Positions 1-64,000 of a DNA stretch of 64,000 nt are shown in pieces. The stretch comes from an uncultured Clostridia bacterium (GTDB taxonomy: Bacteria; Bacillota; Clostridia; Christensenellales; UBA1242). A model generated the notes under the pieces. The model saw only the letters and a program-made list of their open reading frames with translations, was not told the DNA's origin and ran no database searches. The translations under genes and the position numbers were made by a program. Within the stretch, counting starts at the first letter, position 1. Every line of letters begins with the position of its first letter. Where the stretch lies: positions 2,013 to 66,012 of the forward strand of contig CAMSQA010000005.1 of assembly GCA_947062475.1 (NCBI GenBank). The letters are read 5' to 3'.

Positions 1-546
1 ATAAACGCGACCAGATATTGATGCAATCTTGAAAGAAGTGCCAGCTAACTTTTGATTTAACATTTCAAGATAACCTAGTCCGCTGTCAGGTGCTGTGTCT
101 CTACCATCCAAAAAAACATGAATAAATACTTTTTGAAGTTGCATTTGCTTTGCAATGTCTATGAGTGCGAATAAATGATTAATATGAGAATGAACGCCGC
201 CGTCTGAAAGTAAGCCCATAATATGCAGTGCAGAATTATTTTCAAGAGCATGCATCATTGCTTTTTGTATGTTTTTATTTTTTTGAAACTCTCCATTTTT
301 AATATCGTCGTTTATTTTCAATAGCTCTTGCAGTATTATTCTTCCTCCGCCTATTGTCAGATGCCCAACTTCACTGTTTCCCATTTGTCCTTCAGGAAGC
401 CCGACAGATGTGCCACTTGCATGCAATGTAGTGTAGGGATACAGTTTTTTAAGTTTGTCAAGATTAGGTGTGCCTGCTGATTTGATTGCATTTCCAAATT
501 TGTCTTTTCTAAGACCAAAACCATCTAAAATAATAAGTGTAACCAT
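1..546 (-). CDS. gpmI: 2,3-bisphosphoglycerate-independent phosphoglycerate mutase, N-terminal part (the gene runs off the left edge of the window)
   Basis: My own reverse-strand translation from the ATG at 546..544 gives MVTLIILDGFGLRKDKFGNAIKSAGTPNLDKLKKLYPYTTLHASGTSVGLPEGQMGNSEVGHLTIGGGRI. This matches the conserved iPGM N-terminus (LDGFG ... GLPEGQMGNSEVGH). An AGGAG SD lies 7 nt upstream. The gene is not in the ORF track because it is truncated. Confidence 0.85.
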   Translation of the reverse strand, partial: MVTLIILDGFGLRKDKFGNAIKSAGTPNLDKLKKLYPYTTLHASGTSVGLPEGQMGNSEVGHLTIGGGRIILQELLKINDDIKNGEFQKNKNIQKAMMHALENNSALHIMGLLSDGGVHSHINHLFALIDIAKQMQLQKVFIHVFLDGRDTAPDSGLGYLEMLNQKLAGTSFKIASISGRVY

Positions 547-711
547 GATTTTCTCCTAAATTTTTTAAAGTGTAAAAGTGATTTTTTTATGTCTTTTTAT
601 AATTTCCTTTTTGAAAGATAAAATATAAATTTCATTAATTTTAGTAAATTTAATAAAAAAATGATGAAAAAGTCAAAAATTTCATTGTTTTTGGCTAAAT
701 TATTGATATTT

Positions 712-1422
712 TTATTCTTTATCAAGTAAATTATAACGTTCTGTATGGATGATTGCATTGAAGATTTTTTCTCTTGAATTTGGATATAATTTGTCTAGAT
801 TTTTTATAATCTCTTTTGCCTTTTGCCTTTGAGTATGTTTGTCAGCAGGGCATATATTTTCAAGCACAGGGTAATCACTGCTTACCCTTATTATGTCATT
901 TTCATCACAATATATAAGTGGCCTAATTACATTTATATCTACTCGAGACAGATATGATTTTGGTTTAAAGGTTGAAAGTCTGCCTTCAAAGAAAAGTGAA
1001 ATAAGAAAAGTTTCAATAAAATCATCTTTATGGTGTCCTAGTGCAACTTTATTGCAACCAAGTGCTTTTGCTGTGCTGTTTAACAAGCCTCTTCTCATAT
1101 TTGCACAAAGAGAACATGGATTTTTTTCTTTTCTGATATCAAAAACAACTTCAAATATATTGGAAGGAACAATTGAAAGTTCAACATCTATGGATTTGCA
1201 AAAATCTTCTATATATTTATAATTGTTTTTACCTCCGCTTAAATCGACAGCTATTGCATTTAGTGTAAATTTTTCTGGTGCAAATTTTTGATATAAAGAA
1301 AGAGAATGAAGAAGGGTGAGGCTATCTTTGCCTCCTGAAATTCCAACAGCGATTTTGTCACCATTTTCAATAAGAGAATAAGTAGTCGATGCCTTTCTTA
1401 AAAGTGACAATATTTTTTGCAT
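712..1422 (-). CDS. ttcA: PP-loop ATPase of the TtcA type (tRNA 2-thiocytidine synthetase family)
   Basis: 236-aa ORF with the SGGKDS PP-loop motif near the N-terminus. Cys motifs (CSLCANMRRG, ICPADKH) are typical of the TtcA family. An AGAGG SD lies upstream. Confidence 0.7.
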   Translation of the reverse strand: MQKILSLLRKASTTYSLIENGDKIAVGISGGKDSLTLLHSLSLYQKFAPEKFTLNAIAVDLSGGKNNYKYIEDFCKSIDVELSIVPSNIFEVVFDIRKEKNPCSLCANMRRGLLNSTAKALGCNKVALGHHKDDFIETFLISLFFEGRLSTFKPKSYLSRVDINVIRPLIYCDENDIIRVSSDYPVLENICPADKHTQRQKAKEIIKNLDKLYPNSREKIFNAIIHTERYNLLDKE

Positions 1423-1512
1423 AATTTACCTCTTTTTAAAAATATTTTACTAAAAAAATACGCAAAAATCAACTTTTTTGCGTATTTTAATCAAATTTTG
1501 CTTAATTTAACA

Positions 1513-1731
1513 TTAGTTTGCCAACATTGATTTATAAAAATCAATCACAAATTTAATTATTTTTTTGTTGTCATCTTCGCCAAAAGATTCAATTTTTGAA
1601 AGCAAATCTTTTTGCTCATCAGAAAGTGTGTTTAAAAAATCATCTTCAAGTTTTATAAGCTCTGCACTCTTATAAAATTCTTTATCATGTGTTGTAAGGT
1701 AAGCTTCAAATATAACATCAACAATATTCAT
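1513..1731 (-). CDS. Small acidic helical protein of unknown function (72 aa)
   Basis: The ORF track gives 1513..1749. I prefer the ATG at 1731 (MNIVDVIFEAY...) because an AGGAGG SD sits directly upstream of it. No recognisable motif. It is divergent from the XRE gene. Confidence 0.55.
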   Translation of the reverse strand: MNIVDVIFEAYLTTHDKEFYKSAELIKLEDDFLNTLSDEQKDLLSKIESFGEDDNKKIIKFVIDFYKSMLAN

Positions 1732-1790
1732 ATTCCCTCCTAATTGCATAAAACTAATTTTATTGTAAAAAATAAAATCCGATTTGTCAA

Positions 1791-1819
1791 GTAATTACCG
1801 TAATTATATTACCAGTAAA
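1791..1819. promoter_or_regulatory. Operator-like cluster of GTAAT/ATTAC half-sites between divergent genes
   Basis: GTAATTAC is a perfect palindrome at 1791..1798. GTAAT-TAT-ATTAC is a perfect inverted repeat at 1800..1812. A further GTAA lies at 1815..1818. The cluster lies downstream of TTGTCA (1785..1790) and overlaps a possible TATTAC -10. Confidence 0.4.
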
Positions 1820-1859
1820 TAAAATTATTTATTTGTTAGACTAACAAAGAGGGTGTAAT

Positions 1860-2099
1860 ATGAATTTAGCTGACGCTGTTGGAATAAGAATTAAAAAATT
1901 GTTGAAACAAAATAACATGAGTGAATATTCTTTAAGGAAAAAGACATGTCTAAGTGAAAAGACTTTGACTTTTATGTTTAAAGGAAAAACGAAAGATGTC
2001 AAGTTGTCAACAATAAGATTAGTTTCTGAAGCATTTGGTATATCAATTTTAGAATTTTTTGATGATGAAGTTTTCAATCTTGACAATCTTGATTATTAA
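1860..2099 (+). CDS. XRE-family helix-turn-helix transcriptional regulator (79 aa)
   Basis: The sequence IRIKKLLKQNNMSEYSLRKKTCLSEKTLTFMFKGKTKDVKLSTIRLVSEAFGISILEFF fits the Cro/C1-type HTH pattern. An AAGAGGG SD is present. The gene is in the same orientation as giant gene 1 and immediately upstream of it. Confidence 0.75.
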   Translation: MNLADAVGIRIKKLLKQNNMSEYSLRKKTCLSEKTLTFMFKGKTKDVKLSTIRLVSEAFGISILEFFDDEVFNLDNLDY

Positions 2100-2360
2100 A
2101 AATTTTAGTCTTTTATTTAGTAAATTAAAATAATCTTTGCAAGAACAACAAAATTAATTGAATTTGTCAAATTTGTCTAAAATAGCATTTTTTTAAGATA
2201 ATATCTCTTAATTTATGATATTTTATTGGTTTTTTCGGCAATTTTTTATTTTTTTATAATTTTTTTTAAATACTTAATTTTTTTTGAGTATTTTTTTATT
2301 TTTAGATGGGTAGATTAAATCTGACCTATATATTATATTTAATATATATATTAAATTTGT

Positions 2361-2389
2361 TTGACTTATTTTTCTCAAAAAACTATAAT
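2361..2389 (+). promoter_or_regulatory. Near-consensus sigma-70 promoter for giant gene 1
   Basis: TTGACT (2361..2366), a 17-nt spacer, then TATAAT (2384..2389). It lies about 84 nt upstream of the ATG at 2473 and is preceded by about 200 nt of T-tract-rich DNA. Confidence 0.6.
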
Positions 2390-2472
2390 TTTACTAAGGC
2401 AATTAATGAATCTACAAGAAGTCAATTTGATGTTTAATTTCCTGCGAAATGGAAATTTTACGAGGAGGAGAT

Positions 2473-5400
2473 ATGAAAAAATTTATTGTCAGCATTTTAG
2501 GGATTTTCCTGCTGTTTGGTGCAGGACTTCTTTCAGCATGCGGAAAGACAAATCCATCAATGACATTATCTCAAAATGAGGTTGCAATTCAACTTTATTC
2601 TGACGATGAAGACAGTGGCTATAAGATAATTTCAGCACAGCTTTCAGGAGTGAAAGATGGTTCTATCTCAGCTTCAGCGGCAAGTGGATATGAAAACATT
2701 ATTGATGTTTCAACCACACGTTTGTCAGCGACTAAATTTTCCATTAGGGTTGAAGGTCTTGAAGAAGGCAATGCAGAGATAATTGTACGGGGAGCACCTG
2801 GCAATATTGTCAAAAGCATTTATGTAAATGTTTTCAGTGAAGTTTCTGCAATGACACAGAAAGAAGAACAACAGGTGAGAAAGGAAAATTTCCTTATTCG
2901 TGGCATAGAAAATGAAATTGTAGAAACAAAATTAATTTCTTTTCAGCCTTCAGACAAAAGCAGAAGAAGTATAACATGGTCTTTATCAAATGATATGCTC
3001 GATGTCAAAGGGCTTGAACTAAATAATGAAAATAATACTTTAAAAATTGAAAATGATTTTGCTGGTGACGAAGTTAAGCTTGTTGCAACCACTGAAAAAG
3101 GTATCACAACAACAATCGTTCTTCCTGTAATTGACAAAATTGAAGATAAAATTTCTCTTGCTTTCTCATATAGCCAAAACCAAAATTTTGCTGAGATTAA
3201 TGAGACAAACAATCAATTTAATATTGTGCCAAATATACCTGGAGAAGGCTATCAAGGCTATATCGCAGTCGACTATAATGGTCAGCTTGATATTTCGCCA
3301 TATGTTACTACCTTAGATGGCAAACCTTCAGATGATATTCAAGTTTTAAGGCATGGAACTATAGACAACAAACCTTTGTTTATAGTTTATGCAAGCAAGG
3401 ATAAATCAAATATAAACAAAGATTATCTTATTGGCTTTCAAATAGGATATACAAATTACAACTATTTTGTTGATTCTATGGAGTCAAATCCAATCACTAT
3501 AAAAGCTCGTGAAAAGGTCAATGGAATAATACTTTCTACAAATGAAGTTACTGATGCGGGCAATACAATTCAAACTCTTTATACAACCTATGTTGATGGC
3601 GAGGGCACTTCAATAAATGGTCAAAGATTTAATGTATTGGTGACACCAACAACAGTCATTGACGCGTCAAATAAATATTCAATCAATATTTCAAGAACAT
3701 CAGCTGAAGGTGGCAATGTAGCTGACGGTTGTCCTGTTGAGGTATGGTATCGTGACGAAAAGAATGGCAATGTTTGGACACAGGCAATTCTAGAAGAAAA
3801 CCCAGAGAACGGTGATTTTTTCACAAGCGATATGAATATGCTTTCTGCAAAAACTATTTTTCTTAAAGCTTCAAGTTCTTTAAAAGAACAGATAGTGACA
3901 GGTTATTCAATTACATTCACCAGCCAAGACAACAAAGATGTTTCAACATCTTTCTCGCTTCGTCTTGTCAAGAGTGCATCGCTCAACGACTTTGGTTTCA
4001 ATAATGCAAATTTCAGAGTTGATAGCAGTATTAATCAGGCAATTTACTCAAGGCAATTTACTCTTAAAGGTCAGACCTCTATTGATGGGCTTTCAATTTC
4101 AAACAGTGGGAAATATGTCGATTTCAAAAAAATTACAGAAATTTCTCATGATGAAGAAAGCGTGACATTTGAAGTGTCTTTTGCTCTTTTACCTTCAAGT
4201 TATGGTGTGACAGCGGTTGATACATATAAAATTGTTCACAGCAATGGTCTTGCAAGCAACAATTATGATATTGATATTTTTCTCCCTTTAAAGGATGCAT
4301 CAATGTTTGTTGATATTGTTGATGATGAGACGGGAGAATATTCTTCAAATTCGGTCATTGATAGTGATCTTTCAAATAAAGTTTTTGATGTAAATGGAAA
4401 TTTGTTGGATGGAAGATTTAATTCAAGTCTTTCAAAATTGATTGTAAAAAACAATAAAACAACACCTATTTCCTATAATTTCAATTCTGTAAATGGAATT
4501 TCAGCTGTAGCTAATATTTCTGTTGGCTTCTTTGATTTTAATTCAAATCAGATGGCTCTTGATGAATTTAAGAAATTGATTGAAAGTGAAGAAGGTGTCG
4601 TCAGAGTTGTAAGAAGTGCTTTAGATAATTTAAACAGCAGCAATATCGCATTTTTCTCTGCTGATAATAAATCTATTATTACAAAAGGTGTTGGATCTAC
4701 ATATGCCGTTGTTGCTTTCACAGGAAAAGGTGTTGAAAATGCTGACGAAAATGGCAATGTGACATTTATTCGTGTGATTTATATCGAAAGTCTTGTGGTG
4801 CCTGAAGGACTTAATGTTTATCCAGAAGCTGATAAAAATATAACTTTATTTGCAAATGATACAGTTGCTGATGAGGACAAGGACTTGACATTAAAGACAA
4901 TAAATATAACCTTTAAAACAAGTGGAATTACTCACGAAAATAAAAGCAATATTGAGTTTGTTTCAAACAAAATGGGCAGACAGATAGGGACTAGTGAAGA
5001 TGGCTCTATTACATGGCAAAATGGAAGATATAGTGTTGAACAAATTTCAGTCAATAGCGAAGGAATTTCCTTTAATATTGCTTCAATTTCAACTTTTGAT
5101 TCTCATATTTTTACCGATACGCTTTTTGTGCATTATGTAATCTATGATGACAATGGCGAAAAACTTTATGATATTTCAAGTTACATCAACATAACAATAA
5201 AAAATGCACAACGTATTGAAAGTTTAAAACTTAAAAATTATGATCCTGACGGTCTTTATTTTGAAATAAACGATAGTTCTTCACAATATTTATTGCTAGA
5301 AAGCAATCCAACAAATTCAAAAAATAAAAAGATAACTACAATACTTACTGATGATAAAAATGTTTTAAATACCTTTGTCAACATCAATGATTCAATCTCT

Positions 5401-8400
5401 GCAGATACTATTGCAGTCAATCTTGAAAGCAAGATAAAAGATGGCATGAATGGATTTATTTATCTGTTGCCTTCAGATGCTATATATGGAGAACAGGTAA
5501 AATATTACTATCGTGATGAAAATGAATCTGAACAGACTGGATATGTCGCTAAAAACAATATTCCTGCAATGTATGATTTCTTAATTGAGAAGGCTTACTT
5601 TAAGTCAAATGTTTCTCTTGATGAAACAAAAGAGGTGAGATTTGCAGATATTTTAATTAAGTTGAAGGTTACTGTTGCTGACGGAAAGAGTTTTGACTTT
5701 GCATATAGAATTTATGACAATCATTCCTTTAAAGCAATGAGAGATGATAGATATTATACTGTCATGAACAACCTTGATTTATCAGGTGAGGAAAGAAAGT
5801 CAATAGCAAACTTTAAAGGTGGACTTCAAGGTATAAATTCAAATGTGACAATTAAACTTGAAGGCAACAATTTTGCAACTGTTGTTGATACAAATGCTAT
5901 AATCCAAAATATTACCTTCATAGGCAATGTATCTGGTGAGGGCTTTGTCTGCAATGAAAATAGAGGAAATATAATAGGAGTCACAGTTGATGTCAATGGA
6001 AGAAGTGCAAGCAGTCTTATTTCAAGCGGAAATGCTGGTGGCATTGCTGGGACAAATAATGGGAAAATTGCACTTTCAAATGTATTTGGTCTTTCAATAA
6101 TTGGTGAAAATTATGTAGGCGGAATTGCTGGAATAAACAATGAATTGATTGAACGAACTAAAGTTGAGTTTTATAATCTGGAAACAAAAGTTGATGGCAA
6201 CAATGTTGTTTATGGGGCAAATACATTTGTTGGTCAATATGTAGGTGGAATTGCTGGACAACTTGCTGGAAAATCTATAATTAAAGATAGTTATGCCTAT
6301 GATTATACTATTGATAAAAAAGTTGATGGGACAAAAATCAATGTTTTACAATCAAATATAGAAAAAGCTGGTGCATTTGCTGGAAATGTTGCAATTTCAA
6401 ATTATCAAATTTCAAATTCTTTCTCTGTAGTTAATGAGCCTAATATATGTCCTGGATTTATCCTAGATATTGGAAATAGTTTGAATAATGTTTATATTTC
6501 TTATTATGATGGTGAAAATTATACTTCAACAACCTTTGGCTTAAAAGATGGTTTTGTAAAAGAAGGGGAAGAAGGTTTTAAAAATTATGTTAATAAAGGT
6601 AAACCTCACCTTAAAGATTTGATGCAAGAGGAAATAGTTGGTAGTGTTGCTCATGATATTTCAACTCACAAAGAAAATGGTTTCTATAAATCACTTAGTG
6701 TTGATCAAAATAATGGTATTCTTTTCAACTATGCTGTTGAGGACGAAATTACAGAACTTTCAACTTCTGAAGAAAAAGATTTGATCGCTTTAAATACTAT
6801 TTCTCTAAATCAACTTGTTGGAAAGGATGCAGATAGCTTTAATAAAAACATTATTGTAAGTTCTTCTGATACTTCCATTGTTAAGGTTATTGGAAAAGAT
6901 TTAAGAATTTTAAAAACAGGTGAAGTTGTCATAACTCTTTCTTCAAAGCATGATGTTTCACTTACCAAACAAATTAATGCAAAGGTCACTTATGCGTTGT
7001 CTGACCTTGTAATAACATGGGTTGACTCAGCAAACAGGACGGAAATTGTTTCTGACAATTCAATCAGTTCGCTTCAAAAAACTCGTTCTAGAGCATATAT
7101 AACAACATTTGATAAATCTCAAATTTATATTGGTTCGCTTGCAAAGGCATATCAACTTAAAGAAGAGGATAAGCTTGTTTATGATATCATAACTTCATCA
7201 AACAACACTTTGGGTGAGGGTGAAGAGCTTGTAATGGTTGAAGATAACTTAAAATCAGGCTTTAAAATTTCTGCAAGCAATAATTCTGTCTTGACAAATT
7301 TTAAAATTGCACCAAAAGTTTTTGATGAAGAACTTTATCACAATGCAATCAAACGTAGTTTTACAAGAAATTTCAGTGTTTTGCCTATTGATGGAGTGAT
7401 TTCTTTTGAAATTTCAAATGATAAATTGCCAATTACCCCATCAACAAATGCATCTCAAAGGGTAAAAATAAAGACAACTGATGAGAGTGACAGTGTTTAT
7501 CCAGTGATAAGCTATGACGGACAAAGATTAATTTCAAAAAATCTTGAAGATGAAACAAATATTCTTCTTTATACTATTTATGGGGAAGATAAAGCAATTC
7601 TCAAAGCAACAATAAACAAGCTTGGAATAGATGAAAATGCCATTGAAGATAATTCAAATTTAAAAACTTATATTTATGATATAATATTTGAGGTAAATGA
7701 TGAATATAGAGCGTTGGTTTCTCATGAAATGGATTTTGAAGTGTTCTTTATGTCTAGAAGTGGAAATTCAAGTGAAGAGTGGAATGGTGTTTTCACTCTG
7801 TCACTGACAAGTCAAAAATTTAATAACATAGATATTTCAAATAAGAAAATTAAGGCTTCTTCCTATAAATATATTGAGGAATCTATAGTTGAAGTCCATG
7901 AAGTGGAAAATGAAACTTCAGTTCTTGCACCTGGAAACAGTTCTATTCTTCAAATAAATGTAAATCCAGAATATGCATACTATGACTATGTAGAACTTTC
8001 TTATACCGATGCGACAGTTTCTGAAGCAGTAAATATCGAAGTTATGCAAAAATTCCAAGATTCAAATATTTTATTTAAACGCAGAAGTTTTTCTGGTAAT
8101 GAAATCGAAAAACTTGGGCCAATATTAAGATACTATCCAAGTGCTGAAGAAAAAGGGACTTTATATTATAAACTTTGGATAAATACTACAGTAAACAGCG
8201 ACGTTACACTTAAATTTACTGCAAGATTCTTTGATAAAGATGGCAAACAAATCCATTTTGTAAATTATTTTTTGTCAATCAGTTATTTGGCAGAGCCAAC
8301 AATAACTATAGATGGTTCAAATACTGCCTTTCTTGCAAAAGGTGCAACCTCTCAAGTCAAAATTGAAGTTTTTGCCGATCAGTCAATTGACAATCTTACA

Positions 8401-11400
8401 TTAGATGGCAAAAATGTTTCAGGTGTTTCGCTTTCAGCATTAAGCAAAGGCGAACTTGATGAAGTGAGAGGAATTAAAACTTACACAGCATCGCTCTATG
8501 CTGAACCAAATGCAAAAGCCGATTCTGATGTAATATATATTAGCGCTCAAGTTTCAAGAGAACTCAATGGTTCTAAAGAAATCAAGTCAGTGGTTTCAAC
8601 TGGCATTCTTGTGGATTTTAAAGTTGACGGAAATAATATAAAAATAAATGGCAGCAGTGATAATAATATTACTATTTGGCAGGGCGTGCCTAAAACGATT
8701 GATATCAATTACAACATAATTCCTGAAGAATACGGAAATGCTGCATCCCCTGAAATAGAAGAAGCTATCAGTGATTTACGTAAAAAACGAAATGAGTTTA
8801 TCGCTTCTCAATACTATCCTGTAAAGAAGAATGAAAGCGGAGAGGGATTCAGTGCAATTGATGACCAATCTCTATTATCGCAACACAAATACTTTATAAA
8901 TTATAAGTATGATGAAAAAGGATTATTGCATGCACAAAATCTTGAAGATAGATTATTTGTGGTGATTGGTTCACAGCGTTTTTCAATCAATGATTCAAGC
9001 ATTGAAATTCCATTCAAGATAAACTATGATGAATTGACAAATTCAATTTCCTTCACAGGCACAAAAATTGACACTTCTGTTGTTCTTGCACTTAAAACTT
9101 ATATTTCTGCAGGTGGAGCAACTCAAGAATTTGAGACAATTTTCACTGTAAACATTGATGCTTATTCAGATCCTGACTTGCCACTTCTTATAAAGAATGC
9201 AACTGATTTTGAAAAATTAGATCCAGCGAAAGCAGGCGAAAGTGCAACTGCCCATGATTATATACTTACAAATGATATAATCCTTGAAGATTATTCACCA
9301 TTTGATACATCTCTTATCGAAAGTTTTGATGGCAATGGACATACTATTTATATCAAGTCTTTTGATCTTAATTATAAAGATTCTTCTTCTCTTAATATTG
9401 CATTATTCAAAAATGTGACAGAAAACACAATCTTGAAAAACGTGAGAGTCAACCTCTATAATGGTGGTCAACTCAAAATAGACACCTCTAAATTTACAGA
9501 TATAAATATTGCAGGTCTTGCAATTACAAACGATGGTATAATTACAAACTGTGAAGTAGTTGCTTTCTATACAGACAGAGAAGCTATAGGTAAAGTTGAC
9601 AATCTATATTATAGCGCGACAGACAAACACAATTATAAAGAAGGTATCAATGTAAAATTTACATATGGTGCAAATGACCAAGATATCTATATGCATGACA
9701 ACGATAGATGGTCATCACAAATTGCTGGTCTTGTAATTTCAAATAATGGTTCGATCACAAATTCACGTGTTGGTGGCGATTCAATTGTTATTATTGGTGA
9801 TGAGAGACTTGTCTCTGGAAATCCAACAGGTGAGACTTATGCAACAAATCAAAAACTTGGCTTGTTTAATATTGTTGGACAGGGAAATATAGCTGGCTTT
9901 GCACTCAACAACACAAACGGTAATATTGCTTCAAGTTATGTAAAAAATGTTGATTTAGAAAATCAATCTGATTCAACAATGTTCTATACAAGTGGTTTTG
10001 TTGGTCTTAATACATCGACAATAAATGTAAGTTATGTTGAAGGAAAACCTTCAGATCCACAAATAAATGAATATACTCCTTTTGCCTATGAGGGCTCATC
10101 AATCAAATCAAAAAAGGGATATGTTGTTGGTTTTGTTTATAGAAATGAAGGCAGAATAAATGACAGCTATTCTAATATCTTGATTGCAAACACAAACAGC
10201 GAAACAAGTGTTTATCTTGCTTCTGGTTTTGTTTATGAAAATGTGGGGACAATTGAAAATGCTTATTCAGCTTCTCAGATAGAAAACTCAATGAACACCC
10301 AAATGAACTTCTCAGGAGTAAACGCAAAGGGTGAACTCTTAGCTGAAGGCGAGTATATCAACTGTTATTTCTTTAATAAAGAATATGAAGATACAGAAGA
10401 ATCTTCTGATAATACAACAGAAACTCAAAACAACACTGGTGCTGTTTTAATTCCAACACCAGATAAAGAATCTCTTTTCTATGGGTTTGCAATTGCAAAT
10501 GGAGAAAATGATGGTATCTGGAAGATTGTAAAAGATGAAGGCATATTCCTAATAAGCACAAATCTTGTTTCTGTCTCACATAGATATATTCTTTATATAG
10601 ATAAAGATGAATTTGAAGGTGTGACTGGAGAGGATGAACAAGGTGCATATATCCTTCCTTATTCTACATTAAATTTCACAGATACAGGATTGAAAGTTGA
10701 CACATCCTTAGGTGGTGCAAACAATCCTATCATAATCACAGATGCTGACGATTTTGTAAGCGTAAGCGGAACAAGCACTTCTTCATATATCAGTGAATAT
10801 TTCAATTCTTCTGCAATGTGGGGGACTTATAGAATTGTTGACGATATCAATCTTTCTGATATTGCCAATGGTGATAATGTGACAGTGCTTCCATCGTCCT
10901 CAAAAGCTTTTGCAGGAACATTATATGGAAACGGTTTCACAATTTCAGGACTTTCTCTTGCAACCGAAGAAAGTGGTGTTGCACTTGGTCTGTTTAGATC
11001 TATTGAAAAACGTGGAAAAGAAGGTCAACCAGTTGTAAAAAATCTTAATATTTCATTGATTCAAGTTGATGGATCTGTCGTTACAATGGCAGGTGCACTA
11101 GCAGGTTATATCAAAGATTCTGTTGTTGTCAGCATTGATATAAACTTTGAAAACAATGCATTTTTGACAGGCTATAATTTTGCTGGCGGACTTGCAGGAT
11201 TTGTCATTGGTGACAACACAATTAAAGGTATAAAAGTTTTCAATCCAAATGTGACTGCAAGAACTTATCTTAGCGATAATACAAAGGATGATAATTTCTT
11301 TATTTCAGATGAAGTAAACAAGGCAAGTGGATCTCTTCAAGCACTTCGTGTTGATGTTGGAAATAATTTAAATTACAACACAAGCTATTCTTCATCTTTG

Positions 11401-14400
11401 ATATCAAACCTTAAAAATTATTCTTATGCAGGCGGAGTGATTGGCTTTGTAGATAATTATCGTGTAAATCTTCCATCATTTGATATCAATCAAGCAGAGA
11501 ATTTCAATATCAAAAATGTCAGAGTAAACGGAACTGTTTATATTGAAGGTCAGGTTGTCGGTGGAGTGTTCGGTCTTGCTGGCTATCAAACAATCATCCG
11601 TGATGTTGGAATTACAATAGATGGCAAATCAAATTCTCATATTATTGCCACAAAATATTTTGCAGGCGGTGTAATTGGTCAGGCATTTGGATCTTTAAAC
11701 AGAATTTTTGCCGTTCATGATCAAGAAACACAAGATAATATTGAAAATAATATTGCTAAATTCTATCAAGGTGACAACTCAGCTCCTCGTGGAATACTCG
11801 ACCTTTTCAATCTGGAAGGGAAAAATTATACTCAAAGATATATTGGTGGTCTTGTGGGTGTTGCTTACAGTGGAAGTATGGTTATATCCTATTCAAAACT
11901 CAATGCAACCTCACCAACAGCAGATTATGCAGGTGGAATTGTTGGAGGACTAAAACTTCAAGACACCTCTCCATATCAAATTAACGTTTATGAAAATACA
12001 GATTATTACACAAAATATTATATGAATGAAGTCTATGCAATTGGCGATGTCAGAGCGAGAAATGTCACAGCTGATCATGAAAACGATCTCACTTATGCAG
12101 GTGGAATTGTTGGACAGATTTATGGTGAAGCTTCAAGAGTCGTTATGATGTCAGTAAATGCTTTTAATTTTATTACAACTTACAATTATCAGACAAAGAC
12201 ATATAATTCAGAGCCAATTAAATCAACAAATATTTCTCAGATTTATCGAATCAACTCATTAGTCGGTCATTTTGTGAAATTAAATAAAGATAATGAAAAG
12301 GTGGTTGATAATGTTGTTGAAAGAGATGCTGACGGCGAGATCAAAATTGGAAATTATAACTCATATATTATTCTTGTAAAATTTTACGATACTTCAGGTG
12401 AGCAAATAGAAGAAAAATATATACCTTCAATTGGGGTATATGACAGTTATTATCGAAATGTAAATGGAAAACCCGTTTCATTAAATTTATTTGGCAAGTC
12501 AGAGCTGTTTGATGCTAGAGAAGTTTTTGAAAAAGAAGGACTTGGTGAAGAATTCTATTTTATCGAATCACCACGTTCTTATGAGACTTCTGCCATAGGA
12601 CATCAATATACAAGCACAGGTTTCTTAAATTCTGATGTTTGGAATATTGCGAATTGGGAACATGATACAAACAAACTTTTCCCTACAATCAAATATAAAC
12701 GCTCAAGCGACATTCTATATCTTGATCAATATAATGTAGAAGAGATTTTTAGAAAAATGCAAGGCTCAAATGCCACCGTTTATCTTCGTGGTCGTGAATC
12801 GAAGGGAAGCGAAGTTTATGGTGATATTGATTTAAGAAAAGAGCTATATAACTTGGGTAAAGATATAAAAATAAATTCTTTCGCAGGAAAACTTGTAGGT
12901 GGAAAATATTTCAACCCAGATAAAAGCCCTGTAAAGATAATTTCAGATCGAAACTTCATTTCGTCTGTTGCAACAGGTTTCAAAGTCGAAGATGTGGAAA
13001 TAATATATGACGCTGGTCAATCGAAAACAGAAATTGAAGTTTCGACAGAAAGTAATGCTGGTATGGGATTGTTTATTTCAGGTCAAATGGAAGGTGCTGA
13101 AATTGATAAACTGACTTTAACTATCAATTCTCCTGTTGTTTTCAAAGTTTCTCCAGCGAAAAACAAGGTTGACAATATCGGTCTTGTTGCAGCAAATATT
13201 TTGGATTCAGAAATTTCTAAGTTGAAAATACAGTCTGGCATTACTAATCCGACATCTGCACTTATGCAAATAAACTCGACAGATAATGAAAAAAACAACG
13301 ACACTTTGTATGCTGGATTAATTGCAGGAAAGGTTGAACTTTCGGACACAGCTTTATCAAGCAGAAACATCAAAATAGAAGATATAGAATTTTCTTGCGA
13401 TATTATGTCAGTAAATATGACTTATGAAAATTATTGCGTGGGCACTTACTTTGGTATAGCTCAAAGAAGAATACCATCATTAAATTTAAATATTTACTTA
13501 GGCTCTATTAAAAAAGCAAATATAATTAGTGGTGCAGAAAAATTATCAAATCCTCAAATTTATATTAAAGGTAATCAAGAAGCCAAAATAATTAGTGTTG
13601 GGGGATATATTGGTAGAATTGCTACTGAGAGTTCAAATGATAATCCAAGCATTCTCCCTATCAGCAGTATTTTAGTCAATGGTGAAGAACCTATCAGCAC
13701 TGCGATAAACATAAAGATAGGAGACTCCACAAATCCTTCAATTGAAACTTTAAATATTGGTGGAATTTTTGGTGAAAATTATGGAAGCAACGATTTATCT
13801 TTCAATGCATCAAATTGCACAATGGATGTTTCATTATTTGCAAATGCAAAGTTCAAAACTATCAGTGCTGGCGGACTTGTAGGATTTCAAAAAGGAAAAC
13901 TGAGTGTAACTGGGTATAGTCAAATTGATTTTGGTGCTATTTGCCAAAACGACAATGAGGCAAATACAAAATTTAAAACAAATAAAGATAGTTTTGACAG
14001 CGGAAAATATTTAAAAAATAATGAAAAAGAGATAAAGTCAATTGTTGCAACAAATGCTTATATTGGAGGTGTAGTAGGTTATTCAAACGCACAGCTTAAT
14101 ATAGAAAGCAATAATTTGATAATAAATCCAATTGATAATGATAGTAAGGTAAATAGAATAAGTGTAAATGCTTCTGAAAAATCATACTTAGGCTCAGTTG
14201 TTGGTTATTCTGAAAATTCAAATCTTACCATAAAAGCACGTATAAAAACAAATACCGAATTTGTTGCTGATAATTCAAGTTCTGAAGTTCAATCAAATTC
14301 CAAAAACAGTGAGTCATCGTATATCATTGGTGGAATTGTAGGTTTTATTGCAAATGGAAAAGATAATAATCAAAGCAACCAAATTACTCAACAAATAGGT

Positions 14401-17400
14401 GCAGAAGGCAATAATCTAATCAGATTTGATGGAGCGGTTTATTCAAAAGTGAATAATTTGTTGTTTGGTGGAATTGTAGGAAAAGTTTCTTTTGCTAATG
14501 AAAATGATAAATTAGAAATCCAAAATTCTTCTTTTGGAGGCGTTGCCAAGATATTTGATATTAATAAGAACATGAAAGTGACAACAGGTGGTTCAATCGG
14601 TTCAATCGATTCAATCGGTTCAATCGGTTCAGTAGGTGGCAGATTAGTAAATCTTACACTTACAAACAGTTACAACTATGGTGATATTTTTGTTGAATAT
14701 AAAGATGAAAACAAATTAAATGCTTACACCTTTGGAGGTCTGCTTGGTGAAATTGCAACTAATGTTGGATATAACATTAATTCAAACTATTCAATTGCAA
14801 CATCTCATAATGCAAAAAATTCAACAACAACATATAATGTAAATGCTTTATTTGGGCAAGGAATAGTTAAAGAAGAAACAAAAGGAATAGTTAAAGAAGA
14901 AACAAGTAATTATTACAATCATGCTGTTGCTCTTGCAAACGATCAATTTGGCATAGATATGGCATACAAATCACAAAGTGGCTTTGCTGGATATGAAAAT
15001 TCCACAAAGGAAGATAATATTCTCAATGTAATTGCTAAGAAAATTAATGATCAATCTATCAGCAAGCTTTATCCTGGCACAGTAAACGAGGACGGAAGTT
15101 TAAAAATTTATTCTTATAATATAAACGGAACTTCATATGACTCGAAACCACTTAATGGTATGAGATACTTTGCTTTGGGCAGCAATTATAGCGTTCAAAT
15201 AAAAGATGGTGAAAAAACTGATCTAAAAAATGTGGCAATTATTGGTGATGCTCAAAACATAAAATATAGCAACAGCAATAGTCAGTATTCAGCAATGTTT
15301 AAGTCAATTTCAGGCTATTCTTATATTTCAGGTATAGCGCTTGAAGTTGATGTGGCTTATGAAGATAATAATAATCTTTTAAACGTAGCTCCACTTGTTG
15401 AAGAAATGTATGAAAACAGCATTGTCTATGCAGTCAATGTGAGAGGAACATTTGATGTAGGTGGAAATATTGCTCGTAATGTTTCAGGTATTGTAGGCAC
15501 TCTATATTCAGGAAAGATTTTTGACTCTTCAACCGATCTTGACATTACTTATAGGGCAGGCATAAAAAAGAATGAAAATAATAATGTAACTTATGGAAAT
15601 GTTTACGGTTTTGCTAATGCTAAGGATGGAAGCAGTCAAGCAATTGGAAAACTCATTGAAAACACATTTACTTCAGGAAGCATAAAAACCTTGATATCGG
15701 CAAATGTTTATGCGTTTACCAATGCAATAGACAAAACCGAAATAAACAATAGTTATACAATCACAAAACTTGATTTGCATGACTATACAAGATCTGATGA
15801 TATAAATCAAGGCATAAAAGGCATATTTGGAGCAAATGGAACGACTAAAAATTGTTATGCTGACTATGATGCATTAAACTTTACCAACAGCATAATTGGA
15901 AATGATAAAGCAACAGCAATAAATCATTCTACTTTTAAAGATAAATTTACAGATATTTGGACTTCAGACTATAATTTCAACTATGGCTATCCAACCCTTA
16001 AATATCAATACTTGAAAAATTCATCATATGCTATCCTCTCTGCTTCTCAAAGCAAACTTCAAAGATTGCAAGAGGAAAAGAGAGCATACAACAAAAAGGA
16101 TGAAAACAAATATAGTGGCAACGATAGTATTCTTTATGACAATTATGTAATAGAAAATGAGTATACACGCTTGGCAAATGGTGTCACACCTGAAGACGAT
16201 AAGCAGGCTCAAGAGAAAATTTCTATTAATAATAAAGAAGTGGTTAAGTCATATTACTTCATGATTCCAAATCTTGGCGTACTTGCAAATATCAATAATA
16301 TAATTTGTGAGACGGATACAAATGGAAATTCAATCGGAAATGGTTTGACTAAGAATTTTATCCTTCGATATGATATTGATGTAAACAATATAGTAAAAGA
16401 ACATACAGAATATCCTATAACAACAAATGAATATCCTATAACAACAAATAATTTATTGTCTGCTTTTACAGGCGTATTTGATGGTCAGGGCAAAACTATC
16501 AAAGGTTTGACAATGCCTTTGTTTGAAAGCATTGTAGGTGATAGAGATGTCAATTCTATAACAAAAGGTATTGTACGAAATCTTCGTTTGACTGAGGCAA
16601 ATTTAGGAAATTCCTTGCTTGCAAATTCAATAACCAACGCTTTGATTTCAAGCATGACTATTTCAGGTGATTTGAAACTTGAAAACAGAGGTCAATTTAT
16701 CGGTGGACTTGCAAACACAGTTGAAGGCTCTGAAATCAATACTTTGACAAATATGCTTAATATAGATATTTCAGCAGGAAAGGATACTGTAGCAGGCGGA
16801 CTTGTTGGGCAGTTGACAAATTCAAACATTTTGTTTAGCTCAAATTATGGCCCTATCAATGCAAGAGTCACAGATGGCAAAACCCTGACTTTAGGTGGTC
16901 TTGTAGGTGAAGTTTCTGGCAAGTCACAAATAAATTACAGCTACAATGCGACTTCTGTGCTTGGAAACTATGCAACAAATTCACAAGTTCAGACAACAAA
17001 AGGAACTTTCATCACTGGTGGCCTTGTAGGAAAGCTTAATGAAGGTGAAGGGGACAACGTTGGCATTATTTCAAACAGCTACAACTCTGGTATGGTAAAA
17101 TCAGGCAATAAATCAAACGACAATAAATCATATGCAGGCGGAATAGTTGGATATATTAAAGGTGGCAGCGTAACCAATTGCTATAATGAAGGCACTGTTG
17201 AGGCACTAGCAACAAATCCAAAAACAGAATGGCGAGGTATTCCAAGTAGTTATAACTTTGGAACGACATCAGGTGGCAAAATCACTATAGGCGGACAGGA
17301 AGTTTTGAAGCTTGTCCAGACTTCAGCAAGAAATGTTTATGCTTATGGTATTGGCTATAATGGAGCAACTGAAGTTGCTATTCAAAATAGCACATTAAGA

Positions 17401-20400
17401 TTGGTTAATAATAAAGACGAAACAACAATCATCAGCAATGGTTCAGCTTTGGATAGCGGAACAGAAATCTATAAAATTTCTTGGAATGATATTTTTACAA
17501 GTGAGCAATTAAAAAATCATTATTATGATTGGGAAAAAGGTCTCTATACAAATCATACTTATACTGGTTATGCAGGTTCTATCGTTATGATAGAAAAATT
17601 TGATTTCTACAAAACATTGACTGGCATTTCAATCAATGCAACTTCCTTAGATTGGTTGGGAGTGCCTCGATCTTATGTAATCACGTTTGAATCAGACTAT
17701 AGGTCAGATGTATTTAGATCTTATCCAGACTTATGGAGAAACAAAGGAACTCTTGCTTCGTTAGCGACGAGAGTGCAAGCTTATATTGACAAGAATATGA
17801 TAGAATATGGTAATGGCGTGTCACATACATATGTCAACAGTGTTAATACAAAAGGGGAAGTGTCTTGGAAAAAACCGGAAAACTATCGAACAAATGCAAC
17901 TGATAGTTATAACGGGGACAAAGACTACGGATTAAACACATGGGCTTCAATACCAAGCCAACGTCTGACTTATGCAGGTTTAACTAGTAAAGATGTAGGT
18001 AATGATAAACTGGATACTTTCTTTGGGGGGCATATTCAGACTTCTTATGACAAACAAATTTATGAAAGCGATGCCGATAAAATCTCAAATAAATATGATA
18101 AAGAAGCTTGTTCTGTTTTATATAAAAATGAAGAAGCTATAAAGAAAGCTTGCAGAAGTCAAGAGGTGGATGCAACAAATCTTGATGATATGGTGAAGAT
18201 AAATGGTGTGATTTACCGTTATGCAAGTTCAAACAATATGAAATCGATTTTTGAACAAGGAATTGTCAAAGAATCAACAACTATTGAAACTGAATTGCCA
18301 TATAATTCAAATTTAGGCTGTTATCAAATTGAGACAACTAATCCAAACATTGGTGCGATAATCACAGATGTAGAGAATAATAATGGAAATGCAATACTTA
18401 CCATTGAGTATTATACAACAAGCGAAAATGTAAAAAATGGTGATATTTCAACTTATTTTAATATTACTTTTAATTATTATCAAGAAATAACGTTAGACTT
18501 GTCTAATATCAAATATTTCTACAAAGATGACTATTCTGTAGGTATCGAAATAGCAAGATTAAATTATGATATTATGCAAGGATACAGCCTCACTTATGGA
18601 GAAAATAATGTAGTAGGAAATGTCATCAGAATTTCAAAAACAAAATATGACACATTTGACGAACCTTTAAAAAATGATCATGAAAATTTCTTATATCTCT
18701 TCTGTGACACAGATGAAAATGGTAGAATTATTAAGGACAGATATGTATTTGCCCCTAATGCAAAATTGAAAACACCACTTTCACCAGATAATCTTGCTTT
18801 AGAAGTGAATAAGAGTGAAACAAATTTGACTGGTGGAGAAAACTTTGCGGATGATGTAAAAAATGTTATAGGTGAAATTAGTCAAAACACTTATTATTCA
18901 AGATTTATCAAATCAAATGAATATTATCAATGCTTTGAAAAAGGATTTAATAGTGATGGCGATTATGAAAATTTTGATATTTCAATAAATGCCGATTCAT
19001 CAGGACAAATTTATGAAGAAAAAGAGAATATCATTGTTAGTGGAACAGGGGCAAATATTAGTCTAATTATAAATGGAAGAAGTGGCAAATATGTAAAAAT
19101 TACATATAAAAATACAGATGGTCAATCAGTAGAAAAGTCATTTTTGGTCACTGGGACAACGATGACTAATATTGATAATTTAACTTTGAATAATCCTTCA
19201 TTACATTTTGAATTTTTTGCAACATACAAATCTCAATCGATAAGCATTAATGAATCTTTTGATTATAATTTAGTATTACAAGATGAGGACGGCGTAATAT
19301 ATTATATAAATGCTGTTGTAAATCCAACTGGTGAATTTAATGAGGATAAAACTATATCTTCAACAACTGATATAAATTTTGTTTATAGAAAATTTGGAAA
19401 TGGTGAAAATGCTAAATGGATTTCTGTCGAATGCTCAGAGGAAGACTTTGAGGAGGGTGCAGAAGAAAATAGAAAAGAGGGTATATACAAAAATTACGAC
19501 TATTTTGTCGATGATAACTTCTCGGTTTTAAGAAAAAGAGAAAAATATTATTACCAAGATGGTGCTTTAGAATATGATTCAAGCCAGTATATCGTTTATT
19601 ATGATGAAAAAGGGTTGATGATAGAATCTAATGAAGAAGATGGTGAAGGTAAAATCCTTGATTATACTGGAAAAGAGATCGGTGACGAAGTCTTAAATGA
19701 AGTTTATTTCCCTGTATATGGTATTTTAGGTCAAATAATAAAAGGTTCAGCATTAATAGAAATAGTTAAAGATGTAAAAAATCTCCCTAATTTAGAAAAA
19801 TTTAAGGATATGTTTACTATCTACAATTATGATGTAAATGGACAAGAATATCAGCATTATCTCTTTATCAATAAACCTTATTCTGTTTTGAACAATGATA
19901 CTTTTATATTGGACGAAGGAACGGATGATGAGAGTATTTTGTGGGATTATAAAACTATGGTAAATGTTGATACAATTGAATTTTCTGAGTTTAAAATGCC
20001 AGAATATCAGACAACAAGTTTTGAATTGGTATATCCTAACATGACATTCCCAGTTGATTCAGAAATTCAAGGAGAAGATTTCTTAAATGATTTATGTAAG
20101 TTTACAATTTCTGATAATAAGAATTATGAAATCTATCTAAAAAATAATTTGGATGGAAGGGAAGGTTTTGTGGCTCAATATAACACAACATATACATCAG
20201 ATGCTTTTACAATAGAGCAAACAGAGTCAGAAACAATGTCGCATGTAATCTTAAATCGCGATATCTCAATGTTGAGTTCAGGTTTAATTAAACATGGAGA
20301 TTTAAATATAATAGGAAATGGATATTATCTTTCATATTTTGATTCAGGTTTATTTAAAATTCAAAACGGAGAAAAAGGAGCATATGTAAACAATATAAAT

Positions 20401-21303
20401 TTCTTAGGAGAAGTTTATGGAACATCAATTTTACTTGCTTCCCTCAAAAACGATACAATATCACAAACTTTTGAAAATGTTTCGGTATATGGTTCGGTGG
20501 TAAATAGTTATAGTTTTAATAATACTTTACAATATATTATTATCAGTAATGAAGTGACTTTAACAAACTTTAACATTTATGCATCTGTAAATTCAATATC
20601 AAATAGAATGAGCTATAAATCATCTCTTGAACAAACAATTTCATTGTTAGCAGGCAATTATGATCAAGCTTGCTTTAAAGGTGTGATTGTTTTAGCAAAT
20701 GGTATAGATGCTACTACTAACAACAACAAAGATATAAAAAGCGGTCAAGGCGGTCATGGAATAAGCATAAAAGTATCTTCTAAAAAAGATGCTGCTGGCA
20801 GAGAAGATTTCAATCAAGGAATTTTAATTGCAAGTAAAGGTGGAAATGCTTTGGCACAATCTTATACTGGAATATTCAAAGGTTATAAAAAAGATGAACC
20901 TAAACTAGTAAGTAAAGGGGAAAATGGTGAAGTAATAGGTATGAAGGGAATTATTATAGGCAATTCATATGATGCTGGAAAAGATTTCAATCAAATTCCT
21001 TCACTTCTTTCGATCGTTTCAGAAAAAAGCGAGGGCTATGGAGGAAATGCTATTTATGTTAAAGATAATCTAAACTCAAAAAACGGCAAAAAAATGCTTA
21101 CAATTGGTGGTGAAGATTTTTATTATATCTATGGATATGGTGATAAATCTATATTTAATTATAGATATAATGGGGCAGGTGTAGCTTATTCTCATTATGG
21201 ATTTAGGATTGATCAACCTGACGGTAAAGGTGCAAATATAAGAGCTGTTTTAGGAGTTTATTATAAAAATTTAGGATCTCCTATTCGTCCTACCTTTATT
21301 TAA
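2473..21303 (+). CDS. Giant surface lipoprotein (6,276 aa) with an Ig-like N-terminal region and multiple GLUG-repeat modules
   Basis: One uninterrupted 18.8-kb ORF. I prefer the ATG at 2473 over the track start at 2449 because AGGAGGAG lies at 2463..2470. The N-terminus MKKFIVSILGIFLLFGAGLLSAC is a signal peptide with an LSAC lipobox. About twenty G-G-[ILV]-[AVIF]-G turns (GGIAG, GGLVG, GGIVG ...) lie between about 6030 and 17150. Module heads are FDGNGHTIYI (about 9325), FAGTLYGNGFTISGL (about 10912) and FTGVFDGQGKTIKGL (about 16462). I saw no HExxH and no LPXTG. Confidence 0.9.
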   Translation: MKKFIVSILGIFLLFGAGLLSACGKTNPSMTLSQNEVAIQLYSDDEDSGYKIISAQLSGVKDGSISASAASGYENIIDVSTTRLSATKFSIRVEGLEEGNAEIIVRGAPGNIVKSIYVNVFSEVSAMTQKEEQQVRKENFLIRGIENEIVETKLISFQPSDKSRRSITWSLSNDMLDVKGLELNNENNTLKIENDFAGDEVKLVATTEKGITTTIVLPVIDKIEDKISLAFSYSQNQNFAEINETNNQFNIVPNIPGEGYQGYIAVDYNGQLDISPYVTTLDGKPSDDIQVLRHGTIDNKPLFIVYASKDKSNINKDYLIGFQIGYTNYNYFVDSMESNPITIKAREKVNGIILSTNEVTDAGNTIQTLYTTYVDGEGTSINGQRFNVLVTPTTVIDASNKYSINISRTSAEGGNVADGCPVEVWYRDEKNGNVWTQAILEENPENGDFFTSDMNMLSAKTIFLKASSSLKEQIVTGYSITFTSQDNKDVSTSFSLRLVKSASLNDFGFNNANFRVDSSINQAIYSRQFTLKGQTSIDGLSISNSGKYVDFKKITEISHDEESVTFEVSFALLPSSYGVTAVDTYKIVHSNGLASNNYDIDIFLPLKDASMFVDIVDDETGEYSSNSVIDSDLSNKVFDVNGNLLDGRFNSSLSKLIVKNNKTTPISYNFNSVNGISAVANISVGFFDFNSNQMALDEFKKLIESEEGVVRVVRSALDNLNSSNIAFFSADNKSIITKGVGSTYAVVAFTGKGVENADENGNVTFIRVIYIESLVVPEGLNVYPEADKNITLFANDTVADEDKDLTLKTINITFKTSGITHENKSNIEFVSNKMGRQIGTSEDGSITWQNGRYSVEQISVNSEGISFNIASISTFDSHIFTDTLFVHYVIYDDNGEKLYDISSYINITIKNAQRIESLKLKNYDPDGLYFEINDSSSQYLLLESNPTNSKNKKITTILTDDKNVLNTFVNINDSISADTIAVNLESKIKDGMNGFIYLLPSDAIYGEQVKYYYRDENESEQTGYVAKNNIPAMYDFLIEKAYFKSNVSLDETKEVRFADILIKLKVTVADGKSFDFAYRIYDNHSFKAMRDDRYYTVMNNLDLSGEERKSIANFKGGLQGINSNVTIKLEGNNFATVVDTNAIIQNITFIGNVSGEGFVCNENRGNIIGVTVDVNGRSASSLISSGNAGGIAGTNNGKIALSNVFGLSIIGENYVGGIAGINNELIERTKVEFYNLETKVDGNNVVYGANTFVGQYVGGIAGQLAGKSIIKDSYAYDYTIDKKVDGTKINVLQSNIEKAGAFAGNVAISNYQISNSFSVVNEPNICPGFILDIGNSLNNVYISYYDGENYTSTTFGLKDGFVKEGEEGFKNYVNKGKPHLKDLMQEEIVGSVAHDISTHKENGFYKSLSVDQNNGILFNYAVEDEITELSTSEEKDLIALNTISLNQLVGKDADSFNKNIIVSSSDTSIVKVIGKDLRILKTGEVVITLSSKHDVSLTKQINAKVTYALSDLVITWVDSANRTEIVSDNSISSLQKTRSRAYITTFDKSQIYIGSLAKAYQLKEEDKLVYDIITSSNNTLGEGEELVMVEDNLKSGFKISASNNSVLTNFKIAPKVFDEELYHNAIKRSFTRNFSVLPIDGVISFEISNDKLPITPSTNASQRVKIKTTDESDSVYPVISYDGQRLISKNLEDETNILLYTIYGEDKAILKATINKLGIDENAIEDNSNLKTYIYDIIFEVNDEYRALVSHEMDFEVFFMSRSGNSSEEWNGVFTLSLTSQKFNNIDISNKKIKASSYKYIEESIVEVHEVENETSVLAPGNSSILQINVNPEYAYYDYVELSYTDATVSEAVNIEVMQKFQDSNILFKRRSFSGNEIEKLGPILRYYPSAEEKGTLYYKLWINTTVNSDVTLKFTARFFDKDGKQIHFVNYFLSISYLAEPTITIDGSNTAFLAKGATSQVKIEVFADQSIDNLTLDGKNVSGVSLSALSKGELDEVRGIKTYTASLYAEPNAKADSDVIYISAQVSRELNGSKEIKSVVSTGILVDFKVDGNNIKINGSSDNNITIWQGVPKTIDINYNIIPEEYGNAASPEIEEAISDLRKKRNEFIASQYYPVKKNESGEGFSAIDDQSLLSQHKYFINYKYDEKGLLHAQNLEDRLFVVIGSQRFSINDSSIEIPFKINYDELTNSISFTGTKIDTSVVLALKTYISAGGATQEFETIFTVNIDAYSDPDLPLLIKNATDFEKLDPAKAGESATAHDYILTNDIILEDYSPFDTSLIESFDGNGHTIYIKSFDLNYKDSSSLNIALFKNVTENTILKNVRVNLYNGGQLKIDTSKFTDINIAGLAITNDGIITNCEVVAFYTDREAIGKVDNLYYSATDKHNYKEGINVKFTYGANDQDIYMHDNDRWSSQIAGLVISNNGSITNSRVGGDSIVIIGDERLVSGNPTGETYATNQKLGLFNIVGQGNIAGFALNNTNGNIASSYVKNVDLENQSDSTMFYTSGFVGLNTSTINVSYVEGKPSDPQINEYTPFAYEGSSIKSKKGYVVGFVYRNEGRINDSYSNILIANTNSETSVYLASGFVYENVGTIENAYSASQIENSMNTQMNFSGVNAKGELLAEGEYINCYFFNKEYEDTEESSDNTTETQNNTGAVLIPTPDKESLFYGFAIANGENDGIWKIVKDEGIFLISTNLVSVSHRYILYIDKDEFEGVTGEDEQGAYILPYSTLNFTDTGLKVDTSLGGANNPIIITDADDFVSVSGTSTSSYISEYFNSSAMWGTYRIVDDINLSDIANGDNVTVLPSSSKAFAGTLYGNGFTISGLSLATEESGVALGLFRSIEKRGKEGQPVVKNLNISLIQVDGSVVTMAGALAGYIKDSVVVSIDINFENNAFLTGYNFAGGLAGFVIGDNTIKGIKVFNPNVTARTYLSDNTKDDNFFISDEVNKASGSLQALRVDVGNNLNYNTSYSSSLISNLKNYSYAGGVIGFVDNYRVNLPSFDINQAENFNIKNVRVNGTVYIEGQVVGGVFGLAGYQTIIRDVGITIDGKSNSHIIATKYFAGGVIGQAFGSLNRIFAVHDQETQDNIENNIAKFYQGDNSAPRGILDLFNLEGKNYTQRYIGGLVGVAYSGSMVISYSKLNATSPTADYAGGIVGGLKLQDTSPYQINVYENTDYYTKYYMNEVYAIGDVRARNVTADHENDLTYAGGIVGQIYGEASRVVMMSVNAFNFITTYNYQTKTYNSEPIKSTNISQIYRINSLVGHFVKLNKDNEKVVDNVVERDADGEIKIGNYNSYIILVKFYDTSGEQIEEKYIPSIGVYDSYYRNVNGKPVSLNLFGKSELFDAREVFEKEGLGEEFYFIESPRSYETSAIGHQYTSTGFLNSDVWNIANWEHDTNKLFPTIKYKRSSDILYLDQYNVEEIFRKMQGSNATVYLRGRESKGSEVYGDIDLRKELYNLGKDIKINSFAGKLVGGKYFNPDKSPVKIISDRNFISSVATGFKVEDVEIIYDAGQSKTEIEVSTESNAGMGLFISGQMEGAEIDKLTLTINSPVVFKVSPAKNKVDNIGLVAANILDSEISKLKIQSGITNPTSALMQINSTDNEKNNDTLYAGLIAGKVELSDTALSSRNIKIEDIEFSCDIMSVNMTYENYCVGTYFGIAQRRIPSLNLNIYLGSIKKANIISGAEKLSNPQIYIKGNQEAKIISVGGYIGRIATESSNDNPSILPISSILVNGEEPISTAINIKIGDSTNPSIETLNIGGIFGENYGSNDLSFNASNCTMDVSLFANAKFKTISAGGLVGFQKGKLSVTGYSQIDFGAICQNDNEANTKFKTNKDSFDSGKYLKNNEKEIKSIVATNAYIGGVVGYSNAQLNIESNNLIINPIDNDSKVNRISVNASEKSYLGSVVGYSENSNLTIKARIKTNTEFVADNSSSEVQSNSKNSESSYIIGGIVGFIANGKDNNQSNQITQQIGAEGNNLIRFDGAVYSKVNNLLFGGIVGKVSFANENDKLEIQNSSFGGVAKIFDINKNMKVTTGGSIGSIDSIGSIGSVGGRLVNLTLTNSYNYGDIFVEYKDENKLNAYTFGGLLGEIATNVGYNINSNYSIATSHNAKNSTTTYNVNALFGQGIVKEETKGIVKEETSNYYNHAVALANDQFGIDMAYKSQSGFAGYENSTKEDNILNVIAKKINDQSISKLYPGTVNEDGSLKIYSYNINGTSYDSKPLNGMRYFALGSNYSVQIKDGEKTDLKNVAIIGDAQNIKYSNSNSQYSAMFKSISGYSYISGIALEVDVAYEDNNNLLNVAPLVEEMYENSIVYAVNVRGTFDVGGNIARNVSGIVGTLYSGKIFDSSTDLDITYRAGIKKNENNNVTYGNVYGFANAKDGSSQAIGKLIENTFTSGSIKTLISANVYAFTNAIDKTEINNSYTITKLDLHDYTRSDDINQGIKGIFGANGTTKNCYADYDALNFTNSIIGNDKATAINHSTFKDKFTDIWTSDYNFNYGYPTLKYQYLKNSSYAILSASQSKLQRLQEEKRAYNKKDENKYSGNDSILYDNYVIENEYTRLANGVTPEDDKQAQEKISINNKEVVKSYYFMIPNLGVLANINNIICETDTNGNSIGNGLTKNFILRYDIDVNNIVKEHTEYPITTNEYPITTNNLLSAFTGVFDGQGKTIKGLTMPLFESIVGDRDVNSITKGIVRNLRLTEANLGNSLLANSITNALISSMTISGDLKLENRGQFIGGLANTVEGSEINTLTNMLNIDISAGKDTVAGGLVGQLTNSNILFSSNYGPINARVTDGKTLTLGGLVGEVSGKSQINYSYNATSVLGNYATNSQVQTTKGTFITGGLVGKLNEGEGDNVGIISNSYNSGMVKSGNKSNDNKSYAGGIVGYIKGGSVTNCYNEGTVEALATNPKTEWRGIPSSYNFGTTSGGKITIGGQEVLKLVQTSARNVYAYGIGYNGATEVAIQNSTLRLVNNKDETTIISNGSALDSGTEIYKISWNDIFTSEQLKNHYYDWEKGLYTNHTYTGYAGSIVMIEKFDFYKTLTGISINATSLDWLGVPRSYVITFESDYRSDVFRSYPDLWRNKGTLASLATRVQAYIDKNMIEYGNGVSHTYVNSVNTKGEVSWKKPENYRTNATDSYNGDKDYGLNTWASIPSQRLTYAGLTSKDVGNDKLDTFFGGHIQTSYDKQIYESDADKISNKYDKEACSVLYKNEEAIKKACRSQEVDATNLDDMVKINGVIYRYASSNNMKSIFEQGIVKESTTIETELPYNSNLGCYQIETTNPNIGAIITDVENNNGNAILTIEYYTTSENVKNGDISTYFNITFNYYQEITLDLSNIKYFYKDDYSVGIEIARLNYDIMQGYSLTYGENNVVGNVIRISKTKYDTFDEPLKNDHENFLYLFCDTDENGRIIKDRYVFAPNAKLKTPLSPDNLALEVNKSETNLTGGENFADDVKNVIGEISQNTYYSRFIKSNEYYQCFEKGFNSDGDYENFDISINADSSGQIYEEKENIIVSGTGANISLIINGRSGKYVKITYKNTDGQSVEKSFLVTGTTMTNIDNLTLNNPSLHFEFFATYKSQSISINESFDYNLVLQDEDGVIYYINAVVNPTGEFNEDKTISSTTDINFVYRKFGNGENAKWISVECSEEDFEEGAEENRKEGIYKNYDYFVDDNFSVLRKREKYYYQDGALEYDSSQYIVYYDEKGLMIESNEEDGEGKILDYTGKEIGDEVLNEVYFPVYGILGQIIKGSALIEIVKDVKNLPNLEKFKDMFTIYNYDVNGQEYQHYLFINKPYSVLNNDTFILDEGTDDESILWDYKTMVNVDTIEFSEFKMPEYQTTSFELVYPNMTFPVDSEIQGEDFLNDLCKFTISDNKNYEIYLKNNLDGREGFVAQYNTTYTSDAFTIEQTESETMSHVILNRDISMLSSGLIKHGDLNIIGNGYYLSYFDSGLFKIQNGEKGAYVNNINFLGEVYGTSILLASLKNDTISQTFENVSVYGSVVNSYSFNNTLQYIIISNEVTLTNFNIYASVNSISNRMSYKSSLEQTISLLAGNYDQACFKGVIVLANGIDATTNNNKDIKSGQGGHGISIKVSSKKDAAGREDFNQGILIASKGGNALAQSYTGIFKGYKKDEPKLVSKGENGEVIGMKGIIIGNSYDAGKDFNQIPSLLSIVSEKSEGYGGNAIYVKDNLNSKNGKKMLTIGGEDFYYIYGYGDKSIFNYRYNGAGVAYSHYGFRIDQPDGKGANIRAVLGVYYKNLGSPIRPTFI
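14590..14634 (+). repeat. In-frame 9-bp tandem array (5 units) inside giant gene 1
   Basis: The units read GGTTCAATC GGTTCAATC GATTCAATC GGTTCAATC GGTTCAGTA and encode GSIGSIDSIGSIGSV. Confidence 0.9.
14860..14907 (+). repeat. In-frame 24-bp tandem duplication inside giant gene 1
   Basis: GGAATAGTTAAAGAAGAAACAAAA is followed by GGAATAGTTAAAGAAGAAACAAGT (22/24 identical). Together they encode GIVKEETK GIVKEETS. Confidence 0.9.
16408..16449 (+). repeat. Perfect in-frame 21-bp tandem duplication inside giant gene 1
   Basis: GAATATCCTATAACAACAAAT occurs twice in tandem and encodes EYPITTN EYPITTN. Confidence 0.95.
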
Positions 21304-21304
21304 A

Positions 21305-21676
21305 TCATAGTTTCAAAAGATAGGCAATAAGCAGAGATAGAAGGGATGCGGCAAAGGCAGTGAGAAAACTGGTGAGTGCATACTTCCAAAGGAGAGAGGG
21401 ATTTCTTCCCTCTCTTTTTTGCGTCTGTTCGGTCTCTAGTATTTCATTCCCATAAGGCAGGACGCATAGGCAATAAACTCCATCATCGTCATATTTGATG
21501 GAGATATATTCCTGTCTTTCTAGATAAATCAAGATATTGTCAAGTCCATCTATATCAACACGATATTTGCTTGGCATGGCGGAGATTATGTCTTTTGATT
21601 CCACTATTTTAAACGAACCATTTGGACATTCTTTTGACAATATTTTAAGCACCAATTTACTTTTTATATCAAGCAT
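21305..21676 (-). CDS. Tail-anchored small protein (123 aa) with a possible winged-helix N-domain and a C-terminal TM helix
   Basis: The ORF has the hydrophobic C-terminus LLWKYALTSFLTAFAASLLSLLIAYLL. It is a paralog of 21759..22118, sharing KLVL+xLxKxC ... +D.I...L..Q.YI ... Y.CV. Its stop codon lies 1 nt from the stop of giant gene 1. Confidence 0.65.
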   Translation of the reverse strand: MLDIKSKLVLKILSKECPNGSFKIVESKDIISAMPSKYRVDIDGLDNILIYLERQEYISIKYDDDGVYCLCVLPYGNEILETEQTQKREGRNPSLLWKYALTSFLTAFAASLLSLLIAYLLKL

Positions 21677-21758
21677 AATTATTTTATTGACAAAGGAGGT
21701 AGGGTTTAGACAATTTAGGTATGAAAAGCTTTAAAAAAGTCAATATTATATTAAAATT

Positions 21759-22118
21759 ATGCAAGAACGAAAGGAAAAATTGGTTTTAAGATATCTTTGC
21801 AAGGTATGTTCGGGGAAGAAAACATATCTTATTTCGCCACACGATATTGCAAAAGAGGTTTGCAATAAGATGATTTTATCAGTCAGTGAGATTGATGAGA
21901 TTATGACTGGTTTATCACTTCAAAATTATATTGACTTTGTGGTTTCTGACAGCAAGAATGGCTATTATTATTGTGTTAAACTCAAAAAAAAAGGTCAGAC
22001 CTATCTTGTCGATTCTCGTAAGCAAAAGAAGGCACTTATGATGTTGGTGCTTCGAAGTATGTTTTTAGCCACTGTGAGTTTTGTGTTTGGATTGATTCTT
22101 AAAGCTATTTTTAAGTAA
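21759..22118 (+). CDS. Tail-anchored small protein (119 aa), paralog of 21305..21676
   Basis: It has the same architecture, with C-terminal TM ALMMLVLRSMFLATVSFVFGLILKAIF after a basic linker. No SD is present. TATATT (21747..21752) sits 6 nt before the ATG. Confidence 0.65.
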   Translation: MQERKEKLVLRYLCKVCSGKKTYLISPHDIAKEVCNKMILSVSEIDEIMTGLSLQNYIDFVVSDSKNGYYYCVKLKKKGQTYLVDSRKQKKALMMLVLRSMFLATVSFVFGLILKAIFK

Positions 22119-22124
22119 AAAAGG

Positions 22125-22153
22125 TTGCTAAAATTTTGTTGATATAGTAAAAT
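22125..22153 (+). promoter_or_regulatory. Candidate sigma-70 promoter of uvrB
   Basis: TTGCTA (22125..22130), a 17-nt spacer, then TAAAAT (22148..22153). Confidence 0.5.
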
Positions 22154-22172
22154 AGTCAAAAAGAAGCAGTCG

Positions 22173-22186
22173 ATGCAATATTGCAT
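22173..22186. promoter_or_regulatory. Perfect 14-bp palindrome in the uvrB leader
   Basis: ATGCAATATTGCAT lies between the candidate -10 and the uvrB start. It is not a Cheo-type (CGAAC-N4-GTTCG) LexA box. Confidence 0.35.
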
Positions 22187-22214
22187 TTTATGATATTTTC
22201 AACAAAGGATTTTT

Positions 22215-24167
22215 ATGGAGTTTGATTTAGTTTCTAATTATTCACCAAGTGGCGACCAGCCACAGGCGATTGATAAATTGGTTGAAGGTTTTGAAGATGG
22301 TCTCAAAGAGCAGGTGCTTTTGGGTGTGACTGGCAGTGGAAAGACTTTTACTATGGCAAACATCATAGCAAAGATGAAAAAACCTACACTTGTTATTGCA
22401 CACAATAAGACACTTGCGGCACAGCTTTGTAATGAGTTTCGTGAGTTTTTTCCGCATAATAGAGTTGAGTATTTTGTTTCCTATTATGATTATTATCAGC
22501 CAGAGGCATACATTGTTTCATCAGATACCTATATTGAAAAGGATATGGCAATAAATGATGAGATTGACAAGTTGAGAGCAAGTGCCACTTCTTCCATTCT
22601 TGAAAGAGATGATGTTATCATTGTTGCATCGGTTTCTTGTATATATGGTTTGGGCAATCCTGAAGAGTATTATAATCTTCACATTTCTCTTCGGGAAGGT
22701 GATTTAATTGACCGTGATGAGGTTATCTCAAGGCTTATTGATATCCAATATATGAGAAATGATATTGATTTCAAAAGGTCGACCTTTAGGGTAAAGGGTG
22801 ACACTTTGGATATTTTTCCTGCCAATCAGTCAGAACTTGCAATAAAAATTCAGTTTTTTGGTGATGAAATAGAAAAAATCTATAATTTTGACCCTATTTC
22901 TGGCAATCTGATAAATCAGCTTAAATATGTTGCAATTTATCCAGCGACGCACTATGCTGTAGGCAGAGAACGTATGGAAAATGCCTTAGCTCAAATTGAA
23001 AATGATCGTGAAAAGGCAATAAAGGATTTTCAAAACGAGGGCAAACTTATTGAGGCTGAAAGGATCGGTCAAAGGGTTTCTTATGACATGGAAATGATGA
23101 GAGAAGTTGGATATTGCAGTGGCATTGAAAACTATTCGCGATATTTTGACGGAAGAGCACCAGGTGAAGCTCCTTACACTTTGATCGACTATTTCCAAAA
23201 AGGTTTCTTGACTATCATAGATGAAAGTCATATGACATTGCCTCAGATCAGAGCAATGTATAATGGAGATAAGGCAAGAAAACAATCACTTGTAGAGTAT
23301 GGTTTCCGATTGGAAGCAGCACGTGATAATCGTCCCTTGACTTTTGATGAGTTTGAAAATAAACTGGGTCAGGTGTTGTATGTATCAGCAACTCCAGCAA
23401 AATATGAACTTGAACATGCAGGACAGGTGACTGAGCAGGTGATTAGACCAACAGGACTTCTTGATCCTCTGATTGAAGTAAGACCTATAAAAAATCAAAT
23501 CGAACAACTTATGCTTGAAATTGAAAAGACTATTAAAAATAAGGCCAGAGTGCTTGTCACAACGTTGACAAAAAAAATGGCTGAAAGTTTGACAACTTAT
23601 CTTCAAGAACACAACTTTAAAACCAAATATATGCACTCAGAAATTGATACAATGGAAAGAGTGGAAATTGTCAATGGATTGAGGGCGGGTGAGTTTGACG
23701 TGCTTGTGGGAATAAATCTTTTGAGAGAGGGACTTGATATGCCTGAGGTTGAACTTGTTTGTATATTGGATGCAGATAAAGAAGGATTTTTGCGTAGTGA
23801 AGGGGCTCTCATTCAAACTATTGGTAGAGCTGCGAGAAATGCAAATGGTCATGTGATCATGTTTGCAGACGTAATTACAGATTCAATGAAACGGGCAATA
23901 GATAAAACTGCAGAGAGAAGAAAAATCCAAGAGCAGTTTAATATAAAAAACGGAATTGTGCCTAAGACGATTATCAAAAAGATCAATAATACTCTTGAGA
24001 TAACCAAAAAGGTGAGTGACAACAAACTCAGCAAACAAGAGATTCCTGCAGAGATTGAAAAATTGACTGCCATGATGAAAGTTGCATCTTCTGCTCTTGA
24101 TTTTGAACGAGCAATCGAACTAAGAAATCAAATACAAAAATTAAGAAAAAGATTAAACGGAAGATAA
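22215..24167 (+). CDS. uvrB: Excinuclease ABC subunit B
   Basis: 650 aa. The N-terminus [40 protein letters not shown] is typical of UvrB. Helicase motifs and a C-terminal UVR domain ([17 protein letters not shown]) are present. Confidence 0.95.
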
Positions 24168-24397
24168 TTATTCGATAAAAAATAAAAAATTATTAAAAAA
24201 ATAATTATAATAAATTTAATTAAAAAATATATAAAAAATTAAAATAATAGTGAAAAAATAATTAAATAACAAAAAAAATAAAAAAAATTAAAAAAAATAT
24301 TAAAATAAATCAGTTTTAATTATTAATTATTTAAAAAAATGATAAAAATGATTAAATAAAATGAAAAATTTTTATTAAATAAAAATTAATAAAGTAG
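24168..24397. other. Extreme A/T spacer between uvrB and uvrA
   Basis: By my count there are 12 G/C in 230 nt. The plus strand is strongly A-rich with many A5-A8 tracts. There is no ORF, no hairpin and no DnaA-box-like 9-mer. Confidence 0.85.
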
Positions 24398-27247
24398 ATG
24401 GTAAAAGATATGAACGATAAAATAATAATAAAAGGTGCAAGAGAAAACAACTTGCAAAATGTAGATTTACAGTTGCCAAAAAACAAATTAGTAGTATTCA
24501 CTGGTGTAAGTGGCTCAGGTAAGTCAAGTCTTGCTTTTGGGACGATTTTTGCAGAGGGACAAAGACGTTATGTTGAAAGTCTTTCTTCTTATGCCCGTCA
24601 ATTTTTAGGACAAGCTCAAAAACCTGATGTTGAACAGATTGATGGGTTAAGCCCAGCAATCTCAATTGATCAAAAGACTACGAATCACAATCCACGTTCT
24701 ACAGTCGGGACGGTCACTGAAATTTATGATTATTTGAGACTTCTCTATGCAAGGGTTGGTGTGCCATATTGTCCTCATTGTAACAAGCCAATTGAGCAGC
24801 AAACAATTGACCAAATAGTTGATGTAGTTGAAAGTTTTGAAAAGGGGACAAAACTTACAATATTAGCACCAACAGTTCGCGGTCAAAAAGGTGCATTTGC
24901 TAAAGCTTTTGAGAGTTATCGTAAATCTGGCTATGTTCGTGTTCAGGTTGATGGAAGCATCTATTCACTAGACGAGGAGATAAATTTAGATAAAAATATC
25001 AAGCATAATATCAGTGTTGTTATTGATAGAATTGTTTTAAAGGAAGGTGTTACGGCAAGACTTACTGATTCGATAGAGACCGCGATCAAGCTTACAGAAG
25101 GACTTGTGATAATCGATAAAGAAGGTGAAGAAATCTTGTTTAGCACAAATTATGCCTGCCCACATTGTGGATGGACACTTGAGGAAGTCACTCCAAGACT
25201 ATTTTCCTTTAATGCTCCTTTTGGGGCGTGTCCAACTTGTGGTGGACTTGGCACATATTCGGATATAGATGAGGAAATTGTGCTTAGGGATAGCCATCTT
25301 TCATTGAGAGAAGGGGCACTAAATTTGTCTGGCTGGAGAATGGATAATGGTGGACTTGCAGCGAGATATTTTAATGCTTTGTCAAAAAAATATGGGATTG
25401 ACCTTGATAAACCTCTTAAAAATTTGCCAAGAAAGCATATCGATATTTTACTTTACGGAAACAATGGAGAAAAACTGGATATTTATGAAAATGAAAAACA
25501 AAACAAGACTTTTGAACATTTCAATGGCAAGAAGGCACTCTCCTTTGAAGGAATTGTCAATAATTTAAAAAGGAGACTTGCTGAGACCAAAAGCGATTTT
25601 ATCAGATTTGAAATAGGCAAATTTGTGCATGAAACAAACTGTCCAACATGCAAAGGAAAAAGACTTAACGAAAGTGCACTTTCGATAAAAATTAATAATA
25701 AGGATATATCAGAAGTTTGTGATATGTCTGTAAGCAACCTTTTGCCTTTCTTTGAAACACTCAAATTGTCAAAAGAAAAAATGGAGATTGCCAAAAGTAT
25801 ATTAAAAGAAATAAAAGCCCGCTTAAATTTCCTGTCCGATGTGGGTCTTGATTATCTTACTCTTGCTCGCTCAGCTGAGACTTTATCTGGTGGAGAAGCA
25901 CAAAGAATTAGGCTTGCTACTCAAATTGGAAGTGGTTTGTCGGGTGTTATGTATATTTTAGACGAGCCTTCAATAGGACTTCATCAACGCGACAATGACA
26001 GACTTATTCATACTTTGCAGCATTTGCGTGATCTAGGTAATACATTGATTGTTGTTGAGCACGATGAAGATACCATTAAAAGTGCCGATTGGATTGTTGA
26101 TGTAGGCCCATATGCGGGAGTGCATGGAGGGAAAATTGTTGGCAACGGCACACTTGAGGATATTTTAAAATCATCAAATTCAATTACTGCAAAATTTTTG
26201 CGTGGAGAAGAGAAAATTGAGGTGCCAACTGAGAGAAAAAAGAGTGACAAATACCTTCTCATCAAAGGGGCTAAAGAGAATAATCTTAAAAACATTGATG
26301 TAAAAATCCCTGTTGGAGTGTTTACCTGTATAACGGGTGTGTCTGGAAGCGGAAAATCATCACTTCTTAGCGATATAATTTATCCTTACCTTTCCAATAA
26401 TTTAAACAACAGTAGATTAGAACTTGGTCATTTTGACAAAATTGAAAATCTAGATTATTTTGATAAAGTCATAAATATTGACCAATCTCCAATTGGAAGA
26501 ACACCTCGTTCAAATCCTGCAACATATGTGGGCATGTTTTCATTTATTCGAGAACTTTTTGCTTCAACTGCCGAAGCAAAAGCTATGGGCTATGGTCCAG
26601 GTAGATTTTCATTTAATGTAAAAGGCGGGCGATGTGATGCTTGCGAGGGAGCTGGTGTCAAGGAAATTGAAATGTATTTTCTGCCAGATATTGTTGTGCC
26701 ATGTGAAGCTTGCAAGGGTAAAAGATACAATAGAGAAACGCTTGAAGTGCGTTTCAAAGGAAAGAGCATTTCTGATGTGCTTGAAATGACAGTAGAAGAG
26801 GCACTCAAGTTTTTTGAAAATATCCCTTCAATAAAAAATAAAGTGCAAGCACTTCACGATGTTGGTCTTGATTATATAAAGCTTGGTCAGCCAGCAACAA
26901 CTCTTTCTGGTGGTGAGGCACAAAGAGTAAAACTTGCAACCGAACTATCGAAGAGGTCAACTGGAAAGACAATTTATCTTCTTGATGAACCTACAACTGG
27001 ACTTCACATGTATGATGTAAAGAAATTAATATCAATTTTAAACAGACTGGTTGAAAACGGGAATACTGTGGTTGTCATAGAACATAACCTTGATGTCATC
27101 AAATGTGCTGACCATATCATAGATCTAGGACCTGAAGGTGGAAGTGGTGGCGGAGAAATTGTTGCGCAGGGTTCTCCAGAAGAAGTGGCAAAGAGCGATA
27201 AATCCTATACAGCAAAATATCTTAGAAAGATGCTTGAGAATAAATAG
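24398..27247 (+). CDS. uvrA: Excinuclease ABC subunit A
   Basis: 949 aa. IKGARENNLQNVDL ... GVSGSGKSSLAF is present, along with two ABC modules (LSGGEAQR twice) and zinc-finger Cys clusters. The start could instead be the ATG at 24410 (MNDKIIIKGA); no strong SD precedes either. Confidence 0.95.
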   Translation: MVKDMNDKIIIKGARENNLQNVDLQLPKNKLVVFTGVSGSGKSSLAFGTIFAEGQRRYVESLSSYARQFLGQAQKPDVEQIDGLSPAISIDQKTTNHNPRSTVGTVTEIYDYLRLLYARVGVPYCPHCNKPIEQQTIDQIVDVVESFEKGTKLTILAPTVRGQKGAFAKAFESYRKSGYVRVQVDGSIYSLDEEINLDKNIKHNISVVIDRIVLKEGVTARLTDSIETAIKLTEGLVIIDKEGEEILFSTNYACPHCGWTLEEVTPRLFSFNAPFGACPTCGGLGTYSDIDEEIVLRDSHLSLREGALNLSGWRMDNGGLAARYFNALSKKYGIDLDKPLKNLPRKHIDILLYGNNGEKLDIYENEKQNKTFEHFNGKKALSFEGIVNNLKRRLAETKSDFIRFEIGKFVHETNCPTCKGKRLNESALSIKINNKDISEVCDMSVSNLLPFFETLKLSKEKMEIAKSILKEIKARLNFLSDVGLDYLTLARSAETLSGGEAQRIRLATQIGSGLSGVMYILDEPSIGLHQRDNDRLIHTLQHLRDLGNTLIVVEHDEDTIKSADWIVDVGPYAGVHGGKIVGNGTLEDILKSSNSITAKFLRGEEKIEVPTERKKSDKYLLIKGAKENNLKNIDVKIPVGVFTCITGVSGSGKSSLLSDIIYPYLSNNLNNSRLELGHFDKIENLDYFDKVINIDQSPIGRTPRSNPATYVGMFSFIRELFASTAEAKAMGYGPGRFSFNVKGGRCDACEGAGVKEIEMYFLPDIVVPCEACKGKRYNRETLEVRFKGKSISDVLEMTVEEALKFFENIPSIKNKVQALHDVGLDYIKLGQPATTLSGGEAQRVKLATELSKRSTGKTIYLLDEPTTGLHMYDVKKLISILNRLVENGNTVVVIEHNLDVIKCADHIIDLGPEGGSGGGEIVAQGSPEEVAKSDKSYTAKYLRKMLENK

Positions 27248-27274
27248 ATGATTTATAATCATAGTCAATACAAC

Positions 27275-27309
27275 AAAAAAGATTGCAAATTACTTGCAAT
27301 CTTTTTTTT
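27275..27309. terminator. Bidirectional rho-independent terminator between convergent uvrA and the 603-aa gene
   Basis: The stem is AAGATTGCAA (27279..27288) paired with TTGCAATCTT (27294..27303), with loop ATTAC. It is flanked by an A-run on the 5' side and a T-run on the 3' side. Confidence 0.75.
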
Positions 27310-27310
27310 G

Positions 27311-29122
27311 TTATAATAATTTATTTAATAAATCTTTATCTTCTTCATTCACTTCGGCATTATTCAATACATCAATTTTATCCTCTTTAGTTGTCTTTTT
27401 GTCAAGCAAAGTTTTATATAAATTTTCATAATCCTTATTTACAGAACCATCATTATTCACATAATATTCTTCTGCAATTTGTTTGATCACTTCGTTTGGT
27501 TTGAGTGAGAAATGCTTGAATAGATCATTGATAATTGGCAATGTTTCCTTTTTTGCTTCCGCGTTTTTCTTAAACTTAGAAAGAATTGTCTTTGGAGATG
27601 CAATATAAAAAGTTTTATTTTTGTCGCCCTTAATAGCATAGTTTGCATCAAGTTCAACCAATTTGTAAATTTCTTTAATCAGATTTTCATGATACTCTGT
27701 TTTAAGTGCAACATTTTTGCCTAGCAAACGTTTATCAAATTTAACATCTTGAATTTTAAGATTAGTTTTTTGCTTTGTCTTAACCTTTTTATAGATATCT
27801 TCAAATCTTGAAAGCTGTTTATGTTTTTCATCACAAGCGTTTTCAAGAGTATTAAGATTTTCCATAAGTGTGCCAAGAGGGGTGAGGATGTTTGAATCTG
27901 ACATGAGATTTACATCAAGTTCTTTTGCAAGGAAGTTGATAGTTTCTTCTGTGCGTTCACTCTTGCGGTAATTTGATTTTGCTTGATATTTTTTCTTAAT
28001 ATTCTTGATAGTATTTAAAAGATCCAATGAATAATCAAGATTTGTCTTTATAAGTTTTCCAAAAGCATTGAGATTGTTTTTGATATAATCTTCTGCATTT
28101 CCAGTTTTAAACATTTCTTTTGGAAGGTTGAAGATTCTATCTTGCTTTTTCCCAATTTCAAGTTCTCTGCCAAGAATTTGTGTTGCAATTCTTCCTGCAG
28201 CAAATTCAAGACCATTGATTTTGTTTGAGATTTCTGCAAAGATATGTTCATTTTTGATGTTGTCACGAAGTTTGTAAATATTTGCAATCATGTTGAAACC
28301 AATGTTGTTGTCTTTATCAAATTCAGCATTGTGTTTGTAAACTTCGCTTGCAAGTGCTATTGTAATAATTAAAGCTTTATAAGTCCTGTCATTATCATTT
28401 TCACAATATCCATCAAGAGAAGGGTCTTTTTCGCTAAGATATTCTTTTTTAATATAGTTTACACAAGCATCATAATTGTCTAAAGTAGCAAGAGCTTCAA
28501 ACAAATCTTCTTTTGATTTAATTTCAATTTCAGTATCATTTTGAATTTCTTTAAAAGTGTTGAAATCATAATATATATCAGATTTTTGAACTTTTGGATT
28601 TTCTACAAGAGAAGTTACAAGGCTTGATTTTGTTATTCTTGCAAGTTTTTCATCGCCTGAAACAAGAGAAGTAAGCTCTTCGCGGAGATCGCTTATATTT
28701 TTCTGAGAATTTACTAGTGTAGCTGCTACTGCAAAAAATACCTTGTTGATTGCTTCTTGGTCAACATTCAATTCTTCAAGGTTGTTTAAAATAGAGGCAG
28801 CCCAAATGATTGATGTCGCAGATTTTTCATTGCAGTCAACACGATTTTTAAGTTCTTCTAGCAATATAGAAATTTCTTCTGTTTCAGGAAGATTTTTAGT
28901 TGCATCAATAAGCTCATCAACGCTTGAGTTGTCATTTATTTGACCACCCAACATATCAGCATTATAGCTGGCTCTTTTCATAATAGAAAGAAGATAAAGC
29001 TTAGTGTTGAAGTTTTTCACAATATATCGAGAAAGCCCATCAGGATCTTTTACAATTTTTCTAAGCCACTGTGAATCTTCGTTTGTAATCAATTTAGGTA
29101 ATATGTGTATAATCTTTTCCAT
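27311..29122 (-). CDS. Orphan cytoplasmic protein (603 aa), predicted mostly helical, unknown function
   Basis: A long ORF with a GGAGGG SD and its own promoter. It has no TM segment, no signal peptide, no P-loop and no metal motif that I can recognise. Confidence 0.8.
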   Translation of the reverse strand: MEKIIHILPKLITNEDSQWLRKIVKDPDGLSRYIVKNFNTKLYLLSIMKRASYNADMLGGQINDNSSVDELIDATKNLPETEEISILLEELKNRVDCNEKSATSIIWAASILNNLEELNVDQEAINKVFFAVAATLVNSQKNISDLREELTSLVSGDEKLARITKSSLVTSLVENPKVQKSDIYYDFNTFKEIQNDTEIEIKSKEDLFEALATLDNYDACVNYIKKEYLSEKDPSLDGYCENDNDRTYKALIITIALASEVYKHNAEFDKDNNIGFNMIANIYKLRDNIKNEHIFAEISNKINGLEFAAGRIATQILGRELEIGKKQDRIFNLPKEMFKTGNAEDYIKNNLNAFGKLIKTNLDYSLDLLNTIKNIKKKYQAKSNYRKSERTEETINFLAKELDVNLMSDSNILTPLGTLMENLNTLENACDEKHKQLSRFEDIYKKVKTKQKTNLKIQDVKFDKRLLGKNVALKTEYHENLIKEIYKLVELDANYAIKGDKNKTFYIASPKTILSKFKKNAEAKKETLPIINDLFKHFSLKPNEVIKQIAEEYYVNNDGSVNKDYENLYKTLLDKKTTKEDKIDVLNNAEVNEEDKDLLNKLL

Positions 29123-29146
29123 AATTCCCTCCGAATTTATATATTT

Positions 29147-29175
29147 ATTTTAGCATATTTTTTATCAAATATCAA
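29147..29175 (-). promoter_or_regulatory. Near-consensus promoter of the 603-aa gene
   Basis: Read on the minus strand: TTGATA (29175..29170), a 17-nt spacer ending in TGC (extended -10), then TAAAAT (29152..29147). Confidence 0.55.
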
Positions 29176-29236
29176 TACCTCTTTTTAAAAAATTGAAGAT
29201 TTTTGATAAGTTTGATATTATTTTGAGCCTTTTTTG

Positions 29237-30019
29237 CTATTTTAATTTAAACATTGTGCTTATATTTGGACCTGCAACATCAATCATGATGTCTTTCCCT
29301 TCAGTTATTCCATGCTTTTTGATGTTTGCACATATTGAGTTATATGCTAGGTGAGGCGAATTGTTTTCACGACTGAGATGAGAAAGCATGATTTGTTTTG
29401 TCCCGTTATTTGCCAAAAACTCCACCACTTGACTGCTTGCATTGTTTGATAAATGACCATTAGGTCCATCAATTCTAATTTTAAGGGAGAGGGGATATTT
29501 GAGAGATTTCATGAGGAGCTGTTTGTCATAATTTGCTTCAAGATAAACAAGACCGCTTCCTTTAATAGAATATAAAATTTGGTCATTAATGTGACCCAAA
29601 TCTGTCAAAACACTGATCTTTCTATTTTCGTTTTGAAAACTATAGCCAAAACATTTGACATCGTGAGGCACTTCAATTGGATGAATTTCAAGATCATCAA
29701 AGGAAAAATCTTTATCAAAACTCTTTCGATTTTTACTGTCAACTTTTTTAAGTTTGCCATCAAGACCAAGCCAAACGCTCTGGTGAGCATAAACGGGTGT
29801 GTCAAATTTGTTTGAAAAAACATCCACACCTTTTATGTGGTCAGAATGTTCATGACTTATTATGATGGCGTCAATTTCTTTTGGGTTTATACTTATTGCT
29901 TCAAGTCGTCTTATGGTTTCACTGCAACTAAGCCCATCGTCCAGCAAAAGTTTTGTGTTGCCATTTTCTATATATGTGACATTGCCATCGCTTCCTGAAG
30001 CTAAATTAATAATACGCAT
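29237..30019 (-). CDS. MBL-fold metallo-hydrolase (YycJ/WalJ-like, 260 aa)
   Basis: The HEHSDH motif and the N-terminus MRIINLASGSDGNVTYIE are present. The track start at 30025 is a TTG. The only ATG is at 30019, exactly 7 nt after a consensus -10, with no SD. Confidence 0.85.
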   Translation of the reverse strand: MRIINLASGSDGNVTYIENGNTKLLLDDGLSCSETIRRLEAISINPKEIDAIIISHEHSDHIKGVDVFSNKFDTPVYAHQSVWLGLDGKLKKVDSKNRKSFDKDFSFDDLEIHPIEVPHDVKCFGYSFQNENRKISVLTDLGHINDQILYSIKGSGLVYLEANYDKQLLMKSLKYPLSLKIRIDGPNGHLSNNASSQVVEFLANNGTKQIMLSHLSRENNSPHLAYNSICANIKKHGITEGKDIMIDVAGPNISTMFKLK

Positions 30020-30025
30020 ATGCAA

Positions 30026-30054
30026 ATTATATCATAATTCAACAATTTTTGCAA
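30026..30054 (-). promoter_or_regulatory. Consensus promoter abutting the MBL start codon (leaderless geometry)
   Basis: Read on the minus strand: TTGCAA (30054..30049), a 17-nt spacer ending in TGA, TATAAT (30031..30026), then TTGCAT and the ATG at 30019. Confidence 0.6.
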
Positions 30055-30067
30055 TAACAAATTTATT

Positions 30068-30238
30068 TTAATATTTAAAATTATACTTATTAAAATCATA
30101 CGTTGAATGTGTTTCACAACAAATGACAGCATTGTCATTTTTGCTGTTATTATTATATTTTATTCCAAGCATGGTGGTTGCCCAAATTAAAAAGATTATA
30201 AGAGCGACACCAAGCAAAAATATCAGACGATTTTTCAC
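30068..30238 (-). CDS. Possible small membrane protein (56 aa, GTG start)
   Basis: My own translation gives VKNRLIFLLGVALIIFLIWATTMLGIKYNNNSKNDNAVICCETHSTYDFNKYNFKY, with one clear TM helix. Read on the minus strand, TTGTAA (30273..30268), a 17-nt spacer and TACACT (30250..30245) put the GTG 7 nt after the -10. No SD is present. The ORF is below the track length cut-off. Confidence 0.3.
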   Translation of the reverse strand: MKNRLIFLLGVALIIFLIWATTMLGIKYNNNSKNDNAVICCETHSTYDFNKYNFKY

Positions 30239-30360
30239 AAAAATAGTGTATCATGCTTAATTGTAATTTACAAAAATAAGATTTTAAGAAAAGGTCAAAT
30301 TTTGACGAATTTGCGTAAATTTTGTTGAGCTTATACTGATTGTAAATAGATATATTTTAC

Positions 30361-30389
30361 TTGACAATTTCTTTAAATAATGATATTAT
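30361..30389 (+). promoter_or_regulatory. Consensus promoter of metG
   Basis: TTGACA (30361..30366), a 17-nt spacer ending in TGA, then TATTAT (30384..30389). Confidence 0.55.
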
Positions 30390-30424
30390 TCTATTATTAA
30401 TTAATATGCTTTTTGGAGGACTTA

Positions 30425-32005
30425 ATGAAAGAAAAATTTTATATTACTACACCTATTTATTATCCTAGCAATAAACTGACACTTGGAAATTCATACACAA
30501 CAATTGTTTGTGACGCTATTGCAAGATTTAATAAAAAACTTGGTAAAGATGTTTTTTATCTTACTGGTACAGATGAACATGGTCAAAAAATCACTCAATC
30601 GGCAGCAAAAGTTGGGAAAAGTGAAAAAGAATATCTTGATGAAATTGTATCTGATACAAAAGCTCTTTGGAAACTTCTTGACATAGAATATGACAAGTTT
30701 ATAAGGACAACAGATGATTATCATGAAAAAGCTGTTCAAAAGATTTTTACCAAACTTTATCAAAATGGCTATATTTATAAAGGCTCTTATAAGGGCTGGT
30801 ATTGCACACCATGTGAATCTTTCTGGACAGAAAGCCAACTTGTAAATGGCAAATGCCCAGACTGTGGAAGAGAGGTGAAATTTCAAGAGGAAGAGGCTTA
30901 CTTTTTCAAATTGTCTGAGTTTGGGGACAAGCTTATTGACCTTTATAAGTCAAATCCTCAGTTTCTTCAACCTGCAAGCAGAGTAAATGAAATGATAAAC
31001 AACTTTATAAAACCAGGACTTAATGACCTTTGCGTTTCAAGAACCTCTGTTAAATGGGGCGTTCCTGTTGAATTTGATAACGAGCATACAATATATGTAT
31101 GGATTGACGCACTTTCAAATTATATCACTGCACTTGGCTATTTAAGTGAAAATGATGAGAATTACAAGAAATTTTGGCCAGCAGATGTTCATGTAATAGG
31201 AAAGGAGATTGTTAGGTTTCATTCAATCATATGGCCTGCAATTTTGATGGCACTTGAGCTTCCAATTCCAAAACGTATCTTTGCACATGGCTGGATTCTT
31301 TTTGGTGGAGATAAACTTTCAAAAAGTAAGGATGCAGGTGTGAAAGAATGCACCGATCCTCGTGTTTTAGTCCCAATGTATAGTGCTGATGCTGTTAGAT
31401 ATTTCCTTTATCGAGAAATTCCTTTTGGCAGTGATGGCAATTATTCAACAGAGGCATTTCTTACAAGGATTAATGCAGACCTTTCAAACAATTTCGGAAA
31501 TCTTGTATCAAGAACTTTTAGTATGGTTAAAAAATATTTTAGCTCTGTCATTACTGAAGCAGAAAAATCAACTGAAGATGACCAAGAATTTAAACAAAAT
31601 GTATTAAATGAAGTGAAAACAGTTTTAAAATATATGGAAGAACTTGATATAACTCGTGCAATCACCTCAATTATGAATATATTCACATTTGCAAACACTT
31701 ACATTCAAAAAGTTCAACCTTGGGTGATTGCAAAAGAAGAGGGTGGAGAGGCAAGACTTAAAACGATTATGAGATATCTTCTTGAATCAATCAGAATTGG
31801 CAGCAATCTTATTTTTGCTTTTATGCCAAACAGCAGTGCGAAAGTTTTGAAGGCATTTGGCATTGAACCAACATCAGAGTTTGCAAATCTTGACAATTTT
31901 GATGGTTTAGAAACAGGTAAACTATTGGGAGAACTTGAAATATTATTCCCTCGTCTTGATGTCGCAGCCGAAAGTGAAAAACTTTTTAAAATAGCAAATG
32001 AATAA
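30425..32005 (+). CDS. metG: Methionine--tRNA ligase, short form (526 aa, no C-terminal tRNA-binding domain)
   Basis: The N-terminus is FYITTPIYYPSNKLTLGNSYTTIVCDAIARF ... GTDEHGQKI. A Zn knuckle (CTPCESF ... CPDCG) and the KLSKS motif are present. I prefer the ATG at 30425 because a GGAGGA SD lies at 30415..30420; the track start at 30413 is a TTG. Confidence 0.93.
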   Translation: MKEKFYITTPIYYPSNKLTLGNSYTTIVCDAIARFNKKLGKDVFYLTGTDEHGQKITQSAAKVGKSEKEYLDEIVSDTKALWKLLDIEYDKFIRTTDDYHEKAVQKIFTKLYQNGYIYKGSYKGWYCTPCESFWTESQLVNGKCPDCGREVKFQEEEAYFFKLSEFGDKLIDLYKSNPQFLQPASRVNEMINNFIKPGLNDLCVSRTSVKWGVPVEFDNEHTIYVWIDALSNYITALGYLSENDENYKKFWPADVHVIGKEIVRFHSIIWPAILMALELPIPKRIFAHGWILFGGDKLSKSKDAGVKECTDPRVLVPMYSADAVRYFLYREIPFGSDGNYSTEAFLTRINADLSNNFGNLVSRTFSMVKKYFSSVITEAEKSTEDDQEFKQNVLNEVKTVLKYMEELDITRAITSIMNIFTFANTYIQKVQPWVIAKEEGGEARLKTIMRYLLESIRIGSNLIFAFMPNSSAKVLKAFGIEPTSEFANLDNFDGLETGKLLGELEILFPRLDVAAESEKLFKIANE

Positions 32006-32035
32006 AAGAAATAAAGATAATATAAAAGAAAAATA

Positions 32036-32077
32036 AAAAATATAAGGAAATTTCTGTAAAATCCTTATATTTTTTTA
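32036..32077. terminator. Candidate bidirectional terminator between convergent metG and nrdG
   Basis: The stem is TATAAGGA (32041..32048) paired with TCCTTATA (32062..32069), with a 13-nt loop. It is flanked by an A-run and a T-run. Confidence 0.5.
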
Positions 32078-32091
32078 TTAAATAAATGTGT

Positions 32092-32604
32092 TTAAACCCA
32101 TTTAGGGTCAGTCATTATGATTGGCTTTCCTTCGCGAATTGATGCTTGCACATCTATTGTTCGCTGATTGGAAGAACCTTTAAATTTTAAATCGAGACTT
32201 TTTTGTTTTAAAATAAATCTTCCATCAATAAGCACGTCTATATAAGAAAGCAACTCTTTTGCAAATGGGATATGATCGCTATATAGTGCCTCAAAGGTGT
32301 ATCCTGTATAACAGGCAAGCTCAAGGCCTCTTTCTTTAATAAATTTTGCCACAGGAACAAGTTTTTCTGCCTGAACAAAGGGGTCACCGCCAGAAAAAGT
32401 TACACCTTGAAGTAGGGGATTTGAAAGAATATCTTTTTTGATTTTTCTTAAAGATATCTTTTTGCCACCCTTAAATGAATGTGTTTGAGGATTGTGACAA
32501 CCTTCACAGTGATGAGGACAACCTTGTGTAAAAATGGTATATCGCAGTCCTGGCCCGTCAACAATGCTGTCATTTACTATACCAGAAATTCTTATTCTTG
32601 CCAT
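32092..32604 (-). CDS. nrdG: Anaerobic ribonucleoside-triphosphate reductase activating protein (radical SAM)
   Basis: 170 aa. The N-terminus is GIVNDSIVDGPGLRYTIFTQGCPHHCEGCHNP, which contains the CxxxCxxC motif. Confidence 0.9.
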   Translation of the reverse strand: MARIRISGIVNDSIVDGPGLRYTIFTQGCPHHCEGCHNPQTHSFKGGKKISLRKIKKDILSNPLLQGVTFSGGDPFVQAEKLVPVAKFIKERGLELACYTGYTFEALYSDHIPFAKELLSYIDVLIDGRFILKQKSLDLKFKGSSNQRTIDVQASIREGKPIIMTDPKWV

Positions 32605-32810
32605 ATTTTTCTCCTTTGATAAAATTAAAAAGTTGAGTAATTCAGCGAAAATTATTAAAAAACCATTAAAAATGCTGTTTTTTCATAAAATTTAATGAAA
32701 TTTTTGAAAAATTATGTTATTATCTGTGATATTGTGCTTAAAAATGAGCAATTAAAACGAGCTTATTATAAGCCCGCTTTAATTGATATGAATTTAGTGT
32801 GTTATTTAAA

Positions 32811-35129
32811 TTAAACACCATGTTTCACTCTATCATGTTCTTCAGCACGTTTGCCGTTATTGAATCTGTCAAGAGTGCCAACAAGATAACCTGTTATTCT
32901 TCTGATACGCTCAAAGTTGCCTTGACCATCTTTTTCACTTCTTCCACAGTGAGGGCAGGTATCTCCAATAATTCCATTATATCCACAAGCTGGATCTCTA
33001 TCGATTGGATGATTAATTGCACCATATCCAATTCCTTTTTCTTTCATATGTCTAATGATTCTTTCAAAAGCATCAAGGTTTGCTGTTGCATCACCATCAA
33101 GTTCTATATAAGAGATATGACCACCATTGCAAAGAGCATGGAAAGGTGCTTCAAGATCAATTTTCTTTTCTGCAGTTGTATTAAAATATACTGGAATATG
33201 GAAACTGTTTGTATAATATTCTCTGTCGGTCACACCTTCAATCTTGCCATATTTTTCTTTATCTATTCTGATAAATCTTCCGCTTAAACCTTCGGCAGGA
33301 GTGGCAATAACTGAGAAATTGAGCTTATATTTTTCAGCTTTTGCGTCTGCAAACTCACGCATGTGTTTGATGATGTCATATCCTATTTGCCATGATTTTT
33401 CACTTTCACCATGATGCTTGCCAGTGAGTGCAACAAGTGCCTCAGCAAGTCCAATGAAACCATAAGTGAGTGTGCCATGTTTCAAAATTTCAGCTATGCT
33501 GTCATCTCTATTAAGTTTTTCAGAATCAATCCAAACACCTTGTCCCATGAGGAATGGGTAGTTGTAAACATGTTTTGATTGTTGAATTTTAAATCTGTCA
33601 AGAAGTTGATCGGTGACAAGTTCCATAAGTTCATCAAGACGAGCATAAAATTTCTTTAAATCTCCCTTAGCTTCAATTGCAATTCTTGGAAGGTTTATAG
33701 AAGTGAAGGAAAGATTTCCTCTTCCAAAGGTGATTTCGCGAGTTGGGTCATATACATTTGCCATTGCTCTTGTTCTGCAACCCATGTAAGCAACCTCAGT
33801 TTCAGGATGTCCTTCTTTATAATATTGAAGATTGTATGGGGCATCGATGAAAGAGAAATTTGGAAACATTCTCTTTGCAGAACATCTGATTGCAAGTTTG
33901 AAAATGTCATAGTTTGGATCGCCAGGATTGTAGTTTACGCCTTCCTTAACTTTAAAGATTGAGATAGGGAAGATTGGAGTTTCGCCATTTCCAAGTCCTT
34001 CTTCTGTTGCTCTTAGGAAGTTTATCATAACCATTCGTCCTTCAGGAGAAGTATCTGTCCCAAAATTCAATGATGAGAATGGGACTTGAGCACCAGCACG
34101 TGAATGCATGGTGTTGAGGTTGTGAACAAGAGCTTCCATAGCCTGATGAGTTGCATCATTTGTCTCTTCATAACCCTTTTCGGTGGCATATTGTTTTATC
34201 TTATTGAATAATTCATCCTTCAAATCAGCAAATGCTGCTCTTTCAGCTTTATCATAGCCTTTGTCGCCAGCAAGAGTTGGATATAAGGCTTTTTCATTTT
34301 CGATGCTTTTAAGTGTTTGCAAAACTTCTTCTTCGTTTAATTTACCTGCTTCTTTTAAAACATAGGCTTTTGCGAAATTTGTTCTGTAAAGTTTTTTATA
34401 GGTCTTGGCAACACCAGGTGCACATCCATAATCGAAGTTTGGCACACTTTGTCCGCCATGCTGATCATTTTGATTTGATTGAATTGCAATACAAACGAGT
34501 GCTGAATAAGTCCTTATATCATTAGGTTCTCTTACAAATCCATGACCTGTATGGAAACCGCCTTTAAATAGTTTTTCAACATCAATCTGACAGCATGTTT
34601 CTGTTAGAGTGTAGAAATCAAAATCATGGATATGAATGTCGCCTTCTTGATGAGCTTTGGCTTGTTTTGGGTCTATAATTGCCTTTGTGAAATAGTTTTT
34701 TGCAGATTCAGAACCAAATTTAAGCATGACACCCATAGGTGTATCACCATCAATATTTGCATTTTCTCTCTTTAAATCACTATCTTTGGCATCGCTGTTG
34801 TTGATTTTGTCAAAGGTTTTCATAAGTGAAGAGTTTAGCTCTCGCACTTGACTGCGTTTTTGACGATAAATAATGTAGGCTTTTGCCACATCGTCATGAC
34901 CCTTTTTCATCAAAACTTTTTCGACAATATCTTGCACCTGTTCAACTGAAGGGATGTTGCCATCTTCAAATTGATTGTCAATCTCTTCCTCTACAAGTTT
35001 AGCAAGTTTTGAAGCTATTTTAAATTCTCTGTCGCCAACAGCATTCATTGCTTTTGAAATGGCATTTTCAATCTTTGAAATGTCAAACTCTTTGACTCTG
35101 CCATCTCTTTTCATGATGTTTTTTACCAT
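32811..35129 (-). CDS. nrdD: Anaerobic ribonucleoside-triphosphate reductase (class III)
   Basis: An N-terminal ATP-cone (IMKRDGRVKEFDISKIENAI), a C-terminal Zn ribbon (CPHCG) and a glycyl-radical motif (RRITGYLVG) are present. I prefer the ATG at 35129 (MVKNIMKRDG) because an AAGGAG SD lies 6 nt upstream; the track start is 35153. Confidence 0.95.
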   Translation of the reverse strand: MVKNIMKRDGRVKEFDISKIENAISKAMNAVGDREFKIASKLAKLVEEEIDNQFEDGNIPSVEQVQDIVEKVLMKKGHDDVAKAYIIYRQKRSQVRELNSSLMKTFDKINNSDAKDSDLKRENANIDGDTPMGVMLKFGSESAKNYFTKAIIDPKQAKAHQEGDIHIHDFDFYTLTETCCQIDVEKLFKGGFHTGHGFVREPNDIRTYSALVCIAIQSNQNDQHGGQSVPNFDYGCAPGVAKTYKKLYRTNFAKAYVLKEAGKLNEEEVLQTLKSIENEKALYPTLAGDKGYDKAERAAFADLKDELFNKIKQYATEKGYEETNDATHQAMEALVHNLNTMHSRAGAQVPFSSLNFGTDTSPEGRMVMINFLRATEEGLGNGETPIFPISIFKVKEGVNYNPGDPNYDIFKLAIRCSAKRMFPNFSFIDAPYNLQYYKEGHPETEVAYMGCRTRAMANVYDPTREITFGRGNLSFTSINLPRIAIEAKGDLKKFYARLDELMELVTDQLLDRFKIQQSKHVYNYPFLMGQGVWIDSEKLNRDDSIAEILKHGTLTYGFIGLAEALVALTGKHHGESEKSWQIGYDIIKHMREFADAKAEKYKLNFSVIATPAEGLSGRFIRIDKEKYGKIEGVTDREYYTNSFHIPVYFNTTAEKKIDLEAPFHALCNGGHISYIELDGDATANLDAFERIIRHMKEKGIGYGAINHPIDRDPACGYNGIIGDTCPHCGRSEKDGQGNFERIRRITGYLVGTLDRFNNGKRAEEHDRVKHGV

Positions 35130-35147
35130 AAGATCTCCTTTTCTCAA

Positions 35148-35194
35148 ACACAATATATAGTATGTTGTATAATTCCTTTTAGCACATTTTGTGT
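35148..35194 (-). promoter_or_regulatory. Candidate NrdR-box pair in the nrdD leader
   Basis: The plus strand at 35148..35163 reads ACACAATATATAGTAT, which by my alignment is 15/16 to the NrdR-box consensus acaCwAtATaTwGtgt. A second, shorter palindrome CACATTTTGTG lies at 35183..35193. The two centres are about 32 bp apart. Confidence 0.35.
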
Positions 35195-35206
35195 TGTTCT
35201 GTGTAT

Positions 35207-35235
35207 ATATTAAAACTTTTAAAAATGAAAGTCAA
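35207..35235 (-). promoter_or_regulatory. Candidate promoter of nrdD
   Basis: Read on the minus strand: TTGACT (35235..35230), a 17-nt spacer, then TAATAT (35212..35207). Confidence 0.5.
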
Positions 35236-35436
35236 CAATTTTTGACAATAAATTTTTGAAAAATAAGACCTTCGTTATTTATTTATAACCTATCCATGAA
35301 CATTGCGATAGAAAAGGTATAAAAATTTTTTGTTAATTTTATTTTGTAAAAAATACAATAGTTATTTTTATTAAAATTTTGATTAAAAAGAGCAAAAAAA
35401 GTCAAAAAATAAATACAAGAAATTTTCACAAAAAGA

Positions 35437-35465
35437 TTGATTGCTATGTCAAAATATGTTAAAAT
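35437..35465 (+). promoter_or_regulatory. Candidate promoter of the CvpA-like/rsmH operon
   Basis: TTGATT (35437..35442), a 17-nt spacer ending in TGT (extended -10), then TAAAAT (35460..35465). An AAAGGAG SD precedes the ATG at 35490. Confidence 0.55.
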
Positions 35466-35489
35466 AGTTTTAAGAAAAAGGAGTAAGTT

Positions 35490-38030
35490 ATGAATTCTAC
35501 AATAATTGCCTTGATTGTTTCTGCTTTTTTTGCAGTTATATTATTAGGTGGATTCCTTGTTGGTTTCTGGAGAGGATTTAAGCGTTCAACCGCAAATTTG
35601 ATTTTTTCAGTTGTTGGTGTAATAGTTGCTTTCTTTGTCACTCCACTGATCACAAATGCTATACTAGGCATAAAAGTTGAATATGAAGGCAATCTTGTCA
35701 CTCTGCAAAATGTTTTAGTAGAAATGTTTCTTGCTGTTGGTGACATGAGACAGATGATAAGCGCAAATAAAAATCTTGAAACACTCATTATAAGCTTGCC
35801 TGGTGCAATTTGCAATGTGGTTATGTTTATTCTTGTTACAATAGCAATTGAAATTGTGATGTATATTATCTATAAGATTTGCAATTTCACATTCTTAAAA
35901 GGGCCAAAGAGAGGAAGATTATTTGGAGGACTTGTTGGTCTTGTAAAAGCTTTCATTGTTACAATAATTGCCTTTATGCCTCTTGCTGGGCTGATAGGAT
36001 TTGCAAATAAAATGACTACTGCAAACCAATATAATTTAGTTGAAATTGAACAAACTGCAACAGCTAGCGAAGAAAATAGCGAAGAGACTAATAAAAATCA
36101 CTCACTTATTCTTGACAATATCCCTGAGCAGGCTGTGATTGTTGTGAGAGGACTTGAAAATAATTTTCTTACAAAATGCAGCAGTTTGTTTGGACTTGAT
36201 AATGCTATGTTTGATTATTATGCAAGTGCAAAAGTTGATGGCGGTAGGGTGAAAATAAGAAAGGAAATTGAGGACACCTATCAAATTGCCGATTTTGCAT
36301 ATCAGCTTAGTTATCAAAATTTTGAAAAACTTGATTATACAAAGATTGATTATGACAAAATGACTGGTGCTGTTGACAGACTTACTTCTTCAAATCTTTT
36401 CAAATATGTCCTTTCACCAACCTTGTCAGATTTAATCGTAAATTATGAAAAATATTCATTTTTAGGCTCAGAATTTGAGCTCAAAGATATATTTAAAGAA
36501 ATTGGGCAACATTTGCCAGAAGCAGACCAAATTGGCTTATATTTTAGAAATGATCTTTTAAATATTTCTAATTTAATTAAAAACATTGGAAAAAGCGGAA
36601 TTATAAATGATGTAATCACACTTGAAGAAAAAAATGAACGTGAAATTGTAAATGCTTTGACAACTGAAAAGAACATGACTACAATTGAAAGCGGAATAAA
36701 TAGCGTTTTCAAATTAAATGTAATCCAAGACAGCATTTCAAGCGTTATGCAAAAGATTGTTGACAAGATATCAACAGAACTTGATAAAATTGATGTAGAT
36801 AGTGATGATATAAGCGAAAATGGTTGGAAAGAAGTTGCAAGTTCATTCACCCAAATAGTAAAAGATCTTGGTGATATAATGAAAGAGGTTGACTTAACAA
36901 AAGTGAAGGATGATCCTACAATACTTCTTGATTCTAAAGAAAAATATGACTTAAATTTGATTGTTTCAAAATTTGGCGATATGGTTGACCAATTAAGGGC
37001 AAATAAAATCCTTCAAACGAGTGAAGGAAAACCTATCATCGATAAACTTCTTGCAAAACATGATTTAGCTTTGCCAAGCAAGCAATTGATTGACAATAAT
37101 GGCAAGAAGGTAGAAATCAAAACATATAAACAATTGCTTGAATTTGTTGTGCAATCAGTCATCACTGTCAGAGATGAAGGTGTTTATGATATAATAAATG
37201 ACAATAGCATTTCAGATTCAGAAAAAATAAATGCAATAGCAGAGATTCTTTCACAAGAAAACAAAAAAGATACCTTAAACAAAATTATTCTCCCTCTTTA
37301 TCAAGTTGAATTTACTAATAAAAATTTAGTTCAAAAATTTGTTGAAAATTTAAATCCTGAAATTTTAGATTTAAAACTTTTGAATAATTATGACGAATGG
37401 AAGAGTGATTTAAAAAATATTTCAGATATATTTGTAGCTTTAAACAGTCATAAAGTCGATGATACAACTTACTTGATGCTTATTGTTGATGGCGAAATGG
37501 AAAGACTCATAAATAATATCAAAGAAAATGAAATTGATGAAATCTTCAATCCACTCTTGTCTGCAAAATCAACTAAGGCAATCAAAGATAATATTTTTGA
37601 AATATTAGGCAGCAGTCTCAGCACTTTGACAGGCAAAGAAATAACAATGTCAACAGAGGGGGTAAGTTTTGCAGGCGAAGAAAGCCAAACTGAGGAAATA
37701 TGCAATATTCTCAAAAAGTTTGTCGCAATCAGTAATAATGTTGGTGATGGAATTGCAAACATTGATCGCCAATCACTTGCAGAACTTCTTGAAGCAATGA
37801 AGGTGAACGCTTATAGGACTTCAAACGGTAAGAGTGAGGAAGGAATATTCAAAAATTGCTATGAGGTAATTGTTGAAAGCTTTAATGAAGTATACAATGA
37901 GGTAATTACAGTAATTGCAAATGACAATGCTCTTCTTAATGAATTGGGCGTTGAAGAACTTACTCTTGAAACATTATTGACAATTGATTTCAATAAACTT
38001 ATAGAAATGATTGAAAATAAATTAGCATAA
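35490..38030 (+). CDS. Large membrane protein (846 aa) with a CvpA-like N-terminal multi-TM region and a long, acidic, helical C-terminal region
   Basis: The N-terminus IIALIVSAFFAVILLGGFLVGFWRGFKRSTANLIFSVVGVIVAFFVTPLI, plus further TM helices up to about residue 180, resembles the colicin V production (CvpA) family. The remaining roughly 650 aa has no recognised motif. The gene ends 15 nt before rsmH. Confidence 0.8.
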   Translation: MNSTIIALIVSAFFAVILLGGFLVGFWRGFKRSTANLIFSVVGVIVAFFVTPLITNAILGIKVEYEGNLVTLQNVLVEMFLAVGDMRQMISANKNLETLIISLPGAICNVVMFILVTIAIEIVMYIIYKICNFTFLKGPKRGRLFGGLVGLVKAFIVTIIAFMPLAGLIGFANKMTTANQYNLVEIEQTATASEENSEETNKNHSLILDNIPEQAVIVVRGLENNFLTKCSSLFGLDNAMFDYYASAKVDGGRVKIRKEIEDTYQIADFAYQLSYQNFEKLDYTKIDYDKMTGAVDRLTSSNLFKYVLSPTLSDLIVNYEKYSFLGSEFELKDIFKEIGQHLPEADQIGLYFRNDLLNISNLIKNIGKSGIINDVITLEEKNEREIVNALTTEKNMTTIESGINSVFKLNVIQDSISSVMQKIVDKISTELDKIDVDSDDISENGWKEVASSFTQIVKDLGDIMKEVDLTKVKDDPTILLDSKEKYDLNLIVSKFGDMVDQLRANKILQTSEGKPIIDKLLAKHDLALPSKQLIDNNGKKVEIKTYKQLLEFVVQSVITVRDEGVYDIINDNSISDSEKINAIAEILSQENKKDTLNKIILPLYQVEFTNKNLVQKFVENLNPEILDLKLLNNYDEWKSDLKNISDIFVALNSHKVDDTTYLMLIVDGEMERLINNIKENEIDEIFNPLLSAKSTKAIKDNIFEILGSSLSTLTGKEITMSTEGVSFAGEESQTEEICNILKKFVAISNNVGDGIANIDRQSLAELLEAMKVNAYRTSNGKSEEGIFKNCYEVIVESFNEVYNEVITVIANDNALLNELGVEELTLETLLTIDFNKLIEMIENKLA

Positions 38031-38045
38031 TTTTAAAGGAAAAAA

Positions 38046-38981
38046 ATGGAGTTTAAACATATTCCAGTCCTTCTTGGCGAAGTTATTGAAGGGCTTAACA
38101 TAAAAGAAAACGGCATCTATGTGGATTGCACAATGGGAGGAGGAGGTCACTCAAGCGTGATTGCCTCCTGCCTTTCTAATAAAGGGAGATTAATCGGTTT
38201 TGATAGGGATATCGAAGCTGTCAAGGTTTGCAGAACTCGTTTCGATAAATTGACAAATGTTCAAGTGTTGCATGCAAACTTTAAACAAGCTCCTGAAATT
38301 TTACAAGAAATGAATTTATCGGGTAAAATTGATGGCGTGCTTGTTGATTTGGGCGTAAGTTCTTATCAACTTGACAATGGCGAAAGAGGATTTAGTTTTC
38401 TCCGCGAGGGTCGTCTTGATATGCGAATGGATAAAACGCAGGAAATGGATGCATATTACGTTGTAAACAATTATTCAAAAGAAAAATTAATTGATATTCT
38501 ATATCGTTATGGTGAAGAAAACAATGCAAAAAGAATAGTTCAAAATATCTGTGAAAGCAGAGCGAAAAAGCCAATTGAAACTACAACACAGCTTAAAGAA
38601 ATAATCGAAAGTGCATTTCCTAAAAAAGTGATTTTTGGCAAAGGCGGAGTTTCAAAAAAAACCTTTCAAGCTATTAGAATAGAGGTGAATGGCGAGCTTG
38701 AAAACTTAGATAAATTTTTGCGAGAGATGATAGGTTTGCTGAAAAAGGGTGGCAGGCTTGCAGTAATATCCTTTCACAGCCTTGAAGATCGAATAGTCAA
38801 AACAGTTTTTAAAAATTATGCTACAGCTTGCATATGTCCACCAAAAACTCCAGTTTGCATTTGCAATCATAAAGCTGAAGTTAAACTAATCAACAATAAG
38901 CCTATCACCGCGAGTAAAAACGAACTTGAATTAAATTCACGCAGCAGCAGTGCAAAGCTAAGAATTATCGAAAAAATATGA
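38046..38981 (+). CDS. rsmH: 16S rRNA (cytosine1402-N4)-methyltransferase
   Basis: 311 aa. HIPVLLGEVIEGL ... DCTMGGGGHS ... DLGVSSYQLD ... ISFHSLEDRIVK is the canonical MraW/RsmH pattern. Confidence 0.93.
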   Translation: MEFKHIPVLLGEVIEGLNIKENGIYVDCTMGGGGHSSVIASCLSNKGRLIGFDRDIEAVKVCRTRFDKLTNVQVLHANFKQAPEILQEMNLSGKIDGVLVDLGVSSYQLDNGERGFSFLREGRLDMRMDKTQEMDAYYVVNNYSKEKLIDILYRYGEENNAKRIVQNICESRAKKPIETTTQLKEIIESAFPKKVIFGKGGVSKKTFQAIRIEVNGELENLDKFLREMIGLLKKGGRLAVISFHSLEDRIVKTVFKNYATACICPPKTPVCICNHKAEVKLINNKPITASKNELELNSRSSSAKLRIIEKI

Positions 38982-39116
38982 TAATTTAATAAAAAATTAT
39001 TAATAATTGAGAAAAAATCATAAAATTTTTGTTTTTAAGTTTAAAAAATAAAGAATAGTATAACATTTTTAAGAACTTATTAACAAGTAATACATAAGAG
39101 GGGAGGTGAATATATT

Positions 39117-39767
39117 ATGAGTGATAGAACTTTGCTTAAAGAAGTTTTGACCGAAGAAAAGGTTGAAATAGAAAGTGAAAAAAAGGCAAAACAAAAAGAA
39201 GTTTCTACTGAAAAAACTTTGCCTGAAAAAAGCACTTCAAAGGAAGAATCAATCAATATTTTCTCTTCTGCAAGTTTCCCTCTTTCTCAAGTTGAGAGGC
39301 TAAAACAAAAATATATTCAAGAAGAGAAGGAAATTAATCGTATTGAAAGCAAGGTTTCTGAGGTAATAGAAAAGCCAAACTATGATACAATGGACACGCT
39401 TACTGAAGCCGAACGAAAAAAAATTTTTGTTTTTAAGAATGTTGAAAACAGTAAAAAGGCAAATCCAAGTAAATTTAAAGTCATTTTGATTTCAATTATA
39501 TTTGCTCTTTTTACCATTTGGGGGACAGTCAATGTTGCAACAATTGACAATGTTTCAAGTCAAATCACTCAAGTTTCATCCCAATATGAAATTAATCTAG
39601 TAAATTATCTTAAAAATCTTTACATGCTTGATGTGACAAATTCTGAAAACATGAAAAATCTTTTTGAAGTTATTCCAGAGGAAAGCGTTCCGCCAACTCA
39701 AATCAATGAAAAATCCAATTGGTTTGATAGATTCTGCAATTTCATAGGAGGCTTATTTGGAGGTTGA
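39117..39767 (+). CDS. Bitopic membrane protein in the FtsL position of the dcw cluster (216 aa)
   Basis: There is a single TM helix (VILISIIFALFTIWGTVNVA) after a roughly 125-aa K/E-rich cytoplasmic extension. The gene lies between rsmH and the class B PBP. A strong GAGGGGAGG SD is present. Its stop overlaps the SD and TTG-start region of the next gene. Confidence 0.7.
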   Translation: MSDRTLLKEVLTEEKVEIESEKKAKQKEVSTEKTLPEKSTSKEESINIFSSASFPLSQVERLKQKYIQEEKEINRIESKVSEVIEKPNYDTMDTLTEAERKKIFVFKNVENSKKANPSKFKVILISIIFALFTIWGTVNVATIDNVSSQITQVSSQYEINLVNYLKNLYMLDVTNSENMKNLFEVIPEESVPPTQINEKSNWFDRFCNFIGGLFGG

Positions 39768-39770
39768 GCT

Positions 39771-41651
39771 TTGAATAAAGCCTTTACATTGTTTTCATTA
39801 AAGAGAAGGATATTGGCCATTTTATTGGTCATATCCTTTATTTTTTGTTCTTTAGTTGTAAGACTCTTTGTCTTGCAGATTATAAATGGAAAAGAATTGC
39901 AATCAAAAGCAACCGATCAGTGGACAAGAGACCTTGCGATAGTAGCTCCACGTGGCACTATATATGACAGAACAGGTTCTGCTCTTGCAGTGAGCTATAC
40001 CACTTATAATGTTTATGTCAGAGCGAGAGAAGTCAAAGATAAGTCAGAAGTAGCCATACATCTTTCTGAAATCTTGCAGCTTTCTTTTGAGAATGTCTAT
40101 TCAAAAATATCCAAAAATAATGCAAGTGAAGTGCTTATTAAAATGCAAATTGAAGGTGAAGAGGCAGAAGAGATATATAAATTAAATTTGTCTGGTGTTT
40201 ATCTTGCCGAAAATTCAAATCGATATTACACCTATGGCAACCTTCTTACTCAAGTATTAGGGTTTATCAGTGTAGATAATGTTGGGCAAACAGGTGTTGA
40301 AGCCTTTTATAATCAACTTTTGAAGGGAAAAGATGGTTTTAGTTATGTGCAAAGCGACTTGCAAGGGAAGGAGATTGGAGGTTCACTGAGATATTATGTT
40401 GGTGCAACTGCTGGAGAGGATTTGCATTTGACAATCGACAGCAAAATGCAACTTATTGTTGAAAAAACACTTGAAAAAATCATGCTAGAACAGAAAGCCA
40501 AAAGTGTCACTGGAATGATTTTGAATGCAAAGAATGGTGAAGTTTTGTCTATGTCGTCAAAACCTAGTTTTGACCTAAATGAAGTACCTCGTGATGACCT
40601 TGAAAGTCTGTTTGCTTACAGCAAAATTAAACCTGCAACTGACATATATGAGCCTGGTTCAACTTTCAAAATATTGACAGTTGCTGCAGCTCTTGAAGAA
40701 GGTTTAACATCGCTTGAAGATAGATTTTATTGTCCTGGATTTCGTGTTATTGATGGAATAAGAATTAAGTGTTGGCGAACTATTGGACATGGCAGCCAAA
40801 CTTTGACAGAGGCCTTTGCAAACTCTTGCAACTGCTGCTTTATGGATTTAGCTTTGCGACTTGGAGTGGATAAATTTTATAGTTATATGACCAAATTTGG
40901 TCTGGGTCAAAAGACAGGGCTTGACATTACTGGTGAAGCTGGTGGAATTTTAATGGCTAAAAAACTTGTCAAAAATGTTGACCTTGCACGTATGGGCTTT
41001 GGTCATGCTATTGCACTTACTCCAATGCAACTTTTAAGTGCAGTCAGTTCAATAACAAATGGAGGGACATTTAATAGTCCGCACTTGGTTGTAGGTGGTT
41101 CTCCGATTGTTAAAGGCAGGGTGATTAATAATATCATTAGCCCTCAAACCTCTGCTCTTGTCAATGGTTTACTTGAATTTGCAGAAAATAAAACAGGTAA
41201 ATACACCTTTGTTGAAGGATATAATATTGGGGGAAAAACAGGAACTGCACAAAAATATAAAGAAACTGGTGGAATTGATACAGGAAAATATATTTCAAGT
41301 TTTATTGGCACTTATCCTGCAGATAATCCAGAGTATATCGTATTTATTATGGTTGATGAGCCAAGCAACGGTGCATATTATGGAAGTATAGTTGCAGCAC
41401 CTTATGGTAAAGAAATTTTCATAAATCTATTTGACTATTTAGGTGAAGAAAAACAAGATGAAAGCATTGTTGTTGAATATGTTGAAATGCCAGATGTTAT
41501 TGGAAAAAGTTTGACAGATTGTGCAGTAATGCTGAAGGAAATCGGACTTGAATTTGAGCTTGATGGAGAAGGTGAATTTATTGAGAAGCAGTTGCCACCA
41601 GTTGGGACAACACTAATTAAAGGCTCGACCATACTATTGATTACAAATTAG
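39771..41651 (+). CDS. Class B penicillin-binding protein (FtsI/PBP2B type) with a C-terminal PASTA domain
   Basis: A TTG start lies 7 nt after GGAGG (39759..39763). There is an N-terminal TM anchor. The SxxK (STFK), SxN (SCN) and KTG (KTGT) motifs are present. A PASTA-like tail reads VEMPDVIGKSLTDCAVMLKEIGLEFELDGEG. Confidence 0.9.
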   Translation: MNKAFTLFSLKRRILAILLVISFIFCSLVVRLFVLQIINGKELQSKATDQWTRDLAIVAPRGTIYDRTGSALAVSYTTYNVYVRAREVKDKSEVAIHLSEILQLSFENVYSKISKNNASEVLIKMQIEGEEAEEIYKLNLSGVYLAENSNRYYTYGNLLTQVLGFISVDNVGQTGVEAFYNQLLKGKDGFSYVQSDLQGKEIGGSLRYYVGATAGEDLHLTIDSKMQLIVEKTLEKIMLEQKAKSVTGMILNAKNGEVLSMSSKPSFDLNEVPRDDLESLFAYSKIKPATDIYEPGSTFKILTVAAALEEGLTSLEDRFYCPGFRVIDGIRIKCWRTIGHGSQTLTEAFANSCNCCFMDLALRLGVDKFYSYMTKFGLGQKTGLDITGEAGGILMAKKLVKNVDLARMGFGHAIALTPMQLLSAVSSITNGGTFNSPHLVVGGSPIVKGRVINNIISPQTSALVNGLLEFAENKTGKYTFVEGYNIGGKTGTAQKYKETGGIDTGKYISSFIGTYPADNPEYIVFIMVDEPSNGAYYGSIVAAPYGKEIFINLFDYLGEEKQDESIVVEYVEMPDVIGKSLTDCAVMLKEIGLEFELDGEGEFIEKQLPPVGTTLIKGSTILLITN

Positions 41652-41714
41652 ATTAAAAAATAAAATAGTATGATTTTATTTGCTTTAAAAGGTAAAATGA
41701 TATAAACTATATTT

Positions 41715-42425
41715 ATGAGCACATGGTTTATAATTATTGGAGTAATTGCTGCATTATTGCTTTTATGTTTTTTGCTTGCTGTGGCAAACTACTCAGGCGA
41801 AAGATTTATGCAAAAGTATGAAGAAATGAATAATATCGAGGCAAAGACAAAACTTACATCAATTGACTTTGTAGATTTTGTGGTGAGAAGATTTATCAAA
41901 ACTCCGATTGAAATTGTTCAAATTTCAGCGGTGGCGGGTGACGCATACAGCAAAAGAAAACTCTTTTTATCGACTGATACCATTTATAAACCAAGTTTAG
42001 CATCATTTACTATTATTGCTCACGAACTTGGTCATGCTCTTCAAGACGTGAGTGGAAACAAATTAAAAAAACTCAACAGATTAAGACGACTTGGCAAATT
42101 TTTAGGTTGCCTTATGATGCCAAGTCTGCTCTCGGGACTTATATTATTGTTTTTTGGGGGCACATTATTTATAGTTGGCTGTTCTTTGCTGGCTTTTGGC
42201 GTTTTTATTTTCATTCTTGCTCTTATAGTGAAAATGATGACAATTTCAATAGAAAAAGATGCATCAAAAAATGCTATGACATTTTTGAAAGAAGTTTTTG
42301 AGGAAGAAGATCTTAAAAGATGTAAAAGATTTTTAAATGATGCGAGACTTACTTATTGGGCAGAATTTTTGAAAATAATTCTTTTTTGGACGGGTGTTTC
42401 AAAAAGAGGAAAGCTTTTTAATTAG
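41715..42425 (+). CDS. Membrane zinc metallopeptidase, YugP family (divergent copy)
   Basis: An N-terminal TM helix, the HExxH motif in IIAHELGHALQD and C-terminal TM helices are present. Confidence 0.75.
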   Translation: MSTWFIIIGVIAALLLLCFLLAVANYSGERFMQKYEEMNNIEAKTKLTSIDFVDFVVRRFIKTPIEIVQISAVAGDAYSKRKLFLSTDTIYKPSLASFTIIAHELGHALQDVSGNKLKKLNRLRRLGKFLGCLMMPSLLSGLILLFFGGTLFIVGCSLLAFGVFIFILALIVKMMTISIEKDASKNAMTFLKEVFEEEDLKRCKRFLNDARLTYWAEFLKIILFWTGVSKRGKLFN

Positions 42426-42433
42426 GAGATCAT

Positions 42434-43150
42434 ATGGGGTTATATATCGGATATTTTGTATGCGGAATTGCCATAGTGGTGGCGATCATTATTGCACTAG
42501 TTGCACAAGGGAAAGTTTCAAGTGCTTTTAATCAATATAAAAAAGTAGATTCATCATTGGATATGACTGCTGCTCAACTTGCTGAAAGACTAGCGCAAGA
42601 ACACGGAGTAAATATACAAATTGGCTCTTGTCAAGGCACTCTTAGTGACCATTACAACCCAAGAACAAAAACTTTGAATATTTCACAAGGTAACTTTAAT
42701 TCAAAGTCGCTTGCCGCACATGCCATTGTCGCACATGAATTTGGACATGCCCTTCAAGATAAAGAAGGTTATCAAGCACTAAAAATAAGACAGGTTGTTG
42801 TCACTGCGACCAATTTTGTATCTTCATTATTGATCCCAATTATAATTGCTGGTCTTATAATGAATTTATTGTTTTTCATGAGTGCAGGCAGCATATTAAT
42901 TTATGTATATGTGGGCATATATGCTCTTTCTGTTATTGCAAGCCTTGTGACTTTGCCTGTTGAATACAATGCTTCAGCTAGGGCGAAAAAGATTTTATAC
43001 GAAATGGGCTGCACATCTTCTGAAGAAGTGGAAGGGACTGACAAACTTCTGAATGCAGCTGCAATGACATACGTAGCTTCACTAATCGTTTCACTTGCAT
43101 ATTTTTTAAGAATGCTATTCTTGCTTTTAGCAATTACACGAGACAGATAA
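42434..43150 (+). CDS. Membrane zinc metallopeptidase, YugP family
   Basis: LSDHYNPRTKTLNIS ... SLAAHAIVAHEFGHALQD is a close match to the YugP-type putative neutral zinc metallopeptidase pattern. It is a tandem paralog of the preceding gene. Confidence 0.8.
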   Translation: MGLYIGYFVCGIAIVVAIIIALVAQGKVSSAFNQYKKVDSSLDMTAAQLAERLAQEHGVNIQIGSCQGTLSDHYNPRTKTLNISQGNFNSKSLAAHAIVAHEFGHALQDKEGYQALKIRQVVVTATNFVSSLLIPIIIAGLIMNLLFFMSAGSILIYVYVGIYALSVIASLVTLPVEYNASARAKKILYEMGCTSSEEVEGTDKLLNAAAMTYVASLIVSLAYFLRMLFLLLAITRDR

Positions 43151-43181
43151 AAAATCGCTCTTTGAAAAGAGCGATTTTTTT
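43151..43181. terminator. Rho-independent terminator (bidirectional)
   Basis: An 11-bp stem pairs AAATCGCTCTT (43152..43162) with AAGAGCGATTT (43167..43177), with loop TGAA, followed by a T-run. Confidence 0.8.
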
Positions 43182-43255
43182 AACTAAAAAGGTTATTACA
43201 CTTAATTAAATGATTTTTTATTAAATATAAATGATTTTTTAAAAATAAATGTTTT

Positions 43256-44632
43256 TTAGTTGAATTTTATTCTTTTTGCGATATAATCAACAAGTTCATC
43301 AGTTTTTATCCTTATCTGTTGCATGCTGTCGCGATCACGAATTGTGACAGTGTCATCTTCAAGAGTGTCAAAATCAATTGTTACACAGAAAGGTGTCCCG
43401 ATTTCATCCTGTCTGCGATAACGTTTTCCAATAGAACCTGCGTCATCATAATCGCACATAAATTCTTTGCTGAGCATTGAATAGATTTCTTTAGCCTTTT
43501 CACCAAGATTTTTTTGAAGAGGAAGGATTGCAACTTTATATGGTGCAATTGCAGGGTGGAAGTGCATTACAACTCTTGTTTCACCATTTTCAAGAGTCTC
43601 TTCTTCGTAAGCTTCACACATAAGAGCAAGAGTAAGCCTATCAGCACCAATAGAATATTCAACAACTGTTGGAAGATATTTTTCATTAGTGACAGGATCA
43701 AGATAGCTCATATTTTTGCCGCTAAATTCTTGATGTCTACTTAAATCCCAAGTGCCACGATGATGAATACCATTAAGTTCTTGCCAGCCCATTGGGAATA
43801 GATATTGAATATCACATGCCGCCTTTGCATAGTGTGCAAGCTTATCGTGGTCATGATATCTTAAATGATCTTCTTTTAAACCTAAATCGTTGACGAAAAT
43901 CCATGCTCGTTTTTTATAATCATCATAGATATTCATACTGTCATCATCTTTACAAAATTTTTGAAGTTCCATCTGTTCAAACTCGATAGTTCTGAAAAGA
44001 AAGTTGCCAGGTGTAATTTCATTCCTGAAAGATTTTCCAATTTGTGCAATAGCAAAAGGCACTTTTGCACGGGCTGAACGCTGAATATTGAGAAAATTTA
44101 TATATTCTCCTTGACAAGTTTCTGGTCTTAAATAAACAATGTCACTATTGTCACCAGTCATCGCTCTTGAAGTTGTAAACATAGGGTTGAATTTTCGAAT
44201 TTGAGTGAAATCCCTTTTGCCACAGTTTGGACATTTTACATCATGTTCTTCAATATATGCTTCCATTTCTTCATTTGTCATGCCTTCAGCTGATATTTTC
44301 CCCTTGCTGTGGTTTTCAATCAAGGTATCAGCACGATGCCTAGTTTTGCAATTTTTGCAATCCATTTTTGGATCGCCAAAACTTTCAACATGCCCTGAAG
44401 CATGCCAAACTGTTGGATTCATAAGGATAGCAGCATCAACGCCATAAGTTGATGGATCTTCTTGAACAAATCTTTTCCACCATGCGCGTTTAATATTGTT
44501 TTTCAGTTCTACACCAATAGGACCAAAATCCCATGTGTTTGCAAAACCACCATAGATTTCACTTCCTTGAAAGATAAAACCACGTGATTTTGAAAGGTTT
44601 ACTATTTTTTCCATTGTCAATTTTGTTTGCAT
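43256..44632 (-). CDS. glyQS: Glycine--tRNA ligase (dimeric GlyQS type)
   Basis: 458 aa. The N-terminus is RGFIFQGSEIYGGFANTWDFGPIGVELKNNIKRAWW. An AAGGAG SD lies 7 nt before the ATG at 44632. The gene is preceded by a T-box leader. Confidence 0.93.
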   Translation of the reverse strand: MQTKLTMEKIVNLSKSRGFIFQGSEIYGGFANTWDFGPIGVELKNNIKRAWWKRFVQEDPSTYGVDAAILMNPTVWHASGHVESFGDPKMDCKNCKTRHRADTLIENHSKGKISAEGMTNEEMEAYIEEHDVKCPNCGKRDFTQIRKFNPMFTTSRAMTGDNSDIVYLRPETCQGEYINFLNIQRSARAKVPFAIAQIGKSFRNEITPGNFLFRTIEFEQMELQKFCKDDDSMNIYDDYKKRAWIFVNDLGLKEDHLRYHDHDKLAHYAKAACDIQYLFPMGWQELNGIHHRGTWDLSRHQEFSGKNMSYLDPVTNEKYLPTVVEYSIGADRLTLALMCEAYEEETLENGETRVVMHFHPAIAPYKVAILPLQKNLGEKAKEIYSMLSKEFMCDYDDAGSIGKRYRRQDEIGTPFCVTIDFDTLEDDTVTIRDRDSMQQIRIKTDELVDYIAKRIKFN

Positions 44633-44639
44633 AAATAAA

Positions 44640-44983
44640 CTCCTTTTTAAGTAATTTTTTCTATTTTGAGGTCACTATTTTAATAAAATATCATTTATAT
44701 ATTATTAAAATTGTAAAGTGCGGAAACTTTTTTACAACTATAAAAATAGTAGTTATGTGCTTGCTTTATAAATAAAAAAGCCCCACTGCCATAAAGCAAT
44801 AGGGGCGTGTTTTATTACGCTGTTCCACCCTAATTCACGATTAAAAATCGCCTTCATTATTGTCTTTTCGCAGACATTGCGTTAAACTCCAGAGTTGCCA
44901 ATTCTATCATAGTTTAAATTTTTTTGACTACCAAAGTTTACAATTGGCAGCAAGTTTAAAGGTCATTTTCCAACCTTTATACA
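44640..44983 (-). promoter_or_regulatory. T-box riboswitch leader of glyQS
   Basis: Read on the minus strand, the T-box sequence is AATTAGGGTGGAACAGCG (44835..44818). It is followed by a terminator hairpin (CCCTATTGC/GCAGTGGG, about 44806..44780) and a T-run (44779..44774). GGC (Gly) triplets lie at 44899..44897 and 44852..44850. A Stem-I-like pairing TGCCAATT/AATTGGCA is also present. Confidence 0.8.
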
Positions 44984-44989
44984 TAAAAC

Positions 44990-45018
44990 ATTATAAACAA
45001 TGTAATTTGATTTGTCAA
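44990..45018 (-). promoter_or_regulatory. Perfect-consensus promoter driving the glyQS T-box leader
   Basis: Read on the minus strand: TTGACA (45018..45013), a 17-nt spacer, then TATAAT (44995..44990). Confidence 0.65.
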
Positions 45019-45104
45019 CTTTTTAATCATATATTTTATTTTAAACTTTACTTTTTAATTTTGTTGTGTTAATATATCAATTGATATACATATTAGGAGT
45101 AAAC

Positions 45105-45689
45105 ATGATAAAAACCTTTTATTCTTTAGATGGCTCATGTCAGCTTGAACTTGAGTTTGAAAAAGTTGACCTTATAAATTCTAAAGATATTGTTTCGCTG
45201 ATAAAAGATTTCACCAATGGAAATGTTGTAGTTGCCACGCGCGATAAAAGCGTTTTTGCAACAAAAGCACAAGAGGGGAGAGAAATTGACAATCGGATGC
45301 GTTATCAAATTGGTGGAAGATCTTATGTTTTGAAAAATGAACTTAAAAAGGTCAATAAACGAGATGTAGAATTGGATTCTATGCTTGCGTGTTTTAATAA
45401 TGGTTTCACTTTAATTATTAAAGGTGAAAAATTTAAGGAAAGTTTTAAGCAAACAGATGAAGTTTGGGAAATGTATGCACCTATTGACGAAAATAAGAAA
45501 TATATTAAAATAAACAAAAATATATATTTTATGACGCTTTGGGGAGAAATTGTAATTGCACCAAAAGGTTCATTTTTATGTATTGAAAACTTGAAAATGA
45601 GAGAGTTTTATATCGTGCCAAATTCATATTTTAAACAGGCATATACAATTAAGGAAGAGTTGGGGAAAATTGATAATTTATCAAAATAA
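45105..45689 (+). CDS. Orphan protein (194 aa), unknown function
   Basis: I prefer the ATG at 45105 (MIKTFYSLDG) because an AGGAG SD lies 5 nt upstream; the track start is 45066. It has no TM segment and no recognised motif. Confidence 0.65.
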   Translation: MIKTFYSLDGSCQLELEFEKVDLINSKDIVSLIKDFTNGNVVVATRDKSVFATKAQEGREIDNRMRYQIGGRSYVLKNELKKVNKRDVELDSMLACFNNGFTLIIKGEKFKESFKQTDEVWEMYAPIDENKKYIKINKNIYFMTLWGEIVIAPKGSFLCIENLKMREFYIVPNSYFKQAYTIKEELGKIDNLSK

Positions 45690-45700
45690 ATATAAAAAAT

Positions 45701-45732
45701 AAAAAAAAGAGGAGTTTTTGCCTCTTTTTTTT
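45701..45732. terminator. Candidate bidirectional terminator between convergent genes
   Basis: AAAGAGG (45706..45712) pairs with CCTCTTT (45721..45727), with an 8-nt loop. It is flanked by an A-run and a T-run. Confidence 0.55.
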
Positions 45733-45744
45733 GCTAAATTTTTA

Positions 45745-47325
45745 TTATTTTGAATATTTTTCAAGATATTCTTGATAAGTCCCAGTGAAGTCAATATACT
45801 TATTTTCATCGACAATATCAATAATTCTGTTGGCAACTGTTTCAATGATTTCTTGATCATGTGTGGCAAACAGCATATTGCCTCTAAAATTTACCATTCC
45901 TTTGTTGAGGGCTGTGATTGACTCAAGGTCAAGATGGTTTGTTGGCTCATCTAAAATTACAAGATTGCCTTGTTCAAGCATCATCTTTGCAAGCATACAT
46001 CTGACGCGTTCACCACCAGAAAGCACATTTGCTGGTTTTAAATTTTCTTCGCCAGTGAAAAGCATTCTGCCAAGCCAACTTCTAATATATGTTTCATTTT
46101 GGTCTTGTGAATATTGTCTTAGCCAATCAACAATAGAGGAGGTATTGCCTTCAAAAAATTCGTTGTTGTTTTGTGGGAGATTTGTCATTTTTATCGTTTT
46201 TCCAATAAACACTTGCCCATGATCAGGCTTTTCATTTCCAAGAATAATATTGAATAAAGTGGTTAAAATTTGGCTATTTTTTGCAAAAAATACCACTTTT
46301 TGTCCTTTTTCAATGTTGAAAGATAAATTTTTAAACATTCCAGTCTTTGTCAAATGGTCTACTTTTAATATTTCTTTGCCTATTTCTTGACTATATTCAA
46401 AGTTGATGTATGGATACTTTCTTGAAGAAGGTTTGATGTCCTCAATAGTAAGTCTTTCAAGCTCTCTCTTTCTGCTTGTTGCTTGCTTTGATTTTGAAGC
46501 ATTGGCTGAGAAACGGGCGATAAATTCTTTAAGTTCTTTCGCACGTTGTTCTGACTTCTTATTTTGGTCTTTCATCTGTCTCAAAATGAGCTGACTTGAT
46601 TCATACCAGAAATCATAATTTCCGATAAACATATTTATTTTTCCATAGTCAACGTCACAAATATGAGTGCAGACTTTATTTAAAAAGTGTCGGTTGTGCG
46701 ATACGATGATGACAATGTTTTCAAAATCCAAAAGATATTCTTCAAGCCAGCGAGAAGTTTTGAAATCAAGGTTGTTTGTAGGCTCGTCTAAAATTAGAAT
46801 ATCAGGATTTCCAAAAAGTGCTTGAGCAAGAAGTATTTTTACCTTTATTTTTGCGTCCAAACTGCCCATAAGGCTGTCAAACATGCTTTCTTCAATTCCC
46901 ATATTTTGAAGCAAACTTTTGGCTTCGCTTTCTGCCTCCCATCCACCAAGTTCAGCAAATTCAGTTTCAAGTTCTCCCGCTCTCAATCCATCTTCTTCAG
47001 AAAAGTCTGCTTTCATATAAAGTTCATCTTTTTCTTTTTGAATTTCCATCAGTCTTTTGTGACCAAGAAGCACAGTGTTTAAAACTGTTTCATTATCATA
47101 TGCATTTTGGTTTTGTGCCAAAACTGACATTCTTTCGCCAGGTGTAATTGAAATTTCGCCAGTATTTGGCTCTATTTCTCCAGTTATGATTTTTAAAAAT
47201 GTGGATTTACCCGCACCGTTTGCACCTATAATGCCATAACAATTTCCTTTTGTAAATTTTAAATTGACATCTTTATAAAGCACTCGTCCGCCAAATGCGA
47301 GTGAAATATTTGTAACTTGTAACAT
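45745..47325 (-). CDS. ABC-F family ATPase (two fused ABC domains, no TM domain; translation-factor type)
   Basis: I prefer the ATG at 47325 (MLQVTNISLAFGG) because an AAGGAG SD lies upstream; the track start is 47430. NBD1 has Walker A GANGAGKST. NBD2 has signature LSGGERVR. Both Walker B motifs are ILDEPTN. A charged inter-domain linker is present. NBD2 Walker A (FAKNSQILT) and the NBD1 signature (GSLDAKIKV) are degenerate. Confidence 0.88.
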   Translation of the reverse strand: MLQVTNISLAFGGRVLYKDVNLKFTKGNCYGIIGANGAGKSTFLKIITGEIEPNTGEISITPGERMSVLAQNQNAYDNETVLNTVLLGHKRLMEIQKEKDELYMKADFSEEDGLRAGELETEFAELGGWEAESEAKSLLQNMGIEESMFDSLMGSLDAKIKVKILLAQALFGNPDILILDEPTNNLDFKTSRWLEEYLLDFENIVIIVSHNRHFLNKVCTHICDVDYGKINMFIGNYDFWYESSQLILRQMKDQNKKSEQRAKELKEFIARFSANASKSKQATSRKRELERLTIEDIKPSSRKYPYINFEYSQEIGKEILKVDHLTKTGMFKNLSFNIEKGQKVVFFAKNSQILTTLFNIILGNEKPDHGQVFIGKTIKMTNLPQNNNEFFEGNTSSIVDWLRQYSQDQNETYIRSWLGRMLFTGEENLKPANVLSGGERVRCMLAKMMLEQGNLVILDEPTNHLDLESITALNKGMVNFRGNMLFATHDQEIIETVANRIIDIVDENKYIDFTGTYQEYLEKYSK

Positions 47326-47343
47326 TTTTTCTCCTTTCATGCA

Positions 47344-47383
47344 AGTATAACTTAAAAACAAATAATTGTCAATTAAAATTGAC
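47344..47383 (-). promoter_or_regulatory. Consensus promoter of the ABC-F gene with a palindrome over the -35
   Basis: Read on the minus strand: TTGACA (47372..47367), a 17-nt spacer, then TATACT (47349..47344). A perfect inverted repeat GTCAATT-AA-AATTGAC lies at 47368..47383. Confidence 0.55.
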
Positions 47384-47485
47384 TTTAAAGATATTAAAAA
47401 AGAAAAGAGAAAACTAAATATTTTCAGCAATTATATTTATAATATATATATTACTAAAATTATTTATTAAAAGGGTCAAATTTAT

Positions 47486-47514
47486 TTGCCTTTTTCATGG
47501 CAAAAATTTATACT
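47486..47514 (+). promoter_or_regulatory. Candidate promoter of giant gene 2
   Basis: TTGCCT (47486..47491), a 17-nt spacer, then TATACT (47509..47514). The spacer contains the inverted repeat TTTGCC ... GGCAAA. Confidence 0.5.
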
Positions 47515-47589
47515 TGTAATGAAGGATTTAATAAATATTAAATCAACTTACTACATTTTGATTTAGCCATATTTTTAGAGGGGTCATAA

Positions 47590-50500
47590 ATGAAAAAGAA
47601 AAATAAGAAGATTAAAGAAGAAAAGAAAAAAGAAGGAAAGTTTAAGTCTAAATGGAAAACGTGGATGACGGTTGTTGTGACAATAGCAAGCGTTTTTGCT
47701 ATTTCTGGTGCAACCGTGCTTGGCGTTTATCTTGCAGGTGGCTTCGATGAAAAAAATATCATGCCTGAAAGTATAGATTTTAATTATAATGACGGTTTGT
47801 TTAATGCTCAAAGAGGACAACTTGAAGTTGGTGAAGATTTTCAGCTTACTATCACAACTCCAACTCAAGAGGTGACTCGTAGAAAAGTTGAACTTTCTTT
47901 TGGGGGCGATGTAGTCATTGGATATGACCCAGAAAATAAACTTATTTCAAATGGTTCTATTCAAGTCCCTCAATATGTGTCAATAGGACGTCCTTTCAAT
48001 GTTCATCTTTTAAATGACCACCTTAAAGATGAAAATGGAAATGCGATAAAAGATACAAATGAAAATTATATAGACTGGATTGTCGGGGGAATCTCAACTC
48101 TTATTGCACGTTCTGAAAATATACATATTGGTTCAGCAAGCATAAAAATCGCAGTTGATGTGCCTGTTTATTCGACTGAAACGCTTGTTTATAACTCTAA
48201 AGGAGAACTCACAACACAGGTTGTGAGAAATGAAAGATTTACAGTTGAAACAAAATATATTCCTGCAGACAGTAAATACATGTTTTCTGATAATAAAAGC
48301 ACAATTGATTCATCTTTATGGAGAGAAAAACATTCTTACTATGAAGCAGAAAGCGAAGAAAACACAGTTGAGGCAGTTTATGACGGAAAGCATCAAGTGC
48401 ATTTTGTTGCTTCAAATCAGGCAGCTGATAATATAAAAATAAATGGCTATACATTTGAAACTGCAAAAGCTCAATTAGATTATGATGCTCTTGTTGGAGA
48501 TATTGATGGTGAATATTATTATACAGGCGTGCTTGGATATTTAAGAGACAACACTGACGACAGTGAGGACAACAAAATTGTCGAAAGTTCTTTTAAAACA
48601 ATTTCAATTGGCGAAGAAAATATTGGCAGATTTAATGTTTCATCACAAACAATAAAAATGAATGTTGAAACATCACTTAACTTGTATTTAAACAATTATC
48701 CATATCAAAGCAATAGCGATTATTTAGGTGTAAAAGTTTATTCATCCTCTGGTCTATTACTTGACAATCTCTTAAAAAATATTGTCATTTCATTTGATAA
48801 TAATGGTGTTGACCCAACTCAAGGTGAAAATAAGATTTTAAGCATTATTGGAGATAGTGAAATTCCTTATGTGGATATAGATGGAAAGCGTTTTTACAAA
48901 TCTAATTCTGAGGTAAATGACATACGTTTTTCAAATTGGAAATTAACCGCCACCCAAGCGATGGATTTAAAAATTAATGTTGCACTCCTTGTAAATGATG
49001 GGACAGAATTATTTGCAAGTCCAAGTGGTGAGGCAATGATTAGTCAGGTGAACCTGAAAATTTCAAAACATGAAGAAAAACCTCTTTCATGGACTGATCA
49101 AGATGACCTCAATGTGCTTTTAAATTATCAAATAGTTGATAATGAAAGCAAGATTGAAGCTGTCACAATTGACCTCAACCAGTTTGTATCTGTGCCTGAA
49201 GAAAATAAATATAAGGATACAGTATTCTTTGCTTGGTTTGGCGATGGTCCTCTTGCCGATTATATTGAAACTGCAAATAGAATTATAGGGGAAAATGGAT
49301 ATATTCTTGAAAGATCTGGCAGATATCAAGTAAATGCAAGCAGAACGTCAACTTTGTTTGCTCTCAATGGCTCTCGTATTACTCTTTATAATACAGGTGA
49401 ATTTGCTATTTATTTTGCAACAGTAAAACCAAATGGTGCGAATGAACTTTATGATATAGTTGAGATGAGCAGCACTTCAAAAAGTGTGACTTCAAAGACT
49501 GCGTTGTATAAAAATTCTATAAGCGATTATGAAATTGATGCGACAAACTTTAATGATGAAAATGAAAATGAAATTTCAATCAATCTTGGAAGTGACCTTA
49601 GCTTTAATTTACGTTTCACTATTGCACCTGAATCAGTGCCAGTATTTAAAGATGAATTTCAAAAAGGTTATGTTCGACCTTTAATCTATGATATTGCAGG
49701 AAATGATATATCAGAGTATTTTACATTCGGAGAAGGTCTTATTTTGACTGATGACGAAAAAAATGCTGTGATTGTAGAATATAAAGTTACAACAAAATCG
49801 TCTATTCAAATTGATAGTGCAAATGGAATTTATCTAGGCTATATCTCTCTCATCTATGATAACAATCAAGATCAAGCAATAGAATGGAAAAGAGAGACAA
49901 GTCTTATTTCAGAAAAGCTTGTCAATATTTACAAACCAAAAGCAGTAAATATTGAGATGAGCAACAAATCGGAAGTTTACAATGCCATTGCTGATGGCAA
50001 TAATAACACTATTACAGTTGACCAAAGTCTCACTCAAAATGGTGGATTTAATACTACAATCAAGGTTACTCTTCTTGACGGAACGATAAAAACCTTCAAC
50101 AATGTCACTGAATTTATCAATAATGTGGTAGGTGCAAATGGTGCAAACTTTGAAATTACTGACCAAAAAGGAAAGACAAATACACTTAGAAATCAGTGGA
50201 AATTTGCTGTCAGTGCAGGCAATTCTGCTATAATAAATTTTCTTACAAATGGACAATCTTTTGCATTTAGAAATACAAACTCAAATTCTTATATCCCTCT
50301 GACTCTTATTATAAAAAGCAATGACGGGGAATCAACACTTTCTGAAAATGGAAAGACTTTTGAAATAAAATTTGAAGTTAAAGCTACAGGAATTTCAAAA
50401 ATAAGATATGATTCAGAAAATCCAAAGACCTATGAAACAAGCGTTACTACTGAAAGCACTGATACATCAAAAGAAGTAATTGTAAAAAAATATGGTGCTG

Positions 50501-53500
50501 TAGGAAATGAATCGCAGTTTATAGAACTTAAAAGACTGATTGAACTTTATTGTTTGGATGCTGCTGGTAATGATGTGCCTTTTAGTCTCAATAGCGTTAA
50601 TTTTAAATTTACTTCTCAATATTTAAGCGAGACAAGACTTACAGACAGACAGGTGCTTGATCTGTTTGGCGAAGGTGGAATGCTTACTTTATTTGACAAC
50701 AACGATAATGAAATAATATTCACAAACACAGCTGATACAATCAGGCAGTCTCTTGCAAATAAATTGATTGGCAAGATAAAAATAAACAAAAATTTTGCAA
50801 ATCCTCACTATATGGAATTTGCTATGTTAGATTCAAGTGGTGCGGTGAATATAATGTTTTCATTGCAACTTCTTCAAAACTTTGCGGTTTCAAATGATAC
50901 TTATTTAGGTGACAATGCTGTTTGGGCTGGACAAAATCTTGAGCTTAAAAACACCGTGACAAATTTCAATCAAAATGCTCAGGGAAGTAGTCAGATCAAT
51001 GAAATTTTTGATAAAAACTTAAGTTATTATATAGTTGCAAATAATGAAGGAAGATATATTCTTTCTGCAAGTGAAACGAAGCCTTCAGGGGCAATTGGTG
51101 AATACAATGCCAATGCAAATACTATAAGGTTCTATGATTTTTGGGAAGTTCCAACAAAAAATTTCACTGTTTACATTCAACCAGAAGGGGCAAATAGTTT
51201 TGCTTTAAATCATCCAATTCAGTTTGAGGTAAAACGTGATATCAAGCTTACAGACAAGAAAGGCGTGTTTTATATAATTGGCGGTGGTGAAGTTGAAATT
51301 GAAGATTTTGTTTCTGTGACAAGGAATGATGACAAAGTCATTGACGGCGTTCAGTTTACTTATGATTTTGCTGATTATATAGAATATACGGATGGCAAAG
51401 TTGTAAAAAAAGAAAATTCTGATTTCTTCTTTGATTACAATCAAAAGTCACTTTTTACCACCTTGACAATTAAGAATGGAAGTATTGTATTCGGTGAAAT
51501 CAATGTTGAAATTAAGGTCATTGAAGAAGATATCTATTCTCTTTTAGCTTCAAGTTTTACGTTGGATAGCAATGATACAAAATTAAAACATCTCAAGCCA
51601 CAATCTCAAATGATTGGCGATATAAATTATATTATGTTTGCAGGAAATGCTGGTAAATACTGGAATTTCTCAAACCTTGCAGGATATGATTATCAAATTC
51701 TTCCTACTACTAGAGATTTTAATGGAAACTCTGATTTAAGAACTATTTATAGTGTAAGTGAAGGACAGCTTACATTCCAATCTAAAGTTGAACAAAATCT
51801 TTTATTTGGTCTTAATGACGAGGATTCAAATGAAAATCCATTTATCATATTGCAAATAAAAAGCAGTGGAAGCACACTTGCAACTTTGCATGTGCCATTA
51901 CTTGTTTCAAATATAGGCTATGACATAGTCGTTTATGAAAATTTTGATGGAGATGATAGATATAGGACAGAAAATGCATTATCAAAACCTGAAGAACTTA
52001 TTAAAAAGGGTATTTATAATGAAATAGAAGCTGGCAAACTCAGTCAAATTTTAAGTCAATATGACATGTTTGAAGTTATGGAAAGCCAAGAAGAAACCTC
52101 GTCAGCAATTTATCAGCCTATCAAAAAGGGCGGATTGTATACTATTGCAGGGTTTGAACAACAATTTAAAATTTACCCTCTTGAAAAAGATTATTCAAAT
52201 CTAGTTAATTCGACTTTTATTACCAAGATCTATTCTTCAAAAGCAGAAAATGAAGAAAATGAAGGAATATCAGTAGGTTATCTCACTCTAAACCATTTAA
52301 ATGAAAACATTGAAGAAGATGTCTTTATAGCTTTTGAATATGTTGTTGAATACTATGGCAAAACTCAGACCTTCTATTATGTATTGAAAGTAAAAGCTGA
52401 TGTTGAAGTGAAAGATGCTTTGTATGCGTATAATGGCGACAGTGAATATATATTTGGAGACAGCAGCAAAGTCAGTCAAATCAATCTTGATGCATTGTTT
52501 GATGAAAAAACTTTAAACAAAGACAAAAAGAGATTTAGTGTCAATAAAATCATCAATTTAAACAGTGATGCAAGTGAGGGACTGGATAGTAAATTGCAAC
52601 TAAGTCTTTCATCTGATGCAAAACTCATGTTTACTTATAATAAAAAAGAAATCATCAAAGATTATGTTTATGATATCAACAATAATACATTGCAAATTGA
52701 CTTAAATGATGAAAACCTATTTAATAGCGAAATCAAAAATGAAAATGGTTCTCAAATAAAAATAGCAATCTTTTCAGGTGATGCAATAGTTTCATATCAG
52801 GGTGAAAAAGTATTTGAAACATTGAAATACAAAAATGAAATCATTTCAGTCGAGGCTGGTGAAGATGGTGTAATGACAGACAGTGAACAATGGTCAAAGA
52901 CACTTGAAGCATACTTCTCAAGAGATTTCAGCACACTGTATTATAGACCTTTTGGTAAATATGCGAATTCCAAAATGACAATCAAAATTTTACATACCTA
53001 TCAGACAACTGAAGAAGAAAAGCTTTCTGTTGTAGGTGGCGATCAGATTTACACTTTGATATTAAATGAAGATTCTGAAATTTATGCAGTTCGTTTTACA
53101 GATAAAGGTGCAGCTAAAGAAACTGATGAATTTAATCTTACGATAAACAATGGTCAAAAATATAATTTAGTTGAAGGCAAAAATGTTTATTCAATGCAGG
53201 TTGAACTTCTTAAGAAAGAGGCAGGCAATGTCAATACAATTGTTCCTAATAAATTGGGAATTGGAATTTCTGACGGAAAAGATTATATTGAAAAAATAGA
53301 ATATAATTCTTCAACTGGAAAGCTTGACATTTTCCTTAAGGACTATATTGACTCAGATAAGACAATATCTCTTTCAGCTTATACTACTATGGGATATCTT
53401 GCTTCAATAAATGTTCAGCTTAAAGCAAACATAACTTACAATTGCAAAGGTGACGCATCATTTACAGGTGGCACAATACAAAACTTAAAGAATAGTATCT

Positions 53501-56500
53501 CCTTGGAAGAGGGCAATACACCTATCACAGATTATGATATAGCTTCAGTTGAAATTACTGGTGAAGGCAAAGATTTAGTAAAATTTGACTATCAAAATCA
53601 ACAACTTGTGATCAGTGATCTTATTTCAGATAAAAAAATCACAATCAGTTATGTTATAACCCTAAATGATAGTCAAGCTGACAGTTCAAGAGAATTTAGG
53701 TTCTCTCAAGAGTATATCCTGAAACAAAACGTCACTCCAAAAGCAAGTGTCGTTGTAAGTGACGAAACAATTGCTGGCACATCACATGAAATTAGTATTT
53801 ATGACTTATTTGAAGTAAACAGTGATAACAGTAAACTTTCAAATTCAACCTTTGAAATTTCAAGCACTTCTTCAAATCCTGCCTTCAATGGCATAAATAT
53901 TAATGGAGATATAGTTTATATAAATACAAATCATATTTCTAATAAATTGACATTGACGCTTACTTTAAAAGTGGCTCTGGTGTTTGAAAATGTCAAACAA
54001 ACATTTGACATTAATTATTCTTTTGTTGTTGCTCCAAGCGTTAAGCTGAATTCAAATTATCCAGTGCCAAATTCAAACGGTATGATGAAATTTGAATATA
54101 TTGACAATAGTTCAACTTTTGAAAATATTATCGACTTTATAAATGCAAATCCTATTTTTGGTGAGAAAAATAGAATTGAAATCTATCAAGGTCAAATTGA
54201 CACAACAGACAAAATTGCAAAATATACTACTAAAGTTTCTGAAATAGTTGACAAAAATTTGACAGTTATTTTAAATCGCAAAACTGACAATGCAAATATT
54301 GTTTTAATAGGCAAAGATAATACAGAGACGAATGTACCAGTAAATGGTCAAATTGCACTTGATAAAAATGTTAAGTTTACTCGCACAAGCAGTGGTGGAG
54401 ATGCTGAAATAGAGCTTAGCATAACTTATCAATCTGTCAATATTGTTTATAATATAAAACTTCTTGAAAAATCACTTTCAATGCAACTTAACACTGTTGA
54501 AAACTTCACATCACAAGGTGATTATCAAGGCTCTTCTGTCAATTACGAGAAAATTTATGTAGATAAGACAAATACCAAAGATATGTTTGCAGGCGAAAGA
54601 CTTGTCTATGCACAAATCAACGATTCAATAACTGACTATGCTGATGATGTTTATTACTTTGTGTTCAGTGAAGGAGAAAATGATAATACAAAACTCTATG
54701 CTTCTTATCCAATATATTTATCAGAAAAGGATCAAGGTGGAAACTTATATTATGATTTGGGAATTTCTTTTAAAGGAAAGAAATTTGCAGGACTCTATCT
54801 TGCTTCAAGTATTGAAAGCAATAAGATAGAAATAGGTGAAGATCGTCAGTTGAAAAATACCACAATGCTCCCTCAAAACCTTGCTAGAAATGTTTTAAAA
54901 TTTGCAAATGGCAATTATCAAGTTTCCCTTGCAAATAGGGCTCAGATGATCTATGGTGTTGATGAAAACGGGAAAGATATTTTGGTGGATTTTGAAAAAT
55001 ATGAGAAAATTTTCGGTGGTGATTTATTTGAATTAGAAACAACGACTGATTCTTCTCTTGATATAATAAAACAAAAGCCATTCAATTTAAGTTATCCAAA
55101 AGAAGATGGCTCAAATGCAATTGCTGAGTTTAACTTTAATTATTATTATATGGCAAGCTTTGATATTGATGTAAAAGAAAAAGTATCATCTTTAAGAAAC
55201 TTTGTCACAATTGAAGTGAATGACAAAAAAGATAGTTTAAATGAACTTTTGGGAATTTATCATCCAACGACAAACAGAAAAGTGACTGCATCTGATTTTA
55301 CAACTCCAAACTCTGGATTAAACTTTGAATTGATTTATTTTAGAAGTCAAACAGACTTAAAAAATGAAAGTGAAGTGACAAACATCTTACAAGATTATAT
55401 GAGCAGACATGATATAACAGCATTTAAACGTTTTGTTGAGGATGACGGAAACACTCCTGATAGTGATGCCACAATTAATGAATATATGTTTGTTGGTCCT
55501 GCAAAAAATGCAAACAGCAATATATATGATTATGAGCCTCTGCCTTTGGGTGCAAAAAATACAGGAGATTTTGTTCTTGGAAAAATCACTTATAATGTAG
55601 GTGACTTCAAAAAAGATTTCTATGCTGTGATCAAAATCATGCCAGATTATAATGTTGCTTTTAATGGCACTCATACAAACGGGCAAGATGAGATAGGAGA
55701 AGATGGTAAGGTTATTCGTTCAAATCTTGAACCTCGCAGAGTTGAATATTTAAGCAGTAAAGATCAAAATCAATATCAAGATTTTGCTCTGACTGGTGAC
55801 GGAACTGGCTTTATGACAATTTCTCATAGGAATGGAACAAGTGAAAAGAAAGATCTTTCAACTTCAAACTTTACAATCTCGATGCCAGTGGACAAAACAA
55901 TCGATGGTATCACATACAATGATAGATCAAACCTCAAAAATAAAATATTTTATAATATAGGAGATACGTATAATCTTTCAGGTAATTGGACTTGTGATGA
56001 AGTTTTAAATCTTTATGGATATAGCCAAAAATCAGCCATAGAATTTCAAAATATAAAAGCAGTAATTTTTGGAAATCAAAATTACTTTATTGAAGGTGAG
56101 GATGCTTATGGCTACAGGTTTAGATTATACTTTATGCTTAAAGCGACTCAAAATACACCTGAAATTACAAATACAATTACTATAACTGAAGAAGATTATA
56201 TCGATCTTGCAATAGACAAATTCAAGAGTTTAAGTTTCAAAAAGGATAGTGATGTTAAGTATATAATTACTGCAGAAGATCGTTCAATCCAATCAAATGA
56301 CTCAAAAGTTAATGTTTTAAAATTTGAAGGTATTGATGCATGGCAGTTTGTTGATGATTATACTAAACCTCAGCTAAATGATGAAAATAGGCAGTATTTA
56401 AATTTTAACAACAATACTATAGAAGAGCCAAACAAAGCATATAGTGCTAATAACAGTGGGACATATCAAATTGAAATCACTCAAGGTGAACAGTATTTAA

Positions 56501-58032
56501 ACTGGCCTATGATAAACAAACTTTCTGTGGATAGTATAAAACTCTATGATCCAAAGTCCAATATCTACCTTGCAAATGTAAATCAAAAAGGCGAAAAAAC
56601 TTCTAAGCAAGCTGATTCAACTGAGACTACAAAAAATTCTTCTTGGGCGTTTGCAACTGAAGGCACTGGATATTTTGGAGAACCAAACAAAGTTCGTTCT
56701 TTATATGGCAAGAAACAAAATGATGATGGCACCTCATATTATCAAGATGAACTTTTTGTAATGCCAAAACTTTCTGATACTTCGCTTTATGGCAATGGAG
56801 ATTCTGCATTGCTTAGACTTGTAGTCAGACTTAAATATTTCGATATTAACAGTGGTATCACAGAATATTGTGAATGTCCTGTCAATATTACTGTAAATCG
56901 CAAGGCTAAACTAGATCAAACAGAAAAAAGAGTAGTCCGTGATGGTGAAGAATTTGCACTGAGTGATAAAATTCAAGCATCAATTACAGATGATACTCAA
57001 ACGATTAAAGTGAAAAGTTATGTCAATGATACAATTGAAGTCCTTGTAAATGCACATGGCACAGCAACTTTTGATATGACCTTGACAAGAGCTGGTGAGG
57101 TTATTGCAAAACAGTCTATGTCCTTGTCGAATACAGGATCAAGCATTGCTATTACAAAATATGAATCACTTTCAGCTGCGTTTGGCACTTATGTAAAGCC
57201 AGGCGATATCGTAAATATTTCAAACAAAAATGATGTAAAAGGAATTTATTACATAACCAACATTCTTCCAGATACAAACGAGACTGATACAAACAATCCA
57301 GACACAATTGTGGAAAAACATGCTACGAAAGGAGTAATTGAAAACGATCAATTCACTATCAGCACTATTGAAAAAGATATTGTGTTTGTTGAAAATGCAA
57401 TGTTGCTTAATAGTTATAGTTATGGCATAACCAAACACTATATTGCACAATGTGAATTTACTCCAAAATCTTCTAATATTCCTACAGAAGCGTCACGTGC
57501 AGAAACAGCAACTTACGATTATCGTGTTTCTGCGAATTATGAAGTCACAGGTTATGTTTATAATCTCGAAAGAAATTATGATGGCGAAATTGGAACGTGT
57601 ATAGTTTCAACATATAATGAAAATGCAGAAGTTGGGAAAAAGTGGACTGAAGCAAAATTTTCAAACTGGAGCAATGCATTTAAGCTTTATCAAGGTTATA
57701 CACCAAGTGGCGGAAAGATTGAAGTTAATAGATCAGAGGAGTTAATTTTAACAGACGAAAACGTAAAGAAGTATCTTTCATTCAGACTGGATGATAAGGG
57801 TGGCGAAACAACTTTGGGTAATGCTACAATTGATACAGAAGACGGCACAATTCAACTTAGTGACAATTTCAGACCAAACCAATTCATAAGAGTTGTTGTG
57901 CTTATGAAAGTGAGCGGAGAAGATAGAGATATTACAAAAATAGATAATGAAGGGAAAGTAATACTTGGCAGACTTAATTTAAGCACAAAGATTAGAATAA
58001 TTACAACATCACCAGAGCAGCCTAATTCATAA
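47590..58032 (+). CDS. Giant N-terminally membrane-anchored surface protein (3,480 aa), no recognisable domain
   Basis: One uninterrupted 10.4-kb ORF. A GAGGGG SD lies 6 nt upstream. There is a Lys-rich 25-aa N-tail followed by a single TM helix (WMTVVVTIASVFAISGATVLGVYLAGG). The rest is non-repetitive and rich in N/I/K/E/S/T/Y. I saw no GLUG turns, no HExxH and no LPXTG. Confidence 0.9.
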   Translation: MKKKNKKIKEEKKKEGKFKSKWKTWMTVVVTIASVFAISGATVLGVYLAGGFDEKNIMPESIDFNYNDGLFNAQRGQLEVGEDFQLTITTPTQEVTRRKVELSFGGDVVIGYDPENKLISNGSIQVPQYVSIGRPFNVHLLNDHLKDENGNAIKDTNENYIDWIVGGISTLIARSENIHIGSASIKIAVDVPVYSTETLVYNSKGELTTQVVRNERFTVETKYIPADSKYMFSDNKSTIDSSLWREKHSYYEAESEENTVEAVYDGKHQVHFVASNQAADNIKINGYTFETAKAQLDYDALVGDIDGEYYYTGVLGYLRDNTDDSEDNKIVESSFKTISIGEENIGRFNVSSQTIKMNVETSLNLYLNNYPYQSNSDYLGVKVYSSSGLLLDNLLKNIVISFDNNGVDPTQGENKILSIIGDSEIPYVDIDGKRFYKSNSEVNDIRFSNWKLTATQAMDLKINVALLVNDGTELFASPSGEAMISQVNLKISKHEEKPLSWTDQDDLNVLLNYQIVDNESKIEAVTIDLNQFVSVPEENKYKDTVFFAWFGDGPLADYIETANRIIGENGYILERSGRYQVNASRTSTLFALNGSRITLYNTGEFAIYFATVKPNGANELYDIVEMSSTSKSVTSKTALYKNSISDYEIDATNFNDENENEISINLGSDLSFNLRFTIAPESVPVFKDEFQKGYVRPLIYDIAGNDISEYFTFGEGLILTDDEKNAVIVEYKVTTKSSIQIDSANGIYLGYISLIYDNNQDQAIEWKRETSLISEKLVNIYKPKAVNIEMSNKSEVYNAIADGNNNTITVDQSLTQNGGFNTTIKVTLLDGTIKTFNNVTEFINNVVGANGANFEITDQKGKTNTLRNQWKFAVSAGNSAIINFLTNGQSFAFRNTNSNSYIPLTLIIKSNDGESTLSENGKTFEIKFEVKATGISKIRYDSENPKTYETSVTTESTDTSKEVIVKKYGAVGNESQFIELKRLIELYCLDAAGNDVPFSLNSVNFKFTSQYLSETRLTDRQVLDLFGEGGMLTLFDNNDNEIIFTNTADTIRQSLANKLIGKIKINKNFANPHYMEFAMLDSSGAVNIMFSLQLLQNFAVSNDTYLGDNAVWAGQNLELKNTVTNFNQNAQGSSQINEIFDKNLSYYIVANNEGRYILSASETKPSGAIGEYNANANTIRFYDFWEVPTKNFTVYIQPEGANSFALNHPIQFEVKRDIKLTDKKGVFYIIGGGEVEIEDFVSVTRNDDKVIDGVQFTYDFADYIEYTDGKVVKKENSDFFFDYNQKSLFTTLTIKNGSIVFGEINVEIKVIEEDIYSLLASSFTLDSNDTKLKHLKPQSQMIGDINYIMFAGNAGKYWNFSNLAGYDYQILPTTRDFNGNSDLRTIYSVSEGQLTFQSKVEQNLLFGLNDEDSNENPFIILQIKSSGSTLATLHVPLLVSNIGYDIVVYENFDGDDRYRTENALSKPEELIKKGIYNEIEAGKLSQILSQYDMFEVMESQEETSSAIYQPIKKGGLYTIAGFEQQFKIYPLEKDYSNLVNSTFITKIYSSKAENEENEGISVGYLTLNHLNENIEEDVFIAFEYVVEYYGKTQTFYYVLKVKADVEVKDALYAYNGDSEYIFGDSSKVSQINLDALFDEKTLNKDKKRFSVNKIINLNSDASEGLDSKLQLSLSSDAKLMFTYNKKEIIKDYVYDINNNTLQIDLNDENLFNSEIKNENGSQIKIAIFSGDAIVSYQGEKVFETLKYKNEIISVEAGEDGVMTDSEQWSKTLEAYFSRDFSTLYYRPFGKYANSKMTIKILHTYQTTEEEKLSVVGGDQIYTLILNEDSEIYAVRFTDKGAAKETDEFNLTINNGQKYNLVEGKNVYSMQVELLKKEAGNVNTIVPNKLGIGISDGKDYIEKIEYNSSTGKLDIFLKDYIDSDKTISLSAYTTMGYLASINVQLKANITYNCKGDASFTGGTIQNLKNSISLEEGNTPITDYDIASVEITGEGKDLVKFDYQNQQLVISDLISDKKITISYVITLNDSQADSSREFRFSQEYILKQNVTPKASVVVSDETIAGTSHEISIYDLFEVNSDNSKLSNSTFEISSTSSNPAFNGININGDIVYINTNHISNKLTLTLTLKVALVFENVKQTFDINYSFVVAPSVKLNSNYPVPNSNGMMKFEYIDNSSTFENIIDFINANPIFGEKNRIEIYQGQIDTTDKIAKYTTKVSEIVDKNLTVILNRKTDNANIVLIGKDNTETNVPVNGQIALDKNVKFTRTSSGGDAEIELSITYQSVNIVYNIKLLEKSLSMQLNTVENFTSQGDYQGSSVNYEKIYVDKTNTKDMFAGERLVYAQINDSITDYADDVYYFVFSEGENDNTKLYASYPIYLSEKDQGGNLYYDLGISFKGKKFAGLYLASSIESNKIEIGEDRQLKNTTMLPQNLARNVLKFANGNYQVSLANRAQMIYGVDENGKDILVDFEKYEKIFGGDLFELETTTDSSLDIIKQKPFNLSYPKEDGSNAIAEFNFNYYYMASFDIDVKEKVSSLRNFVTIEVNDKKDSLNELLGIYHPTTNRKVTASDFTTPNSGLNFELIYFRSQTDLKNESEVTNILQDYMSRHDITAFKRFVEDDGNTPDSDATINEYMFVGPAKNANSNIYDYEPLPLGAKNTGDFVLGKITYNVGDFKKDFYAVIKIMPDYNVAFNGTHTNGQDEIGEDGKVIRSNLEPRRVEYLSSKDQNQYQDFALTGDGTGFMTISHRNGTSEKKDLSTSNFTISMPVDKTIDGITYNDRSNLKNKIFYNIGDTYNLSGNWTCDEVLNLYGYSQKSAIEFQNIKAVIFGNQNYFIEGEDAYGYRFRLYFMLKATQNTPEITNTITITEEDYIDLAIDKFKSLSFKKDSDVKYIITAEDRSIQSNDSKVNVLKFEGIDAWQFVDDYTKPQLNDENRQYLNFNNNTIEEPNKAYSANNSGTYQIEITQGEQYLNWPMINKLSVDSIKLYDPKSNIYLANVNQKGEKTSKQADSTETTKNSSWAFATEGTGYFGEPNKVRSLYGKKQNDDGTSYYQDELFVMPKLSDTSLYGNGDSALLRLVVRLKYFDINSGITEYCECPVNITVNRKAKLDQTEKRVVRDGEEFALSDKIQASITDDTQTIKVKSYVNDTIEVLVNAHGTATFDMTLTRAGEVIAKQSMSLSNTGSSIAITKYESLSAAFGTYVKPGDIVNISNKNDVKGIYYITNILPDTNETDTNNPDTIVEKHATKGVIENDQFTISTIEKDIVFVENAMLLNSYSYGITKHYIAQCEFTPKSSNIPTEASRAETATYDYRVSANYEVTGYVYNLERNYDGEIGTCIVSTYNENAEVGKKWTEAKFSNWSNAFKLYQGYTPSGGKIEVNRSEELILTDENVKKYLSFRLDDKGGETTLGNATIDTEDGTIQLSDNFRPNQFIRVVVLMKVSGEDRDITKIDNEGKVILGRLNLSTKIRIITTSPEQPNS

Positions 58033-58070
58033 AAAAAATTTAGATAAAAAAATACTTAAAAGGAGTGAAA

Positions 58071-59528
58071 ATGTTTGGCGAGATTTCAAAAATAGTAATT
58101 ACAATTGTGGCATGTGTCAACTTTTTCCTTCTTGTAGGTATGATTTTCCTTGAAAGAAGAAAACCTGAAAATATTATTGCTTGGCTTACAATTTTGACTT
58201 TTCTTCCTATATTTGGTTTTTTGCTTTATATTATTTTCGGAAGCGGACTTAGTGTGCGGACAAGACGCATGATAAAGAAAAAGGCGGTGTCAGAACGTGA
58301 TATCATCAGAAATATAGATGGTATTCAAACACTTGATGAAGCAAGAATTGATGATACGCTTATTGAACATCGAGAACTTGTTTCAATGTGCTATTCATAT
58401 GGTTCTTATCCGCTTCCTGGAAATGATATCAAAGTTTTCACAAGTGGCAATTCAAAGATTGAAGCTTTAAAAAAAGATCTGCTTAATGCCAAAAACTCAA
58501 TAAATATCGAATATTATATCTTTGCCAATGATAAGATTGGCAAGGAAATAATGGATATTTTGTGCATGAAAGCAAAAGAGGGCGTTGATGTCAAACTTAT
58601 ATATGACTCAATAGGTTCTCGCAAGGCATCAAGGCGTTTCTTCAAAAAGTTGGAACAGGCTGGAGGACAGATCGGAGAATTTTTTCCACCTTTTATGCAT
58701 ATAAGGCTTATCAATTTAAAGCTCAACTATCGAAATCACAGAAAAATTGTCATAATTGATGGCAAAATAGGTTATACTGGTGGTGTGAATATCCGTGATG
58801 ACCACATGAGCCGTGATAAAAAACTTTACCCATGGCGTGATACTCACATTAGAATTGAGGGTAGTGGTGTTTATGGCCTTCAAAACGTATTTTTAGATGA
58901 TTGGCGATATTGTCAAAATGACAACACACCTCCAAGATTATATCTTGAAAATGGTTATTTCCCAAGTCCAAAACTTTGTGGTGACGCAACTGTTCAAGTT
59001 CTGGCATCAGGACCTGATAGTCAAGTGCAAAGAATAAAGGAAACTTTTGTAAAGATGATCACATGTGCAAAAGATAAGGTATACATCCAAACGCCATATT
59101 TTATACCTGATGATGTTTTCTTTGCAAGTTTAAGAATAGCTGTAAAAAGTGGAGTCGATGTAAGAATCATGGTTCCAAGAAAACCTGATAAAAAAACAGT
59201 TTATCTAGCAACCCTTTCATATCTCAAAGAAATGGCAGAAATAGGTGTAAAAATCTATCTCTACAAAGGGTTTTTACACAGCAAGGCGTTGATAATAGAT
59301 GACAACCTTTTATCAATTGGCACTTGCAATATGGATAATCGTTCATTTGCATTAAACTTTGAAAATACTGTGCTTATTTATTCAAAAAAACTTAATAAAC
59401 AACATCAAGAAATATTTGAAGAAGACGTCAAACATTCTGTTGAAGTAGGCGCAAATTATTTTCAAAAGAAAAGCTTTCTTACAAAGATGTTGCAAGCGAT
59501 TATGCGTTTGTTATCATCATTGTTTTAA
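58071..59528 (+). CDS. cls: Cardiolipin synthase
   Basis: Two N-terminal TM helices and two HKD motifs (HRKIVIIDGKIGYTGGVN and HSKALIIDDNLLSIGTCNMDNRS) are present. I prefer the ATG at 58071 because an AAGGAG SD precedes it. The gene starts 38 nt after giant gene 2. Confidence 0.9.
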   Translation: MFGEISKIVITIVACVNFFLLVGMIFLERRKPENIIAWLTILTFLPIFGFLLYIIFGSGLSVRTRRMIKKKAVSERDIIRNIDGIQTLDEARIDDTLIEHRELVSMCYSYGSYPLPGNDIKVFTSGNSKIEALKKDLLNAKNSINIEYYIFANDKIGKEIMDILCMKAKEGVDVKLIYDSIGSRKASRRFFKKLEQAGGQIGEFFPPFMHIRLINLKLNYRNHRKIVIIDGKIGYTGGVNIRDDHMSRDKKLYPWRDTHIRIEGSGVYGLQNVFLDDWRYCQNDNTPPRLYLENGYFPSPKLCGDATVQVLASGPDSQVQRIKETFVKMITCAKDKVYIQTPYFIPDDVFFASLRIAVKSGVDVRIMVPRKPDKKTVYLATLSYLKEMAEIGVKIYLYKGFLHSKALIIDDNLLSIGTCNMDNRSFALNFENTVLIYSKKLNKQHQEIFEEDVKHSVEVGANYFQKKSFLTKMLQAIMRLLSSLF

Positions 59529-59560
59529 AAAAAGATATACAATTTTGTATATCTTTTTTT
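59527..59560. terminator. Bidirectional rho-independent terminator
   Basis: A 10-bp stem pairs AAGATATACA (59532..59541) with TGTATATCTT (59546..59555), with loop ATTT. It is flanked by an A-run and a T-run. Confidence 0.75.
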
Positions 59561-59571
59561 GTCTAAATTGT

Positions 59572-60819
59572 TTATTGTGGGATTCTTCCTAGATCAACAT
59601 TGTCAACTTTTCTTGAACGCAATGTTTTTATAGGATGTTCAGAATCTTGAACACGATAATCTTGTCTAAATTTTTTAATATGGTCGTTTATTACCTTGTG
59701 AGAAGGCATTTTTTCTACATTTTTGATAAATTTGTGTTGATAAACGAAGAAGTCAGCTTTTTCAGGTAATTTTTTGATATTGATATAACTTTCTCGATCT
59801 TCTGTGTTGTTGACAGTTTTTGCAATAATTTCTCTTATATAATCTTTTTGTGGTTTGAAGTTGATAAGTTCTGGAAATTCACCAACAGGAATTACCTGTT
59901 GCCAATCTTTTTTCTCATATTTTTGCAATAGTTTTACAGCTTCATGAAGATGAGCAAGTTCTTGTTCATAACACATCAACCAAATTTGTTTTATTTTTTC
60001 GTCAACTTCATCATTAAGCATTGAATAATATAGATAACATTCGATATATTCATGCATTAAAAGTTCTTCGAAAGGTGTTGCATTAGGGTCGATAAGAGAA
60101 CCATATTCTGTGACATGTTCCTCTTCCACCATCGCAATTTCACTGTAAATTTCTCGACCAACTTTATTTTTGTAGAATGCACCTAGGTTCATATAATAGT
60201 TCATAGTTTGTTGTTCAGCAGCAGTGATTATAGAGACATCACACATTGCCAGTGGGTCTGCAGTCTTGTTGCAGATATGATGTTTGACAGTGTCATAAGG
60301 ATGACGAGGATGAGCAACTGTTGGTCTTGCGGGCATGATTTCAGTATAACTGCCTACATACTTTTCAGCATGTTCGCCCATGTCTGTTTCAAGCAAATTG
60401 GCATATCTATAAAGATGGTCAAAATCCTCAAGAAGGGCAAAGTCCAGTGCATTTTTTACATTTTTGTCAGTCTGTCTGCGTGCCAAAAGTGCAGTCAAAT
60501 CAACTGCAAGTTGCTCATATCCAATTGTTGTTTGCAAAATATTTTCATCAGCTGGTTTTAGTGCGGCGATGACTTTTTGTTGCTGTTGCTCAAGCCTTCG
60601 CATAAGAGCGACTCTTCTTCTTGCATCATTGTCAGGGCAGTGTCTGTTGAAGTGATGTTTCGACCAAACAGCTTCATATTCAGTGCCATTCATTAAGATG
60701 CATCGCACTCTTGTATAAGGGTCAACTTCATTTTTGTTGTAAGGTTTTGGTGAAAGCATTTTCATACTCATGATTGTGCTTTCAATTCTTTTTGGTTTTT
60801 CTAAAAAGGGATTAATCAT
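59572..60819 (-). CDS. Ferritin-like (di-iron carboxylate type) protein, 415 aa, unknown function
   Basis: Four E/ExxH-type helices are present: ALLEDFDHLYR, ITAAEQQTMNYY, AMVEEEHVTEYG and CYEQELAHLHE. A GGAGG SD is present. There is no signal peptide or TM segment. Confidence 0.7.
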   Translation of the reverse strand: MINPFLEKPKRIESTIMSMKMLSPKPYNKNEVDPYTRVRCILMNGTEYEAVWSKHHFNRHCPDNDARRRVALMRRLEQQQQKVIAALKPADENILQTTIGYEQLAVDLTALLARRQTDKNVKNALDFALLEDFDHLYRYANLLETDMGEHAEKYVGSYTEIMPARPTVAHPRHPYDTVKHHICNKTADPLAMCDVSIITAAEQQTMNYYMNLGAFYKNKVGREIYSEIAMVEEEHVTEYGSLIDPNATPFEELLMHEYIECYLYYSMLNDEVDEKIKQIWLMCYEQELAHLHEAVKLLQKYEKKDWQQVIPVGEFPELINFKPQKDYIREIIAKTVNNTEDRESYINIKKLPEKADFFVYQHKFIKNVEKMPSHKVINDHIKKFRQDYRVQDSEHPIKTLRSRKVDNVDLGRIPQ

Positions 60820-60946
60820 GTTTTTCCTCCATATATAATGATAACCATTTTATATAAAAACATACTTAAAGTTGAAGCTAGAGCGATAAAAATTTAATTT
60901 TTTTATTAGCTTAAATGTCCATTTTAAAAATTATCTATTCATTTCA

Positions 60947-60975
60947 TTGAGCAAATGCAATGTTTGTGGTATAAT
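60947..60975 (+). promoter_or_regulatory. Consensus promoter abutting the U32 gene start (leaderless geometry)
   Basis: TTGAGC (60947..60952), a 17-nt spacer ending in TGG, TATAAT (60970..60975), then AAAATT and an in-frame ATG at 60982. Confidence 0.55.
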
Positions 60976-60981
60976 AAAATT

Positions 60982-63219
60982 ATGTTGAAAAATAAAAATG
61001 AAAAAGCTAAAATAATAGATGAAAATATGATGACAAAAAGCTTTGATGAAAAAAAGATTAAACAGATAGAATTGCTTGCACCTGTAGGGAATATGCAAAG
61101 TTTGATGGCTGCAATAAATGGTGGTGCTGATGCTGTTTATCTTGGTCTAAGTAATTTTAATGCAAGAAACAACATAGAAAATTTCACTATAGAAAACTTG
61201 AAAGAGGGAGTGGATAAAGCTCATCTTTTTGGTGTGAAAGTTTATTTGGCACTCAATATTCTTTTCAAAGATGATGAAGTGAAAGATGTTTTGGATATGG
61301 TTAGGTTTGCTATAAAATGCAAAGTTGATGCTTTTATTGTTCAAGATATTGGGATTTCGAATTTGTTAAGTAAAAATTTTAAGGGGATAGAACTTCATGC
61401 AAGCACCCAAATGGGACTACATAATTTAGAGGGGGCTAAGTTTGCAGAGAAACTGGGTTTTAAAAGAATAGTTCTTTCAAGAGAGACACCACTAAGTGAA
61501 ATTAAAAGAATAAAAGAAGGCACAAATCTTGAAATAGAATATTTTGTGCAAGGTGCACTTTGTGTTGGCTTTTCAGGAAATTGTTATTTATGTTCGCTTC
61601 TTGCAGGCGCAAGTGGAAATCGCGGAAAATGCAAACAGTTTTGTCGTTTGAAATATAAAATTAATGGTTCAGCTGAAGGATATTATCTCAGCACAAAGGA
61701 CTTTTGCATGCTGCCTAGTTTGAAAGAAATGATTGAAAGCGGCGTAATGAGTTTGAAAATTGAGGGTAGAGCCAGAAGACCTGCTTATGTCGCTGCTGCC
61801 GTGCAAACTTATCGAAAGGCAATTGATAACAACTTTAATTTTGAAAATCAAGATGTAGAAAATCTTAAAAAAGTTTTCAATCGAGGTGATTTTATATCAG
61901 GTTATTTTAAAGGCGAAAAGATAATTTACAGTAATGCACAAAACCATATCGGAATTGAAATTGGAAAGATTGTAAGTTTTAAATCAGGTAAAAGGTTCAA
62001 CGAGATTGTAGTTTACTCATCTCATAAACTACTTAAAGGTGACACCATTAAACTATTTGAAAATGAAAGGGAAATTGCAACAATCAGTCCTGTTGATATC
62101 AAAACAATTGGAGAAAATAAATATCTTTTTACAACAACGTCAATTGCAAAGAAAGGACAATCGCTCAGACTTATTGTTGATGGCAAGTTTGAAGAAACAC
62201 TTTTAAAAAAGCAAAGAAAGCTTGAATTTGATGTTGAATTTCAAGCAAAAGATAATCTTGTTTTAATGGTTAAATTATTGGCAAAAAATTTAGAAATTGA
62301 AGAGACATTTAAAAATCTTTTGTCGCCAGCAAAATCACAGCCTCTTTCAGAAAACGATGTATTGCAATCTTTTAATAAGTGTGGAGACGAATTTAAACTG
62401 CATTCTTTAAAATGTGAACTAGATAATGTTTTTTTAAGAAAAAGTGATCTTAATGAAATAAGAAGAGTTATGCTTGAAAAGTTACGAAAAAAATTAATTC
62501 AAGCAAATGAGAAAAAGGAAGAAGTTATTGAAAAAAATAATTTGACGATTTCGACACAAAATGCACCAAAAAATCAGAAAAAAATTGTATTTTTCAATGA
62601 TTTAAACAAAATTAAGCATATTTCAGAGGAAAAACTCGAAAATTTTGAATATTTTGTTTATTCGCCTTCATTGTATTCGATTGAAAATGTAAAAGCTGTT
62701 TATCAGTATTTTTATAATAAAAAACTATATCTTGATATGCCTATTATTGCAACTTGTGAAGATATAACCATCTTAAAATCAATCTTAAATGATTTGCCTG
62801 ATTTGGGAATTTATGCAACAAATTATTATGCATTGACACTCAGAAAACCAGATAAAACTATTATTGGCAGTGAAATGAACGTTGTAAATAGTTATGCAAT
62901 CGATTTTTTTACCCAAAATGGATATGAAAATATAGTTATATCAAAAGAAGATTTTAATTTTCAAGATATCTTAGCTGTAAAAACACAACTTTTTATTGAT
63001 AAAAGAAAACCTAATCTTATTTATTTCAAACATTGTCCTATAAAAGAACATTTTGGTGGAAGTTGTGCCGATTGTAAATATAGAGATAATATAAAATATA
63101 CTTTAGGAAATGAGAGCTTTAAGCTTCAACGTAAAAAGGTAGTCAATTGTCATTTCTATCTAAAAAGAGAAAAAGTCAACCCTCGCAAAGGTGACTTTGG
63201 TGAAGTAATCGAAATTTAA
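60982..63219 (+). CDS. U32 family protein (collagenase-like peptidase / O2-independent hydroxylase family), long form
   Basis: IELLAPVGNMQSLMAAINGGADAVYLGLSNFNARN is the U32 N-terminal barrel signature. The Cys cluster CVGFSGNCYLCS ... CKQFC is present. The track start at 60955 lies inside the promoter. No SD precedes any candidate ATG, so the start is uncertain (60982 or 61027). Confidence 0.85.
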   Translation: MLKNKNEKAKIIDENMMTKSFDEKKIKQIELLAPVGNMQSLMAAINGGADAVYLGLSNFNARNNIENFTIENLKEGVDKAHLFGVKVYLALNILFKDDEVKDVLDMVRFAIKCKVDAFIVQDIGISNLLSKNFKGIELHASTQMGLHNLEGAKFAEKLGFKRIVLSRETPLSEIKRIKEGTNLEIEYFVQGALCVGFSGNCYLCSLLAGASGNRGKCKQFCRLKYKINGSAEGYYLSTKDFCMLPSLKEMIESGVMSLKIEGRARRPAYVAAAVQTYRKAIDNNFNFENQDVENLKKVFNRGDFISGYFKGEKIIYSNAQNHIGIEIGKIVSFKSGKRFNEIVVYSSHKLLKGDTIKLFENEREIATISPVDIKTIGENKYLFTTTSIAKKGQSLRLIVDGKFEETLLKKQRKLEFDVEFQAKDNLVLMVKLLAKNLEIEETFKNLLSPAKSQPLSENDVLQSFNKCGDEFKLHSLKCELDNVFLRKSDLNEIRRVMLEKLRKKLIQANEKKEEVIEKNNLTISTQNAPKNQKKIVFFNDLNKIKHISEEKLENFEYFVYSPSLYSIENVKAVYQYFYNKKLYLDMPIIATCEDITILKSILNDLPDLGIYATNYYALTLRKPDKTIIGSEMNVVNSYAIDFFTQNGYENIVISKEDFNFQDILAVKTQLFIDKRKPNLIYFKHCPIKEHFGGSCADCKYRDNIKYTLGNESFKLQRKKVVNCHFYLKREKVNPRKGDFGEVIEI

Positions 63220-63325
63220 ACAAAATATGAAAGTTTAATGGAAATACAATAAAATTAAATTAAAATTATTAAAAATTACATAAAAACCTTCAAAAACGCA
63301 CATATTTTCTTTTGGAGGGATATTT

Positions 63326-63925
63326 ATGAAATTGAAATCAAGTAAAACTTATTCAAACTTAGCTAGAGCTTGGGCGGCTGAATGTCAAGCCAGAACAAGA
63401 TATGAATTTGTAGAATATGGGCTTAGATATAATGGCTTTGAGGCCCTTGCTCAAATTGTTGATACAATTGCTTATCAAGAATTTAATCATGCAAGAATGC
63501 TCTATACATTCATTCAAGATGCTGATCAAAAGGAAATATCAAACATTGATATAAATGCAGGATTTCCTTTTAAGGAAAAATGGAACATGGAGGAAAATTT
63601 AAGGCTTCTTGCTGAAGATGAACTTTTAGAAGCTGAGGCTTATGAAGAATTTGCAAAGGTTGCAGATAAAGAGGGTTTTAAAGATGTCGCTAAACTTTTT
63701 AGAATGATTGGAGAAGTTGAAATAAGACATAAAAACCTATTTGAAAATCTTTATCAGCAATTTAAAAGCAAACAGCTTTATAAAAAACCTGAAAAGAAAA
63801 TGTGGATTTGCCCAAATTGTGGTTATATCTCTTTTGAAGAAGAAGCATGGGATACTTGTCCACTTTGTCAGGCAGAACAGGGTGTATGTCAGGTGATTTT
63901 GCCAGAAGAACTCAAATGTTGGTAA
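63326..63925 (+). CDS. Rubrerythrin (ferritin-like domain plus C-terminal rubredoxin-like CxxC...CxxC)
   Basis: NLARAWAAECQARTRYEF, YQEFNHARM and EVEIRH form the di-iron helices. The C-terminus is CPNCGY ... CPLCQ. A GGAGGG SD is present. Confidence 0.9.
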   Translation: MKLKSSKTYSNLARAWAAECQARTRYEFVEYGLRYNGFEALAQIVDTIAYQEFNHARMLYTFIQDADQKEISNIDINAGFPFKEKWNMEENLRLLAEDELLEAEAYEEFAKVADKEGFKDVAKLFRMIGEVEIRHKNLFENLYQQFKSKQLYKKPEKKMWICPNCGYISFEEEAWDTCPLCQAEQGVCQVILPEELKCW

Positions 63926-64000
63926 ACTGATAAATTTAACAAGAAATAAAGTTTTATTATCAGTAAAAGTGATGAAAGAGAGGACAAAAATGTTCTCTTT

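Follow-up and report, generated by a model that had tools for sequence, protein, structure and literature searches.

The window analysed here is a stretch of 64,000 nucleotides from an uncultured Clostridia bacterium (assembly GCA_947062475.1), and it holds two giant genes that are unrelated to each other by direct comparison. We examined the second of these (the giant gene), which is followed by cls, a gene for cardiolipin synthase; the coordinates of both genes and of the features in and around them are collected in Table 1. An earlier interpretation of the same DNA from its letters alone (the sequence-only reading) had described an uninterrupted 10.4-kb frame with a Shine-Dalgarno site, and this is indeed the arrangement that we find. 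GAGG-type purine-rich sites also occupy the equivalent position in four aligned orthologous leaders. The 10.4-kb open frame in DNA of 32% GC, taken together with 19 full-length open orthologous frames, means that the giant ORF cannot have arisen by chance.

The further claim that the giant gene has its own promoter is plausible but weak. In its favour, the upstream gene, which encodes an ABC-F protein, is divergent, with the promoter-like site lying in the intergenic region that it shares with the giant gene, and both hexamers and their spacing are kept in four loci of the leader alignment (the window, L003, L004 and L008). Against it, the match to consensus is only 9/12, and 9/12 matches occur near the chance rate in such AT-rich DNA. 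The leader block CTTACTACATTTTGATTTAGCC lacks its first three bases in one of the five aligned species (L008). An Rfam scan of the whole window gave no match.

Table 1. Features of the giant gene and its surroundings (positions in the window)
Feature	Position	Strand	Evidence and remarks
Promoter-like site TTGCCT-17 nt-TATACT	47486..47514	+	Putative; 9/12 consensus match (consensus scan)
Leader block CTTACTACATTTTGATTTAGCC	47547..47568	+	Between promoter-like site and ribosome-binding site; largely conserved in 4/5 species
Shine-Dalgarno AGAGGGG	47577..47583	+	6 nt before ATG; seen directly in sequence
Giant gene	47590..58032	+	ATG start, 3,480 codons and TAA stop; no interruption
Lys-rich positive tail, residues 1-21	47590..47652	+	Basic N-tail present across family
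Single transmembrane (signal-anchor) helix, residues 22-52	47653..47745	+	Hydropathy, AF2, family conservation
Membrane-proximal beta domains, residues 53-240	47746..48309	+	Most conserved part of family; beta strands in AF2 model
About 10 distinct beta-sandwich (Ig-like) domains, residues 53-1200	47746..51189	+	AF2 mean pLDDT 82.6, pTM 0.38; Foldseek
Middle section, residues 1201-2280	51190..54429	+	Colinear and conserved in family; outside AF2 models; no Pfam/PDB match
Distal third, residues 2281-3480, beta-rich	54430..58029	+	AF2 mean pLDDT 84.1, pTM 0.69; Foldseek
Cardiolipin synthase cls, two PLD domains	58065..59528	+	32 nt downstream of giant gene; Pfam PLDc_2, PLDc, PLDc_N

A giant-protein family in uncultured gut Clostridia

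Complete, colinear orthologues of the giant protein are found in 19 other gut MAG species, with lengths of 3,201-3,763 aa and 26-64% identity over the whole length. The orthologous loci have the gene order GlyRS(-), ABC-F(-), GIANT(+), cls(+) in common, and wherever a locus extends far enough the giant gene is followed by cls, also in two distant loci in which the gap is 36 nt (L028) or the stop of the giant gene overlaps the start of cls (L029). Conservation of length and synteny, cls included, had been proposed as a check by the sequence-only reading, and is borne out by these loci. We found no terminator-like site in the 32-nt gap between the giant gene and cls, and the two genes are probably co-transcribed. 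The wider neighbourhood (PBP, Zn-peptidases, GlyRS and ABC-F) is likewise syntenic, so the adjacency of the giant gene and cls may stem from general synteny and not from a functional link.

An exhaustive profile search yielded 253 clusters at 50% identity (E ≤1e-3), nearly all of which, among those listed, have lengths of 3,100-5,670 aa. The family HMM spans positions 1-3414 in most long members, and the order of the domains is fixed over 137 family members. The window protein has a basic N-tail, a transmembrane helix with an invariant Gly, the motif AVDVPVY and ~3,400 aligned positions, and on these sequence traits it belongs to a large family, as yet without a name, that is seen only in uncultured Clostridia of the gut. 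The named sources are uncultured assemblies of Clostridia, Eubacteriales, Firmicutes or Christensenellaceae type, and the origins that can be read are gut (the mouse-gut MGBC series and water-deer colon). All related genomes examined have a single copy of the giant gene, always in this locus, and in every related gut MAG examined it is kept intact in that position, where each copy uses 10-17 kb of genome.

The giant gene is not unique to the window; the family comprises at least 250 sequence clusters, is unnamed and is covered by no model in Pfam or NCBIfam, and none of its members has been characterised. Two members (MCI8555685.1 and MBO5022541.1) are annotated as 'hypothetical protein', and our literature searches found no paper on the family.

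The giant gene is under purifying selection, with a dN/dS of 0.12 for the whole gene and of 0.03-0.31 in every 400-codon window. These values climb from 0.03-0.08 to 0.16-0.31 toward the C-terminus, and are highest distally (0.16-0.31 in windows from codon 2001 on, except 0.12 at codons 2401-2800). Similarly, family identity is ~0.5 at residues 1-250 and 0.2-0.4 further out, with conserved blocks in the distal third at residues 2281-2340, 2641-2700, 2821-2880 and 3421-3480. The flanking genes are 68-97% identical across the 19 loci, compared to the 26-64% of the giant protein, and divergence so far beyond that of the flanking genes is what is usually seen in surface proteins that are exposed.

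A frameshift near codon 982 interrupts one orthologue (L001, GCA_948829815.1), which would fit a giant ORF that is non-functional, decaying or an assembly artefact. However, the species cluster that holds this orthologue contains 38 near-identical members, and the 15 listed are all 3,558-3,559 aa long. The 19 complete open frames in different species, the low dN/dS, both overall and per window, and the native base composition argue against decay as well. We consider decay or artefact vanishingly improbable and, on this sequence evidence, effectively refuted; the giant gene is not a pseudogene, a point that the sequence-only reading had put forward for checking.

Membrane anchor and domain architecture

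The sequence-only reading had proposed a Lys-rich tail and one transmembrane helix, giving a type II-like anchor, and hydropathy, the AF2 helix and the family-wide basic tail all agree with this proposal. In a Kyte-Doolittle scan with 19-residue windows, strong hydrophobicity is confined to a single place, where the windows start at about residues 24-35 (score up to 2.2); the second-best window, near residue 1430, scores only 1.46. The AF2 model places a helix at residues 22-48. By the positive-inside rule, the N-terminal tail would be cytoplasmic and the protein type II (N-in, C-out). The anchor helix carries a conserved motif, TVLGVYLxGGF, and includes an invariant Gly40 (137/137 family members); L44, Y47 and F52 are found in 84%, 77% and 81% of members, respectively. 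A possible signal peptidase site (SGA↓T) lies at residues 39-42. We set aside a cleavable signal peptide as improbable, since the hydrophobic stretch is ~27 residues long and residues 42-52, past the sole plausible site, are among the best conserved of the family. Within the membrane-proximal beta domains, the AVDVPVY motif (residues 188-194) is invariant in the family.

The protein had been described as lacking any recognisable motif, and sequence searches with it indeed found no match in Pfam, NCBIfam or PDB; the family profile likewise had 0 matches to PDB sequences at E ≤10. Pfam scans of 20 family members (14, then 6 more distant) gave only LRR_5/LRR_8, in a single relative (P0113), and found no LRR in the window protein. 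The Pfam models of Big and other adhesin repeats do not reach cut-off in the window protein or 13 orthologues, the best being isolated sub-threshold matches in single members, and in the same proteins no SLH, CWB2 or other wall-binding domain was found. The more particular absences that had been noted are confirmed. A motif scan of all 3,480 residues, 22 of them His, found no HExxH, in agreement with the lack of a catalytic metal motif; motif scan and hydropathy found no LPXTG with a C-terminal hydrophobic segment, and thus no sortase signal; a loose GLUG-type pattern has one trivial match (GVLG at residue 313); and Cys is rare (7 residues, 0.2%). With respect to internal repeats, self-BLASTP gave no internal match at E<100, TRF found only trivial short arrays in the gene, and tile-against-tile phmmer and hhalign gave only faint signals (the best hhalign tile pair has 87% probability over 29 columns).

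Long strings of beta-sandwich domains, which the sequence-only reading had suggested from composition, find support, for two thirds of the protein, in three Foldseek searches and in a pair of AF2 models of good confidence that cover residues 1-1200 and 2281-3480. Some of the domains in residues 53-1200 have helical inserts. The Foldseek matches are all generic Ig-like arrays at 5-11% identity: Nup210, titin, central-apparatus chains, S-layer proteins, cadherins and alpha-2-macroglobulin. For the model of residues 1-1200, the best PDB match is Nup210 (7r5k_10, E = 7e-19, 10% identity), with titin I65-I70 also found, and the S-layer proteins Sap, SbsB, EA1 and SbsC match at 1.4e-15 to 9e-10 (8-11% identity); the distal model matches only Ig/cadherin-like arrays. 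On these models, the fold class of the modelled two thirds is now known, and is generic Ig-like. It is the only thing shared with the matched proteins, as the profile and structure searches assigned no specific adhesin or S-layer family. The pTM of 0.69 for the distal 1,200 residues suggests that the domains have a defined mutual arrangement and do not form a floppy stalk.

In the middle section, residues 1521-1640 and 1900-2140 have faint profile similarity to the modelled beta modules (hhalign, tile profiles). The same comparison found no such similarity for residues 1201-1500, and a non-Ig functional domain could lie there. Our best reading of the models is that the giant protein would be a chain of roughly 30 unique beta-sandwich domains, a count that for residues 1201-2280 we infer. 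The earlier description of the protein as unannotatable holds for its sequence, for which no annotation match was found, but no longer for its fold class, topology and family, which are now defined. This definition offers a starting point for annotation and could lead to a new Pfam clan of domains; for expression work, the distal third and the base (residues 53-240), which is conserved, are concrete fragments.

Proposed function and rival readings

We lean, with modest confidence, toward the giant protein being a type II-anchored surface fibre or coat of ~30 unique Ig-like domains, in which the topology, the surface exposure and the adhesive or coat function are all points that we infer. The short Lys-rich tail would remain cytoplasmic and one helix (approximately residues 22-52) would anchor the protein in the membrane; the first domains (residues 53-240), which are highly conserved, would lie in the membrane/cell-wall zone and probably touch conserved envelope components; and the remainder of the ~3,430-residue extracellular part would extend through and beyond the wall. 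The faster-evolving distal part would either interact with host mucus, particles or other cells outside or shield the cell, and relatives would add modules at this distal end, a BspA-type LRR in one lineage. The family probably has a major part in determining which surface host, phages and neighbouring cells encounter on this clade, here represented by assemblies from mouse gut and ruminant colon.

The fibre or coat is consistent with the single hydrophobic helix that follows a basic tail, with no other hydrophobic segment, and with two AF2 models that are beta-rich throughout. Every one of the top Foldseek matches is an Ig-like array of extracellular, lumenal or structural kind, S-layer proteins and cadherins included. 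Conservation drops and dN/dS rises from base to tip, the protein diverges far more than its flanking genes, and the sources, where readable, are gut. Moreover, 59 relatives carry C-terminal extensions of >200 aa; that of P0113 is a BspA-type LRR_5 (E = 6e-133), and that of P0108 clusters with it. BspA-type LRRs are a known surface ligand-binding module, here a tip add-on of relatives that is absent from the window protein. On the other side, a single copy, strict colinearity and a fixed locus are features met more often in core structural components than in accessory adhesins, and the window protein has neither an extension nor a recognisable binding module at its tip. The defined distal architecture that the models suggest and the lack of resemblance of residues 1201-1500 to anything modelled also count against this reading.

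The extensions bear on another possibility, that a conserved stalk presents exchangeable modules and thus serves as a delivery platform for a variable C-terminal effector, as in polymorphic toxins of the CdiA type. The C-terminal ends are indeed variable: extensions of 229-1,804 aa, which fall into at least 14 unrelated types, are attached past the end point of the window protein. However, the window protein itself lacks one, the extensions scanned are LRRs or have no Pfam match, no toxin domain was found by Pfam in the window protein or these extensions, no pre-toxin motif was recognised, and the gene that follows is always cls and never a small immunity gene. We consider such a platform highly improbable. 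A polymorphic toxin proper (CdiA/Rhs-like) was rejected, given the absence of a toxin domain and the presence of cls instead of an immunity gene in all loci.

An envelope scaffold or S-layer-like coat, which we think unlikely but worth weighing, would be a core element and not an adhesin: it would form an ordered layer or belt on the membrane, tied to lipid organisation via cls. The Foldseek matches to Nup210 (the top match) and to Sap, SbsB, EA1 and SbsC would fit this reading, as would domains that are each unique, orthologously conserved and fixed in order, the presence of a single copy in each genome, always at the same locus, and the pTM of the distal third. The adjacency to cls is kept in the most distant members listed, and the invariant Gly40 and the spacing of small residues in the transmembrane helix could mediate helix-helix packing. 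Against a scaffold, the protein has no wall-binding module by Pfam, its 3,480 aa far exceed known S-layer subunits, its sequence diverges rapidly, and its adjacency to cls may reflect the synteny of the whole neighbourhood. Sap, EA1, SbsB and SbsC resemble the giant protein as Ig-like domain arrays on the Firmicute surface, but have ~800-1,200 residues and are anchored by SLH domains or to secondary cell wall polymer, with no transmembrane helix. Nup210 (gp210) shares one transmembrane helix and a long chain of non-identical Ig-like domains with defined architecture, but is eukaryotic and has its helix at the C-terminus; at 10% identity the likeness is certainly an analogy of fold class and not demonstrable homology. 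In a rather improbable extension of the scaffold, the protein would be a lineage-defining envelope organiser, whose transmembrane helix self-associates and whose Nup210-like ordered belt or coat works with the co-transcribed cardiolipin synthase to shape membrane and envelope. If true, a whole clade of uncultured gut Clostridia would possess a bacterial exoskeleton or ruler of a new kind.

The linkage to cls, which is tight and conserved, also raises the possibility of a bridge-like lipid transporter of the AsmA/TamB/YhdP type that carries phospholipid, namely cardiolipin made by the cls product, off the membrane. AsmA-like proteins combine an N-terminal signal-anchor with a very long beta-rich body, and the giant protein matches this layout. 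However, none of the 20 family members scanned has an AsmA, TamB or DUF748-type Pfam match, and in the models the strands are many and short, as is usual for discrete sandwiches. The lineage (Clostridia/Christensenellaceae-type) is moreover generally monoderm, and would thus lack a second membrane to receive the lipid. No groove protein of the TamB/YhdP/VPS13 type is among the top 50 Foldseek matches of either model (residues 1-1200 and 2281-3480). A lipid bridge is the least credible of the functions considered, and it was rejected on the Pfam results and on the Foldseek results for the modelled two thirds. The tight linkage of the giant gene to cls is a lead into envelope biology that can be put to the test.

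Surface giants built of Ig-like domains are familiar, and none of our results so far points to a new mechanism. Ig-like giant repeat adhesins (Salmonella SiiE and the RTX/Bap type) are, like the giant protein, surface bodies of several thousand residues built from chained beta-sandwich domains, and they show fast divergence and distal binding modules. They consist of tandem, Pfam-recognised repeats, and depend on T1SS export or on an LPXTG or C-terminal-segment anchor; the giant protein differs in its unique domains, its lack of a Big or adhesin-repeat Pfam match and its N-terminal signal-anchor helix. Big/Cadherin-like repeat adhesins similarly share the Ig-like array (residues 53-1200 and 2281-3480) but not the absence of tandem repeats and Pfam matches. 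Ebh of Staphylococcus is a single giant protein, tethered to the membrane and crossing the Gram-positive envelope, which may aid envelope integrity as well as adhesion; it is highly repetitive, made of helical repeats (FIVAR/GA) and anchored at the C-terminus, whereas the giant protein is non-repetitive, made of beta-sandwiches and anchored at the N-terminus. The giant genes of Apilactobacillus (Lactobacillus) kunkeei are described as encoding novel extracellular proteins with only weak structural similarity to adhesins, and form a tandem array of several paralogues, some missing in some strains, each of which resembles its positional counterpart in other strains more than its neighbours in the same genome (PMC4494060). 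These too are lineage-specific giant genes of a host-associated Firmicute; the gut Clostridia family instead has one gene per genome, at a fixed locus.

Conservation of the giant gene and its family

The second giant gene of the window is real and conserved, and it belongs to a large family of homologous proteins. Its frame is uninterrupted and follows a Shine-Dalgarno sequence, as the sequence-only reading had described; GC content is ~32% throughout the window. The 159-nt spacer between this gene and the ABC-F ATPase gene is a divergent promoter region, since the ABC-F gene lies on the opposite strand. That the giant gene has its own promoter, as had been claimed, is plausible from this arrangement and from a promoter-like site in the spacer, the sequence and spacing of which are kept in four species, but the match itself does not stand out statistically in AT-rich DNA (the scan found 86 such sites versus 65 expected). 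The leader also holds a 22-nt block, CTTACTACATTTTGATTTAGCC, that is largely kept in the window and in loci L003, L004 and L008 of related genomes, and that matches no Rfam family.

Positions of the giant genes and neighbouring features in the window
Feature	Position	Strand	Remark
Giant gene 1	2449-21303	+	6,284 aa
Apparent start of division/cell-wall cluster	35490-41651	+	rsmH-like gene, small ORF, PBP-like orf626
Zn_peptidase_2, first copy	41715-42425	+	putative neutral zinc metallopeptidase family
Zn_peptidase_2, second copy	42434-43150	+	tandem paralogue of first copy
orf207	45066-45689	+	conserved neighbour
ABC-F ATPase gene	45745-47430	-	directly 5' of giant gene 2
Promoter-like TTGCCT-17-TATACT	47486-47514	+	consensus match
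Leader block	47547-47568	+	22 nt
Shine-Dalgarno AGAGGGG	6 nt 5' of giant gene 2 ATG	+	
Giant gene 2	47590-58032	+	ATG start, 3,480 codons, TAA stop
Cardiolipin synthase gene, cls	58065-59528	+	32 nt 3' of giant gene 2
orf415	59572-60819	-	conserved neighbour, convergent to cls

A pattern scan that covered a single genome for each GTDB species identified 25 related loci, all from uncultured assemblies named as Clostridia, Eubacteriales, Firmicutes or Christensenellaceae/Christensenella; those of readable origin are gut-derived (mouse-gut MGBC series, water-deer colon). A complete orthologue, 3,201-3,763 aa long and encoded by one open frame that ends in a stop codon, is present in 19 of these loci, while in the remaining loci it is cut by the contig or locus end. 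The 19 complete orthologues align colinearly from first to last residue, with 26-64% identity to the window protein. Between the two strains L006 and L007 (dS=0.15), dN/dS of the giant gene is 0.12 overall and 0.03-0.31 in every 400-codon window, compared to 0.015 for the adjacent cls.

The possibility of a pseudogene or artefact is ruled out by the 19 full-length open frames, the dN/dS of 0.12 and a cluster of 38 near-identical members in a single species. The one frameshifted orthologue, that of L001 (GCA_948829815.1, contig CAQLQJ010000022.1), belongs to this very species and is split by 1 nt near codon 982, in an AT-rich stretch (L001:3100-3280), into ORFs of 982 aa and 2,580 aa. Those members of the 90% cluster that are listed (n=15) are all 3,558-3,559 aa, and an identical sequence occurs on 23 contigs; thus, the L001 break is a rare variant or, more probably, an assembly error. 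A distant homologue, P0003 (L002:1793-5315; ERZ28633640 scaffold_9653), is 27% identical in a BLASTP match limited to residues 17-628. Its last ~100 residues resemble out-of-frame junk, and the following ORF begins with an AAA/OLD-type ATPase-like 'GSNQIMILLL' motif; this locus may be a chimeric contig, or carry an insertion truncating the gene.

When 1.84 billion cluster representatives were searched exhaustively with HMMER, the profile built from residues 1-1200 matched 253 clusters at E<=1e-3, of which 204 passed E<=1e-30. Among the matches listed (150 of the 253 clusters), nearly all are 3,100-5,670 aa and match the profile at their N-terminus; a full-length family HMM spans positions ~1-3414 in most long members. 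The sole name given to members in any source is 'hypothetical protein [Clostridia bacterium]' (MCI8555685.1, MBO5022541.1). No significant Pfam domain was found in 20 individually scanned members, except for leucine-rich repeats in P0113, and the family profile had 0 matches at E<=10 to all PDB sequences.

Sequence features and predicted structure

Giant protein 2 is rich in N, I, S, K, T and E, with 22 His and, in agreement with the very few Cys noted from the sequence, only 7 Cys. A single strongly hydrophobic segment (residues ~24-52) lies behind a Lys-rich tail, as expected from the proposed tail and one TM helix, and no further segment exceeds 1.5 in a 19-residue Kyte-Doolittle window across the whole protein. 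Similarly, the reported lack of a catalytic metal motif, a sortase signal, GLUG turns, internal repeats and any recognisable domain was borne out: motif scans found neither HExxH nor LPXTG with a C-terminal anchor, a loose GLUG-type pattern gave one trivial match, TRF found trivial arrays only in the DNA, self-BLASTP of the protein returned nothing at E<100, and searches of Pfam, NCBIfam and PDB sequences gave nothing above noise. Since these sequence, motif, repeat and database checks agree, all factual statements of the sequence-only reading hold.

AF2 models built with family alignments of residues 1-1200 (19 sequences) and 2281-3480 (35 sequences) confirm, for two thirds of the chain, the further suggestion that beta-sandwich domains follow one another in long strings. 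In the first model (mean pLDDT 82.6, pTM 0.38), a helix at 22-48 is followed by ~85 beta strands and a few inserted helices, which form ~ten units, each the size of a sandwich domain and without a fixed orientation to one another. Foldseek against PDB gave 216 matches at E<=1e-3, all Ig-like domain arrays, among them Nup210 (7e-19), titin I65-I70, giant chains of the ciliary central apparatus, the S-layer proteins Sap, SbsB, EA1 and SbsC, the base of the Aureispira grappling-hook protein GhpA, contactins, desmoglein and alpha-2-macroglobulin. Sequence identities are 6-11%, and TM-scores over whole chains are low, as would be expected of flexible proteins with many domains. The second model (mean pLDDT 84.1) has a much higher pTM of 0.69 and is beta-rich, its strands including several long ones (12-16 residues); in PDB and viral libraries it matched Ig, cadherin or FN3-type arrays only. 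These models indicate that the fold class is known and imply no specific family; structure searches pointed to generic Ig-like arrays, and neither these nor the profile searches led to a specific adhesin or S-layer family.

Profile-profile comparison within the protein related residues 1521-1640 to 2602-2720 (87% probability, but over 29 columns only) and 1957-2136 to 1036-1155 (82% probability); residues 1201-1500 had no partner elsewhere in the protein. A strand-Pro-strand motif, FYxVxKVxPDVxV and variants, read from the alignments, recurs near residues 190, 1600, 2150 and 2675 and appears to mark domain junctions.

Conservation gradient and proposed role

The best-conserved part of the family is residues 1-240, which comprise the TM helix and the first two domains; additional peaks are at 1561-1620, 2281-2340, 2641-2700, 2821-2880 and 3421-3480. 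All sequences (137/137) have Gly40 in the helix, Pro59 is conserved at 96%, and T42, L44, Y47, L48, G50, G51 and F52 at 69-84%. This exceeds the need of a passive anchor and suggests that the helix packs against a second one, from either another copy of the protein or a partner. Towards the C-terminus, dN/dS climbs (L006 versus L007), and 59 relatives extend 200-1,800 aa past the end of the window protein. One extension type, without a Pfam match, is common to 40 of the 59, and several others are unique. In P0113 (L028:6001-19077) the extension consists of leucine-rich repeats of the BspA type (LRR_5, E=6e-133; also LRR_8), and that of P0108 clusters with it. The P0142 extension (796 aa) has, by eye, its own internal repeats, and that of P0218 (1,804 residues) has no known domain. 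Such a pattern, with the base conserved and the tip variable and modular, would be expected of an envelope-rooted, outward-facing protein.

We lean towards a type II-anchored surface fibre or coat of ~30 unique Ig-like domains with distal contacts to the gut environment, and hold the structural part of this model with higher confidence than the whole. The basic tail would be cytoplasmic by the positive-inside rule and the helix would anchor the protein in the membrane; residues 53-240 would probably contact conserved envelope components, the rest of the chain would run through and past the wall, and the distal part would mediate or modulate what the cell touches in the gut. As the main rival, an S-layer-like assembly or core scaffold of the envelope is possible though rather doubtful; it would fit a single-copy, strictly colinear, clade-wide gene linked to cls, the predicted compactness of the distal third and the modelled resemblance to S-layer proteins and Nup210. 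A lipid-bridge role is unlikely given the lack of a groove-type protein among the top 50 Foldseek matches of either model, as is that of a polymorphic toxin, for which there is no toxin/immunity pair.

Giant bacterial surface proteins of beta-sandwich domains are a well-known kind of object. The present family differs from these in that it has no sequence relation to any described family, is non-repetitive, is anchored by an N-terminal signal-anchor, and is encoded by a core gene that is kept as one copy at a fixed locus, linked to cls.

Locus and neighbouring genes

Almost all loci share one gene order: PBP-like orf626, two Zn_peptidase_2 paralogues, GlyRS(-), a small fast-evolving ORF, ABC-F(-), the giant gene(+) and cls(+), often followed 3' of cls by orf415(-) and a U32 peptidase. 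Neighbouring genes show 68-97% identity across the 19 complete loci (ABC-F 83-97%, GlyRS 74-95%, cls 68-94%); L027, the most divergent locus, has 78% for ABC-F and 56% for GlyRS. With its protein at 26-64% identity, the giant gene is therefore by far the fastest-evolving of the block.

In every locus that extends far enough, cls lies 3' of the giant gene on the same strand with a gap of 0-240 nt. Thus the synteny about which the sequence-only reading had asked includes cls, and the adjacency persists in the distant P0113 (L028, 36-nt gap) and P0218 (L029), where genes further downstream differ. The gap in the window holds no terminator-like hairpin, and the two genes are likely co-transcribed. 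At L029:23013 the stop codon of the giant gene overlaps the start of cls, which points to translational coupling. The region as a whole is syntenic, and a functional link between the two genes is for that reason only a lead and not a finding.

Neither orf207 nor orf415 matches a Pfam or NCBIfam family. The former evolves fast, with 35-68% identity in the loci where it was detected, and in L028 and L029 its place is taken by ORFs of 165-186 aa; orf415 is 52-94% identical. The Zn_peptidase_2 pair is kept in nearly all related loci, and its first copy is much further from the model. No Rfam family reached gathering score in the whole 64-kb window, which thus has no riboswitches, tRNAs or rRNAs. 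The giant gene lies ~6 kb downstream of the apparent start of a division/cell-wall cluster, which was recognised from N-terminal sequences only, and this proximity may be coincidental synteny. Giant protein 1 has no sequence relation to giant protein 2 and starts with a lipoprotein-type signal (…GAGLLSAC|GK), so its anchoring mode differs.
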